Source of the DNA: a virus
Taxonomy: Duplodnaviria; Caudoviricetes
IMG/VR virus record: IMGVR_UViG_3300045996_001729
Coordinates: 1 to 43,086 of that record
DNA length: 43,086 nt
Direction: 5' to 3' (one strand)
A program made the position numbers and the translations under genes. The notes beneath the pieces are model-generated. The model did no database searches and was not told the origin of the DNA. It saw only the letters and a program-made list of their open reading frames with translations. Shown here piece by piece: positions 1 to 43,086 of the stretch (within the stretch, counting starts at the first letter, position 1; the number at the start of each line of letters is the position of its first letter).

Positions 1-87
1 GCCGGTCGCCGGGGAGACGATGAAGCGGCTGGGGATCACGACCGCCGCGAAGTAACCCGCCCAAGTGTCCGACCACCCGGGGCCGAC

Positions 88-1008
88 ATGCCGAAACTCG
101 AAGACCACCCGCTCGCCTGCATCTTCCCGCTGATGGGGGACGCGGACCTCGACGCGCTCGCCGCGGACATCGAGGCGAACGGACAGCAGGAGCCGGTTTG
201 GCTGTTCGAGGGGCTGATCCTCGACGGCCGCAACCGCTACCGGGCGTGCGTGAGGAAGGACGTTGACCAGCGGGTCGAGCACTACAAGGGCCGCGACCCG
301 CTCGGGTTCGTGCTGTCCAAGAACCTCCACCGCCGGCACCTGACCGAGAGCCAGCGGGCGATGGTGGCGGCGAACATCGCCGGGTGGAAGAAGGGCGACA
401 ACCAGCACACGGCGGGAGGGTCGGCAAATTTGCCGACCCTCACCCAGTCCCAAGCCGCCGAGCAGGTCAGCGTTTCCGACCGGTCGGTCCGGGACGCCGT
501 GAAGGTCAAGGCCGACGGCGTGCCCGAACTGGTGAAGGCGGTCGAGGCCGGGGACGTGTCGGTGAGCGCCGCCGCGGAGGTGGCGAAGCTCCCGAAGGGC
601 GAGCAGAAGAAGGCGGTGAAGGCCGGCAAGGTCAAGGAGAAGGCCGCGGAGAAGCGGAAGGAGAAGCAGGCCAAGAAGGACGGGCCGGCCGACGCGCCCG
701 GCCCGGACCACACGGTCACGACCGACCCCGCGGGCGAGTTCGTCGGCCGGGTCAACAAGCTCTGCCACGCCCTCGACGGGGCGAAGAAGGAGGCGGCCGA
801 CATCGCCGCCGTCCCGGTGTTCGGCCGGCAGGTCCACGGCGAGAGCGTCACGCTCCAGATCGACGCGGCCCGCAAGGCGCTGTGGCAGGCCCGGCCGACC
901 GAGCCGTGCAACTGCGTCAAGGGCGGGTCGGCCCCGGCCGCGAACTGCAAGGCGTGCTTCGGGGCGGGGCTGTGCCCGGCTTCCCGCGTGCTGAAGGGGG
1001 GCCGCTGA
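88..1008 (+). CDS. ParB/Spo0J N-terminal-like domain protein with Lys-rich linker and C-terminal Cys cluster
   Basis: HPLACIFPLM...LAADI..NGQQEPV...ILDGRNRYRAC and NLHRRHLTESQRA are typical of phage ParB-like proteins; HTH-like TQSQAAEQVSVSDRSVRDA; C-terminal CxC..CxxC..C. Confidence 0.8.
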   Translation: MPKLEDHPLACIFPLMGDADLDALAADIEANGQQEPVWLFEGLILDGRNRYRACVRKDVDQRVEHYKGRDPLGFVLSKNLHRRHLTESQRAMVAANIAGWKKGDNQHTAGGSANLPTLTQSQAAEQVSVSDRSVRDAVKVKADGVPELVKAVEAGDVSVSAAAEVAKLPKGEQKKAVKAGKVKEKAAEKRKEKQAKKDGPADAPGPDHTVTTDPAGEFVGRVNKLCHALDGAKKEAADIAAVPVFGRQVHGESVTLQIDAARKALWQARPTEPCNCVKGGSAPAANCKACFGAGLCPASRVLKGGR

Positions 1009-1009
1009 C

Positions 1010-2638
1010 GTGGCACGGACGCTCCGCTCCTACCAGATCGACGCCGTGGCCGGCGTCCGCGACGTACTCGCCCGCCACGGGTCGTGCGTGGTCGTGCTCC
1101 CGACCGGCACCGGCAAGACGTCCGTCGCCTCGACGCTGATGAACGAGTGGCCGGGCGGGAACTGCCTGTTCCTGGCCCACACCCGGGAACTGGTCGGGCA
1201 GGCGGCGGCCCGGCTCGACGCCGAACTCGGGTACCCGCCGGTCGTCGAGATGGGGATTCGCGGCGGCGAACGCGACCTGTTCTACCAGGGCGGCATGGTC
1301 GTCGTCGGGTCGGTGCAGTCAATGCTCACCGACCGGCGACTCGCCAAGTACCAGGAGCACCCGTTCGACCTGATCGTGATCGACGAGTGCCACCGGGCCG
1401 TCAGCCGCAGTTACACGAAGGTCGTCGAGTACTTCCAGAAGATCAACCCGGGCTGCAAGGTCGTGGGGCTGACGGCCACGCCGAACCGGGCCGACAAGGT
1501 GGCGCTCGGGCTTGCGTTCGAGGCGGTCGCCTACGCGATGGACATCCCCGACGCCATCGACGGCGGCTGGCTCGTCCCGGTCCGGCAGCAGGCCGTGGTC
1601 GTGTCCGACGTGCAGATCGAGGGCCCGAGCCGCACCAACGAGGTCGGGGAGAAGGACTTCACCGACTCGCAGGTCGAGGAGGTGATGACCGACGAGGCGG
1701 CGCTGGTCGGCACGGCCAAGCCGCTGGTCGAGCTCGCGGCCGGGCGGCAGACGATCGTGTTCTGCGCGACCGTCCGCCACGCCCACGAGCTCGCCGCGGT
1801 GATCGACCGCTACGCCCCGGGGGCCGCCGACGCCGTGGACGGGGAGACGCCGGCCGAGCAGCGGGCCGACCTGATCGCTCGGTTCAAGGACGGCCGGCTC
1901 CAGTTCCTTTGCAACGCGCAGTTGTTCGTGGAGGGGTTCGACGCCCCGTCCTGCTCCTGCGTGGCCGTGGCCCGCCCGACCAAGAGCACGGGCCGCTACA
2001 CGCAGATGGTGGGTCGCGGCCTGCGGCCCCTCCCGGGGGTGGTGGACGGGGCGGGCCTCCAGGCCGACGACCGGCGGCTCAACATCGCCACCAGCGACAA
2101 GCCCGACTGCCTGATCCTCGACTTCGTCAACGCCGGGCAGGCCGGGCTGGTGACGATCGACGACGTGCTCGGCGGCGACTACGATCGCGAGGTCCGGGAA
2201 CTGGCGGCGGCCGAGCGGAAGGCCGGCGACACCGGGGTGTCGGAGAGCCTGAAGCGGGCGAAGTTCCTGCTCGCCCTCGAACGCGAAATGGCCGCCCGCG
2301 CCGGCAACCACGGGCACGTCGAGTACTCGGTGTTCGACCGCGACGGGCGGCCGGTGGCCGGCACCGCCGTCGAGCACACCCGCGGCACCGTCACCGACAA
2401 CCAGTACGCCCACCTCGTCGCGCTCGGGTGCGAGAAGGCGAGGGCGTACCGCATGTCGAAACTCCAGGCCGGGAAGGTCATCGACGAGATGCGCAAGACG
2501 CACTGCACCGACAAGCAGGCGTGGCGGATTCGCAAGGCCGGGCTCGACCCGGCCGGCATCGGGTTCGACCGGGCCAGCAAGATCATTGACGCGATCGTGC
2601 GGAACGGCGGCCGGCTCCCGGAGGTGCTGCCCGAATGA
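1010..2638 (+). CDS. SF2 DExH helicase (RadD/UvsW-like)
   Basis: Q motif LRSYQ, Walker A PTGTGKT, DECH, motif III TAT, FVEGFD, motif VI QMVGRGLR. Confidence 0.92.
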   Translation: MARTLRSYQIDAVAGVRDVLARHGSCVVVLPTGTGKTSVASTLMNEWPGGNCLFLAHTRELVGQAAARLDAELGYPPVVEMGIRGGERDLFYQGGMVVVGSVQSMLTDRRLAKYQEHPFDLIVIDECHRAVSRSYTKVVEYFQKINPGCKVVGLTATPNRADKVALGLAFEAVAYAMDIPDAIDGGWLVPVRQQAVVVSDVQIEGPSRTNEVGEKDFTDSQVEEVMTDEAALVGTAKPLVELAAGRQTIVFCATVRHAHELAAVIDRYAPGAADAVDGETPAEQRADLIARFKDGRLQFLCNAQLFVEGFDAPSCSCVAVARPTKSTGRYTQMVGRGLRPLPGVVDGAGLQADDRRLNIATSDKPDCLILDFVNAGQAGLVTIDDVLGGDYDREVRELAAAERKAGDTGVSESLKRAKFLLALEREMAARAGNHGHVEYSVFDRDGRPVAGTAVEHTRGTVTDNQYAHLVALGCEKARAYRMSKLQAGKVIDEMRKTHCTDKQAWRIRKAGLDPAGIGFDRASKIIDAIVRNGGRLPEVLPE

Positions 2639-3075
2639 CCGCCGTGGACCGGCTGCTCAAGACGCTGGAGGCCCGCGGGCTCGGGGTGGCGGCGGGGCCG
2701 GAACCCGGGACGCTGGTCCTGACCGGGCCGAAGGGGGAGAAGACGCCGGCCGTGCTGGAGGCGGTGAAGGCGTTCAAGCCGCAACTGGTCGAGCGGTTCC
2801 CGGCCAAGCCGGTGGAGAAGCCGACCGGCCCCCCGGACGGGGCGTGGACCGGCGAGGACTGGACGGTCATGCGGGGCGGGGTCTGCCGGTCGCGGGCGGA
2901 CGCCACACTCTGCTGGGCGAAGTACCGGGCCGGCGGCTGGTACTGGTTTGAGGAACTGCGGATGCCGAGCGGCCGGGGCGCGGTTGCCTCATTCCGGGTG
3001 TTCGCCGGGACCGACGCGGGATTCGCGGGGCCGACGAAGTTCGCGGAGATGTTCGAGGAGGAGCCGGCCCCGTGA
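2635..3075 (+). CDS. Hypothetical protein with TubC-N-like N-terminal segment
   Basis: ATGA-coupled to the helicase; LLKTLEARGL..LVLTGPKG..VKAFKPQL resembles TubC_N docking-like domains of phage replication regions. Confidence 0.55.
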   Translation: MTAVDRLLKTLEARGLGVAAGPEPGTLVLTGPKGEKTPAVLEAVKAFKPQLVERFPAKPVEKPTGPPDGAWTGEDWTVMRGGVCRSRADATLCWAKYRAGGWYWFEELRMPSGRGAVASFRVFAGTDAGFAGPTKFAEMFEEEPAP

Positions 3076-3530
3076 CGGACCACGACGCCATCCCGCCGAA
3101 CGACGAGGACGCCGAGCGGGTGGTGCTCGCCGGCCTCCTCCGCCAGTGGGCGGCGGTGTGGCGGGAGGTGCGGCGGGCGGGGCTCAGGCGGGGCGACCTG
3201 TACCACCACCGGCACCTGCTCGTCTGGGACGCGGCGGCCGGGCTCGGGGCGTCCGGGCGACCGGTGTCGGCGGTCGAGGTGTGGCGGGAGGTCGGACGGC
3301 GGGGCCACTGGGGCGAGTGGCCGCAGTGGGGCCGGGACCGGACCGGCCGGCTCGGGTGCGCGGCGTGGCTGGTCGAACTCCTGGACGTCGACCCGACCGG
3401 GTACTGGGCGCTGGAGAAGGCGGTGCGGGTGCGGGACCTGGCCGCGCGGCGGCGGGTGATCCACCGGGCGCGGCAGGCGATCCGGGACGCGATCGACGGG
3501 GTGCCGGTCAACGAACTCCTGGGGGCGTGA
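3072..3530 (+). CDS. Stand-alone DnaB N-terminal-like domain protein
   Basis: PPNDEDAERVVLAGLL, L..GDLYHHRHLLVW and VRDLAARRRVI match the DnaB N-domain pattern; no ATPase domain. Confidence 0.75.
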   Translation: MTDHDAIPPNDEDAERVVLAGLLRQWAAVWREVRRAGLRRGDLYHHRHLLVWDAAAGLGASGRPVSAVEVWREVGRRGHWGEWPQWGRDRTGRLGCAAWLVELLDVDPTGYWALEKAVRVRDLAARRRVIHRARQAIRDAIDGVPVNELLGA

Positions 3531-3531
3531 G

Positions 3532-3681
3532 ATGGACGACGACGACGCCTGGGACGAGGAGTGGTGGGACGACATCGCGGCCTACGTCTGCGACGACTCG
3601 CGGGACGACGAGGCCGACGACTGCATGAACTGCGGGTACTGCGACTGGTGCATCGAGCGGAGCATGGACGCGGCGGAATGA
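3532..3681 (+). CDS. 49-aa acidic peptide with CxxCxxCxxC motif
   Basis: Hand translation MDDDDAWDEEWWDDIAAYVCDDSRDDEADDCMNCGYCDWCIERSMDAAE; starts 1 nt after previous stop; GC3-biased codons. Confidence 0.6.
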   Translation: MDDDDAWDEEWWDDIAAYVCDDSRDDEADDCMNCGYCDWCIERSMDAAE

Positions 3682-4109
3682 GGGGACGGACCTTCTAGCG
3701 CCTCGCCGGTTCGGGCACACTCCATCCACGCCCGTGAAGCCGGGCCGAAGGAATAGCCCCTGACTGGCACCTGCCGTGTTCTCCCGAACGGGCCTGCGGG
3801 CATCGGGGGTTCGCCCAGCCGGGGCGTGCGAAGTACCGGACGAGCCGCGGGGTAGAGGGCTGGCTTAGGTCAACCCACCCCGCGGTCCCGAATGCCCGGT
3901 GAAGTGAGCGACGAACGGCCGGGGTATCGCGGGGCGTGTCCCCCCTCGGGCGTGGTGACGGGTGTGACCGGAGTACCACGAAAATCAACCAACTCCGGCG
4001 GTCATACCGGTCCCAGCCGTATGCGGCAGGCCTTGACCCCGACCCCCCAGCCCGGGGTCGGTACGCCCGGAGCCGCAGGCCGTGTCGGCAGTGTCGTGGG
4101 GGATCAGCG
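3682..4109. ncRNA. Candidate structured non-coding RNA or structured origin
   Basis: Gap in an otherwise tightly coupled operon, with nested stems 3706-3716/3730-3743, 3797-3807/3887-3898, 3845-3853/3877-3885, 3915-3924/4011-4020, 3961-3970/3999-4008, 4039-4046/4054-4061. Confidence 0.45.
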
Positions 4110-4388
4110 GTGGAACCGAAGTGCGTCAACTGCGGGAGGAACAAGCGATGCCGACCACGGGGGCTGTGCTGGCCGTGCCACGGGAGCCCGGCGGTGCGGG
4201 CGAAGTACCCGCCGAAGGGGGCGAGCGGGGAGGCGGGTGCCCGGGGGTGCGAGCCGGAGTCCGTTCCCCTGGGGCCGGCGCGACTGCCGACCCCGCACCT
4301 GCCGGGGACGCCGGGGAAGTTCTCGGAGCTGTGCCGGCGGTACGAGACCCGTCAGGAGCTCTGGCACCCGCAGGACGCGGGCGGGTGA
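4110..4388 (+). CDS. Small Cys-rich protein (CxxC...RPRGLCxxC...PTxxLPG..K...LWHPxD)
   Basis: GTG start at 4110 inside listed ORF 3936..4388; motif pattern resembles hypothetical proteins I recall from Gemmataceae. Confidence 0.7.
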   Translation: MEPKCVNCGRNKRCRPRGLCWPCHGSPAVRAKYPPKGASGEAGARGCEPESVPLGPARLPTPHLPGTPGKFSELCRRYETRQELWHPQDAGG

Positions 4389-4543
4389 ACCCGTCCGGCT
4401 GGTGTACCTTCGCGGCCCTCTACTGCCTGGGGGTCGCAGTACCGACGGCCCCCGACCCGGATCGGGTCGAGCTCTGCCGGCGGTGCTGGGAGCGGTGGGT
4501 GGGAACCCCGTGGCCCGGGGACGAGGGGGCTGAGCCGTGCTGA
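4385..4543 (+). CDS. Small hypothetical Cys-containing protein
   Basis: GTGA overlap with upstream gene; fills the gap to the resolvase. Confidence 0.45.
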   Translation: MNPSGWCTFAALYCLGVAVPTAPDPDRVELCRRCWERWVGTPWPGDEGAEPC

Positions 4544-4905
4544 CACTGACGATCGAGGGCGTGAGGCTGGTCAGCGAAACGAACCAGAGGTCGCACTGGT
4601 CCGCCCGGCACCGCCGCAACCGCGGGCAACAGGAACTCGTCCGGGCCGCGCTGGTCGGGGTGGACAAGGCCCCGCTGCTCGCCCTCCCCCGGCTGCGCGT
4701 CGTCCTGACCCGGGTGATGGGCAAGCGGGGCCGGCCGTTCGACCGGGATAATTTGTGGTCGAGCATGAAGCACACGATCGACGCCGTCGCGTCCTGGGCG
4801 GGCAAGCCGGACCACGACCCGTTCTGGGTCTGGGAGGTGAGCCCGACCCAGGAGCGGGGGCCGGAGTTTGCCGTGCGGCTGACGTTCGCCCCGGCGGCGG
4901 GGTGA
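4537..4905 (+). CDS. RusA-like Holliday junction resolvase
   Basis: SETN..HW..R, VVLTR, DRDNL..SMKH.IDAV and PDHD acidic catalytic pattern. Confidence 0.75.
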   Translation: MLTLTIEGVRLVSETNQRSHWSARHRRNRGQQELVRAALVGVDKAPLLALPRLRVVLTRVMGKRGRPFDRDNLWSSMKHTIDAVASWAGKPDHDPFWVWEVSPTQERGPEFAVRLTFAPAAG

Positions 4906-4917
4906 GGGGGACCGACG

Positions 4918-5277
4918 ATGGCGAAGGTGGACCGGCCGTGGACGCGGAAGGAGGAGGCCGCCCTGGCGGGGCTGGTGGCGGCGGGGGTCCGCTACCGGGC
5001 CGCCGCCGGGGTGCTCGGGCGGTCGGTGTCGGCGGTGACGACGAAGGCGTACCACCTCGGCATCCGCTGCGGGCACGCCCCGTACCGGCACGACGCCACC
5101 GTGCGGCGGCTGAGCGCGGCCGGGTACTGCGACTGGGAGATTGCGATCCACCTGGACGTGGACCGGTCGCGCGTGGCGGTCATCCGGAAGCGGCTGGGGC
5201 TGCCGGCGGCGGACCGGCGGCAGAGCGGGATTGCGATGCGACGTGAGGAAGCCAAACGACAACGGAGGACGGCGTGA
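4918..5277 (+). CDS. Double HTH (Myb/SANT-like plus second HTH) DNA-binding protein
   Basis: WTRKEEAAL...LGRSVSAV..KA..LG and DWEIAIHLDVDRSRVAVIRKRLGL. Confidence 0.75.
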   Translation: MAKVDRPWTRKEEAALAGLVAAGVRYRAAAGVLGRSVSAVTTKAYHLGIRCGHAPYRHDATVRRLSAAGYCDWEIAIHLDVDRSRVAVIRKRLGLPAADRRQSGIAMRREEAKRQRRTA

Positions 5278-5528
5278 CCACGACCCACAAGACCACGATC
5301 GTCGGCAAGTGCCCGCACGGGTGCCCCGACGTGTACGAAGTCGAGTTCACCGTCGCCGGGGAGGCGGTGACGAAGGTGGAGGACATCCAGGCGGCCATCG
5401 ACCGGCTTACGGTTGAGCCGGTGTACCAGGAGGACCTGACGCGGCTGCTGGCGGAGGTGGTCGGGTGCCGGGTGAGGACGGTGGGCTCGCACGGGCGGTT
5501 CCTGACGACGTGCGAGGCGGGCGAGTGA
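5274..5528 (+). CDS. Minimal T-fold QueF-like protein
   Basis: KCP...D.YEV, VE.I, YQEDLT..LA and V...GSH pattern of QueF/QueF-L; coupled to the DpdA-like gene. Confidence 0.65.
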   Translation: MTTTHKTTIVGKCPHGCPDVYEVEFTVAGEAVTKVEDIQAAIDRLTVEPVYQEDLTRLLAEVVGCRVRTVGSHGRFLTTCEAGE

Positions 5529-6214
5529 GGTTCTACCTTTCCAGCCCCGGAAGCCAGATGCACGCGGACCACTGCCGCGGGATGCCCGTGTTGGTGTCGT
5601 TCGCGCTGTACGCCCCGTGGCTGGACGACTACGCGGCCAGCTGGTCCCGGGTGCTGATCGACTCCGGGGCCTACTCCGAGCTCACCGGGAAGGCGAAGGT
5701 GGACGGGGCGGCGTACCGCGACTGGCAGGCCCGCTGGGCGGACACGGCCCACGTCGATGCAATCGCCGGGCTGGACGACATCCGCGGGGACTGGCGGCGG
5801 AGCCTGCGGAACTACGAGCTCTACGGCGGGTTCCCCACGTTCCACGAGACGGACCCGCCGGAGTTGCTGGACGATCTGATCCCCCTGGCCCGGGACCGGG
5901 GCGGGTGGCTGGGGGTCGGGCTGCTGCCGCCGCGGTCGGGGAAGTGGCGGTGGGTCAAGGAGACGCTGGCCCGCGTCCCGGCCGGCCTCCACGTCCACTT
6001 CTGGGCGGGCGGGGAGTACGCCGGGCACCCGCGGGTGGACTCCGCTGACAGCACTAATTGGTTTAGAGACGCCTGGATCTACAAGAACGCGATGCCGTTC
6101 CTGACCCCGGCCGAGTGCGTCGAGCTCGTGGTCAAGAGGTATCAACGGGAACGCCGGCGGCCGGTGGACCCGAGCACCACCGCCGACCTGTTCAGCGGGG
6201 TGGCCGACGGCTGA
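5525..6214 (+). CDS. DpdA-like / TGT-family guanine transglycosylase
   Basis: VLVSF, LIDSGAYS, LDDI, PTFH, LGVG, VHFWAG and DSADSTNW match the TGT/DpdA barrel motifs; GTGA-coupled start at 5525. Confidence 0.8.
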   Translation: MRFYLSSPGSQMHADHCRGMPVLVSFALYAPWLDDYAASWSRVLIDSGAYSELTGKAKVDGAAYRDWQARWADTAHVDAIAGLDDIRGDWRRSLRNYELYGGFPTFHETDPPELLDDLIPLARDRGGWLGVGLLPPRSGKWRWVKETLARVPAGLHVHFWAGGEYAGHPRVDSADSTNWFRDAWIYKNAMPFLTPAECVELVVKRYQRERRRPVDPSTTADLFSGVADG

Positions 6215-6252
6215 GGGGAACGAGTCTGGTACTCTCCAACAGGTGACGCCCA

Positions 6253-6642
6253 ATGACGACGACCGAGCCCGACCTGTTCGCCGGCCCGGAGTTGACCGAC
6301 GCCGAGCGGGCCGACCTGGAGGACTACGTGGCCGTGATGACCGAAGCCGCCCGCGACCCCGACGTGGGGGACTACACGGGGCTCACCCCGGGCATGCTGG
6401 TCTGCAACTGCCTGTGCGGCCGGCTGCTGCTGGCCCGCCGCCACGCCCACCTGAGACCCGATATGTACGCGGTGACCGACTCCGACGCGCTGCCGCCGGT
6501 GCTGTTCCGCAAGCGGGTGATGCGGTGCGGCGACGTGACGCGGACCGTCCCCGTGTGCCGCGAGTGCGAGCAGGACGGGACGGCGGCGGTGCGGTGCGCG
6601 GGGGGCGGGCGGTACGCCCTCGGGGCGGGGGGTGAGGGATGA
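6253..6642 (+). CDS. Hypothetical Cys-rich protein
   Basis: GC3-biased ORF with CxCxC and CxxC; coupled to the MTase. Confidence 0.6.
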   Translation: MTTTEPDLFAGPELTDAERADLEDYVAVMTEAARDPDVGDYTGLTPGMLVCNCLCGRLLLARRHAHLRPDMYAVTDSDALPPVLFRKRVMRCGDVTRTVPVCRECEQDGTAAVRCAGGGRYALGAGGEG

Positions 6643-8135
6643 GCGACTGGCACGACGTTCTGGCCGGGACCGCGAGGTGGGCGGTGGAGGCCGGGGGGTG
6701 CCTCGACTGGCTCCGCACGCTGCCCGACGACAGCGTCCACTGCTGGGTGACCAGTCCGCCCTACTACGGGCTGCGGGACTACGGGACCGCGACGTGGGAG
6801 GGGGGCGACCCGGGGTGCGACCACAGGGCCCGGACGGGGGCGGAAGTCGAGACGGGGTGCGTGGCTGCGTCCACGCTCTGCGGGCCGACCGACCCGCAGC
6901 GGGCGGCGCGGGAGGCCCGGTTCGCCTTCCGGGGGTCGTGCGGCAAGTGCGGCGCCCGCCGGGTGGACGAGCAGATCGGGGCGGAGCCGACCCCGGGCGA
7001 GTACGTCGAGCGGATGGTGGAGGTGATGCGGGAGGCGCGGCGGGCGATGCACCCGAGCGGGTGCCTGTGGCTGAACCTCGGGGATAGCTACGCAGCCGGG
7101 AAAACAGGCCGCGCCGACCACGGCTCGGGCGACCCAACAAGCCGGCTCGGCCCGACGCGGGACGGTCTCCCGGGCGGGACGCCGATGGGGCCAGTTCGCC
7201 AGCGGCCGGCACCCGCCGGCACCAAGTCCAAAGACCTCCTCCTCATCCCCACGACGGTCGCCGCCGCCCTCCGCGCCGACGGGTGGTATCTCCGCAGCGC
7301 CTGCCCGTGGGTGAAGCGGAACCCGATGCCGGAGTCGGTGGACGACCGGCCGGGGACCGGGTGCGAGTGGGTGTTCCTGCTGGCGAAGCGGCCCGACTAC
7401 TTCTTTGACATGGAGGCGGTGAAGCGGCCGGCCGTCATCGCGGCCGACGGTCGGGACCAGTACCAGACCCCGAGCTCGCGGAAGCACTCGGCCGACCGGA
7501 ACGACGCCGCCGGCCTGACCAGCATCGGGTTCGGCTGCTCGGAGGGCGGCCGCAACCTCCGCACCTCCGACCTCTGGTTCGACTCCGTGGGGATGCTGCT
7601 CGCGGGCGACGACCCGTACCCCGAGCTCGTCGGGTTCGACGTGACCCCGGAGCGGTACAAGGGGGCACACTTCGCCGTCATGCCCACTCGCCTCGTGGAA
7701 CCCTGCGTCCTCGCCGGGACGAGTGCCCGGGGGGTCTGTCCGTCCTGCGGGGAGCCGTGGGTAAGGCAGGTCGAGAGGAGCCGCCAAGCGACCCGGCCGG
7801 GGACGGACAGCAAGGTCAACAAGCAGGATCAGGCCACGGGCCGGCACGATCAGGTGGGGTTCAACGCCCGGTGGAAGGCGGCCGAGGTGGGCAACCGCGA
7901 CCCGCAACGCCACTGCACGGTCACCCGGACGACGGGCTGGGAGCAGGGCTGCGACTGCGAGCCGGCCGAGCCGATCCCCGCCGTGGTGGGGGATATGTTC
8001 ACGGGCAGCGGCACCGTGGCGCGGGTCGCGGTCGATCTGGGCCGTCGCTTCATCGGGTGCGAGCTTAACGAGGCCTACCACCCGCTCATCCGCCGCCGGC
8101 TGGCGGGGGTGACGCCGTCCATGTTCGGAGGGTGA
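6639..8135 (+). CDS. N4-C/N6-A DNA methyltransferase (beta class) with Cys-rich insertions
   Basis: TSPPY, LWLNLGDSY, HFAVMP, DMFTGSGT, IGCELN. Confidence 0.93.
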   Translation: MSDWHDVLAGTARWAVEAGGCLDWLRTLPDDSVHCWVTSPPYYGLRDYGTATWEGGDPGCDHRARTGAEVETGCVAASTLCGPTDPQRAAREARFAFRGSCGKCGARRVDEQIGAEPTPGEYVERMVEVMREARRAMHPSGCLWLNLGDSYAAGKTGRADHGSGDPTSRLGPTRDGLPGGTPMGPVRQRPAPAGTKSKDLLLIPTTVAAALRADGWYLRSACPWVKRNPMPESVDDRPGTGCEWVFLLAKRPDYFFDMEAVKRPAVIAADGRDQYQTPSSRKHSADRNDAAGLTSIGFGCSEGGRNLRTSDLWFDSVGMLLAGDDPYPELVGFDVTPERYKGAHFAVMPTRLVEPCVLAGTSARGVCPSCGEPWVRQVERSRQATRPGTDSKVNKQDQATGRHDQVGFNARWKAAEVGNRDPQRHCTVTRTTGWEQGCDCEPAEPIPAVVGDMFTGSGTVARVAVDLGRRFIGCELNEAYHPLIRRRLAGVTPSMFGG

Positions 8136-8138
8136 CCC

Positions 8139-8396
8139 GTGCCCGCGACCTGCTACTCCTGCCGGACCGCCCTGGCCGCCGACGAGGGCCCGCGGTGCCG
8201 GCGGTGCGTGGACCGGCGGAACCGGTGGTACGAGGCCCAGCGGGAGGCCGGCCTGTGCGTCCAGACCGGGTGCCACCGCCGGGCCGCCCCCGGCCGGGTC
8301 CGGTGCCGGAAGTGCCACAAGGCGAACCGGGAGCTCGCCCACGCCGCCCAGGTGGCCGCCCGCAAGGGCAAGACCCGGGCGGACCGGCCGTACTGA
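8139..8396 (+). CDS. Small double zinc-finger basic protein
   Basis: CYSC, CRRC, CVQTGC, CRKC; Arg-rich; last gene before the first conserved late box. Confidence 0.7.
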   Translation: MPATCYSCRTALAADEGPRCRRCVDRRNRWYEAQREAGLCVQTGCHRRAAPGRVRCRKCHKANRELAHAAQVAARKGKTRADRPY

Positions 8397-8400
8397 CCCC

Positions 8401-8428
8401 GGCAGGTTCCCCCGACCCCGCCGACACT
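8401..8428 (+). promoter_or_regulatory. Putative late promoter upstream of terS
   Basis: GGCAGGTTCCCCC with GACACT starting 22 nt from box start. Confidence 0.75.
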
Positions 8429-8559
8429 GCACAGCAGCACCGACCCGACCGCCCGTCCCCGCGTGGGGTAGGGGGGATTGGGGAGGGGGAGGGTCTGTCT
8501 AGAGGGAGCTCTAGACCAACCGAGACGGGGTTCCCTCTCCCACCGGTGAGGGGCAAGGG

Positions 8560-9036
8560 ATGACCGGACCAGCGTGGGAGCAGGAGCCGAACGAGGATGC
8601 GGACAGCTATGTCCGCTTTCTGGTCTATCGCAACATCGGACCCAACCGGAGTTTGCGGCGGGCTTACCAGAAGTACCTGCAATCTTACGACGGTTACACG
8701 GGCGGCACTGAACGGCTTCACGTGCCGGGGACGTGGCACCGGGACAGCGTCGAGCACCAGTGGGTGAACCGGGCGGCGGCGTGGGACGTGGCGAACCTCG
8801 TGGCCCACGGGGCGCGGCTGGTGGCCCTCCACGCGGGGACGGTGCTGCAGGTCGCCAAGAAGAACGCCCGCGCGGCCCGGCGGCTGAACCCGGGTGACGG
8901 CGGGTGGGACGGGCTGTGCAAGTCCATCAAGCTCGTCCAGGACTGGCTCAGCCCGGAGGTGGTGCGTGGCATCCAGGACCGGGGCGCTCGCCGCGAGTCT
9001 GTTCGCGGCCCCGACGACCGGGCCGCAGTCCAGTAG
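8560..9036 (+). CDS. terS: Putative terminase small subunit
   Basis: Directly before terL; WEQEPNE...Y..F..YR..GP.RSL..AY and W..RA.AWD pattern. Confidence 0.7.
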   Translation: MTGPAWEQEPNEDADSYVRFLVYRNIGPNRSLRRAYQKYLQSYDGYTGGTERLHVPGTWHRDSVEHQWVNRAAAWDVANLVAHGARLVALHAGTVLQVAKKNARAARRLNPGDGGWDGLCKSIKLVQDWLSPEVVRGIQDRGARRESVRGPDDRAAVQ

Positions 9037-10414
9037 CGTCCTCCCCTTCTCGAAGTGGCTCCCGGACGTCAGCCCCGAGCTCGTCTGGGACCACCCCCAC
9101 CTCGACTACGTCCGCCGCCAGCTCGCCGACGTGACCCTCGGCACGTGCCGGAAGCTGGCGATCAGTTGGCCCCCCCAGCACTACAAGACGTGGAGTACGA
9201 CCGTCCGCTACCCGCTGTGGCGGATGCTGCGGACGCCGGGCCTGCGCGTCGGGGTGGGGACGTACAACCAGCGGTACGCGAACAAGGTGAGCCGGTGGAC
9301 GCGGAAGATCGTGGATCGGCTGGGGCTGGTCGCCACCGGCAGCGTCGACTCGTGGCACCTGCCCAACGGCAGCACGTACATCGCGCGGGGGGCCGGGGTG
9401 GGCCTCTCCGGCGAACCCGTGGACCTGTGGGTGTGTGACGACCCGTTCAAGAACCGGGAGTCGGCTGATTCGGCGGTCGTTCAAGAAAAAGTCTGGGAGT
9501 GGCACATGGACGACGTCACGCCCCGCATCCAGCAGGGCGGGGCGTACATCCTCATCCACACCCGCTGGACCCCGGGCGACCTCATCGGGCGGATTCAGAC
9601 GAGCGAGGACGCGCGGAACTGGCGGTACGTGCGGCTGCCGGCGGTGGCCGAGTCGCAGGCGGAGCGGGACCGGGTGAACGGCCGGCAGGGCCTCCCGGTG
9701 GGCGAGCCCGACCCGCTGGAGCGGCAGGAGGGCCAACCCCTCTGTGCGGCGGCGTTCGACGCGGCCAGTCTCCAGGACAAGCGGACCACCCTGGGGGTGG
9801 GGTTTGAGTCGCTGTACCAGCAGAACCCGGTGCCCCGCGGGGGGTCGTTCTTCCAGCGGGAGTGGTTCGCGGTCGTGGACGCGGCGCCGGCCGGGCGGTA
9901 CGTCCGCTACTGGGATCTGGCGAGCTCGCGGGACGACGAGGCGTGTTACACGGCGGGGGTGCTGCTGGGCAAGGCGGGCGAGGGGGAGACGAGTCGGTAC
10001 TACGTGGCGGACGTGATCCGGGGGCGGTGGCAGCCGGCCGAGCGGAACGACGTCATCCTGCAGACCGCACAGGCCGACAGCAAGCGGCCCGGGTTCGAGC
10101 GGACCTACTTCGAGAAGCCCGTGTTCGACAAGGGCGGCGCCGCCTCCCGGGCCATCGTGGCGAAGTTGTCGGGCTACCCGGTGCTGGCGGACAACGTGGG
10201 CGGGGCCGGGTCGAAGGAGCTCCGGGCCGAGCCCGTGGCGGGGGCGGCGAAGGCCGGGCTGGTGTCGGTCGTGGCCGGGGCGTGGGTGGCGACGTTCCTG
10301 ACGGAGATCGAGGCGTTCCCGAAGGGGCAGTGGAAGGACCAGACGGACTCACTATCGGGCGGCTACAACCGGCTGGTGCGGGGGCCGGCCACGGTGTCCA
10401 CGGTCTACCTGTGA
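8966..10414 (+). CDS. terL: Terminase large subunit
   Basis: PPQHYKT (Walker A variant), CDDPFKN, HTRW, YQQNP, YWDLAS, DQTDSLS; GTG at 8966 preceded by GGAGGT. Confidence 0.93.
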   Translation: MASRTGALAASLFAAPTTGPQSSSVLPFSKWLPDVSPELVWDHPHLDYVRRQLADVTLGTCRKLAISWPPQHYKTWSTTVRYPLWRMLRTPGLRVGVGTYNQRYANKVSRWTRKIVDRLGLVATGSVDSWHLPNGSTYIARGAGVGLSGEPVDLWVCDDPFKNRESADSAVVQEKVWEWHMDDVTPRIQQGGAYILIHTRWTPGDLIGRIQTSEDARNWRYVRLPAVAESQAERDRVNGRQGLPVGEPDPLERQEGQPLCAAAFDAASLQDKRTTLGVGFESLYQQNPVPRGGSFFQREWFAVVDAAPAGRYVRYWDLASSRDDEACYTAGVLLGKAGEGETSRYYVADVIRGRWQPAERNDVILQTAQADSKRPGFERTYFEKPVFDKGGAASRAIVAKLSGYPVLADNVGGAGSKELRAEPVAGAAKAGLVSVVAGAWVATFLTEIEAFPKGQWKDQTDSLSGGYNRLVRGPATVSTVYL

Positions 10415-10424
10415 CCCCCGGGGG

Positions 10425-10430
10425 TATACT
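10425..10430 (+). promoter_or_regulatory. Sigma70-like -10 of an accessory cassette, probably leaderless
   Basis: TATACT with 6 nt between it and ATG 10437. Confidence 0.6.
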
Positions 10431-10436
10431 GGGGGC

Positions 10437-10694
10437 ATGGACACGCCCGACCACCGCTGCCCGGCGTGCGACTCCCCCGACGTGTGCCTCGGGGCGTTCC
10501 CGCTGAAGTGCTTCGCCTGCGGCTGGTCCTACCTGAACAAGCACCCGTGCGAGACGTGCGGGGCGCCGGCCGTGGCGGTCATCGGCGGGGCCGGTGGCCG
10601 CCGCTACCGGTGCGCGGCCCACCCGTTCGGGTCCGACGACGTGCGGGCGTCGTTCGCGGGGTTCGTCGCCTCCGTGACCGGGGGCCGCCCGTGA
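10437..10694 (+). CDS. Small zinc-ribbon protein (accessory gene)
   Basis: CPAC, CFAC, CETC, CAAH; own -10. Confidence 0.65.
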   Translation: MDTPDHRCPACDSPDVCLGAFPLKCFACGWSYLNKHPCETCGAPAVAVIGGAGGRRYRCAAHPFGSDDVRASFAGFVASVTGGRP

Positions 10695-11302
10695 CCGACC
10701 TGGAAGCCCTCCTCGCCGCCATCCGCGACAACCCGGACGACGACACGCCCCGGCTCGTCTTCGCGGACTACCTGGACGACCGGGGGGAGGGGGAGCGGGC
10801 GGAGTTCATCCGGGTGCAGGTGGGGTTCGCCCGGATGCCGCCGATGGGCCCGCGGCAGTTCGACCTGCGGTACATGCTCCCGGTGCCGTGGGACGCCTTG
10901 CGGCGGCGGGAGCGGGAACTGAAGTTGGAGTTCGGCCGCGAGTGGTTCGGCGACTCGGCCCTCTGGGTGCCCGCCGACTACCCCGCCGGCGCCTCGCCGC
11001 AAGTCCCGGGACTCGTCATCCGGAGGGGGTTCCCGGACGAGTGGCGGGGGCCGGTTGACTGGTGGCTGATTGCTGCCGACCCCCTGCTCGCCGCCCACCC
11101 CACCCTGCGGCGGGTGACGCTGACCGACCGCACCGACGAGGCCCCCCGCGGCAACGTCTACATTCCGGGGGTGGGCGGCTTCGGGAACAAGGCAAGCTTC
11201 GAGGCCCGCTGGCCCGGGGTCACTTTTACCTTGTCCCCGCCCCCCGCCCGCACCCACCAGTATTCGCACTGGCAGCAGGCGATCGACGCGGCGGCCGTCT
11301 GA
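10691..11302 (+). CDS. TIGR02996-domain protein
   Basis: N-terminus MTDLEALLAAIRDNPDDDTPRLVFADYLDD.GE.ERAEFIRVQ and later RRGF; GTGA-coupled start. Confidence 0.9.
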   Translation: MTDLEALLAAIRDNPDDDTPRLVFADYLDDRGEGERAEFIRVQVGFARMPPMGPRQFDLRYMLPVPWDALRRRERELKLEFGREWFGDSALWVPADYPAGASPQVPGLVIRRGFPDEWRGPVDWWLIAADPLLAAHPTLRRVTLTDRTDEAPRGNVYIPGVGGFGNKASFEARWPGVTFTLSPPPARTHQYSHWQQAIDAAAV

Positions 11303-11310
11303 CCGACTGC

Positions 11311-11338
11311 GGCAGGTTCCCCCCGCCGTGGTGACAGT
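11311..11338 (+). promoter_or_regulatory. Putative late promoter upstream of portal
   Basis: Box + GACAGT at offset 22; ATG follows after 6 nt. Confidence 0.75.
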
Positions 11339-11344
11339 GGGGGC

Positions 11345-12994
11345 ATGGACCCCTCGAACCGATTCCTGTTGGGGTACGGCAAGACGGCGCCGGTGCCGGA
11401 GCAGGTCCGGCAGGGGCGGGCGTACCTCCTCGACGTCATGCAGCGGGGCCTCCCCGGCTACCCCACAGACGACCGCTACCTGCAGTCCCAGAAGTTCACG
11501 AACCTCGTCTACGCCTCCGTCAAGCCCCTGATGCGGGCCGTGCGGAAGGCCGACGTGGTCTGCCTCAAGCGGACCAAGAAGCGCCGCAACCGCACCACGT
11601 TCGGGCCGGGTAGCACCGTCGCCAAGTCCCTGTCGGCCGGCTACGGCAAGAGCCAGCGTGACGACTACGTGCCCGTTGACGCGGGCCACCCCGTCGCGCG
11701 CGTCCTCGACCGACCCCAGCAGCGGGACGGCACGGAGACGCTGGGGGACGTCCTCGAGTACGCGACGATGCAGTCGTCCCTCACGGGGGTGTCGCCGTTC
11801 TGGTGCGTGCCGAGCCTCAAGTACCTCCAGCGGGACGAGTACCGCCCGGTCCAACTCTACGCCCTGCCCACCGCGCTGACGGTCCCCCAGCCGGCGAGGT
11901 CGGAGTTCTACCCGGCCGGCAGCTACCGGATCACCCCCTACTACGCATCGCCCACCGGCGGCTCGGGCTGGTATCAGGGCATGGCCGCGGGGGTGGCGGG
12001 GACGGTCCTGGACGGCCGCGAGATCAAGCGGCGGCTGCACAAGCACCCGTTGTACCGGTGGGACGGGTACTCGCCCCTCACCGCCTGCGCGTTCCTGCTG
12101 GACATCGCGGAGGCGATCGACCAGAGCCGCTGGGCGGCCATGCAGCACGGCACCACCCCCGACATGATCTTCACGGCGGTGGGGATGGATCCCCCGTCCA
12201 TCGCGGCGTTCGAGGAGCAGTTTAAGCAGCGCAACGGCGGCAGCCGCAACCACCGCAAGGTCGTCACCGTCAGCACCCCCCACCCGGAGGGGAAGCTCGA
12301 CGTGAAGACCCCGTTCATCAGCGCCCGGGAGATGGACTACGTCCAGAGCTGGGAGCAGGCGAGCAAGGCCGTGTTCGCGGTGTTCGGCATCCCGGACGTG
12401 CTGGTGTACGGGGGCGGCAACTACGCCGAGAACTACGCGGCCGAGAAGTTCTACTACCGCAACACCGTCGGCCCCGAGTGCGAGGAGTTGGGCGACTTTC
12501 TGACCGCCTCCGTGGCCCAGCCGTGGGAGGAGGAGCCGGGCGAGCTCTGCATCGAGCTCCACCCGGACGAGCCGCGGAACGAGGAACTGGCGGTCATCTC
12601 GGCGAAGGACATGGCCGAGATGGGCCTCACGTTCGTCAACCAGACCCTCGCCTCCCAGAACCTCCCGCCCGTCCCCGGCGGGGACGTGCCCCTGCCGGTG
12701 TATCTGGCGAAGGCGGGGATTGCCGCCGGCACCGCACCCGACCCCACCAAGCCCCCGCCCGGTGGCGACCCGAAGGGCAAGGGCCCGACCGCGGGGGCGC
12801 CCCCGCGGCCCGAGAACAAGGCCGGCAAGGGCACCAAGCCGCCGACCCAGGCCAAGAGCATGAACAGCCTGTCGATGGCGGACGGCGCCGCGGTGATTCC
12901 GCCTGCTACGGTGGGGGTGGCCCGACGCAAGCGGCGCGTGCTCCGCAACAAGGCGGCGGTGGCGTTCGCGGAGCGGGTCATCAAGGGGCTCTAA
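11345..12994 (+). CDS. Portal protein
   Basis: Position after terL; HPV..VL.RP, DGYSPL, GG..N..KV, EMDY....EQ....V.AVFGIP. Confidence 0.88.
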   Translation: MDPSNRFLLGYGKTAPVPEQVRQGRAYLLDVMQRGLPGYPTDDRYLQSQKFTNLVYASVKPLMRAVRKADVVCLKRTKKRRNRTTFGPGSTVAKSLSAGYGKSQRDDYVPVDAGHPVARVLDRPQQRDGTETLGDVLEYATMQSSLTGVSPFWCVPSLKYLQRDEYRPVQLYALPTALTVPQPARSEFYPAGSYRITPYYASPTGGSGWYQGMAAGVAGTVLDGREIKRRLHKHPLYRWDGYSPLTACAFLLDIAEAIDQSRWAAMQHGTTPDMIFTAVGMDPPSIAAFEEQFKQRNGGSRNHRKVVTVSTPHPEGKLDVKTPFISAREMDYVQSWEQASKAVFAVFGIPDVLVYGGGNYAENYAAEKFYYRNTVGPECEELGDFLTASVAQPWEEEPGELCIELHPDEPRNEELAVISAKDMAEMGLTFVNQTLASQNLPPVPGGDVPLPVYLAKAGIAAGTAPDPTKPPPGGDPKGKGPTAGAPPRPENKAGKGTKPPTQAKSMNSLSMADGAAVIPPATVGVARRKRRVLRNKAAVAFAERVIKGL

Positions 12995-13261
12995 ATGCCG
13001 GGTGACACCCTGACCGCCCCGACGTACCCGAACCCGCCGGGGTTCCCGTACACCCTGCGGCACCCCCTGACGCACGTCCGCGGCTGGACGTTCGAGGACG
13101 TGGAACTGGTCGTCAAACCGCTGCGGCTGGAGGCGAGGCCGGCTTCGCCACCCGAGATGGATTTCGTCGCCGCGTGGGCCGAGATCGAGGCTGCCGCCCG
13201 GAAGCACGCCGCCGCGTCCCTGATCGCCCGGCTGACGGCGGGGGACCGCCCGAAGGAGTAG
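12995..13261 (+). CDS. Hypothetical protein
   Basis: Abuts the portal stop; GC3-biased. Confidence 0.6.
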   Translation: MPGDTLTAPTYPNPPGFPYTLRHPLTHVRGWTFEDVELVVKPLRLEARPASPPEMDFVAAWAEIEAAARKHAAASLIARLTAGDRPKE

Positions 13262-13268
13262 CCCGTCC

Positions 13269-16200
13269 ATGCCCCGCCTCCTCAAGTACACCCCGGCCCA
13301 GTTGACCGACATCCTCAAGGCGGCCAAGGCCGCGGGCCGGGACGAGGTGCTGGCCGGGCTGCGCGCCGTGGCCGCGCTCAACGGCAGCGCCCGGCGGGTG
13401 CTCAAGGCCGGCGACTGGGCCGACGACGAGCACCCCGACCCCCTGCCCGAGCCCGACGTGGACCCCCACGCCGCCCTCTGGGAAGCCGCCCTGGGGGCGG
13501 TGCTGGAGGCGAAGGAGGCGGGGGACGAGGAGGCGGTGGCGGGGCTGGTCGAGGCGTACCGGGGGCACCTGGACGACGGGGACCTGCTCGCCGGGGCGGT
13601 GGGGACCGCGGGGGCCGGCGCCGCGATCGAGAAGGCGGTCGGCCGGGTGCTGATGAAGGCCCACGCCTGGAGGAGTGACCAGCACCCCCGCGGCAAGGAC
13701 GGGCGGTTCCTGGCCGTCAGCCGGATCGAGGCCGCCGCCGGCAACCCGAAGGTCGCCGCCGAGCTCCGGGAGGAGGTCCGGCCGGAGGACGCCGGGAAGC
13801 TCGAGACGGCCCTCGCCGACCCCGACCACCTGGGACGCACGAAGGCCGGGCAGCGGCGGCACGAGGCCGGGCAGCGGCGGCAGAAGCGGTCCGCCGACTT
13901 CCGCCGGGCCTCCGAGCTCGCCGACAAGGTGTCCACCGGGCACGCGACGTATGAAGAATTGCAGGAGTTGGGCGACCATCTCGAAGGGCTGTCCGCGGAC
14001 GGACTGCGGTCGTTGCAGAGCCGGATCGAGACGGTGGGGGGCGGGCGGCGGAAGGCCGAGATGGTGGCGGCCTTGAGGGCATCGCTGGACGAGCACCGGC
14101 GGGGGGTGCATGGGGGGGAGTTGGAGGCGGACGCGGGGGCCCCGGCGGGCGAGGACTCGCACCCCGGCAGCGTGTTGACGGACCGGATGGGGAAGCCCAT
14201 CGACCACGAAGGGCGACCACTCCGCCACGGCGACGTGATGGTTCACTCGAACTGGCGGGGCGAGGAGCGGCTGGTGCAGGTCGGCCATGCGTGGGCGAAC
14301 GGCGGCCGGGACGTGAACGGGGTCAGCAAGGACCGTGTGACCGTGACCCCGGACGCCAGCACCCGCAACGCCGGGTTCGGGTTGAGCGACAGCGAGACGG
14401 ACCTGTCCGACCTGCGGCGGGCGACCGCGGACGACGTTCACCGGCTGGCGGCGGCCACGGGCGGCAAGCCGGACGAGTTCCTGAACCCCCACCTGCTCGC
14501 GGGCGGGGCCGCCCCTGCCCCGGGCGGGGACGGCTCCAAGACCGCCGTCCTCCGCGAGGCCGTCCAGTCCCTCGTCGCCGCCGGCCACACCGACGACGAG
14601 ATCACGTCGCTGCTGGGCCGCCCGGGGTCGCCGGGCGAGGGGGCGGTGGGGCGGGTGCTGGGGGAGGTGAGGGGGGAGGGGGCGTCAGCCGCCCCTGCCC
14701 TTCCAGACGCGGCGGGTGATGCGGCCCGACCCGCGGCACCGGGGGCAGGAGATGCGCTCCCCGCCGGCCCCACCGCAGTTGGGGCAGTCGATCCGCTCGT
14801 TGGCGGCGTAGTTGACCGACAGGTAGGGCGGCCCGGGGACCCAACTCACCAGGATGAACCGGCCGTCGGTCAAGTCGAAACCCGCGAACTCCATGCTACG
14901 TCCCCCGGTGGTGTGTCAGGGGATTCTACCGCACCGCCAGAGCCGCACGAGATGACGGCCTACGACTTCGCCACCCAGCACTCGCGGCGGATGACGGAGT
15001 TGCAGCGGACCAAGCCCCGCGACATCGGCAAGTTGTACGGGAAGCGTGGCCCGACCCCGGAACAGGCGGCCGAACACGCCGCCGAGATGAAGGAGTGGAA
15101 CCGGCAGCACCGGCAGGCGAGCAACGCGAACAGGCAGTACCTTGCGGATCAAGGCGCCCACCGCCGGCATGTGGAAGCCGCCCTCGCCGCCGGCCGCCCC
15201 GTCCCCCCCGAAGTCCTCGCCGACTACCCGGACCTCGCCGCCCCCCCGCCCACCCCCGCACCCCCCGCCGCCCCGCCCTGGGTCGCCTCCGACCCCGCCC
15301 ACGCCGCCGTCCACGCGGCGCACCAGACCGCACCGGGCAAGGCCCGGGACGTGATGCAGACGGCCCTGGAGAACGCGGGCTGGGTGGACGAGCACGGCCG
15401 GCCCGCGAAGACCGCCCCGCAGGACGAGCAGGGCGGCCGGACCCCGCTGGGCATGGCCGCGAGCGGATTGGCGACCGGCCACCGGCACCTCGCCGAGAAC
15501 GGGGGGACGCCCGAGGAACTGGCCCACGTCGAACGCGCCCTGGAGGCGGCGGGGGCCACCCGGGTCGGCACCCCGGGCGAGACGGTGCCGTTCGACGGGA
15601 GCGTCCACGGGAACGTCCCGGGGGTGTTCACGGGCGACCCGGTGCGGGTGGTGCATCCCGGCTGGGTGGCGCCGGCGGGGAACGGGCGGGACTCGGACGT
15701 GATGCCGGCGAGGGTTACGGCGGGAAGCCCAGCAGGGCCCGCCACTCCGCCGTCGGCCGGGCCCGGTACTCCGCCGCGTCCTGCTCCCACTGGCCCGCAA
15801 GATGCTCAAGGGCCTCCACCCGGAACTCGTGGTCGGGGAGGTCGGGCGGCGCCCACCCGCACCCCGGGAACCACCGCAGCCACCGCACCGCCTCCCGGCG
15901 GAGCCGCGCCGCCTCCCGCTCCGCAAAGCGGATCTCTTTCGCCGCGAAGTCCCGGGCGTGCGCATCAAGATCGTCAGGCATCGGACGTCCCCCCGGGGGC
16001 ATCATACGGGGCGAAGCCCGCCCTCACGCCGGACGAGCACGCGGCCGAGATGGAGGAGTTGAAGCGGGCCCGGCAGGCGGCGTTCTCCGCGACCGGCGCC
16101 GACCCCCGCGGGGACATGGCCCACATCACCCCGGAGCGGCTGGCGGCGGTGACCCCGGCCATCGCCGGCGAGGTCAAGGCGTGGGCCGACACGCACGCCG

Positions 16201-18209
16201 GGGTCGGCCCGGCCGTCCACGACCTGTACCAGCGGGTCGGCGTCCCGGCGGGGATGAGCCCCCGGGAGTTCCGGGCGGCCATGCTCCATCTGGCCGAGTC
16301 CCGGGTGATCGCCCCGGGGGTGTGGAGCAAGCCGATCGCCGAGGCCCCCCGCCCCGACCTGATCGCCCACCACGCCTCGAAGGCGGTCGGGTACGCCCAC
16401 CCCGACCGCGGGCTGGACGCCGCCGCCAAGCCCGCCCCCCTCCCCGCCCTCCCCGACGACCCCCGCCGCAGCCTCCCGGCCGTGGACGCGGGCCCGTCGC
16501 CGCTGCCGGAGCTGCCGGACCCGGGGGACGTGGCGGTGCCGGAGTTGGAGCCGGTCAAGCCCGCGGGCGACGCACCCTTCATCCCCCGGTCCGGGCAGTT
16601 CAACCCGGCGACTCGAGAACTGCACCGGCACACCTACGCCGTTCGGCTGGGCGACGTGTTGGCGCAACTGGTACGGGAGCACAAGCCCGGGGGGTCCATC
16701 CCGGACGACATCCTGACCACCGCGCGGATCGACACGCGGTACAAGGTGGGGATGACTCCGGAGGACGCCGCCCGGGAAATCTTCCACGACCTCGTGAAGC
16801 CCCGGCTCGACATGCGACCGCCGGAGAAGACGCCGCTCGAGTTGGCCCGGCGGGTGACGCGGCACGGGGCGCCCTCGAAGCCCGCCCCCGCCGCCAATCC
16901 CCCGACCCCGGCCGCGTATACTCCTCCGTCAGCCCCGGAGGCGAAGCCCGTGACCCCGACCGCCAAGCCCGCAGCCGGCCGTCTGACCGGCGACCAGATC
17001 GCGGCCGACTGGGAGGCCGGCCCGCCCCCGACCGCCGAGCGGGCCAACGCCGCGATCCGGGCCGCCGCCGCGATGCCGAAGGCCGAGGCGGCGGCGGCCC
17101 TCCGGGCGATGGGGTTCGTCCCCCGGGGCGACCCGCGGCGGCACCTCGCCGACGCGATCCACGGCCGGGCCGGGGCCACCAGCCGCCGCAACCTGATCGA
17201 CCGGGGCGCCGCCGCCGACGCCAAGCGGGCGGCCGAGGCCGGCACCGACCGGCTCGTCCACCCCGACGAGGTGTTCGGCGCCGCCGCCAAGCCCGCCGCC
17301 GGGCCCGCCCCGAAGCCCGCCCCCGCCCCGAAGCCCGCCCCCGCCGCGGCCGAGCCCCCGGCGTCCGACGCCGGCCGGGCGATGGCCGACCTGCTCGGCC
17401 GGGCGGGGTCGGCCGACCCGGCGGAGGTGGAGGCGGCCCGCGCGACCCTCGCCGGGCTGCCCGGCGACGAACTCCGGCGGGTGGCGGCGGCCCACGGGTT
17501 CCACTACCCGGCGGGCCACTCGGCCCGGAAGGTCGCCGCCGACCTGCACGACCGGATGCAGAAGATCGCCGGGGCCAGCGTCCGGCGGAAGCTCATCAAC
17601 CGGGCGGACCCCGGCCCAAAAGCCCCGGCCCCGGGTGAGCCGGGGAAGGCCGAATCCGGTAATTCCCCCAAGATTCCGTCAGCCGCCAGCGGCGGCCCTC
17701 CGGCCGATCCATTTCATGGCAGCAAGGTTGCCGCCCCTGACGGCAAGCCGATGACCGTCTTCCACGGCACGAGCGGTCCGGCGTTCGACCAGTTCAAGCT
17801 CGGGGCGGGTCAGACCCGGCAGGCGCCGGACTCGGACGTCGGGTTCTGGTTCGCCGACCGGCCGAAGAACGCGGAGATGTACACGTACAACGATAACATT
17901 TGGTCGGGCGCCGGGCCGGTCAAGAAGCTCAAGGGCGCCCGGGTGGTGAGCGCCCACCTGAACATCAAGAACCCGAAGGTTTACGGTTCCTTCCACGACG
18001 TGTTCAGCGAATCGGAGAAGGCTGGCGGCGGCGCGGCGCTCCGGGAAAAGCTGATCGGCGAGGGGCACGACGGCATCCGGGTGCTGGAAGACGCCGGCGA
18101 GCACACGAAGTATCAGCCGGCGTGGGCGGCCTTCCACCCGGAGCAGATCCGGGTGGCCGATGCCGGTTCCGCCCCCGAGCCGCCGAAGGGGCGGCCGAAG
18201 AAGGCGTAA
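13269..18209 (+). CDS. Large polyvalent (probably virion-packaged) protein with C-terminal ART-PolyVal-like ADP-ribosyltransferase fold
   Basis: 1646 aa between portal and protease; W..DQHPRGKDGRF motif, GrpE-like segment near 15530-15670, C-terminal SKV..PDGKP.TVFHGT..F..F...GFWFAD...AE.Y...HLNIKNP. Confidence 0.8.
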   Translation: MPRLLKYTPAQLTDILKAAKAAGRDEVLAGLRAVAALNGSARRVLKAGDWADDEHPDPLPEPDVDPHAALWEAALGAVLEAKEAGDEEAVAGLVEAYRGHLDDGDLLAGAVGTAGAGAAIEKAVGRVLMKAHAWRSDQHPRGKDGRFLAVSRIEAAAGNPKVAAELREEVRPEDAGKLETALADPDHLGRTKAGQRRHEAGQRRQKRSADFRRASELADKVSTGHATYEELQELGDHLEGLSADGLRSLQSRIETVGGGRRKAEMVAALRASLDEHRRGVHGGELEADAGAPAGEDSHPGSVLTDRMGKPIDHEGRPLRHGDVMVHSNWRGEERLVQVGHAWANGGRDVNGVSKDRVTVTPDASTRNAGFGLSDSETDLSDLRRATADDVHRLAAATGGKPDEFLNPHLLAGGAAPAPGGDGSKTAVLREAVQSLVAAGHTDDEITSLLGRPGSPGEGAVGRVLGEVRGEGASAAPALPDAAGDAARPAAPGAGDALPAGPTAVGAVDPLVGGVVDRQVGRPGDPTHQDEPAVGQVETRELHATSPGGVSGDSTAPPEPHEMTAYDFATQHSRRMTELQRTKPRDIGKLYGKRGPTPEQAAEHAAEMKEWNRQHRQASNANRQYLADQGAHRRHVEAALAAGRPVPPEVLADYPDLAAPPPTPAPPAAPPWVASDPAHAAVHAAHQTAPGKARDVMQTALENAGWVDEHGRPAKTAPQDEQGGRTPLGMAASGLATGHRHLAENGGTPEELAHVERALEAAGATRVGTPGETVPFDGSVHGNVPGVFTGDPVRVVHPGWVAPAGNGRDSDVMPARVTAGSPAGPATPPSAGPGTPPRPAPTGPQDAQGPPPGTRGRGGRAAPTRTPGTTAATAPPPGGAAPPPAPQSGSLSPRSPGRAHQDRQASDVPPGASYGAKPALTPDEHAAEMEELKRARQAAFSATGADPRGDMAHITPERLAAVTPAIAGEVKAWADTHAGVGPAVHDLYQRVGVPAGMSPREFRAAMLHLAESRVIAPGVWSKPIAEAPRPDLIAHHASKAVGYAHPDRGLDAAAKPAPLPALPDDPRRSLPAVDAGPSPLPELPDPGDVAVPELEPVKPAGDAPFIPRSGQFNPATRELHRHTYAVRLGDVLAQLVREHKPGGSIPDDILTTARIDTRYKVGMTPEDAAREIFHDLVKPRLDMRPPEKTPLELARRVTRHGAPSKPAPAANPPTPAAYTPPSAPEAKPVTPTAKPAAGRLTGDQIAADWEAGPPPTAERANAAIRAAAAMPKAEAAAALRAMGFVPRGDPRRHLADAIHGRAGATSRRNLIDRGAAADAKRAAEAGTDRLVHPDEVFGAAAKPAAGPAPKPAPAPKPAPAAAEPPASDAGRAMADLLGRAGSADPAEVEAARATLAGLPGDELRRVAAAHGFHYPAGHSARKVAADLHDRMQKIAGASVRRKLINRADPGPKAPAPGEPGKAESGNSPKIPSAASGGPPADPFHGSKVAAPDGKPMTVFHGTSGPAFDQFKLGAGQTRQAPDSDVGFWFADRPKNAEMYTYNDNIWSGAGPVKKLKGARVVSAHLNIKNPKVYGSFHDVFSESEKAGGGAALREKLIGEGHDGIRVLEDAGEHTKYQPAWAAFHPEQIRVADAGSAPEPPKGRPKKA
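14685..14894 (-). CDS. Nested antisense gene: 69-aa protein with two CxxCxGxG (DnaJ-type zinc finger) motifs
   Basis: CPNCGGAG and CPRCRGSG; GC3 bias on minus strand; GGGGGA RBS; TAGAAT -10 at 14928-14923. Confidence 0.75.
   Translation of the reverse strand: MEFAGFDLTDGRFILVSWVPGPPYLSVNYAANERIDCPNCGGAGGERISCPRCRGSGRITRRVWKGRGG
15715..15981 (-). CDS. Nested antisense gene: 88-aa helical protein
   Basis: MPDDLDAHARDFAAKEIRF...; GC3 bias on minus strand; GGGGGGA RBS; TATGAT -10 at 16006-16001. Confidence 0.7.
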   Translation of the reverse strand: MPDDLDAHARDFAAKEIRFAEREAARLRREAVRWLRWFPGCGWAPPDLPDHEFRVEALEHLAGQWEQDAAEYRARPTAEWRALLGFPP

Positions 18210-18271
18210 CCCGCCCCCGGGCGTCTCGCGGGCCGTAGGATGTGGTGCCACGTCACGCGGGGGTGGGGCGA

Positions 18272-19126
18272 ATGCGGAACCCGTTCAGGATCGACGGCCC
18301 GGCGGTGGTGAGTTTCAGCGGGGGGCGGACCTCCGGGCTGATGCTCTGCCGCATCCTCGAAGCCCACGGCGGCACCCTGCCGGCGGACGTGAAGGTGGTG
18401 TTCTGCAACACCGGGAAGGAGCGGGAGGAGACGCTGGAGTTTGTCGAGCGGTGCTCGCAACAGTGGGGCGTGCCGGTGGTGTGGCTGGAGTACCGCTACG
18501 AGCCCGGCGATCCGGAGGGGCGGCACACGTTCGCGGTCGTGGACTTCGCCACCGCCAGCCGCGCCGGTGAGCCGTTCGAGGCGATCGTCCACGCCCGCAA
18601 GTGCCTTCCCAACTTCCGCGCCCGGTTCTGCACCAGCGAACTGAAACTGCGGACCAACATGCGTTACCTCCGGTCGCTCGGCTGGACGGAGTGGGACAAC
18701 GCCATCGGCCTGCGGCACGACGAGCCGCAGCGGGTGGCGAAGATCCGCGGCCGGCAGGAGGTGAAGGCCGAGACGGTGACCCTCCCCCTGGACGCGGCGG
18801 GGGTCACGCTGGCAGACGTGACCGCGTTCTGGGCCGCGCAGCCGTTCGACCTTGCCCTCTCCCCCGAGGAGGGCAACTGCGACCTCTGCTTCCTCAAGGG
18901 GCCGAACAAGGTTCGCCGGCTGATCCGCGACCGCCCTGAATCGGCCGACTGGTGGGCACGCATGGAGACGCTGATACCGAGCCCGACTTACGGAACCCTG
19001 CGGTTCCGTAACGACCGGCCGAGTTACGCGGCCCTCAAGGACCACATGACCCGGCCGGGGCTGTTTCCGCTGGAGTCGTTGGACGAGCCCGACGAGTTGG
19101 CGATCGCCTGCCACTGCACCGACTGA
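18272..19126 (+). CDS. PAPS reductase-family (PP-loop) protein
   Basis: SFSGGRTSG, FCNTGKE..ETLEFV, FCTSELK, IGLR.DE..R, QPFDL, GNCDLCFLKG; TAGGAT -10 at 18236-18241. Confidence 0.9.
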   Translation: MRNPFRIDGPAVVSFSGGRTSGLMLCRILEAHGGTLPADVKVVFCNTGKEREETLEFVERCSQQWGVPVVWLEYRYEPGDPEGRHTFAVVDFATASRAGEPFEAIVHARKCLPNFRARFCTSELKLRTNMRYLRSLGWTEWDNAIGLRHDEPQRVAKIRGRQEVKAETVTLPLDAAGVTLADVTAFWAAQPFDLALSPEEGNCDLCFLKGPNKVRRLIRDRPESADWWARMETLIPSPTYGTLRFRNDRPSYAALKDHMTRPGLFPLESLDEPDELAIACHCTD

Positions 19127-19176
19127 CCCCACCCCCGCCCCGGCACCGCCCGGGGCGACTCACTTCCCGCCCCCGG

Positions 19177-19446
19177 TCAGCCGCCCCACCGGGTCGTCAT
19201 CGGCACGTCGTAGCGGGGCGGGGCGAAGCACTCCGCCGGCACCACCCGGGGCCGGTCCACGAAACCCGACACGATCACCCGCAGCCCGCCGCAGGTGGCC
19301 GTGGCCGGGTCGGCAACCACGTCCTTCGACACCCCCAGCCCGTCGCAGAGTGCGTCGATCGACGGGGTGACTATCACCAACTCCGGCGGGCGCGGCCCGA
19401 GTTTCTTCGCCTCGGCCACCGCCCGCATCACGTCGTCGCGCGTCAT
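19177..19446 (-). CDS. Hypothetical accessory gene
   Basis: ATG at 19446, GC3 bias, TAGGAT -10 at 19473-19468. Confidence 0.6.
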   Translation of the reverse strand: MTRDDVMRAVAEAKKLGPRPPELVIVTPSIDALCDGLGVSKDVVADPATATCGGLRVIVSGFVDRPRVVPAECFAPPRYDVPMTTRWGG

Positions 19447-19484
19447 CGCCCGCCCCCTTTGCCCCACATCCTACACCCTCCCCC

Positions 19485-19512
19485 GGCAGGTTCCCCCGGC
19501 CCCCGCGACGAT
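19485..19512 (+). promoter_or_regulatory. Putative late promoter upstream of protease/capsid
   Basis: Box + GACGAT at offset 22. Confidence 0.75.
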
Positions 19513-19520
19513 GCGGATAC

Positions 19521-20792
19521 ATGGGCCTCAGCCTCCGCCACCTTGCCGCCCCCCTGCTCCACAAGAGCGTGGACCCGTCACGGATGACCGTGACGGCCGC
19601 GCTCACCTACCCCGTCACCGACCGCGCCGGCGACTACGTCGTCCCCGCGGGCATCGACTGGGCCGTCCACAAGGCGGACCCGTGGGTGGGGCTGGAGCAC
19701 TACCGCTGGACCCGCGACCGCACCGACTGGGTGCTGCCCGGCCCCCGCGACGTGGACCTCGAGCCCGTCCGCGTCGGCACCGCCGCCCGACCCGACGGCC
19801 GGTACGCGGTCGAGCTCAAGGCGATGCGGGAAGGCCCCATCCCGTTCGGGACGACGCACTTCTCGAACTCCCGGCTGGGCACGCAGACGTTCCGGCTGGT
19901 CGAGGACGGCACCCTGGACGGCGTGTCGATCGAGTTCACCTTGCGCAAGGGCTGCTACTCGGAGCTCGGCCCGAGCCCGCTGGAGAACCGCCCGGCGTAC
20001 CGGGTGGAGTCCTGCACGGGGCTGGGCTGGGTGCATTGCGTGACCCCCGTCAACCCGGGGGCGCTCGTCCTCAAGGCCCTCCACTCCGCCGCCGCCGAGC
20101 GGGCGACCCGCGTCGTCCGGGACGGCCGGGTCGGCGTGGAGGAGGCCCACCCGCTCATCCTCAAAGCCCTGTCGCGGTTCGCGCCGGGCAAGTCCACCAC
20201 CGTCACCAGCGGCTTCGCCCGCGTGGAGAAAGCAATGGCCGACAGCCCGGAGATGGAACCGGCCTACGAGCCGGAGGACGCGGCCCCGGAGGCGGCGGAG
20301 GGCACCCCGACCGCCCAGGCGGCCTACACGCTGTCCCAGGGGCTCGAGGACCTGTGCGGGCAGGTGAAGGAACTGCTCGGCAAGGGCGAGCACGTCAAGG
20401 GCAAGGCCAAGCTCAACCGGGTGCTGGAGGACCTGGAGGACGCGAAGGCCGCCGCCCTGGAGGCCGCCAAGCTGGTCGAGGCCGACACCGGCGACAAGGC
20501 CGACGACGAGTCCGAGCCGGAGCCCGAGCCGCTGGCCGACGACGCCACCGACGCGGACGACGACGGCTACCTGAAGGCGATCCCGGTCGCCATCCGCAAG
20601 TCGATCCGCCGGTTCTCGCTGGCGGAGGTCCGCAAGGCCGCCCCGGTGGCGCCGCCCGCGGCACCCGAGCCGGAGCCGGCCCAGAAGTCCACCTACGAGC
20701 AACTGGTCGAGGCGTATGCCGCCGACCCGAGGGGGGTCGAGCGGTTGGACCGCCGCTCCCGCAAGAAGCTTCCCGCGTTCCTGACCGACTAA
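19521..20792 (+). CDS. Prohead protease fused to acidic scaffold-like region
   Basis: DRAGDYVVP.GID, LEH, LVEDG.L.GVSIEF, VTPVNPGA; acidic C-terminal half; precedes capsid. Confidence 0.8.
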   Translation: MGLSLRHLAAPLLHKSVDPSRMTVTAALTYPVTDRAGDYVVPAGIDWAVHKADPWVGLEHYRWTRDRTDWVLPGPRDVDLEPVRVGTAARPDGRYAVELKAMREGPIPFGTTHFSNSRLGTQTFRLVEDGTLDGVSIEFTLRKGCYSELGPSPLENRPAYRVESCTGLGWVHCVTPVNPGALVLKALHSAAAERATRVVRDGRVGVEEAHPLILKALSRFAPGKSTTVTSGFARVEKAMADSPEMEPAYEPEDAAPEAAEGTPTAQAAYTLSQGLEDLCGQVKELLGKGEHVKGKAKLNRVLEDLEDAKAAALEAAKLVEADTGDKADDESEPEPEPLADDATDADDDGYLKAIPVAIRKSIRRFSLAEVRKAAPVAPPAAPEPEPAQKSTYEQLVEAYAADPRGVERLDRRSRKKLPAFLTD

Positions 20793-20830
20793 CCCGCGGC
20801 GAGACGCCGTACCCCCGAAGGGAGAGTTAG

Positions 20831-22036
20831 ATGGCTGATCTGAAGCGTCTCGCCGCCGTGATCGACCAGGCGGGCGAGATCGTGACCCAGCAGGCGATGG
20901 TGGCCGCCCCGCGCGGCGACGTCCACAAGGCCCTGACCACCGTCCCGGCCCAGCCGATCGACCACGAGGTCGAGAACCGGTGGGGGTTCCGCGACCTCGG
21001 CGAGTTCGCCAAGCAGGTGCAGAAGTCCCGGGCCGAGGGCCAGGTCACCGAGACCATCCGCAAGGCGTACTCGTCCGACCGGATCATGAAGGCCGCCACC
21101 GGGATGGGCGAACTGGTGGGCAGTGACGGCGGGTTCCTGGTGCCCCCGCAGTTCAGCAACAAGCTGTTCGAGCGGGTCTACAAGGACAACGACCTGCTCT
21201 CCCGCACCGACCAGTACACGGTCGGCGGGAACAGCATGGTGTTCCCGCGGAACAACGAGTCGAGCCGGGCCACCGGCTCCCGCTGGGGCGGGGTCCGGGC
21301 GTACTGGCTGCAGGAGGGGGCCACCCTCACGCGGAGCGCCCCGACGTTCGGCCGGCTGACCCTCAACCTCAACAAGATGGCCTGCCTCGCGGCCGTCACC
21401 GAGGAGCTGCTGCAGGACAGCAGCATGGCCCTGTCCCAGTACCTCAACCGGGCGTTCCCGAACGAAATCTCGTTCCTCGTCGGGGACAGCCTGATCCGCG
21501 GGACCGGGGCCGGGCAGCCGCTCGGCGTCCTCAACGCCCCGTGCAAGGTGTCCGTCACCCGCGACACCGCCGGCCACGTCACCCTCAACGACATCGAGGC
21601 GATGTGGGCCCGGCGGTTCAAGGGGATGGCCCGGTCGGAGGGCAGCGACGGGTACGTGTGGCTCATCAACCAGGACGTCAACCCGGACCTCGGCAAGCTG
21701 TCGCTCGGGATCGGCACCGCCGGCGTGGCGGCCTACATGCCCCCCGGCGGGCTGAGCACCGGCCCGTACATGACCATCAAGGGCGCCCCGGTGGTCGAGG
21801 TCGAGTGGTGCGAGACGCTGGGCACCAGCGGCGACATCATCCTCGCCGACTGGTCGCAGTACGTCACCATCTCGAAGGGCGGGATGGAGGCGATGCAGTC
21901 CATGCACCTGTACTTCGACAGCGACCAGCAGGCGTTCCGCGTCACCTTCCGGGTGGGCGGGGAGCCGTGGTGGGCCACCAGCCTGACCCCGTACAAGGGG
22001 ACCAACACGCAGTCCCCGTTCGTGGTCCTGTCCTGA
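20831..22036 (+). CDS. Major capsid protein (HK97 fold)
   Basis: DGGFLVPPQF, W..EG, L...KMA....VTEELLQDS, GTG.GQPLGVLN, GDIILADWSQY, F.SDQ.AFR. Confidence 0.95.
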   Translation: MADLKRLAAVIDQAGEIVTQQAMVAAPRGDVHKALTTVPAQPIDHEVENRWGFRDLGEFAKQVQKSRAEGQVTETIRKAYSSDRIMKAATGMGELVGSDGGFLVPPQFSNKLFERVYKDNDLLSRTDQYTVGGNSMVFPRNNESSRATGSRWGGVRAYWLQEGATLTRSAPTFGRLTLNLNKMACLAAVTEELLQDSSMALSQYLNRAFPNEISFLVGDSLIRGTGAGQPLGVLNAPCKVSVTRDTAGHVTLNDIEAMWARRFKGMARSEGSDGYVWLINQDVNPDLGKLSLGIGTAGVAAYMPPGGLSTGPYMTIKGAPVVEVEWCETLGTSGDIILADWSQYVTISKGGMEAMQSMHLYFDSDQQAFRVTFRVGGEPWWATSLTPYKGTNTQSPFVVLS

Positions 22037-22109
22037 CCGTGACCCCCGGCCGGGGCACGTCGCCCCGGCCCGTCCTCCACCAACCGACCCCGGGGAGGGG
22101 TTACGGCCC

Positions 22110-22637
22110 ATGAGCTTCAACACGCGACTGCTCGAGAGCATCAACATCGTCACGGCGTTCCCGCCGGCCGACATGAACACCGACAAGGACGGCGACTACG
22201 TGTCGCTGAAGAACTACGACGGGTGCCTGGTCGTCATCCACAAGGCCGCCGGGACGGCCGGGGACGACATCAGCATCAAGCTCGACCAGGCGACCGCCGT
22301 GGCCGGGACCGCGACGAAGGCCCTGACCTTCAACCACCTGTACGCGAAGGTCGGGACCGCGACCACGGTGGGCACCTTCACGAAGTACACCTTCACGGCG
22401 ACCGACGACCTCGACACCGTGTCCGTCGGCGGGACCGACCTGCTGGCGGACGACGTGGAGGCCCTGTTCGTCGTGGACGTGCGGGCGAGCGACCTGGACG
22501 TGTCCAACGGGTTCGACTGCTTCCGGGTGACGATCGAGGGCGACGACCTCGGCAACGCCTGCATCGGGGCCGGCTTCTACCTGCTCTACAACGCCAGGTA
22601 TCCCGGGCCGACCCCCTTGACCGCGATCACCGACTGA
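22110..22637 (+). CDS. Putative capsid-associated/decoration protein
   Basis: Directly after capsid; Thr/Asp-rich beta character; GDYVSLKNYD. Confidence 0.6.
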   Translation: MSFNTRLLESINIVTAFPPADMNTDKDGDYVSLKNYDGCLVVIHKAAGTAGDDISIKLDQATAVAGTATKALTFNHLYAKVGTATTVGTFTKYTFTATDDLDTVSVGGTDLLADDVEALFVVDVRASDLDVSNGFDCFRVTIEGDDLGNACIGAGFYLLYNARYPGPTPLTAITD

Positions 22638-22698
22638 CCCTTGCGGGGCCGGCAGCGTGCCGGCCCCCGAGCCGCACCCAGACGCGAAGGGGATTCCC

Positions 22699-23457
22699 AT
22701 GCCGACCCGCGGTTTGACCACCCCCGGGGGGCGGGTCAGTGTGTTCGACTCGACCCTCAGTTCGACCCACCCGACCGGCCTGTGGCGGACCTGCCCGCTG
22801 TGGGAGTACCAGTACGACCCCAGCATCGGCGTCCTGCTGGACGAGCGGTGGAACTCGTACAACGCCGCCGCGACGACCGGCGACTACACGCTGACCCAGG
22901 CCACCGCCGGGTCCGCCGCCATCAGCACCACCATGCCCGGGGTGCTGTCGATCGACAGCGGCAGCACGACCGTGGTGCAGGGGGCCAACGTCCAGCGGCT
23001 CAAGTCGGCGTTCGTGCCCGCGGCGGGCAAGGACATCTGGGCCGAGTTCCGGGTCAAGTTCACCGGGGTGGACGCCCTCAACGTCGAGACGTTCGTCGGC
23101 CTCGCCGCCTCCGACACCACCATCATCGCGGCCAGCGCCCAGAGCACCAACAACCGCATCGGGTGGGGGTCCGTCACCGACGACGGGGTGCTGCTGTTCC
23201 AGAGCGACAAGGCCGGGACGGGGACCACCGCCGCCGCCACCACCATCGTGGCGGACACGTGGGTGCGGCTGGGCTTCTACTACGACGGGACCGCCGACAC
23301 CCTCCAGCAGTACGTCAACGACGTGGCGACCGGCACCGCGGTCGCCACCACCCACATCCCGAAGCTCGTGGTGTACCCGTCGTTCGTCTGCCAGTCGGGC
23401 GGGACCGACCAGCCCGTCCTCCACGTGGGCGGCTACCGCGTCTTCCAACTCCGCTGA
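22699..23457 (+). CDS. Putative head decoration protein, ConA/LamG-like beta sandwich
   Basis: ATG 22699 after AAGGGGA; AEFRVK, DTWVRLGFYYDG...QYVN pattern. Confidence 0.55.
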   Translation: MPTRGLTTPGGRVSVFDSTLSSTHPTGLWRTCPLWEYQYDPSIGVLLDERWNSYNAAATTGDYTLTQATAGSAAISTTMPGVLSIDSGSTTVVQGANVQRLKSAFVPAAGKDIWAEFRVKFTGVDALNVETFVGLAASDTTIIAASAQSTNNRIGWGSVTDDGVLLFQSDKAGTGTTAAATTIVADTWVRLGFYYDGTADTLQQYVNDVATGTAVATTHIPKLVVYPSFVCQSGGTDQPVLHVGGYRVFQLR

Positions 23458-23464
23458 GGACCGC

Positions 23465-23689
23465 ATGGACCCCGACCTGTCCGCCGCCCTCTCGCTGCTG
23501 CAGGAGGCCCAGGCCAACCTCGACGCCGCCCGGGTGCGGGTCGGGGCGGCCCACAACGCCCACATGGCCGAGATGACCGCCGAGGCCCTGGCCGCGTCCG
23601 TCTTCGCCGACGCCCAGCGGCAGTTCCTCACGGCCCTCCGGGCGGCCGGCGCCCCGGAGCCGGTCAAGCTGAGGGTGAAGGCCGGGTGA
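23465..23689 (+). CDS. Small helical hypothetical protein
   Basis: GAGGA RBS; GC3 bias. Confidence 0.6.
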   Translation: MDPDLSAALSLLQEAQANLDAARVRVGAAHNAHMAEMTAEALAASVFADAQRQFLTALRAAGAPEPVKLRVKAG

Positions 23690-23740
23690 CCACGCCCGGA
23701 CCCGCGGTATACTGCACGGCACCCGGGCTCCGGGTGCCGT

Positions 23741-23977
23741 GTGGCGTTTGCGGGGGGCGTGATGGGCGGCCGGGTCTACGAGCGGACCGTGGCGACCGAC
23801 GCGGGTCCGGTCCGGGTGTGGGTCGCCCTCGCGTCCGGGCTGGACGGCGTGCCCCCCGAGGCGGTCCGGGCGTTCGTGGAGCGGGCGTTCGCCGAGGAGG
23901 CCGCGTTCGCGGCCGAGCGGCGGACGGCCCCGACGGCGGAGGTGCGGCGGGTGTTCGTGCCGGAGGGGCAGCCATGA
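23741..23977 (+). CDS. Hypothetical accessory gene
   Basis: Downstream of TATACT at 23708-23713; coupled to next gene. Confidence 0.5.
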   Translation: MAFAGGVMGGRVYERTVATDAGPVRVWVALASGLDGVPPEAVRAFVERAFAEEAAFAAERRTAPTAEVRRVFVPEGQP

Positions 23978-24375
23978 CCGACTTTCCCCGCGCCAGCAAC
24001 GGCGTCCCGCTGCTCGACCACCTCCCCCGCAACGCCGGGGGGAACATCGACGTTGACGTGTACCTCCGGGACACCCGGACGGGCCGCGCCGTCGTCCACC
24101 GGTCCCCCTACGGCAACGTCGAGCGTGGCCCGCTCCCCGTCGGCCCCGACTGGCGGGAGGAGGACCACGACTTCTTCCAGGACTACTGGTGGGACGAGGG
24201 AAACATGGGCTGCGACTGCAACCGCTCGACGCTCGGCGGGGCGGACGGGACGCCGCTCTGCGACGAGGAGTACCCCTGCGGCGGGCACCGGGCCGGGGTC
24301 ATCGCCATCGACAAGATCACCCCGGCCGGGCTGCCGGACGTGGTGCTGTACTCGGACGCCGAGCGGGACGGCTGA
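23974..24375 (+). CDS. Hypothetical protein with WxEGNxxCDCNR motif
   Basis: ATG 23974 after GGAGGGG; WWDEGNMGCDCNRS. Confidence 0.7.
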   Translation: MTDFPRASNGVPLLDHLPRNAGGNIDVDVYLRDTRTGRAVVHRSPYGNVERGPLPVGPDWREEDHDFFQDYWWDEGNMGCDCNRSTLGGADGTPLCDEEYPCGGHRAGVIAIDKITPAGLPDVVLYSDAERDG

Positions 24376-24390
24376 TCGGACACTTAGTTC

Positions 24391-24421
24391 GCGGGATCCC
24401 CCGGGGGGATTCGCTACTTTT
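24391..24421. terminator. Putative terminator between convergent genes
   Basis: GCGGGATCCC/GGGATTCGC stem followed by TACTTTT. Confidence 0.5.
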
Positions 24422-24764
24422 GTTCTTCGCCCGTGAAGTGGACGATCGTGTCGAACCCGAGGAATTCCACCGCCGGCTGGATCTTCAACCCGACCAGTCG
24501 CAGCACCACCCCGACCATGGACGGCCCGGCGGTGACGGTGAGCCGGTCCCCGCGGGCGATACTGGTGTAGAACGTCGCCCCGGTGACGGTGCCGATCAGC
24601 CCCGCCTGGTCGAACCGCTCCTGCTCGTTGGCCCCGCCCACGTTCAAGAGGCACACCACCCCCGTGTCCCGGGTCGTCCACGACAGGGCCTCGCCGCCGC
24701 CGGCGTCCCGGGTCGCGGTCGGGTACTCGACCGTGACGGTGTGCTCCATCATCGCGTCGAACAT
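24414..24764 (-). CDS. Head closure / head-tail adaptor (SPP1 gp16-like)
   Basis: HTVTV..P...RDAGGG...SW and GDRLTV; coupled to the connector gene. Confidence 0.7.
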   Translation of the reverse strand: MFDAMMEHTVTVEYPTATRDAGGGEALSWTTRDTGVVCLLNVGGANEQERFDQAGLIGTVTGATFYTSIARGDRLTVTAGPSMVGVVLRLVGLKIQPAVEFLGFDTIVHFTGEEQK

Positions 24765-25453
24765 CACGACCCCCCGCCGATCTTGAGCGGGTCGTAGAGC
24801 CCGTACAGCGACGCCAGCACGTCCGGCGAGTGGACCGCCGCGGTCGCCGTGAACGGCCCCGCCCCGCTGTAGCTCGCCCCGTTGAGCGAGGCGGACACCA
24901 GGGGTATCCCCGACTTCCGCCGGGCCAGGATCATCGCCACGGCCTGATAGACCGCCGTCCGCACCCGGGGGGGTACGACGGTGTAGCCGTAGGTGTAGTT
25001 CACCAACACGGCCCCGGGCACGCTGACCACGTCGGACGCGAGCCGGCCGTAGGGGCGGACCAGCGAGGCGCCCCAGAACGAGGCGTTGAGGATCTCGACC
25101 GTCCCGTACTTCGACCACCCCTCCGGCCGCTGGTCGATGACCAGCCGGTAGTCCGTGTAGGCCACCTTGAGGTAGTCGCTGGTGAACAGGCTGGGGTCGC
25201 CCTTCGCGTCCCGGCGGACGTAGAGGCTGGTTATGGCCCGGACGGGGCGGAGCGGCAGGTAGAGCTTCTGGGAGCCCCACGGGGCGTCCAGGACGTGACT
25301 GGTGGCGGTCCCCGCCTCCAGCACGGTCGGGTGGACGAGGGCCTTGACCGCGTCCTCGACCTCCGCCACCACGTCGGCGACGGCGGTCTGCTGGGCGGCG
25401 GTCAGCGTGAGCTGGTTCCGCTGGGCGAACTCCTCGGCGCTGGCGAGTGCCAT
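24764..25453 (-). CDS. Head-tail connector (HK97 gp6/SPP1 gp15-like)
   Basis: LAS.EEF, LPLRPV..ITSL, V.V.YTYGY..VPP.VR.AV. Confidence 0.8.
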   Translation of the reverse strand: MALASAEEFAQRNQLTLTAAQQTAVADVVAEVEDAVKALVHPTVLEAGTATSHVLDAPWGSQKLYLPLRPVRAITSLYVRRDAKGDPSLFTSDYLKVAYTDYRLVIDQRPEGWSKYGTVEILNASFWGASLVRPYGRLASDVVSVPGAVLVNYTYGYTVVPPRVRTAVYQAVAMILARRKSGIPLVSASLNGASYSGAGPFTATAAVHSPDVLASLYGLYDPLKIGGGS

Positions 25454-25484
25454 CCGCTCCCCCGGTCGCCGACCCCGGGCGGGG

Positions 25485-25688
25485 TCACGTACCGGAAGTG
25501 TCGCGGGGCGGGGGGGAACCTGCCGACTCCCGCACCGCGTCCCCCAGCCGGCGGACCGCCCGCACGTCCGCCGCCACCCGCCACCGGCGGTAGACGCCGA
25601 CGTGCCGGAACGCGAGGGTGTCGAGCCGGTCGAGGGCCGGCCGCCGGGCGGCGGCCCGGAGCCACAGGTCGAGGAGTCGGTCGGCCAC
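25485..25688 (-). CDS. Small Arg-rich hypothetical protein
   Basis: GTG with GGAGG RBS; TATGAT -10 at 25719-25714. Confidence 0.5.
   Translation of the reverse strand: MADRLLDLWLRAAARRPALDRLDTLAFRHVGVYRRWRVAADVRAVRRLGDAVRESAGSPPPRDTSGT
25497..25524 (-). promoter_or_regulatory. Putative late promoter for the inverted connector genes
   Basis: Minus-strand box + GACACT at offset 22. Confidence 0.75.
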
Positions 25689-25730
25689 GGGCGGTCCTCC
25701 GGGGGGTCGCCGCATCATACCGCCTCCCCC

Positions 25731-25758
25731 GGCAGGTTCCCCCCCGGCGGCCGATGCT
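25731..25758 (+). promoter_or_regulatory. Putative late promoter upstream of tail terminator gene
   Basis: Box + GATGCT at offset 22; GTG follows after 6 nt. Confidence 0.75.
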
Positions 25759-25764
25759 GACGGC

Positions 25765-26220
25765 GTGGCAAGCGTCATCAGCGCGGCAATGACGAAGTTC
25801 GACGCCCTGACCGCGGCCAACTTCCCGGCCGCGGCGGTCCCGGACGTCTACCTGGACGAGGCCCCGGCCGTGGACGGGGGGAGCCAGAAGCGGCCCCCCT
25901 TCGCGGTCATCGCCGACGAGGGGGAGTCGCCGGAGAACGTGTTCGGGCAGGTGGTCGTCGAGACCACCCGGTTCAAGGTCACCCTCTACTACAACTCGCT
26001 CGCGGACGCCGACGAGGCCGCCCTCGCGGTCCGCCGCAACGGGGGCACCGCCCAGCAGGCCCAGGGGTTCGACTTCGGCACCCTGTCCGGCCTCCCGTCC
26101 GGGTTCACCCTCAAGTCGCTCGTCCGGACCGGGAGCCGGCGGTTCTTCGCGGGCTACGACCGGGACGCGAAGCGGGTCCACGCGGTCGAACTCTCTTACA
26201 CGGCCACGGTGCAGGCATGA
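25765..26220 (+). CDS. Putative tail terminator/completion protein
   Basis: VYLDEAP, PPFAVI, FKVTLY, VH.VELSY pattern; position before tail tube. Confidence 0.7.
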   Translation: MASVISAAMTKFDALTAANFPAAAVPDVYLDEAPAVDGGSQKRPPFAVIADEGESPENVFGQVVVETTRFKVTLYYNSLADADEAALAVRRNGGTAQQAQGFDFGTLSGLPSGFTLKSLVRTGSRRFFAGYDRDAKRVHAVELSYTATVQA

Positions 26221-26732
26221 CCAGCGGCAGTTGGAGCCTGACGACGGCCATCCGGGCGACGGGGGCGCTGCTCCCGTCGAACCAGCCGACCGCGGCGCGG
26301 GCCCGCCTGTCCGACCGGATCGGCCAGGCCCTCACCTACGGCACGGCGAGCGGCAAGGCCGACATCATCTGCTTCCAGACCCGGAGCATGCTCACCACGG
26401 CCACCCTCACCCTCGACCTCTACACCGGCACGGACTTCCGGGACATCCACGGCGACACCGCCGCCTTCCGCAAGGTCAAGTCGCTGGTGGTGTGGGTGGA
26501 CAGCGGCGGGGACACCGCCGGGGTCCGGGTCGGCGGGGCGGCGGCGGACACCTGGGTCGCGTTCTTCGCCAACACGTCCGACAAGCACCTGATCTTCCCG
26601 TCCGGCCCGCCCTACCTCGGCGGCTCGCCCGCCGGGGTCGCGGTCGGGAACACGACCAAGAACCTGCTGCTGGAAAACCTGTCCGCCGTCACCGCGGTCG
26701 TGGGCATCGCCATCGCCGGCACGTCCGCCTGA
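26217..26732 (+). CDS. Virion structural protein, function unknown
   Basis: Coupled ORF in tail operon; Gly/Thr-rich. Confidence 0.55.
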   Translation: MTSGSWSLTTAIRATGALLPSNQPTAARARLSDRIGQALTYGTASGKADIICFQTRSMLTTATLTLDLYTGTDFRDIHGDTAAFRKVKSLVVWVDSGGDTAGVRVGGAAADTWVAFFANTSDKHLIFPSGPPYLGGSPAGVAVGNTTKNLLLENLSAVTAVVGIAIAGTSA

Positions 26733-26736
26733 CCCC

Positions 26737-26764
26737 GGCAGGTTCCCCCCGCCGCCGGGAAAAT
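26737..26764 (+). promoter_or_regulatory. Putative late promoter upstream of tail tube
   Basis: Box + GAAAAT at offset 22. Confidence 0.75.
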
Positions 26765-26800
26765 CCCCCGTAGCAGCCACACCCCCGGGGGAGTCGCCTC

Positions 26801-27229
26801 ATGTCCCTAACGTTCGCGTCCGGCACCGACGGCAGGGTCCGGGACGGCGCCACCGCCGTCGCCGGGCTGACCGGCTGGAGCATCGACAAGCAGCTCCAGA
26901 TGATCCCTTCGCCCCACTTCGGGATCACCGCCGACGCGAACGGCGTGACCTGGAACGTGTTCACGCTCAAGGGGCTGGCGAGCGCGACCTGCGACATCGA
27001 GGGGCACTTCGACGTCGGCGACAACACCGAGACCAGCCTCTACATCGGCAAGTCGGTCACCCTCGACCTGTACCTGTCGGTGGCCGGCACGTTCGGGTAC
27101 GAGAACCTGGCCGGGACCGTCATGTCGATCCAGGCCGGGACGAACATCGAGGCCAACAAGCCGGCGACGTTCAAGTGCAAGGTCCAGCTTTCCGGCACCG
27201 TCACCCCAGCGGAGCCGATCGCCGCATGA
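26801..27229 (+). CDS. Tail tube (major tail) protein
   Basis: SG.DG.V, WSID, GL..AT..IEG.FD, F....Q.SG; 142 aa; precedes the chaperone. Confidence 0.75.
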   Translation: MSLTFASGTDGRVRDGATAVAGLTGWSIDKQLQMIPSPHFGITADANGVTWNVFTLKGLASATCDIEGHFDVGDNTETSLYIGKSVTLDLYLSVAGTFGYENLAGTVMSIQAGTNIEANKPATFKCKVQLSGTVTPAEPIAA

Positions 27230-27765
27230 CACCCCCCGACTCTCCCACCGAGGGCGACGTGCTGGGCGGGAGCGGCGTGCCGTTCCCGGTCCCGCACAAC
27301 GGCGTGGTCTACCACGTCGCCCCGCCGACGCTCCTGGCCCGGGACTGCCTCAACAAGATGGTCGTCGCCCTCGCCCTCCGGTCCGCCCAGCAGGCGGACG
27401 CGGAGGTGCCGGGGCTGGGCGGGCTGGACGCCTTCCGGTCCGACTACAACCAGCGGAAGTACCGGCCGGGCGGCCCGAAGTGGCGGGAGTGGGTCACCGG
27501 CGAGTACGGGACCACCCTGTTCCTGGCGAGCCTCCTCTACCAGCACCACCCGAAGGAGGCCAGCGTCGAGCTCGCGGAGGAGTTGATCCGCGAGCAGCCG
27601 GACGCGGTGGCGGTGGCGATGGGGGAGGTGGTGCCGGGTTTTTTCGACATGCTGGCGGCGGACAAGAGTCTGCCGCCGGAGCTGCGGGAGGGGTTCCGCC
27701 GGGGGGCGGAGGGCCTGCGGCTGAGGGTGGCGGAGGCGGCCCGGCTGACGCCGCCGGCTGGCTAG
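27226..27765 (+). CDS. Tail assembly chaperone (gpG-like)
   Basis: Between tube and tape measure; contains slippery G GGT TTT at 27636-27642. Confidence 0.75.
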   Translation: MTPPDSPTEGDVLGGSGVPFPVPHNGVVYHVAPPTLLARDCLNKMVVALALRSAQQADAEVPGLGGLDAFRSDYNQRKYRPGGPKWREWVTGEYGTTLFLASLLYQHHPKEASVELAEELIREQPDAVAVAMGEVVPGFFDMLAADKSLPPELREGFRRGAEGLRLRVAEAARLTPPAG

Positions 27766-28061
27766 ACGACATCGAATACGACTTCACGTCCGAGCCCTGG
27801 ACGTGGCCGCCCGGGGTCCTCGCCCTGCTGACGCCCTGGCAGTTGCGGACGTTCCGGGATGGCCAGGCCCGCCGCGTCTCCCGGATGGACCGGGACGCGC
27901 CGCCCGCGCCCGGCCGGATGCCGGGGTCGCCGGTCGGCCCCGCGGGCGCCCCGCCGCGGGAACTCCTCGTCCGCGACTTCATGGCGATGGGCATGAGCCG
28001 CGAGCAGGCGGAGGCCCAGTACGACCGGCAGGCGGCGAGGAGCACCCGTGGCGACGCCTAA
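27636..28061 (+). CDS. -1 frameshift extension of the chaperone (gpGT-like)
   Basis: -1 frame is open from the slippery site to 28061 and encodes WTWPP..LA.LTPWQL. Confidence 0.7.
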   Translation, partial: GFFRHAGGGQESAAGAAGGVPPGGGGPAAEGGGGGPADAAGWLDDIEYDFTSEPWTWPPGVLALLTPWQLRTFRDGQARRVSRMDRDAPPAPGRMPGSPVGPAGAPPRELLVRDFMAMGMSREQAEAQYDRQAARSTRGDA

Positions 28062-29880
28062 GCCCGTCCTCGGCCCCGCCTTCTCCGCCGCCCCGCCGCC
28101 CCCGAAGGGCCCCGCGGCGGCCGGCGCCAACTCCCCCCTCGGCCCCATCCTGGCCGAGTTCACCCGCCTCGCCGTCGTCGTCCGCCGGACCGCCGTCGAG
28201 ACGACCGCCCTGGAACTGGTCCTGCGGCAGGTCCGCGAGTCGATGCTCAACCCCGCCGCCCGGGGCGGCCGGCCGCCCCGCCCCGTCCTCGGCCCGGCCT
28301 TTACCTCCCCGCCGCCCCCCGCCGCCGGGGCGTCGCCGGCCGGGGGCGGCGGAACCCCGGCGACCCCCGACTTCGCCGGGCTCGCCCAGGAACTCGGCAA
28401 CGTCACGCTGAAGGCCGCCGACGCGCAGGCCGCGTTCGTGGCCCTCGGCGCGGCCGTGGCCGGGCTGAGCCTGCGAGACGTGACCGCCGCCCTGCGGGAC
28501 GTGGAGGCCGAAGAGAAGCGGGTGGCGAAGGAGCGGGGGGGCGCGGTCCAGGGGTCGCTGCGGGAGGTCGAGCGGACCGAGCGGGAGGGGGCGAAGCGGC
28601 GGGAGGAGGGGGCGAAGCGCGGGGACGCGACCATCCGGACCGCCGCCGCCGGCCTCGACCTCCTGCGGGCCCCGCTGGCCGCGTTCCAGGGCACCCTCAA
28701 CGCCATCCAGCAGGGCGTCGTCGGGTTCGTCCAGAAGGCGAACCCCGGGGCCGTCATGCGGTTCCAGCTCGCCGTGGACGACCTCCAGGCGGTCATCGGC
28801 CGGGCGATGGTCCCCACCCTCAACCGGCTCACCCAGACCGTCCGCACGATCGCCAACGCCTTCGCCGGCCTGTCCGCCAACGGCCAGACGCTCATCGCGT
28901 CCGTGGCGGCCGGGACGGTCGGGCTGGTGGCGTTCGGGGCGGCGGCGCTGCTCGTCCAGACGGTGATGACGGGCGGGCTGCTGCCGATCTTCTCGGCGGT
29001 GGCCGGGGCGCTGGGCGGGTTCGCGTTCGTCTCCGGCTCCCTCCAGCCCGTGTTCGAGCGGCTGACGGCGGTCTTCTCAGGGGTGGCCGACCGGGTGGGC
29101 GCGGTCATCGCCCGGTTCGCCGGGTCCGACGCCTTCGCCGGGATCATGACCGCACTGGGCGAGGTGGTCGCCCTCGTCGTGGACGTGGCGGCGTCCGTGG
29201 CCGACGCCCTCATGCCCGCCTTCGACGCCATCCTCCAGGGCATCGCCGCCTTCGCCCCGCTCGTCAAGGCGTCGGTCGAGATCTTCGGGAACGTATTCAC
29301 GATGATCGCGGACGTGCTCGGCGGGTGGATCGTCAACGCGGTCCAGTACGCCACCCCCTACCTGATGGCGTTCGGCCAGATCCTCCTCGACCTGGCCCGC
29401 AAGAGTTACGAGGGGTGGCAGTGGCTCCTGTCGCTCGTCGGGGTCAACCTCCCCTCCCTCGGCGACTCCAACCGCCCGCCCGGGACGCCCGGGTCCAGCG
29501 TCGGGGCGTCCGTCCGGCAGACCAGCACCTCCAACGTGTCGGACGTGCTGCAGAAGGCGCGGGAGGCGGCGTTCAAGGCGGGCGGCGGGGCCCAGGACCC
29601 CCAGCGGCAGACCGTCAACCACCTCGCGGAGATCGAGCGGCAGGCCACCCTGATTAAGGCCGGGATCGACGCCTTCCTTACGAACTTCCCGAGCCGGGTG
29701 GCGACGGCGCTGGCGGCGGCGCTGCCCGGGGGCCAGACCGGGCGGAACATCGCCCGCACCCTCCCGGCGGTTACGGACGGCCTCCAGCGGCAGGCGGAAC
29801 AGGTCGCGCGGGACGCCGCCAGCGGGATCGCAAACATCGCCCGGGACGCCCGGCAGCGGCTCGCCAGCCTGTTCCCTTAA
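28048..29880 (+). CDS. Tape measure protein
   Basis: 610 aa, Ala/Gly-rich amphipathic helices with hydrophobic core; follows G/GT. Confidence 0.82.
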   Translation: MATPKPVLGPAFSAAPPPPKGPAAAGANSPLGPILAEFTRLAVVVRRTAVETTALELVLRQVRESMLNPAARGGRPPRPVLGPAFTSPPPPAAGASPAGGGGTPATPDFAGLAQELGNVTLKAADAQAAFVALGAAVAGLSLRDVTAALRDVEAEEKRVAKERGGAVQGSLREVERTEREGAKRREEGAKRGDATIRTAAAGLDLLRAPLAAFQGTLNAIQQGVVGFVQKANPGAVMRFQLAVDDLQAVIGRAMVPTLNRLTQTVRTIANAFAGLSANGQTLIASVAAGTVGLVAFGAAALLVQTVMTGGLLPIFSAVAGALGGFAFVSGSLQPVFERLTAVFSGVADRVGAVIARFAGSDAFAGIMTALGEVVALVVDVAASVADALMPAFDAILQGIAAFAPLVKASVEIFGNVFTMIADVLGGWIVNAVQYATPYLMAFGQILLDLARKSYEGWQWLLSLVGVNLPSLGDSNRPPGTPGSSVGASVRQTSTSNVSDVLQKAREAAFKAGGGAQDPQRQTVNHLAEIERQATLIKAGIDAFLTNFPSRVATALAAALPGGQTGRNIARTLPAVTDGLQRQAEQVARDAASGIANIARDARQRLASLFP

Positions 29881-30296
29881 CCCGCCACCTTGCCCTTGAG
29901 CGAGACCCACGTGGAGCCGGTCGTGTAGACGGTCCCGGTGAACGTGGACCACTCGCCGGTCCTGACCTTTCCGGCCTCGCTCGCGGGAATGGAGATGGTC
30001 ACCTGGGGGAAGTCGTTGGGCTTCGAGAGGTGCTGGATCAGTTCCACCTCGCTACTGCCCTGCCGGGCGTCGTCCACCCGGAGCCGGATGCTAATGAGGC
30101 GGTTGCCGTACTTGGCCGCGGCGTCCGCCCCGTCGGCCTTGTACTGCCGGTAAAGGTCGTCGGCCTCGACCGGCGGGCCCTCCCACTTCCTTTCGGGGAT
30201 CGCCGGGGCCGGCGCGGGTGCCGCGACCGGCGGCTGAACTCCCCCGCCGCACGCCAGCCCCATCCCCGCCGCCGCGGCAATCAAGACGTAACGCAT
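29877..30296 (-). CDS. OB-fold (tRNA_anti-like) lipoprotein, accessory gene
   Basis: Signal MRYVLIAAAAGMGLA-C lipobox; V.ADDL..QY.AD...A.AKY.NR.I.I...V; AGGGGGA RBS. Confidence 0.75.
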   Translation of the reverse strand: MRYVLIAAAAGMGLACGGGVQPPVAAPAPAPAIPERKWEGPPVEADDLYRQYKADGADAAAKYGNRLISIRLRVDDARQGSSEVELIQHLSKPNDFPQVTISIPASEAGKVRTGEWSTFTGTVYTTGSTWVSLKGKVAG

Positions 30297-30400
30297 GTCG
30301 TCCCCCTGAAGGCAGTTCGCCGCCCCCGCCCCGTTATCGCACCCCGGGCCGCCGGGCGGTAGATGGACACCTGGGCAGGTGGGACGCCCGGCCCGACCCC

Positions 30401-30428
30401 GGCAGGTTCCCCCCCGGCCGGCAACCAT
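30401..30428 (+). promoter_or_regulatory. Putative late promoter upstream of tail-tip genes
   Basis: Box + AACCAT at offset 22; ATG follows after 6 nt. Confidence 0.75.
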
Positions 30429-30434
30429 GCGGGC

Positions 30435-31523
30435 ATGCCCGAGCCATACGAAGAGCTCGAAGACGACCACTTCGACTACGGGGGCGACTGGTTCGAGTGG
30501 CCCGAGGGCGCCCAGCCCGGCGGCGGGGGCGCGTTCTCGGCGTCCTCCCAGGAGGCCACACTCGTCGGCTACGTCGCGGCCAACAAGCTCCGCAGCGCCC
30601 TGCGGTACTTCCTGGGCTACAGCCAGACCGAGACGAGCCTGCCGCCGGACGCGGGCGGGGAGGAGCCGGAGGTGGAGGCCGGGGAGATCTACCGGCTCCG
30701 CCGGGAGCCGCCCGCCCGCCACCCGCAGTTCCCGCAGCTCTACTGCCACGCCGTCGGGTTCTCGGGCCTCGGGATCAAGGGCGTCGCCAACGAACCCATC
30801 TACCTGACCAGCCCGTTCACCGACTACCTCGGCGAGGACCTCAAGTACGCCAGTTACGAGTCCTACGTCCTCACCCTGAAGTTCAAGAGTTACGGGCTGA
30901 CCCGGTTCCTGAGCGACGAGGAGATGGACGGGTACGACCCGCCGTATGCCTACGAGTGGCTGCGGTGGAGTTCGTTCGAGGTCGGCCCGGCGGTGCAGGC
31001 GTTGACGGCCGACGGCTCCAGCCAACTGATCTTCCGCGAGGGCGGCGGCGACCCGCACCCGGTCGCCGGCACGGACGCCTTCCCCGCCCCGCTGGCGGAG
31101 TTGCTGGCGAAGGCGTCCCTGACGGTCAAGTGGATGGGCGTGCCCCACGACTGGATCAGCGACAACGAGTATTACCTGTTCCCCTCGAAGGTCATCGGCC
31201 TCCTCGGCCACGTCAACGACGCCGACCTGTTCGGCAACCCGACGGGGACGATGCTGTTCACGGCGGCGACGTTCGATCCGACCCTGTTCCCCGTCGCCCC
31301 CGCCGACCCCAGCCAGCCCCTCGTCGGCTGGGACGTGACGTTCGTGTTCGAGCAGTACGACCCGCCGAAGGGGGTGGAGGCCAGCGCGTACCGCGGGCAC
31401 CGGGTCTTCCCCTGGCGGAAGACCGGGAAGCACTACTACTGCTCGCGGGAGAACGCCGCCGACGAGCTCCTGCCGCTGGGCAGTCTTTACAAGCTCTTTC
31501 AACACGTCCTGGACGAGTCGTGA
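30435..31523 (+). CDS. Putative distal tail / tail-tip protein
   Basis: First structural gene after the tape measure; P.RHP.FP.LYC, GHVN...F....GT.LF. Confidence 0.6.
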   Translation: MPEPYEELEDDHFDYGGDWFEWPEGAQPGGGGAFSASSQEATLVGYVAANKLRSALRYFLGYSQTETSLPPDAGGEEPEVEAGEIYRLRREPPARHPQFPQLYCHAVGFSGLGIKGVANEPIYLTSPFTDYLGEDLKYASYESYVLTLKFKSYGLTRFLSDEEMDGYDPPYAYEWLRWSSFEVGPAVQALTADGSSQLIFREGGGDPHPVAGTDAFPAPLAELLAKASLTVKWMGVPHDWISDNEYYLFPSKVIGLLGHVNDADLFGNPTGTMLFTAATFDPTLFPVAPADPSQPLVGWDVTFVFEQYDPPKGVEASAYRGHRVFPWRKTGKHYYCSRENAADELLPLGSLYKLFQHVLDES

Positions 31524-32944
31524 CCCCCGCCGAGCGACGGGAATTCGACGCCCTCAAGGCGAAGCTCGCCGCCGTCGAGCGGCGGGTGGGGGACGCCCGC
31601 GGGCTGGGGGTCAATACGACCTTCGGGGCGACCCACCACCGGACGACGCAACTGGGGTTCGCGGCCGAGCTGACCGCGGCGTGGGACGCGACCGACGGGT
31701 ACGCCTGGAAGCGGCTGCGGCTCGAGGCGGTGGCCCTCACCGACCCGGGCGTCCAGTTGATCGGCACGGGGGCGGTGACCCCGGCCGGGGACGAGACGCT
31801 GGAGGCGGGGACGCCGGGGTGGATGGAGCCGAGCCCGGACGGGACGGGGTACGTCTTCACCCCGGACCCGGGCGCGGGCGCCGCCGGCGCCTGCCAGTCC
31901 ATGCTGGTCGGGCTCGACCCGCAGGCGTGCCTCACGGGCACGGTCCGGGCCGGCACCGAGGGGTGCTCGACCGTCGAGGGCGCGACCGTCTACCTCACCT
32001 ACGACGCGGGCGCCGGCACCGGCACCCGGGGCGGGTGGGTGTCGTCGGCGTTCACGACCGCCGACGGGGACACCACGGTCACGGTGTTCCTGGACGCGCA
32101 GGGCGACGTCCGCGCCACCATCGTCGGGGAGAGCGAGGAGGAGCAGTACCTGACCCCCGAGGGGTGCGTCAACGGGCGGCTGCGGTTCTCGGGCTCCGAC
32201 TGCCTCTGGTGCGGCGGGGAGTGGGAGCGGGGCTGCGGCAAGAACCGGTTCTACGTCGAGGTCGAGTGCGGCTGTACGATCGCGTGCGCCGCGTGCCCGG
32301 GGCTGGTGGGCACCGAGGTCGTGATGGAGGGCTACCTGGGGTACACCGTCAGCGGCACCTGGGTGGTCTTCGACGGCAAGCTCTACCTGTCGCTCCTGTC
32401 GGCGCCGACCGAGTCCGGCGAGTCGGCCGCCGGGGTTAACATCACCTGCGACCCGGACACCGGGACGGCGTACCACGGCGGCGACCCCGGGAACGTCGTC
32501 ACCGTCACGCCGGTCGGCGACCCCGGCGCCCCGACCACGCTGACGTTCCAGTGGGACGAGTACTCGTTCACCGTCGAGTGCGGCGAGTCCGACGACCCGT
32601 ACAACCCGTGCGGGACCGGCAGCGGGCCGGGGACCGGCGGCCCGGACAGCGGGTGCGGGCGGGGGTTCGGCTCGCCCGACCTGACCATGACCGTCACCGG
32701 CGGGCCGGACGCCGGCGCCTACCCCGGGTCGTGGGTCGCCGGCTCCCCGGACTACGTCGCGTTCGAGCTCCCCGTCTACGGGACGGTGGTGTTCGAGTTC
32801 TTCGGCGGCGCGTGGCACCTCGTCTCGAACCCCGGCACCGTCCAGGACGAGGAGGCGACCGGGGGCACCTGCACGCCCGACTTCGAGGTCGAGTTCGAGG
32901 GGTCCACCATCACCGGGGCGACTGGCGTGACGGTGACCGAATGA
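31520..32944 (+). CDS. Cys/Gly/Thr-rich tail protein
   Basis: GTGA-coupled start at 31520; acidic, beta-rich, many Cys. Confidence 0.6.
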   Translation: MTPAERREFDALKAKLAAVERRVGDARGLGVNTTFGATHHRTTQLGFAAELTAAWDATDGYAWKRLRLEAVALTDPGVQLIGTGAVTPAGDETLEAGTPGWMEPSPDGTGYVFTPDPGAGAAGACQSMLVGLDPQACLTGTVRAGTEGCSTVEGATVYLTYDAGAGTGTRGGWVSSAFTTADGDTTVTVFLDAQGDVRATIVGESEEEQYLTPEGCVNGRLRFSGSDCLWCGGEWERGCGKNRFYVEVECGCTIACAACPGLVGTEVVMEGYLGYTVSGTWVVFDGKLYLSLLSAPTESGESAAGVNITCDPDTGTAYHGGDPGNVVTVTPVGDPGAPTTLTFQWDEYSFTVECGESDDPYNPCGTGSGPGTGGPDSGCGRGFGSPDLTMTVTGGPDAGAYPGSWVAGSPDYVAFELPVYGTVVFEFFGGAWHLVSNPGTVQDEEATGGTCTPDFEVEFEGSTITGATGVTVTE

Positions 32945-34059
32945 CGTGCTCCTGCGCCCGGCTGAAGGTCTCCCCCTGCCACCACCGCCGGCCGGGCGGC
33001 GGCGACTGCGCCCACCGGGGCGGCCCGACCGGGCAGACCGCCCCGTGCCGGACCTGCGGCGGCCGGGTCGAGTTGAAGGTGTACGCCTGCGCCGTCCACG
33101 GCACCTGCACGCTGGGGCGGAAGGTCGAGGGGCACGGCTGCTGCCAGGGCTGCCCCGACCGGCCGCTGCCCCCCGCCCCGCCCGACGCCCTCCCCCCCGC
33201 CCGGCTCGTCCAGGTCGGCCCGGAACGACTCGCCGCCCGCAAGGACGGGTACAGCTTCAACGCCAGCCGCATCCGCTACCGCGACCGCATTTTGATGGCT
33301 CACCGCGACGGGTGGGCGGGCTCGGACATCCACGTCGCGGAACTGACCGAGAGTTACGAGGTCGTCCGGTCAACGCGGCTGAGGCTGCGGCACCCCCGGG
33401 CGGCGGGCGGCCGGGAGGACCCGCGGCTGTACCTGTTCGGGGGCCGGCCGGAGGTGATGTTCACGGGCGTCGAGCGGATCGGCCGGACGATCCGCACGTC
33501 GGTCCTGTACGCCCGGCTCGGGGACGACCTGAGCGTCGGGGAGGTGTTCTACCCGGAGCTGGACGGGCGGAACGAGCCGATGGAGAAGAACTGGAGCCCG
33601 TTCGATTACGACGGGGAGTTGCTGGCGGTGTACCAGACCGGGCCGCGGCACGAGATCGTCAGGCTGTCCGGGAACAGGGCCGAGCGGGTGGCGGGCGAGG
33701 TGGTCGGCCTGCCGTGGTCGGGCGGGGTGATGCGGGGCGGGGCGCCGCCGGTCCGGGTCGGGGGCCTGTACTACCACTGGTTCCACGGCCGAATCGGGTC
33801 GCCGAAGTCGCCCGTGTACAACGTCGGGCTCTCGGTGTTCGAGGCCCGGCCGCCGTTCAAGGTCGTGGCGATGACCCCGAACCCGCTGATGTGGGGCGAC
33901 CCGAACGACCGGGACGGGTGCTACGCCGCGGTACGATTCCCCTGCGGCGCCGCGCTGCACAACGGCAACTGGGAAGTCTCGATGGGCTGGAACGACAGGA
34001 AGATCAAGGTCGCGGTGTGGGACGCCGCGGCCGTTGACCGCCACCTGGGGCTGGCCTGA
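32941..34059 (+). CDS. Cys-rich N-domain fused to GH130-like five-bladed beta-propeller glycosidase
   Basis: FNAS, REDPRL, EKNWSPF, RGGAP, WFH, PPF, V.FPCGA, SMG.ND. Confidence 0.75.
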   Translation: MTCSCARLKVSPCHHRRPGGGDCAHRGGPTGQTAPCRTCGGRVELKVYACAVHGTCTLGRKVEGHGCCQGCPDRPLPPAPPDALPPARLVQVGPERLAARKDGYSFNASRIRYRDRILMAHRDGWAGSDIHVAELTESYEVVRSTRLRLRHPRAAGGREDPRLYLFGGRPEVMFTGVERIGRTIRTSVLYARLGDDLSVGEVFYPELDGRNEPMEKNWSPFDYDGELLAVYQTGPRHEIVRLSGNRAERVAGEVVGLPWSGGVMRGGAPPVRVGGLYYHWFHGRIGSPKSPVYNVGLSVFEARPPFKVVAMTPNPLMWGDPNDRDGCYAAVRFPCGAALHNGNWEVSMGWNDRKIKVAVWDAAAVDRHLGLA

Positions 34060-34060
34060 C

Positions 34061-34234
34061 TCACGGCCCCCGCCGGATCGTCCGCCGCACGTACAGGGCC
34101 AGCGGCACCAGCACCAGCAGCGACAGGACGGCCCCGGCGACGTGCGGGCCGTACCACGTGAACTGCTCCCCGGCCCCGGGCTGCCCGGAGTGGGTCCACC
34201 CCCACCCGAGGACCGTGTCCCAGAACCCACCCAT
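34061..34234 (-). CDS. Small membrane protein (57 aa)
   Basis: One hydrophobic helix VAGAVLSLLVLVPLALYV then RRTIRR; start site uncertain. Confidence 0.5.
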   Translation of the reverse strand: MGGFWDTVLGWGWTHSGQPGAGEQFTWYGPHVAGAVLSLLVLVPLALYVRRTIRRGP

Positions 34235-34438
34235 CTGCTCACCGGTGGAATCCAGACTAGCTGCATCGGGCGATTGCACGAGAGCCCCCAATTGGAGATG
34301 GAGGGTTATTCGCCCGCCGTCGCGTGGCATTGCGGGCGACCGACCGGAATGGTCGAGCCGCCATCGTAACGCGCGACCCGGATGGGTGTAAGGGAAAATC
34401 CCGACACGGTAGAAGTGAGCCGCCAGACCGCCCGCCCC

Positions 34439-34468
34439 GGCAGGTTCCCCCCGCCCGGTCTTTACTAT
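34439..34468 (+). promoter_or_regulatory. Variant copy of the late promoter upstream of the AP2-like gene
   Basis: Box + TACTAT at offset 24 instead of 22. Confidence 0.6.
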
Positions 34469-34600
34469 CCACAGACGCGAGCCAAGCAGCACGGCCGGGC
34501 GGGGACCACCCCCCTCGAGTAGTCCCGCCCGGCCGTGACCCGTCCCCGACCCCGTGGTCGAGTGTGCATTTTACCACACTCGGCACCGGGGATACCATCC

Positions 34601-35167
34601 GTGGTCGCACTCGCCCAGCCGGACCCCCTCGACGCGCTGCGGCTGCCGGCGGGGGCCAGCCCCTCCGGCTACCGCAACGTGTACCGCAAGCGGCGGGCGT
34701 GGGTCGCCCGGGTCAAGGTGGCCGGCCGGCTCATCAACCTCTCCTGCCCCGAGTCCGGCGCCTACTACCACCCCAACCCCCGGGCCGCCGCCCGACTGGT
34801 CGGGGCGTGGTACGCCGACCGGTACGGCCCCGACTGGTCCCTGATGTTCCGGCGGGCGCCCGGCCGCCACGGCACCGACCGCCGCCGCGCGAACCCGTGG
34901 GCGTTCCGGCACTGGCACCACGTCAGCTACGAGGGCGGGCGGCCCAGGAAGACGTTCGCCGGGTGGGTGGTGTCGGTGTGGGAGTTCGGCCGGGAGAAGA
35001 TGCTGGGCGACCACCTGCACCCCACCAACCCCCGGCTCGACCGGGCGAAGCGGCGGCCGTGGGTGTACCCGACGCGGGAGGCGGCGGCTGCGGGGCTGCG
35101 GGAGTGGCGGGCGGTCTCGCTGCCCCGGCGGTGGGGGGAGAAGGCCGCGTCCGCCTTGGGCCGGTAG
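34601..35167 (+). CDS. AP2-like DNA-binding domain protein without nuclease domain
   Basis: SGYRNVY....WVARV...G..INL...P.AAAR; second degenerate copy WVV.V...GR...LG...YPTREAAA; start uncertain. Confidence 0.65.
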   Translation: MVALAQPDPLDALRLPAGASPSGYRNVYRKRRAWVARVKVAGRLINLSCPESGAYYHPNPRAAARLVGAWYADRYGPDWSLMFRRAPGRHGTDRRRANPWAFRHWHHVSYEGGRPRKTFAGWVVSVWEFGREKMLGDHLHPTNPRLDRAKRRPWVYPTREAAAAGLREWRAVSLPRRWGEKAASALGR

Positions 35168-35169
35168 TC

Positions 35170-35197
35170 GGCAGGTTCCCCCGACGGGGGCGACGAT
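35170..35197 (+). promoter_or_regulatory. Putative late promoter upstream of fibre gene
   Basis: Box + GACGAT at offset 22. Confidence 0.75.
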
Positions 35198-35227
35198 GGG
35201 GGGGCACCCCCGGGGGAGAGCGCCCGC

Positions 35228-37774
35228 GTGGCCGACTTCACCGACACGTTCAACCGCGCGCAAGACTCGGCCATCGGCAACGGGTGGACGAACGGCCCCA
35301 GCGCGTCCTTCTTCATCGACGCGAACCGGGCTTACGACCTCTCCGGCGGGACCGGCCGGTACTGCTACCGGACCGGCGCCGCCGACATGAGCGTGGTCGT
35401 GTCCGGGGTGCGGCACACCAACGGCGTCTCCGCCGTCCCGCCCGGCGGCATCGTCCTCCGCAACGACGGCAGCGGCAACTTCATCGTCGCCCGGTATCAG
35501 GCGAGCTCCAGCCAGGTCAGCTTCATGCGGTGGGCGGGCGGGGTCTACACCGCCGACATCGGCAGCGCGACCGGCTCCGTCACGATCGGGACCGACGACA
35601 GTTGGACGGCCGAGGCCGAGGGGACGACCTACCGCATCTACGTCAACGGGGTGCTCAAGAAGACGGAGACGTATTCGAACGGGACGTACAACTCGAACAC
35701 CGGGTACGGGATGTACTCGGAGTCGGGCAGCCTCCGCTTCGACCAACTCGACTACACCGCCCTCGTTACCGCCGTCCTGGCCTGCGACCGGGACAACGTC
35801 CTCTGCGGCTCCGGAACGGTGACGGTGAGCCTGACCGGCACGAACACGAGCTGGGCCGGCTCCCCGTTCTCGCTCACCGGGGCGCCGACCGGCTGGAGCA
35901 TCGCCAGCCAGAACGTGCTCAGCGGCACGTCGGCGACCGTCACGCTCAACAAGGGGAGCGGGACCGGGGCGTTTACCGTCACCGACGGGACCGCCTCCGA
36001 CACGCTCACCGCCACGAACACCGCGACCAGCGTGGGGGCGGGCGACTGGGACGTGGCGGCGACGTGGGACGTGGTCGACGTGCCGGTGTCGGGGAACCTC
36101 GCGGTCGTCGCCCACGACGTCAACGTGGACTCGGCCGCGGCCGTCGGCAGCAGCCCGGCCGAGGGCAACACGGTCCTGACGGTCAACGCCTCCGTGAGCC
36201 TGCTGGTGGAGGCCGGCCAGTCCCTCACGGTCAAGGGCGACGTCCTCTGTAACGGCATCCTCCAGGTCGGGGAGGCGTCCGGCGGGGCCACGCTGGAGTT
36301 CGACGCCTCCGGGGCGTCCTCCCCGTCGTCCCAGCAGTACCGGCTGCTCCTCAACCACGCCGCGGCCACGCTCAAGACCCGGGGCACGTCCGGCAGTCAC
36401 AGCGTCGTCCGCTCGAACTCCGGCGGCGGCAACGCCTACACGGTCAACGCCACCGGCAAGGGGCTGTGGGACTGCCAGTGGTGCGACTTCCTCCGCGTCG
36501 GGGACGCGACCAACCCCGCGATCGACTCGGCCAACAACACCAACCCGGGGTCGGCGACCACCTGGATCGACCTGTCCGACTGCACGTTCACGAGCTGCGG
36601 GCGGGTCAACACCAGCACCTCGCTCCCGGCGAACGCGGGAGCGTCGGTCGTCCGCACCCTGTTCGCCTCGGGGGCGCACGCCACCGACGACCTGCGGCTG
36701 ACCGGCAGCACGGCCGGGGTCGGGGTGACGCGGCTGGTCAACCTGTGCAGCTTCGAGAAGGCGTTCTACTGGCAGGAGGGGGCGTTCGCCGTCACCAACT
36801 CCGTCCTCGACGGCGAGGGCGGGGGGTCGGCCAACGCCTCGACGTGGGCGGCGGGCCAGTTCGACGGGTGCTTCTTCCGCCTCCTGACGACCAGCGGCGG
36901 CGGCATCACCGGCCTCGGGCTGCGGGGCGACACGACCGACTGCTACTTCCTGGCCGACGCCGGGACGGACAACCCCCACATCCTCCTGCCGCGGGACACC
37001 GGGTCGGCCCACACGCTCTCCGACTCGGTCGTGGAGTACACGAGGACCACCTCCGGGGACGCCGGGAACTGGTTCTACGGGTCCGGCGACTGGGTCGTGG
37101 ACTCCTGCATCGTCCTCCCCGGGGTCAACACCGCGTCCCCCGGGACGATCACCCCGCTCGGGTCCACCGCCCTCACGTTCCGCGTCCGGCACTGCACCCT
37201 GTACAGCCCGAGCTACGAGGGCGGCGTCCTCATCGGGGACGGCGGCGAGCTCGCCGCGCAGGTCGCCGAACTCACCGACTCGATCTTCTGGCACGGCACC
37301 GCCCTGTCGGCCGTGGCCGTCTCGGCAATCGGGACCGCGACGACGACGGACAACGTCGTGACCCCGGCCGGGGCGGTCTACAACGGTTTCCTCAACGCCG
37401 CCGCGACCCGCTACCAGGGCGACTACCCGACGACCCAGCCGGGGGCCAACGACAGTCTCCAGACGGGCCTCCCCGCCGACTACTTCGTGGACTCGACCCG
37501 CAACATCGGGACGTGGGCCGTCAGCCGCGGCAGCGCGAGCGGCACCTACGCGGACAAGGTGACCGACGCCCGGACGTACCTGCGGGCCGACCCGACGCTC
37601 GTGGCGGACCTGCTCGCCCACGTCCGGGCGGGGTTCCTCGTCAAGTACACGCCCTGGCGGACCGCGTCCAGCACGGGCACCGTCCTCGGGGCCGTCCAGG
37701 ACGCACTGCCCGGGGCCGTGTCGGTCGTCGCCCCCACCCGCCGCACCCGCAACCGCTCACTCAGCCGGAGGTAA
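35228..37774 (+). CDS. Large tail fibre / receptor-binding-like protein
   Basis: 848 aa; FTDTFNRA..IGNGW lectin-like start, GDW...ATW G8-like segment, beta-helix-like repeats. Confidence 0.7.
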   Translation: MADFTDTFNRAQDSAIGNGWTNGPSASFFIDANRAYDLSGGTGRYCYRTGAADMSVVVSGVRHTNGVSAVPPGGIVLRNDGSGNFIVARYQASSSQVSFMRWAGGVYTADIGSATGSVTIGTDDSWTAEAEGTTYRIYVNGVLKKTETYSNGTYNSNTGYGMYSESGSLRFDQLDYTALVTAVLACDRDNVLCGSGTVTVSLTGTNTSWAGSPFSLTGAPTGWSIASQNVLSGTSATVTLNKGSGTGAFTVTDGTASDTLTATNTATSVGAGDWDVAATWDVVDVPVSGNLAVVAHDVNVDSAAAVGSSPAEGNTVLTVNASVSLLVEAGQSLTVKGDVLCNGILQVGEASGGATLEFDASGASSPSSQQYRLLLNHAAATLKTRGTSGSHSVVRSNSGGGNAYTVNATGKGLWDCQWCDFLRVGDATNPAIDSANNTNPGSATTWIDLSDCTFTSCGRVNTSTSLPANAGASVVRTLFASGAHATDDLRLTGSTAGVGVTRLVNLCSFEKAFYWQEGAFAVTNSVLDGEGGGSANASTWAAGQFDGCFFRLLTTSGGGITGLGLRGDTTDCYFLADAGTDNPHILLPRDTGSAHTLSDSVVEYTRTTSGDAGNWFYGSGDWVVDSCIVLPGVNTASPGTITPLGSTALTFRVRHCTLYSPSYEGGVLIGDGGELAAQVAELTDSIFWHGTALSAVAVSAIGTATTTDNVVTPAGAVYNGFLNAAATRYQGDYPTTQPGANDSLQTGLPADYFVDSTRNIGTWAVSRGSASGTYADKVTDARTYLRADPTLVADLLAHVRAGFLVKYTPWRTASSTGTVLGAVQDALPGAVSVVAPTRRTRNRSLSRR

Positions 37775-37780
37775 CCCACC

Positions 37781-38254
37781 GTGGGACGTTTTTATTCCGT
37801 GCCGATTGCCGCCGTCGCCAGCCCCGCCGCGGCGTTCGACGCCTTCGAGGTGCTCGCCGCGGCCGGCAAGCCGTTCGTGCTGCACGAGGTCTGCCTCGGG
37901 CAGTCGAGCGACTACGGGGACGCCGCCGCCGAGGGGCTGTCGGTGACGATCAAGAAGGGGATCGGGAGCACGTCCGGCAGCGGCGGGAGCACGCCGGGGG
38001 CGAACAAGCACAACACCAACGACGCCGCCGCCGGGCCGACCCCGGAGACGATGAACACCACCCAGGCGGTCGCCGGGGGCGGGTCGCTGACGACGATCCG
38101 GGCCGAGGCGTTCAACGCGCAGGGGGGCTACCAGTACCTCCCGACCCCGGAGACGCGGATCACGTTCCTCCCGGCCGAGGCGTGCGTCGTGTCCGTGTCC
38201 GCACCCGCCGACGCGATTACCGTCTCCGGCACCCTGATTTTCGAGGAGCTCTAG
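37781..38254 (+). CDS. Virion accessory protein
   Basis: Follows the fibre gene; ends TLIFEEL; GC3 bias. Confidence 0.6.
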   Translation: MGRFYSVPIAAVASPAAAFDAFEVLAAAGKPFVLHEVCLGQSSDYGDAAAEGLSVTIKKGIGSTSGSGGSTPGANKHNTNDAAAGPTPETMNTTQAVAGGGSLTTIRAEAFNAQGGYQYLPTPETRITFLPAEACVVSVSAPADAITVSGTLIFEEL

Positions 38255-38257
38255 GCC

Positions 38258-38395
38258 ATGCCCGACGAGCCCGTTGACCCCCGCACGGTGGAGATCACCG
38301 GCACCGCCCACGTGACGATCGACGTGTTCGACTTCCTCCGGGAGCGGGCGAGCCCCCCGGAAACCCCCGCGGAGGCCGCGACCGATGGCGAATAA
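38258..38395 (+). CDS. 45-aa hypothetical protein
   Basis: Hand translation MPDEPVDPRTVEITGTAHVTIDVFDFLRERASPPETPAEAATDGE; GAGGAG RBS. Confidence 0.5.
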   Translation: MPDEPVDPRTVEITGTAHVTIDVFDFLRERASPPETPAEAATDGE

Positions 38396-38399
38396 CCGA

Positions 38400-39164
38400 C
38401 TACCCGCCGACGGGCGTGGTGAGGGCGGCTGCCGCCGTCCAGCCGCGTTGCAGTCGTGCGCGGATGGTCGGGGACGCGATGCCGGTCACCGCCTCCCACT
38501 CGCCCGCCGTGAGCGTGCGGCCGTCGTGGGTGATGGTCGTCACCTGTTCGGCCGGGGCGGCGATGGCGGCGGCGAACGACATGCCCGCGTCAAGGCGGTT
38601 GCGGAGGGTCGTCGGCTTGAGGCCGACCCGCACCGCCCACCGCGTCATGCTCAGCGTCTCCCCGTTGTGGGTGTACCGGCGGGTGCGGGTGGTGTTGTCC
38701 GCTTGCTCCACGCGGGTGGCCCAGACGCAGTTCTCGGGCGAGTAGGGGCCGTCCACGTCCTTCCGCTCGATGGTGTGGGCGAGGGTGGGTCGCTCACCCA
38801 TGTCTGCGAGGAAGTTCTCGAACGAGTGGCGCCACCGGTCGCAGACGGCGATACCGCGACCGCCGTAGCGATCGTAACCGGTGGCGTTCGCCCTGTGGCA
38901 GCGGGAGTTCATTACCGCCCACGTTCGGTACTCCGGGCTGTGGGATCGCCCGTGAGACGTGACCGTCTCCCGCTGGAGACACCCGCAACTGCGGTGCTTC
39001 CCGGCGGTCAGAGACGTGGCAAACGCGATGCTCTCGCCCCCGCAGTCGCACCGGCACCGCCAGAGAACCTTCTTGCCCTTGCGGCCGGCGAAGGCGGTCA
39101 CCAGCAGCCGGTCGAACCGTCGGCCTTCGAGGTCTTGGAACCGCCAGTGTGTCGGCTTGTCCAC
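38400..39164 (-). mobile_element. Free-standing HNH-family homing endonuclease gene
   Basis: WRCRCDCG, SCGC, YGGRGI.VC.RW..F..F.ADMG.RP, TIER.D.DG.YSPENC.WAT; two C-terminal HTH repeats; own TATAGT -10 at 39211-39206 and GAGGA RBS. Confidence 0.88.
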
Positions 39165-39250
39165 GATGGATCGTCCTCGGGCGAGTGTGGCGAACAACAC
39201 GCCACACTATACGCACCGTGGGCATCCAATAATTAGGGGAGGGTAAGAAA

Positions 39251-39658
39251 ATCGCAAACAACTTGCTCATAAGCGTCGCCGCCCGCAACGCGGCCCTGGA
39301 CGCCGTAACCGCCCTGCTCAACAGCGGCGGCGCGGGCACGATAAAAGTGTATGACGGGAGTCAGCCGGCCGGGCCGGGGACGGCCATTACGTCGCAAAAC
39401 CTCCTGGTCACCCTGACCTTCTCCTCGACCTCGTTCGGGGCGTCGAGCAGCGGCACGGCGACGGCGAACAGCATCACCAGCGGCACCGCCGGCGCCACCG
39501 GCACGGCCTCCTGGGCGCGGCTGGCGAGCGGGGGCGGGACGGCGGTGATGGACATGACGGTCGGGGCGAGCGCCACCGACATCGTGCTGAGCTCGGCGAC
39601 GATCAACAACGGCAACACGGTCAGCATCAGCTCGTTCACCCTGACCCACCCCGCCTAA
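39251..39658 (+). CDS. Virion/tail accessory protein (RNA.LD...G.I.VY.G..P type); start uncertain
   Basis: AARNAALDA..G.IKVYDG.QP..GTASWARL..D.TVG; ATC 39251 lies 8 nt after GGAGG, alternative TTG 39263. Confidence 0.75.
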   Translation: MANNLLISVAARNAALDAVTALLNSGGAGTIKVYDGSQPAGPGTAITSQNLLVTLTFSSTSFGASSSGTATANSITSGTAGATGTASWARLASGGGTAVMDMTVGASATDIVLSSATINNGNTVSISSFTLTHPA

Positions 39659-39672
39659 CCGGGGGGTGACCC

Positions 39673-40317
39673 GTGCCCGCCGTCTTCCGCCGCCGGGGCG
39701 CTTACGCCCGGCGCCGGCGGTGGGTGCCGGCGGGGGGTGCCGGGTTCGGCATCGCCGCCGGCACCCTGTCCGCCGTCACCGGCTCGGCCGCCGGGGCGAT
39801 CTCGTCCGGCGGGTCCGCCGCCGCCGACCTCCGCGCCGTCACCGGCGCCGCGGCCGGCACCTCGACCGCCACCGGCACGGGGTCGCCGAGCCTGTCCGCC
39901 GTCACCGGGTCGGCCGCGGGGTCCGTCTCCGGGGGCGGCGGGTTCGGGACGCTGTCCCGGGTCACCGGCGCCGCGACCGGGGCCGTCGCCAACCCCGGCA
40001 GCGGGGCCGCGACCGTCTCCCGGTTCGCCGGGTCGGCGGCCGGCCAGAACACCGGCGGGGCGGCGGCCGGCACCCTGGCGGCCGTCACCGGCGCCGCGGC
40101 GGGCGTGGTCGCCAACCCGGGCACGGCGGCGGGGTCGCTGTCGCGGGTGACCGGGGCGGCGTTCGACGCCGGCCTGACCGCGACCGGGGCCGCGACGCTC
40201 GCGGCGGTGACCGGGGCGGCGGCGGGGGCGGTGTCCGACGTGTCGGGCACCGGCGGCGCCACGACCGCCACGCTCACCTACGAGCACCTGACGACCGGCA
40301 CCCTGACCCTGAGTTGA
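39673..40317 (+). CDS. Ala/Gly/Thr repeat fibre-like protein with Arg-rich N-terminus
   Basis: Eight L.[AR]VTG[SA]A.G-like repeats at 20-22 aa spacing. Confidence 0.7.
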   Translation: MPAVFRRRGAYARRRRWVPAGGAGFGIAAGTLSAVTGSAAGAISSGGSAAADLRAVTGAAAGTSTATGTGSPSLSAVTGSAAGSVSGGGGFGTLSRVTGAATGAVANPGSGAATVSRFAGSAAGQNTGGAAAGTLAAVTGAAAGVVANPGTAAGSLSRVTGAAFDAGLTATGAATLAAVTGAAAGAVSDVSGTGGATTATLTYEHLTTGTLTLS

Positions 40318-40320
40318 CCC

Positions 40321-40653
40321 GTGGCCCTACTCACGCTCAACACCGACGGCACCCTGACCCTGACCGCGTGGACGCGGCGGGACACGTCCGCGGCCCTCAC
40401 CGCCGCCACCGTGACGTGGGCCGTCTACGGCCCGGACGGGTCGGCCGCGACCGACGGCGGCGACCCGGCGACGGCCGCCACCGGCACCCTCACCCACACG
40501 TCCGGCGGCACCTACACGGGCACCGTCGAGTCCACCAGCTACGCGAGCCTGGCCGTCGGGGAGAAGTACCGGATCGCGGTGACCGCCGTCCAGGGCGGGT
40601 TCAACCGCGAGTTCAACCTGACGGGCTACGTCCAGCGGGGGGGCGGCTCCTAG
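40321..40653 (+). CDS. Small Ig-like virion protein
   Basis: ATVT..VY.PDG, G.YTG, G..Y.I.VTA beta-sandwich pattern. Confidence 0.55.
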   Translation: MALLTLNTDGTLTLTAWTRRDTSAALTAATVTWAVYGPDGSAATDGGDPATAATGTLTHTSGGTYTGTVESTSYASLAVGEKYRIAVTAVQGGFNREFNLTGYVQRGGGS

Positions 40654-40655
40654 CC

Positions 40656-40683
40656 GGCAGGTTCCCCCGGCCCCCCCGACACT
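40656..40683 (+). promoter_or_regulatory. Putative late promoter upstream of secreted-protein cluster
   Basis: Box + GACACT at offset 22. Confidence 0.75.
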
Positions 40684-40715
40684 GGGGGCACACCCACCCC
40701 GGGGGAACCACTCCC

Positions 40716-41486
40716 ATGCGTCTCGCCGCCCTCGCGGTGCTCGCCCTCGCCGGCCCGGCCCTCGCCCAGCCGCCCATCCCGCCCGCCGCGGACGGCCCCC
40801 CGGTCGTGCCGAAGGCGGTCGGGTCCGGCCCGTTCGCCCCGCCCGAGGTGATCGTCTCGACCGCCGGGGCCGCGGTGTACGTGCCGCCGGCCACGGTGGT
40901 GGCGGTGGAGTACGTCGCCCTGGACGACGAGCAGCCGTTCGACGTGCGGGCCATCGGCGGCAGCAAGACGGCGTTCGTCCTGCTGACCCGGGGCCTTCCG
41001 CCCGGCGCGCGGTATCGGTTCGTCGGGGTCGCCAGCGACAAGGCGGGGAACCTGACCCGCAAGCAGTTCGCCGTCACCATCCCCGGCCCGCCGACCCCGC
41101 CCGTTCCGCCGACCCCGCCGGTCCCGCCCCCCGTGCCGGTGCCCAACCCCTACCGCGCCCAGCTCAAGGCCGCGTTCGACGCCGACCCGGGCGAGACGCC
41201 GGACAAGACCGCCGTCCGCAAGTCACTGGCCGAGCTGTACGACCTGGCCGCGACGATGGCCCTGGCCCCGCCCGGCGACCAGTTGCACGTCACGACCACG
41301 GACCAGCTCCGCACCCGGCTCCGGGCCGCCGCCGCGAGTCTCGCCCAGGACCAGTGCGCGGGGCTGCGGACGAGCATTGCCAACATCCTCGCCCCGGCGC
41401 TGCCGCTGGGCGCGACGCTGACGGACGAGTCGCGGCGGGCGGCGGCGGGGCTGTTCCGGCAGGTGAGCGAGGGGTTGTCGTGGTGA
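40716..41486 (+). CDS. Secreted protein: signal peptide, beta domain, Pro-rich linker, helical domain
   Basis: MRLAALAVLALAGPALA-Q signal; PPTPPVPPTPPVPPP linker. Confidence 0.75.
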   Translation: MRLAALAVLALAGPALAQPPIPPAADGPPVVPKAVGSGPFAPPEVIVSTAGAAVYVPPATVVAVEYVALDDEQPFDVRAIGGSKTAFVLLTRGLPPGARYRFVGVASDKAGNLTRKQFAVTIPGPPTPPVPPTPPVPPPVPVPNPYRAQLKAAFDADPGETPDKTAVRKSLAELYDLAATMALAPPGDQLHVTTTDQLRTRLRAAAASLAQDQCAGLRTSIANILAPALPLGATLTDESRRAAAGLFRQVSEGLSW

Positions 41487-41590
41487 GGCGGCTTCGGAAC
41501 GCCTGGCACAACATCGTGGTTCATCCGCTCGCCGGGGTGTGTTGGCTGTTCGGCTTCGAGCGGGCCGGCGACTGGTTACACGGAGACTGA
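41483..41590 (+). CDS. 35-aa peptide with HNxxxHP...WLH motif
   Basis: GTGA-coupled; MRRLRNAWHNIVVHPLAGVCWLFGFERAGDWLHGD. Confidence 0.6.
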   Translation: MRRLRNAWHNIVVHPLAGVCWLFGFERAGDWLHGD

Positions 41591-41592
41591 CC

Positions 41593-42726
41593 ATGCCCGA
41601 CGAAACCCCGACCCCCTCCTGGCGGGACTACCTCCCCGGCCCGTCCGTCGTCAAGACGGCCCTGCTGTGGCTGGTGACGAGCGTCCTGTTCGCCATCGCC
41701 GCCCGGTACGGGTTCCCGCCGCCGCCGGTGTTCGTGGACCGGGAGGTGGTCAAGGAGGTCCAGGTCTTCGTCGGGCTGGGGCCGGACGAGCCGGTGACGG
41801 GCTGGGTGTCCGACCCGGACGAGGTGGCCGCCGTCGTCGCCCGGGTCGCCCCGCCGGTGTTCGCGGACACCCCCGCCGGCCAAGCTCAAGACCTGCCGGC
41901 CGCGGTCTACCTCTGGAAAGCCTATGAGCGGCTGCCCGGCAAGACCCCGCCGGTGAAGAACCAGGGTCAGGTCGGGTCGTGCGTCTCGTTCGGCACCAAC
42001 GCGGCGGTCGAACGCACGCTCGCCGCGCAGGCCGCCGCCGGCCAGCCGTGGGAGTGGGTGCGGTTCACCGAGGAGGCCACCTACGGCGGGAGCAGGGTTG
42101 AAGTCGGCGGGGGCCGCATCCGCGGGGACGGGTCGGTCGGGGCGTGGGCCGCCGAGTTCGTCGTCAAGTGGGGGATGTTGCCGAGGCAGAAGCACGGCAG
42201 CGTGGACACCACCACGTACAGCGAAAGCCTGTGCCGGCAGTGGGGCAGCCGCGGGGTGCCCGACGACCTCGAGGCGACCTGCCGCAAGTTCCCCGTCAAG
42301 GACACCACCCGGATCACCACCTGGGCCGACGCCAAGAAGGCCCTCGCCAGCGGCTACGGCATCGCCGTGTGCAGCAACCAGGGGTTCGCGTTCCAGCGGG
42401 ACCAGAACGGCGTCTGCCGGACGTCCGGGTCGTGGGCGCATTGCATGTGCCTCGACGGCTACCACACGGAGGGCGGCCGGGAGTACGGCCACATCGTCAA
42501 CTCCTGGGGCGGCGACGCCCACCGCGGCCCGGTCGGCTGGGGCAACCCCGGACCGGACGGGTTCTGGGCCGAGTCGGCTACCGTGGACCGGATGCTGAGG
42601 CAGGGCGACTCGTGGGCGTTCAGCGGGGCGACTGGATTCCCGCGGCGCGTGCTTCCGGATTGGTTTATCACCGCCCCGCGGCCCCGCCCGCTCTTGCCCC
42701 GGGCCGAATTCGCCCTGGCCTTCTGA
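41593..42726 (+). CDS. Membrane-anchored papain-like (C1) cysteine peptidase
   Basis: NQGQVGSCVSFG (Gln/Cys), WAHCM (His), IVNSWG (Asn); N-terminal hydrophobic helix. Confidence 0.88.
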   Translation: MPDETPTPSWRDYLPGPSVVKTALLWLVTSVLFAIAARYGFPPPPVFVDREVVKEVQVFVGLGPDEPVTGWVSDPDEVAAVVARVAPPVFADTPAGQAQDLPAAVYLWKAYERLPGKTPPVKNQGQVGSCVSFGTNAAVERTLAAQAAAGQPWEWVRFTEEATYGGSRVEVGGGRIRGDGSVGAWAAEFVVKWGMLPRQKHGSVDTTTYSESLCRQWGSRGVPDDLEATCRKFPVKDTTRITTWADAKKALASGYGIAVCSNQGFAFQRDQNGVCRTSGSWAHCMCLDGYHTEGGREYGHIVNSWGGDAHRGPVGWGNPGPDGFWAESATVDRMLRQGDSWAFSGATGFPRRVLPDWFITAPRPRPLLPRAEFALAF

Positions 42727-42744
42727 CACAGTGAGGGAGACCCG

Positions 42745-43086
42745 ATGCGACTTGCGACCCTGGCCGTCCTGATCCTCGCCGCCCCCGCGGGCGCCGCCGA
42801 CCCGTGCCCCAGGTCCCGGGCGAAGGCGGCGCTGGCCCTGGCGAGCAGTTGCGACTGCCCGAAGGAGGCCGCCCCGAAGTGCGGGCGGGCGGCCGAGGTG
42901 CTGCTGGCCGTCATCGCCCAGATCGACGCGGAGGCCGAGAGCCCGCCCACCGCCCCGCCCCCGCGGGCGAAGGCGAAGTGCGAGGGGTGCGAGGGGAAGT
43001 GCGAGGCGTGCGGCCCCGGCTGCTCCTGCCCGCGGCCGGCGGCCCCGGGTGCCCTGAAGGCGCCGGCCCCCCTCTACCCCGCCGCG
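42745..43086 (+). CDS. Secreted Cys-rich protein, truncated by window end
   Basis: MRLATLAVLILAAPAGA signal; CDC, CEGC, CSC motifs. Confidence 0.65.
   Translation, partial: MRLATLAVLILAAPAGAADPCPRSRAKAALALASSCDCPKEAAPKCGRAAEVLLAVIAQIDAEAESPPTAPPPRAKAKCEGCEGKCEACGPGCSCPRPAAPGALKAPAPLYPAA

Follow-up and report, generated by a model that had tools for sequence, protein, structure and literature searches.

The giant open reading frame (ORF) of this phage, which occupies positions 13269 to 18209 on the plus strand and encodes 1,646 amino acids (aa), appears to contain two small genes that run in the opposite direction. Gene A (14894 to 14685, minus strand) encodes 69 aa from ATG to TGA and is nested wholly within the giant ORF, in register with its codons; gene B (15981 to 15715, minus strand) is predicted to encode 88 aa. 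We put at roughly 0.64 the probability that both are real accessory genes, each with a predicted promoter and ribosome-binding site (RBS) of its own, and that the giant protein carries them between its modules as passengers and reads them as disordered spacer.

The window analyzed here is the whole virus record of 43,086 bases, with a GC content of 72.6%. Its annotated genes include those for the terminase (8894 to 10414), the portal (11345 to 12994), and the major capsid protein (20831 to 22036), together with head-tail and tape-measure genes. One gene of the window matches the TIGR02996 family, and the N-terminal module of the giant protein has matches in a Limnoglobus MAG and, across the order to which this MAG belongs, in 8 of 267 genomes; these findings make a planctomycete of the Gemmatales the likely host. 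The giant ORF is stop-free and is located between the portal and head genes, as are its counterparts in two related loci, L004 and L006.

In addition to its length, the giant protein displays the other features of a polyvalent protein, namely, a portal gene upstream, a capsid gene downstream, a PF18760 domain, and modules that are shuffled in its homologues. Phage polyvalent proteins are described in PMC5512222 as encoded among late genes and probably packaged; with the proteins presented there, the giant shares large size, modularity, a position among late head genes, and the ART-PolyVal domain. This ADP-ribosyltransferase-like domain (Pfam ID PF18760; aa 1491 to 1631, positions 17739 to 18161, plus strand) is matched above the cutoff with an E value of 1.1e-11 and is the only named domain, and the only recognized enzyme domain, in the giant protein.

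The comparison set consists of three protein homologues and of loci that were found by scanning viral, metagenome, and genome sequences; the portal or the whole giant as a single query gave no match among viral contigs. The conserved N-terminal module (aa 60 to 290; 13446 to 14138, plus strand) matches P0001 at 64% and L004 at 52%. The module directly 5' of A (aa 421 to 466; 14529 to 14666, plus strand) is present in P0001, with a score of 91 versus 56 for the best of 60 shuffles. A module with the string PEVLADYPDL, 3' of A (aa 631 to 660; 15159 to 15248, plus strand), has matches in 4 of the 6 homologues, and the one directly 5' of B (aa 766 to 816; 15564 to 15716, plus strand) matches P0001 and P0003 and ends at the site of the stop codon of B. 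A GrpE identity of the latter module was rejected, as it has no Pfam hit. Further downstream, a TATACT box, a GGAGG motif, and an in-frame GTG (16917 to 16952, plus strand) might constitute an internal sense promoter and start, which would give rise to a putative C-terminal product of 419 aa.

Gene A stands out by its codon usage. Codons ending in G or C make up 41 of 69 (0.59) in the plus frame over A and 66 of 69 (0.96) in the minus frame, which agrees with the preliminary description of 14685 to 14930 as a segment where the plus frame stays open yet turns GC3-poor and the minus frame is GC3-biased. The plus-frame drop has a binomial P value of 8e-17 versus the pooled value of 0.94. In the 19 other genes of the window, which serve as the null set (the entry at 32946 to 34037, called in the wrong frame, was left out), the lowest GC3 over 69 codons is 0.83; in the remainder of the giant ORF it is 0.75. 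With eight other genes as its training set, a codon model favors the minus frame for 3 of the 5 windows over A and the +1 frame for the 2 at the edges. The +1 frame has the same third positions as A, so A could conceivably be the shadow of a same-strand gene, but that frame holds an ORF of only 31 codons.

Searches of 1.84 billion proteins with the A product retrieve 46 hits at E values of 0.001 or lower, nearly all of them on the cysteine motif alone. Two small proteins, however, match it from the start: P0006 (66 aa, 47% identical, E value of 8.4e-9) and P0047 (64 aa, 38 to 42% identical, E value of 8.4e-4). The search for free-standing homologues that the preliminary description had suggested turned up these two full-length proteins as candidates. 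Their starts coincide with that of A, and their ends fall within 9 columns of its end. The alignment of the three sequences (alignment A1) has in common M1, L8, D10, G11, the string WVxGPPYLxVxY, and four cysteines; in residues 1 to 32, the half without cysteines, A and P0006 are identical at 18 of 32 positions (56%). Since these two full-length homologues share both the N-terminal WVxGPPYL half and the four cysteines, A is, judging from sequence conservation, very likely a real gene. A profile of alignment A1 retrieves only P0006 and P0047 in a protein search, finds no match in viral contigs or in 5 records of related loci, and gives 2 matches in the 267 genomes, both confined to the cysteine motif. 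Likewise, A itself matches phages by the cysteine motif alone, and it has no match in plasmids and no homologue in the 90% protein set.

The cysteines of A (C37, C40, C50, and C53; 14724 to 14786, minus strand) form two CxxCxGxG repeats and, along with G55 and G57, are invariant in all three aligned sequences. This motif occurs 4 times in the six frames of the 43-kb window, and 2 of these copies are in A. The layout of the protein is an N-terminal part with the conserved DGR..WVxGPPYL motif followed by one four-cysteine zinc finger of the DnaJ type, consisting of two CxxC knuckles with GxG. The profile matches the structures 1exk (E value of 8e-6) and 3lcz (E value of 7e-4) over positions 30 to 60. 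In the structure model of A (pLDDT of 63.5), three N-terminal strands are predicted with pLDDT values in the 70s and the finger is uncertain; a fold search with this model gives no match at E values of 0.001 or lower in PDB or BFVD, the best Z score being 4.5.

The CxxCxGxG motif is common to A, the DnaJ central zinc finger (PF00684), and the anti-TRAP protein RtpA (NF058604; PDB entries 3lcz and 2bx9). Unlike these, A starts with a conserved sheet, which lies outside both hits, and lacks a C-terminal helix in its predicted structure. DnaJ chaperones combine a J domain with four CxxCxGxG repeats, and anti-TRAP carries a C-terminal helix. In A, there are two repeats in 69 aa and no J domain, and the scores are well short of the respective cutoffs, with 16.7 versus 32.7 bits for PF00684, 16.7 versus 377 for TIGR02349, and 16 versus 65 bits for NF058604. 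The DnaJ zinc finger of the preliminary description thus holds as a motif and fails as a family assignment. A, P0006, and P0047 may instead represent a small, unnamed zinc-finger family defined by WVxGPPYL and CxxCxGxG twice.

The two start regions resemble each other. Ahead of its ATG, A has a predicted RBS with spacer, GGGGGACGT-nnn, which spans 14895 to 14906 on the minus strand, with GGGGGA at 14906 to 14901, 6 nucleotides (nt) before the ATG. A TAGAAT hexamer at 14928 to 14923 (minus strand), 28 nt before the ATG, is the likely -10 box of A. The GGGGGA, the TAGAAT, and the 69-aa protein with its two CxxCxGxG repeats were all found where the preliminary description had placed them; no -35 box accompanies them. 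Gene B has an analogous start region (15982 to 16006, minus strand), with GGGGGACGT and a -10-like TATGAT box at 16006 to 16001, 19 nt before the ATG, which may serve the same function. The only two sites in the window with GGGGGACGT-nnn-ATG are the starts of A and B; the expectation is 0.49 with one mismatch allowed, and 9 of 100 shuffles reach 2. A scan of 13000 to 18400 with the consensus promoter finds no site. The related motif GTANNAT is counted 10 times, versus 6.5 +/- 2.6 in shuffles, 13 of 100 of which reach 10; it is also found ahead of intergenic genes at 18272, 19446, and about 25685. With the -35 box missing and the count of the hexamer not above chance, the promoter of A is predicted from its position. 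No terminator was found 3' of A.

The giant ORF, by comparison, follows a different type of signal. The 13-mer CGGCAGGTTCCCC is found in 10 exact copies versus 0.03 expected. One copy (11310 to 11322, plus strand) is located ahead of the unit formed by the portal gene and the giant ORF, with the next one at 19484. Copies of this element precede the portal gene, the gene at 19521, and other structural clusters, and a minus-strand copy precedes the inverted pair of head-tail adaptor genes. Most likely, CGGCAGGTTCCCC is a late-promoter element. There is no copy ahead of A or B, and their -10-like boxes resemble those of the intergenic genes, from which we infer that A and B are accessory genes of a class transcribed by the host polymerase and timed differently from the giant ORF.

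Gene B was identified in a codon scan as a second collapse of the plus-frame codon signature, at codons 816 to 905 of the giant ORF, where the minus frame takes over (GC3 of 0.90 versus 0.53 in the plus frame). The preliminary description did not include this gene. A longer version of 96 aa starting at 16005 was rejected, as that start falls inside the -10-like box. Folded from the single sequence without the first Met, B is predicted to form a helical hairpin (pLDDT of 85.5), for which the fold search returns only generic helical hairpins. B has no homologues in the Atlas, phages, or viral contigs, and its one match in the 267 genomes is a helical stretch in an unrelated long ORF; without a homologue in any search, B is less secure than A. 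A possible third nested gene at 17596 to 17712 was discarded, as no frame there scores as coding.

The plus-frame reading of the A cassette (14685 to 14945; aa 473 to 559 of the giant protein) is rich in Pro, Gly, and Ala and likely forms a disordered linker. Over A, these three residues account for 50% of the plus-frame peptide, which has no aromatic residues; over B, they account for 62%. If the giant protein is translated from 13269, read-through of A and B is forced by the sequence. Neither plus-frame peptide has a local match above shuffles in any of the 6 homologous giants. An in-register antisense frame stays open over 70 codons in 5,867 of 6,326 windows within the genes of the phage, and random synonymous redrawing leaves the giant frame open in 4,527 of 5,000 trials across A and in 4,193 of 5,000 across B. 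An open frame that is expected by chance in 84 to 91% of cases is uninformative about dual selection, and the open plus frame over A and B is no sign of selection on both frames. Therefore, of the "fully dual-coding" segment proposed in the preliminary description, what stands is that both frames are open; dual selection finds no sign, with chance openness near 90% and no match to the plus-frame peptide in six homologues.

Comparison with the relatives indicates what these segments are. Homologous giants have neither insert and keep the modules that flank each of them in one chain. P0001 has all three flanking modules, the two on either side of A and the one ahead of B, in one chain and in the same order, whereas in P0002, P0003, and L021 the N-terminal module is joined to the region after B. 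As the flanking modules are continuous without the inserts, A and B are most likely lineage-specific passenger cassettes that the giant protein reads as a disordered linker. The earlier proposal of a complete small gene, inserted between two modules of the giant protein and read through as linker, is thus supported as the most likely one by the full-length homologues of A and the flanking modules. In tblastn searches of the fetched loci, A and B are absent beyond the cysteine motif, and the layout is seen in one phage.

Relatives have nested genes on the sense strand instead. A nested-gene detector, whose first two settings missed A, finds both A and B in its third setting and makes no calls in 18 control genes. 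Among 13 giants with the N-terminal module, some of them truncated or fused to the portal, it makes 3 same-strand calls in 2 giants and no antisense calls; L007 (a duplicate of L006), L009, L027, and L028 (short frames), and L010 and L011 (weak hits) were left out of this run. Among 75 more distant giants, which remained from 92 motif loci after removal of 13 without a long ORF and 4 duplicates, it makes no calls, with low power, given that GC3 is at least 0.8 in only 4 of the 75. L023 has two nested ORFs in the +1 frame, behind TATAAT/GGAGGG and TTGACA-16-TACACT, and L008 has a sense promoter that is read through in the giant frame, as is possibly the case at 16917 here. Cassettes engulfed by giant genes are thus a recurrent feature of the family, with antisense ones seen in the present phage alone. 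By eye, further +1 ORFs were noted in L001, L002, L006, and L008, none of which passed the detector, and identification of the second L023 ORF as TnpV found no PF14198 hit. The domains in the giants of the relatives include 2H, Zeta-like, and SNF2.

The passenger reading implies that illegitimate recombination set each cassette into a linker between modules. All that would be required of the insert is a length divisible by three, since antisense frames in DNA with 73% GC are hardly ever closed. A and B would be transcribed leftward by a sigma-70-type polymerase of the host from TAGAAT and TATGAT, like the intergenic accessory genes of the phage, at a time different from that of the giant ORF, which follows the late-type motif. 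The giant protein would be an effector packaged in the virion, with long Pro/Ala linkers that tolerate an extra 90 to 100 residues. In A, the four cysteines would bind one zinc ion. Single-finger proteins such as anti-TRAP act as small protein-binding modules, and by analogy A would most likely be such a module acting on a host target; with a finger modeled at low confidence and no clear fold match, this role is suggested by the analogy alone.

No target-site duplications are seen at the inserts and no exact empty site was found in a close relative, so capture through loss of stop codons stands as a rival. Under that scenario, three plus-strand genes, once flanking A and B as divergent neighbors, were fused late by loss of their stops, and much of the giant protein may still be produced as pieces from internal starts. 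Both cassettes are followed by an ATG (14952 and about 16050), in stretches that are 71% alike over 63 nt, and read-through sense promoters with an RBS and in-frame starts are seen here (16917) and in L008. However, there is no RBS ahead of 14952, the flanking modules are already one chain in P0001, and the PHEMT string is internal in P0002 (by eye, in a stretch that does not score above shuffles). A late fusion appears improbable.

It is similarly doubtful that A and B are partners of the giant protein, with antisense transcription damping leaky expression of a toxic ART gene before the late phase, or their products neutralizing one of its domains, so that an antidote is locked to its effector. 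If both promoters are active, the layout does entail convergent overlapping transcription and with it some antisense interference; the giant protein ends in ART-PolyVal; and one nested same-strand gene in L023 is located directly 3' of a P-loop region that has a Zeta-toxin hit, a place that would suit an antitoxin. Arguing the other way, A is about 940 codons and B about 575 codons away from the ART domain, neither insert is present in relatives that share the flanking modules, none of 5 proteins has a PADLOC match, and the homologues of A are not known to neighbor such a gene. The predicted complex of A with the ART domain scores 0.00, which is evidence in neither direction. The regulation or neutralization of the giant protein by A, raised in the preliminary description, finds no result bearing on it beyond this distance to the ART domain and these relatives without inserts.

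A and B could also be captured genes that were once real and now are silent relics, serving as linker DNA only. The missing -35 boxes fit such a history; the plus-frame GC3 of 0.53 to 0.59 indicates little time or selection on that frame and nothing more. We regard this as quite unlikely, as A retains an intact start, RBS, -10-like box, and stop along with its four cysteines and is like the homologues in length, and as two cassettes are intact together, with run contigs showing no difference at low depth. These contigs, one of 14826 to 14976 at A (run X1, 0 differences from the window) and one identical to the window over 15781 to 16131 at B (run X2), span only the right junctions at a depth of 2 to 3; X1 may be the source sample. 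The left junctions of both cassettes are spanned by no run contig, and the left side of A is without cover. The notion that the minus ORF merely shadows GC-rich sequence of low complexity or a +1-frame gene, or else reflects an assembly chimera, can draw on the abundance of open antisense frames (228 ORFs of at least 60 aa in the window), the shared third positions, and an Atlas score of only 0.87 with low recognition, yet it has hardly any probability left. For A, it is largely refuted by full-length homology that includes the half without cysteines; the mere 31 aa of the +1 ORF and the identical contigs over the right junctions of A and B also speak against it.

The passenger cassettes have several known counterparts. 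Actinobacteriophage inteins carry antisense genes for LAGLIDADG or VSR-like endonucleases (bioRxiv 10.1101/2025.01.02.630785), and in the cases described there a complete opposite-strand gene likewise resides in an open phage gene, with a host-frame reading devoid of recognizable structure. In those inteins, the passenger encodes a homing endonuclease and splicing removes the filler, whereas here no search identifies the passengers as nucleases and the filler would be retained. Neither the giant protein nor 14685 to 14945 shows a Hint or intein family; in the latter, an insert of about 90 codons is mostly filled by A; the window has no Rfam match at the gathering score to a group I or II intron; and neither A nor B matches a nuclease family in Pfam, PHROGs, or NCBIfam. 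The ShiLan element, an HNH endonuclease that lies out of frame in a phage methylase (PMC11855218), is similar in that a stop-free in-frame insertion hides a gene in another frame without splicing domains. As described, it encodes a homing nuclease of 195 aa on the same strand and spreads among phages; unlike it, A and B are antisense, encode 69 and 88 aa, have promoter-like sites of their own, and are known from a single site.

Embedded antisense overlapping genes are reported in Escherichia coli and Pseudomonas (PMC9927249 and PMC8850804), and the latter report terms its antisense ORFs evolutionarily novel. In contrast to the cases presented there, it is the nested gene that is old here and has homologues, and the by-product is the peptide in the host frame. 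As in the E. coli and Pseudomonas examples and in lambda Rz/Rz1, one gene is contained wholly within the frame of another. Lambda Rz1 is on the same strand as Rz and is its functional partner. The main text of PMC5512222 has no instance of "overlap" or "antisense" and uses "nested" for a hairpin fold only, and a literature search, supplements aside, found no report of genes nested in polyvalent-protein genes. What is new relative to published systems is that the nested genes are antisense, occur twice, are not nucleases, and have their own promoter-like sites; genes hidden in an open phage gene were already known.

A far-reaching and rather speculative proposal is that the polyvalent genes of phages serve as landing sites for entire expression cassettes, whichever their orientation, with the late ORF doubling as an early or lysogenic accessory locus, the antisense transcripts and products of which keep the virion ADP-ribosyltransferase in check until the late phase. 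If true, effector and antidote would form a single built-in unit that gene callers do not see, comprising two genes in reverse orientation and a sense promoter within the ORF. Under the passenger reading, which we prefer, the significance is different. Its weight is that of one uncultured phage and of evidence drawn from sequence; within these bounds, it would point to a route to overlapping genes besides overprinting, in which an older gene becomes engulfed and is read as spacer in the host frame, a step made almost free by high GC content. Some "linkers" of giant proteins may therefore have been misread. Because gene callers drop such nested genes, the accessory repertoires of phages may be undercounted, and a test of GC3 phase would be a simple means of finding more of them.

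The 13-mer CGGCAGGTTCCCC is found in 10 exact copies in the window (at positions 8400, 11310, 19484, 25513 on the minus strand, 25730, 26736, 30400, 34438, 35169, and 40655), compared with 0.03 expected. Copies lie upstream of the structural gene clusters, in the same orientation as the clusters, and the 13-mer likely represents a late-promoter or activator site. The head-tail adaptor and head-closure genes (24414-25453, minus strand) are inverted with respect to the structural operon's other genes and have a separate copy of the 13-mer. At 19484 and at 25730, a -10-like box on the minus strand lies back to back with the 13-mer.

An 85-aa Cys-rich ORF preceded by TATACT is found together with a TIGR02996 gene between the terminase and portal genes (10437-11302). 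An HNH endonuclease gene (38400-39200, minus strand; PHROGs E value of 2e-63) is surrounded by late genes and lies antisense to them. The genes for proteins similar to PAPS reductase (18272-19126) and queuine tRNA-ribosyltransferase (5465-6214), along with N6/N4 methylase genes (6639-8135), possibly form a DNA-modification set.

The giant polyvalent-type gene contains, on its own strand, TATACT, GGAGG, and an in-frame GTG (16917-16952); this GTG might serve as an internal start for a 419-aa product that includes the ART domain. The codon bias of the giant dips a third time at 17600-17730, where the alternative frames carry no coding signal. This dip aligns with a stretch of its protein homologue P0002 (PLDT...VGNT) that, judged from the peptide and not the DNA, could be a read-through promoter. 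Two stretches of the giant gene, one at 15067-15129 following the nested antisense ORF A and the other at 16030-16092 following the nested antisense ORF B, are 71% alike over 63 nt and share an EHAAEM motif, a hint that a promoter and the module next to it were duplicated long ago.

Small +1-frame ORFs, on the same strand as the related giants that contain them, are found at L006:7530-7712, L008:10545-10685, L002:8719-8922, L001:5834-6004, and aa 1222-1285 of the L021 giant; only the last passed the nested-gene detector tuned to find A and B. The L008 giant also reads in frame through a TTGACA...AATAAT promoter, an RBS, and an ATG (11553-11630), with a TTGAC-N2-GTCAA inverted repeat covering the -35 box. 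In the Gemmatales loci L022, L026, L024, L021, and L009, inspection by eye suggests that the conserved N-terminal module of the giant is fused C-terminally to portal-like or other head-protein sequences. The 3100-codon Zeta-like/SNF2 giant of L023 hosts two +1-frame ORFs with textbook promoter signals, of 128 aa (7637-8023, minus strand) and 66 aa (9008-9208, minus strand). The latter follows the Zeta-like region and is a candidate antitoxin.

Follow-up and report, generated by a model that had tools for sequence, protein, structure and literature searches.

Can a complete small gene lie on the opposite strand of a giant phage gene that stays open throughout, and if so, which of the two frames carries the coding signal and how did the arrangement arise? 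The locus that raises these questions lies in the window, that is, the whole stretch of DNA analyzed, which is the whole of a 43,086-nt virus record with 73% GC. The host group of the phage could be Planctomycetota, which is a guess on our part; a temperate lifestyle was seen only in a relative (the G003 provirus).

The giant polyvalent gene

The gene lies in the head module of this tailed phage, between the terminase (8894) and portal (11345) genes on one side and a PAPS reductase-like gene and the capsid gene (20831) on the other. Its product has several domains, one of them of polyvalent type, and shares modules with relatives, and the phage context is that of terminase and portal genes; no MuF domain was detected. 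The features that concern us here are the following (L003, L007, L008, and L087 are loci of related phages, introduced below).

13269..18209, plus: giant polyvalent gene, 1646 aa, no stop
15447..15719, plus: domain upstream of the nested ORF N2 and abutting its stop; also in L003, L008, and, by eye, L087
16030..16092, plus: EHAAEM short helical module, 71% DNA-identical over 63 nt to 15067-15129
16176..16379, plus: giant-gene module after N2, weak match to a module of L003, L007, and L008 (domain E 0.013 in a 4-protein search)
16917-16952, plus: sense -10-like TATACT, GGAGG, and in-frame GTG (codon 1228), in another linker
17739..18161 (aa 1491-1631), plus: ART-PolyVal domain PF18760, 46.2 bits against a Pfam cutoff of 31.2

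The domain at 15447..15719 may be GrpE-head-like, a label for which Pfam and PDB searches came back blank. The flanks of the giant gene are coding, since a variant contig covering 15444-15598 has 8 of its 9 differences at third positions and 7 of 9 synonymous. A structure model of the giant-protein segment (pLDDT 49) gave no structure over N2 or over the neighboring beta region and is uninformative. The TATACT site uses codons that are rare in core genes (TAT 5 versus TAC 111; ACT 4 versus ACC 139), and from these signals we predict an internal start, which could yield the ART domain in a separate product of 419 aa. A third AT-richer linker, at 17600-17740 before the ART domain, has a low codon score in all six frames, and no ORF or clear promoter was found in it.

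An antisense ORF with promoter-like and SD-like signals

The sequence-only reading had described, on the minus strand of this gene, TATGAT, then GGGGGGA, then an ATG at 15981 opening an 88-aa frame with strong GC3. All of these were found again at the same positions.

15981-15715, minus: nested ORF N2, ATG at 15981, stop TAA at 15717-15715, 88 aa
16006-16001, minus: -10-like hexamer TATGAT, 5/6 match to TATAAT
15994-15988, minus: SD-like run GGGGGGA
15985..15994, minus: the SD-like run GGGGGGA plus CGT, including the 9-mer common to N1, the other nested ORF

The whole of N2 falls within an open gene on the opposite strand, as is the case for any embedded antisense overlapping gene. Two further in-frame ATGs lie upstream, at 16005 and 16002; because both fall within the TATGAT hexamer, 15981 is the likelier start. 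Hexamers of 5/6 quality are scarce: only 8 occur in the whole window on both strands, 3 of them in the giant gene, and none in the giant genes of six relatives, and the chance of finding one within 45 nt of a given start is about 0.004. Across the hexamer site, the plus frame of the giant gene reads the rare codons GCA TCA TAC. The predicted promoter of N2 consists of a 5/6 -10 hexamer, together with an SD-like run and without a -35; no good -35 was found for N2, and a strict two-hexamer promoter scan returned 0 sites. At the 3' end of N2, no terminator-like site was found, nor was any unusual RNA fold at the cassette ends, and Rfam gave 0 matches over 13000-20000.

A 351-nt contig agrees with 15781-16131 at every position; it comes from a public soil run that may be related to the source sample. 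A contig from a second public soil run, whose independence from the source is uncertain, exactly matches 14826-14976 in the N1 region. The left end of N2 (15715-15780) is bridged by none of the listed independent contigs, and no contig with a variant inside N2 was found. Among the listed runs with this sequence, none was an RNA run, which speaks neither for nor against expression.

The codon signal changes strand over N2

The GC3 of the N2 minus frame is 0.90, but this alone is no proof of a gene, because a Pro/Ala/Gly-rich plus frame yields it automatically. The informative sign is that the giant-gene frame loses its codon bias over N2. Read across N2, aa 817-905 of the giant protein form a stretch that is 71% Pro/Ala/Gly/Arg, and GC3 in this frame is 48/89, compared with 1394/1487 in the remainder of the gene, which bears out the earlier description of a low-complexity stretch with atypical codons. 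At four-fold sites, GC3 of the giant frame over N2 is 45/78, versus 130/138 in five further linkers of this gene that are equally rich in Pro and Ala (Fisher p 1e-10). The codon score of the minus frame minus that of the host-gene frame is 1.62 for N2, and the maximum among 901 overlapping control windows is 0.99, so that the gap at N2 is higher than in 901/901 of them. A maximal-segment scan blind to ORFs, with starts and stops ignored, placed its best segment (143 bits) at 15724-15975, with limits within 9 and 6 nt of the N2 ends. Because the codon signal moves to the minus frame exactly over the ORF, the minus gene appears to be ancestral, with the plus peptide a secondary product.

Only 3/87 N2 codons start with A, versus 18% in core genes; this scarcity could be an adaptation to the giant-gene frame. 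That frame stays open over N2 in 79% of synonymous recodings and in 66% of N2 codon shuffles, compared with 18% for random 88-codon gene chunks. Openness is therefore cheap given the N2 protein, and the overlap needs a filter rather than fine coadaptation. Taken together, N2 is very probably a protein-coding gene, now or until recently.

Fold and homologue searches for N2

AlphaFold, run without an alignment, folded N2 as a helical hairpin (pLDDT 85), in line with the helical protein first proposed. Structure searches returned generic hairpins only: the best BFVD match had E 0.46, and the best fold match in the PDB (Z 8.9, rmsd 2.9, 77 aligned) was again a generic hairpin. In the Atlas search, the best score was 0.75, with a recognition value of 1751, below 2300. 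No homologue was found among 11 word-sharing candidates (lengths 48-154 only), in viral contigs and annotated phages, or in related virus records (0/5, all five records incomplete). The sole match in 1.84 billion representatives (P0034, E 3e-8) is a 6955-aa repeat protein, which we take to be nebulin; it was rejected as a repeat artifact because the score sums 11- to 16-residue W..GCGW matches. No free-standing donor copy of N2 was seen in the homologue searches. Neither N2 nor N1 is among the called protein sequences tested, where a free-standing cassette of the same phage (19446) was called.

A second nested ORF, N1

Another minus-strand ORF lies farther upstream in the giant gene.

14894-14685, minus: nested ORF N1, 69 aa, CxxC..CxxC zinc-finger-like, phrog_3931 E 1e-4
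14923..14928, minus: -10-like hexamer TAGAAT of N1, 5/6

Its codon pattern is like that of N2 but weaker, with a score of 0.95, and 4/946 windows are as high. The searches found no homologue of N1, and DnaJ-type zinc-finger look-alikes scored under 0.9. Judged by these signals, both nested ORFs look like real genes in inter-domain linkers.

It had also been observed that N1 and N2 share a sequence just before their starts. This is so, and at the same offset: the 9-mer GGGGGACGT stands 3 nt before both ATGs, and only 2/595 gene-start pairs, the N1/N2 pair among them, share at least 9 nt at the same offset. However, GGGGGACGT is mostly local ribosome-binding-site style. GGGGGAC also precedes the gene at +4918, where the offset is identical, and a minus gene of L087, and the free-standing cassettes at 19446 and 25688 are without the 9-mer; the shared 9-mer is therefore weak evidence for one cassette type. 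Of the two EHAAEM copies (15067-15129 and 16030-16092), one lies downstream of each nested gene's promoter, and the shared 9-mer together with this duplicated module may be a hint of a common origin of both cassette heads.

Free-standing cassettes in the same phage

The layout of a -10 hexamer, an SD sequence, and a short ORF is also free-standing in the phage, at -19473, -25719, +10425, and +18236.

10425-10694, plus: 85-aa gene with its own -10-like hexamer, inside the head module; hexamer-ATG spacing 6 nt
18236-19126, plus: PAPS reductase-like gene with its own -10-like hexamer, inside the head module
19177..19473, minus: free-standing cassette, TAGGAT, GGGGG, 89-aa ORF; between genes; called in a public collection
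25485..25719, minus: cassette, TATGAT, GGAGG, 67-aa ORF

By its sequence, the 85-aa gene at 10425-10694 may be leaderless. In the window, L003, and L006, a minus -10 lies 13 to 16 nt behind the motif GGAACCTG, upstream of the gene preceding the capsid gene, and the ORF differs each time. GGAACCTG was considered as a -35 of the nested genes and rejected, since neither N1 nor N2 is preceded by it and the window has 11 copies. A combined pattern matched 0/83 loci.

A repeated motif, GGGGAACCTGCC (GGCAGGTTCCCC on the plus strand), occurs in several copies near late-region gene starts.

8410, 11320, 19494, 25740, 26746, 30410, 34448, 35179, and 40665, minus: GGGGAACCTGCC copies in the window
25515 and 41047, plus: GGCAGGTTCCCC copies in the window
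102, 2049, and 8654 of L003 and 8528 of L006: copies of GGGGAACCTGCC in relatives

Three phages conserve it ahead of the gene that precedes the capsid gene, and some copies have a divergent minus -10 behind them; the motif is a candidate late promoter or regulator site.

Several other features of the window were seen in passing. The region 24417-25453 (minus), with head-tail adaptor and weak head-closure matches, is inverted relative to the other structural genes, possibly through inversion or misassembly. An HNH endonuclease gene at 38400-39211 (minus) has its own TATAGT hexamer. The tail-side region matches a papain-family peptidase at 41539-42726 (plus) and, weakly, glycoside hydrolase 130 at 32551-34059 (plus).

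Relatives and a wider survey

Scans with the capsid and the N-terminal domain turned up six distinct giant genes (L003, L005, L006, L007, L008, and L087), from distant relatives with a portal identity of 64% or less; scanning metagenome and genome contigs with the portal yielded a single distant locus from each. The nearest portal relatives (P0005, P0006, P0007, and P0010) are 63-75% identical and lie on contigs of 11-21 kb. A nested minus ORF beating the giant frame was found in 0/6 of these relatives, where the best value was -0.11, versus 1.57 for N2 and 0.99 for N1. L003 and L008 (E 3-5e-5, three-protein database) and, by eye, L087 have the domain that lies upstream of N2, each with a plain linker behind it and no nested ORF there. 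N2 is thus absent at the same site in related, although distant, phages (3/3), as a moron would be, and insertion is the likeliest origin because these relatives have the upstream domain and a plain linker.

Between the giant and capsid genes, 4/6 relatives have promoter-bearing minus genes, which differ between phages. Those of L003, L007, and L087 were found by script and that of L006, which failed the script's codon threshold, by eye; none was found in L005 or L008. The minus gene of L003, with its promoter, ends 42 nt beyond the giant gene's stop.

For a wider survey, the module between N1 and N2 served as the query. The best 80 of 138 matches gave 79 loci, 76 of them with a giant frame of at least 400 codons; with the six relatives, this makes 82 genes, of which 75 are distinct and many are truncated by the 5-kb flank. 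A codon flip combined with a promoter and SD sequence was found in 0/82 of these other polyvalent-type genes. Marginal codon gaps without a promoter occurred in two (0.18 and 0.19), and likewise in 4/232 control frames. The survey test scores N2 clearly (1.16) and N1 barely (0.13), and short, atypical, or RNA genes would escape it; a first pass (self-trained model, threshold 0.4) missed N1, and the threshold was then loosened. Its power, 0.98 on 47/75 genes, is an upper bound, with donors chosen by the same model. Sense promoters within polyvalent-type genes were in mild excess, with 18 against 12.6 expected (controls, 9 against 21.6), and antisense promoters were not enriched (7 observed versus 13 expected). 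One sense promoter lies inside a second polyvalent-type gene of L006.

6662-6720 of L006, plus: canonical promoter TTGACA-17-GATAAT, GGAGG, in-frame ATG

The sequence-only reading had proposed that polyvalent-gene linkers serve as landing sites for antisense cassettes. As a general rule this was not supported by the scan of related genes. What does stand is that both nested ORFs lie in inter-domain linkers and that the relatives' plain linkers favor insertion.

How N2 may have come to lie in the giant gene

On balance, and with modest confidence, we favor N2 as a moron-like passenger gene that was inserted in the linker behind a conserved domain and was tolerated since the giant frame stayed open. 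We imagine that N2 would be self-contained, with its own predicted -10 and ribosome site, while the giant protein would read the region as an unstructured spacer. Small promoter-bearing genes appear to keep reaching the late region of this phage in both orientations, mostly between genes, and an insert would survive in a long, linker-rich polyvalent gene when it adds no stop or frameshift, which should be common at 73% GC. N2 might be read by the host polymerase in the lysogen or in early infection and the giant gene late, so that the two need not clash. This passenger reading is favored because the same layout is also free-standing in the phage and because minus genes lie behind the giant genes of relatives. 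Counting against it, no homologue of N2, -35, or terminator was found, and no target-site duplication is evident at N2. Against plain tolerance, two events in one gene, versus 0/82 elsewhere, are an excess of clustering.

Alternatively, a free minus gene between two plus genes could have been engulfed by read-through fusion, via stop loss or module recombination. The L003 minus cassette, so close behind the giant gene's stop, is consistent with such a course, as is the internal promoter, SD sequence, and in-frame ATG of L006, as if a whole unit had been absorbed; the modules right after N1 and N2 are alike, each with an in-frame ATG (M563 and M929), and polyvalent proteins are described, in the main text of PMC5512222, as assembled from solo modules. 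However, there is no clear SD sequence before M563 or M929, and L003 and L008 already join the upstream domain and a weakly matched downstream module through plain linkers. Because both modules stand in one polypeptide there, the continuity of the giant gene looks older than N2, and we regard fusion as fairly unlikely.

One can envision a broader scheme in which the linkers of virion-packaged polyvalent genes hide complete promoter-RBS-gene cassettes and the giant genes lengthen by taking up such units, the sense ones becoming domains with internal starts (16917 and L006) and the antisense ones staying nested genes, with N1 and N2 derived from one cassette head and acting as early partners or antidotes of giant-protein domains; we consider this scheme doubtful.

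The narrower idea of a cognate partner or immunity factor, raised in the sequence-only reading, is that N2, made early, binds or neutralizes a giant-protein domain and that nesting keeps the two linked. The physical nesting, the promoter-like signal, the small helical protein, and the ART effector domain in the giant protein all fit. In MuF toxin-immunity pairs (PMC5576092), an effector-bearing gene likewise lies near the portal gene with a small ORF nearby. There, the immunity ORF follows the toxin gene, whereas N2 lies inside the giant gene on its opposite strand and at a distance from the ART effector domain, which begins about 1.7 kb farther downstream. Nothing ties N2 to the neighboring domains, and the proposal is quite unlikely.

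In a fourth explanation, the promoters at 19473, 16006, and 14928 would damp leaky late-gene expression by antisense control, and the ORFs would help the RNA to escape termination. The recurrence of a minus -10 behind GGAACCTG with different ORFs and the lack of a terminator at the N2 end suit this explanation; antisense promoters, though, are not enriched within polyvalent genes, and the codon bias of N2 is strong up to its stop, beyond the need of a regulatory RNA. We give it little credence. No more probable is a nonworking gene (a foreign fragment that has decayed or was never expressed, or a chimera of the assembly), for although N2 is an orphan in every search, is uncalled, has a low Atlas recognition value, and has an unbridged left junction, its start, SD sequence, -10, and stop are intact and match the blind codon segment, N1 is likewise intact, and exact contigs come from two studies, whose runs may be related to the source.

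Relation to known systems

A classical moron has its own terminator and a position between genes. N2 is nested and no terminator-like site was found for it; it would work like a moron, to judge from its sequence, but we do not class it as a classical one. The closest likeness is to Tab, an 83-aa moron that Pseudomonas phage JBD26 carries on the minus strand within a late operon, under a promoter of its own (PMC10884400). Like Tab, N2 is small (88 aa), orphan-like, and on the minus strand in a late head-gene region, with a promoter that for N2 is predicted. Unlike N2, Tab is intergenic, its homologues occupy a fixed site, and its defense function has been tested; N2 is wholly inside an open reading frame, and no homologue was found. 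By the Tab analogy only, N2 would be an accessory factor against the host or rival phages.

The giant protein resembles the polyvalent proteins of terminase-portal phages (PMC5512222) in being long and multidomain, in its place in the portal-capsid interval, in its ART-PolyVal domain, and in its shuffled modules; the main text of that paper has 0 occurrences of "opposite strand," "linker," and "low-complexity." Like nog1, asa, laoB, and ano of bacteria (PMC7457138), N2 is an ORF embedded antisense in a protein-coding gene. According to that review, such bacterial genes are typically younger than their host gene; here, it is instead the N2 frame that holds the codon signal. Embedded antisense genes, morons, and polyvalent proteins are each known, and their combination is found in no paper searched; a literature search with supplements and most subscription papers outside its scope turned up no account of polyvalent genes that contain nested antisense genes.

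Implications

The scope of these findings is one genome and an orphan protein, in an arrangement that is apparently rare in the sample examined. Within it, N2 provides a clean, sequence-level case of a contested arrangement, in which the nested antisense frame and not the giant frame carries the coding signal. Detection is simple, combining a drop of GC3 in the giant frame with a -10 hexamer. Annotation may drop such genes, as suggested by N1 and N2, which are uncalled, and by their called free-standing twin at 19446. Our findings suggest that low-complexity linkers in giant phage proteins are in some cases shadows of real genes, and the tolerance of such genes is a possible route for polyvalent proteins to gain length.
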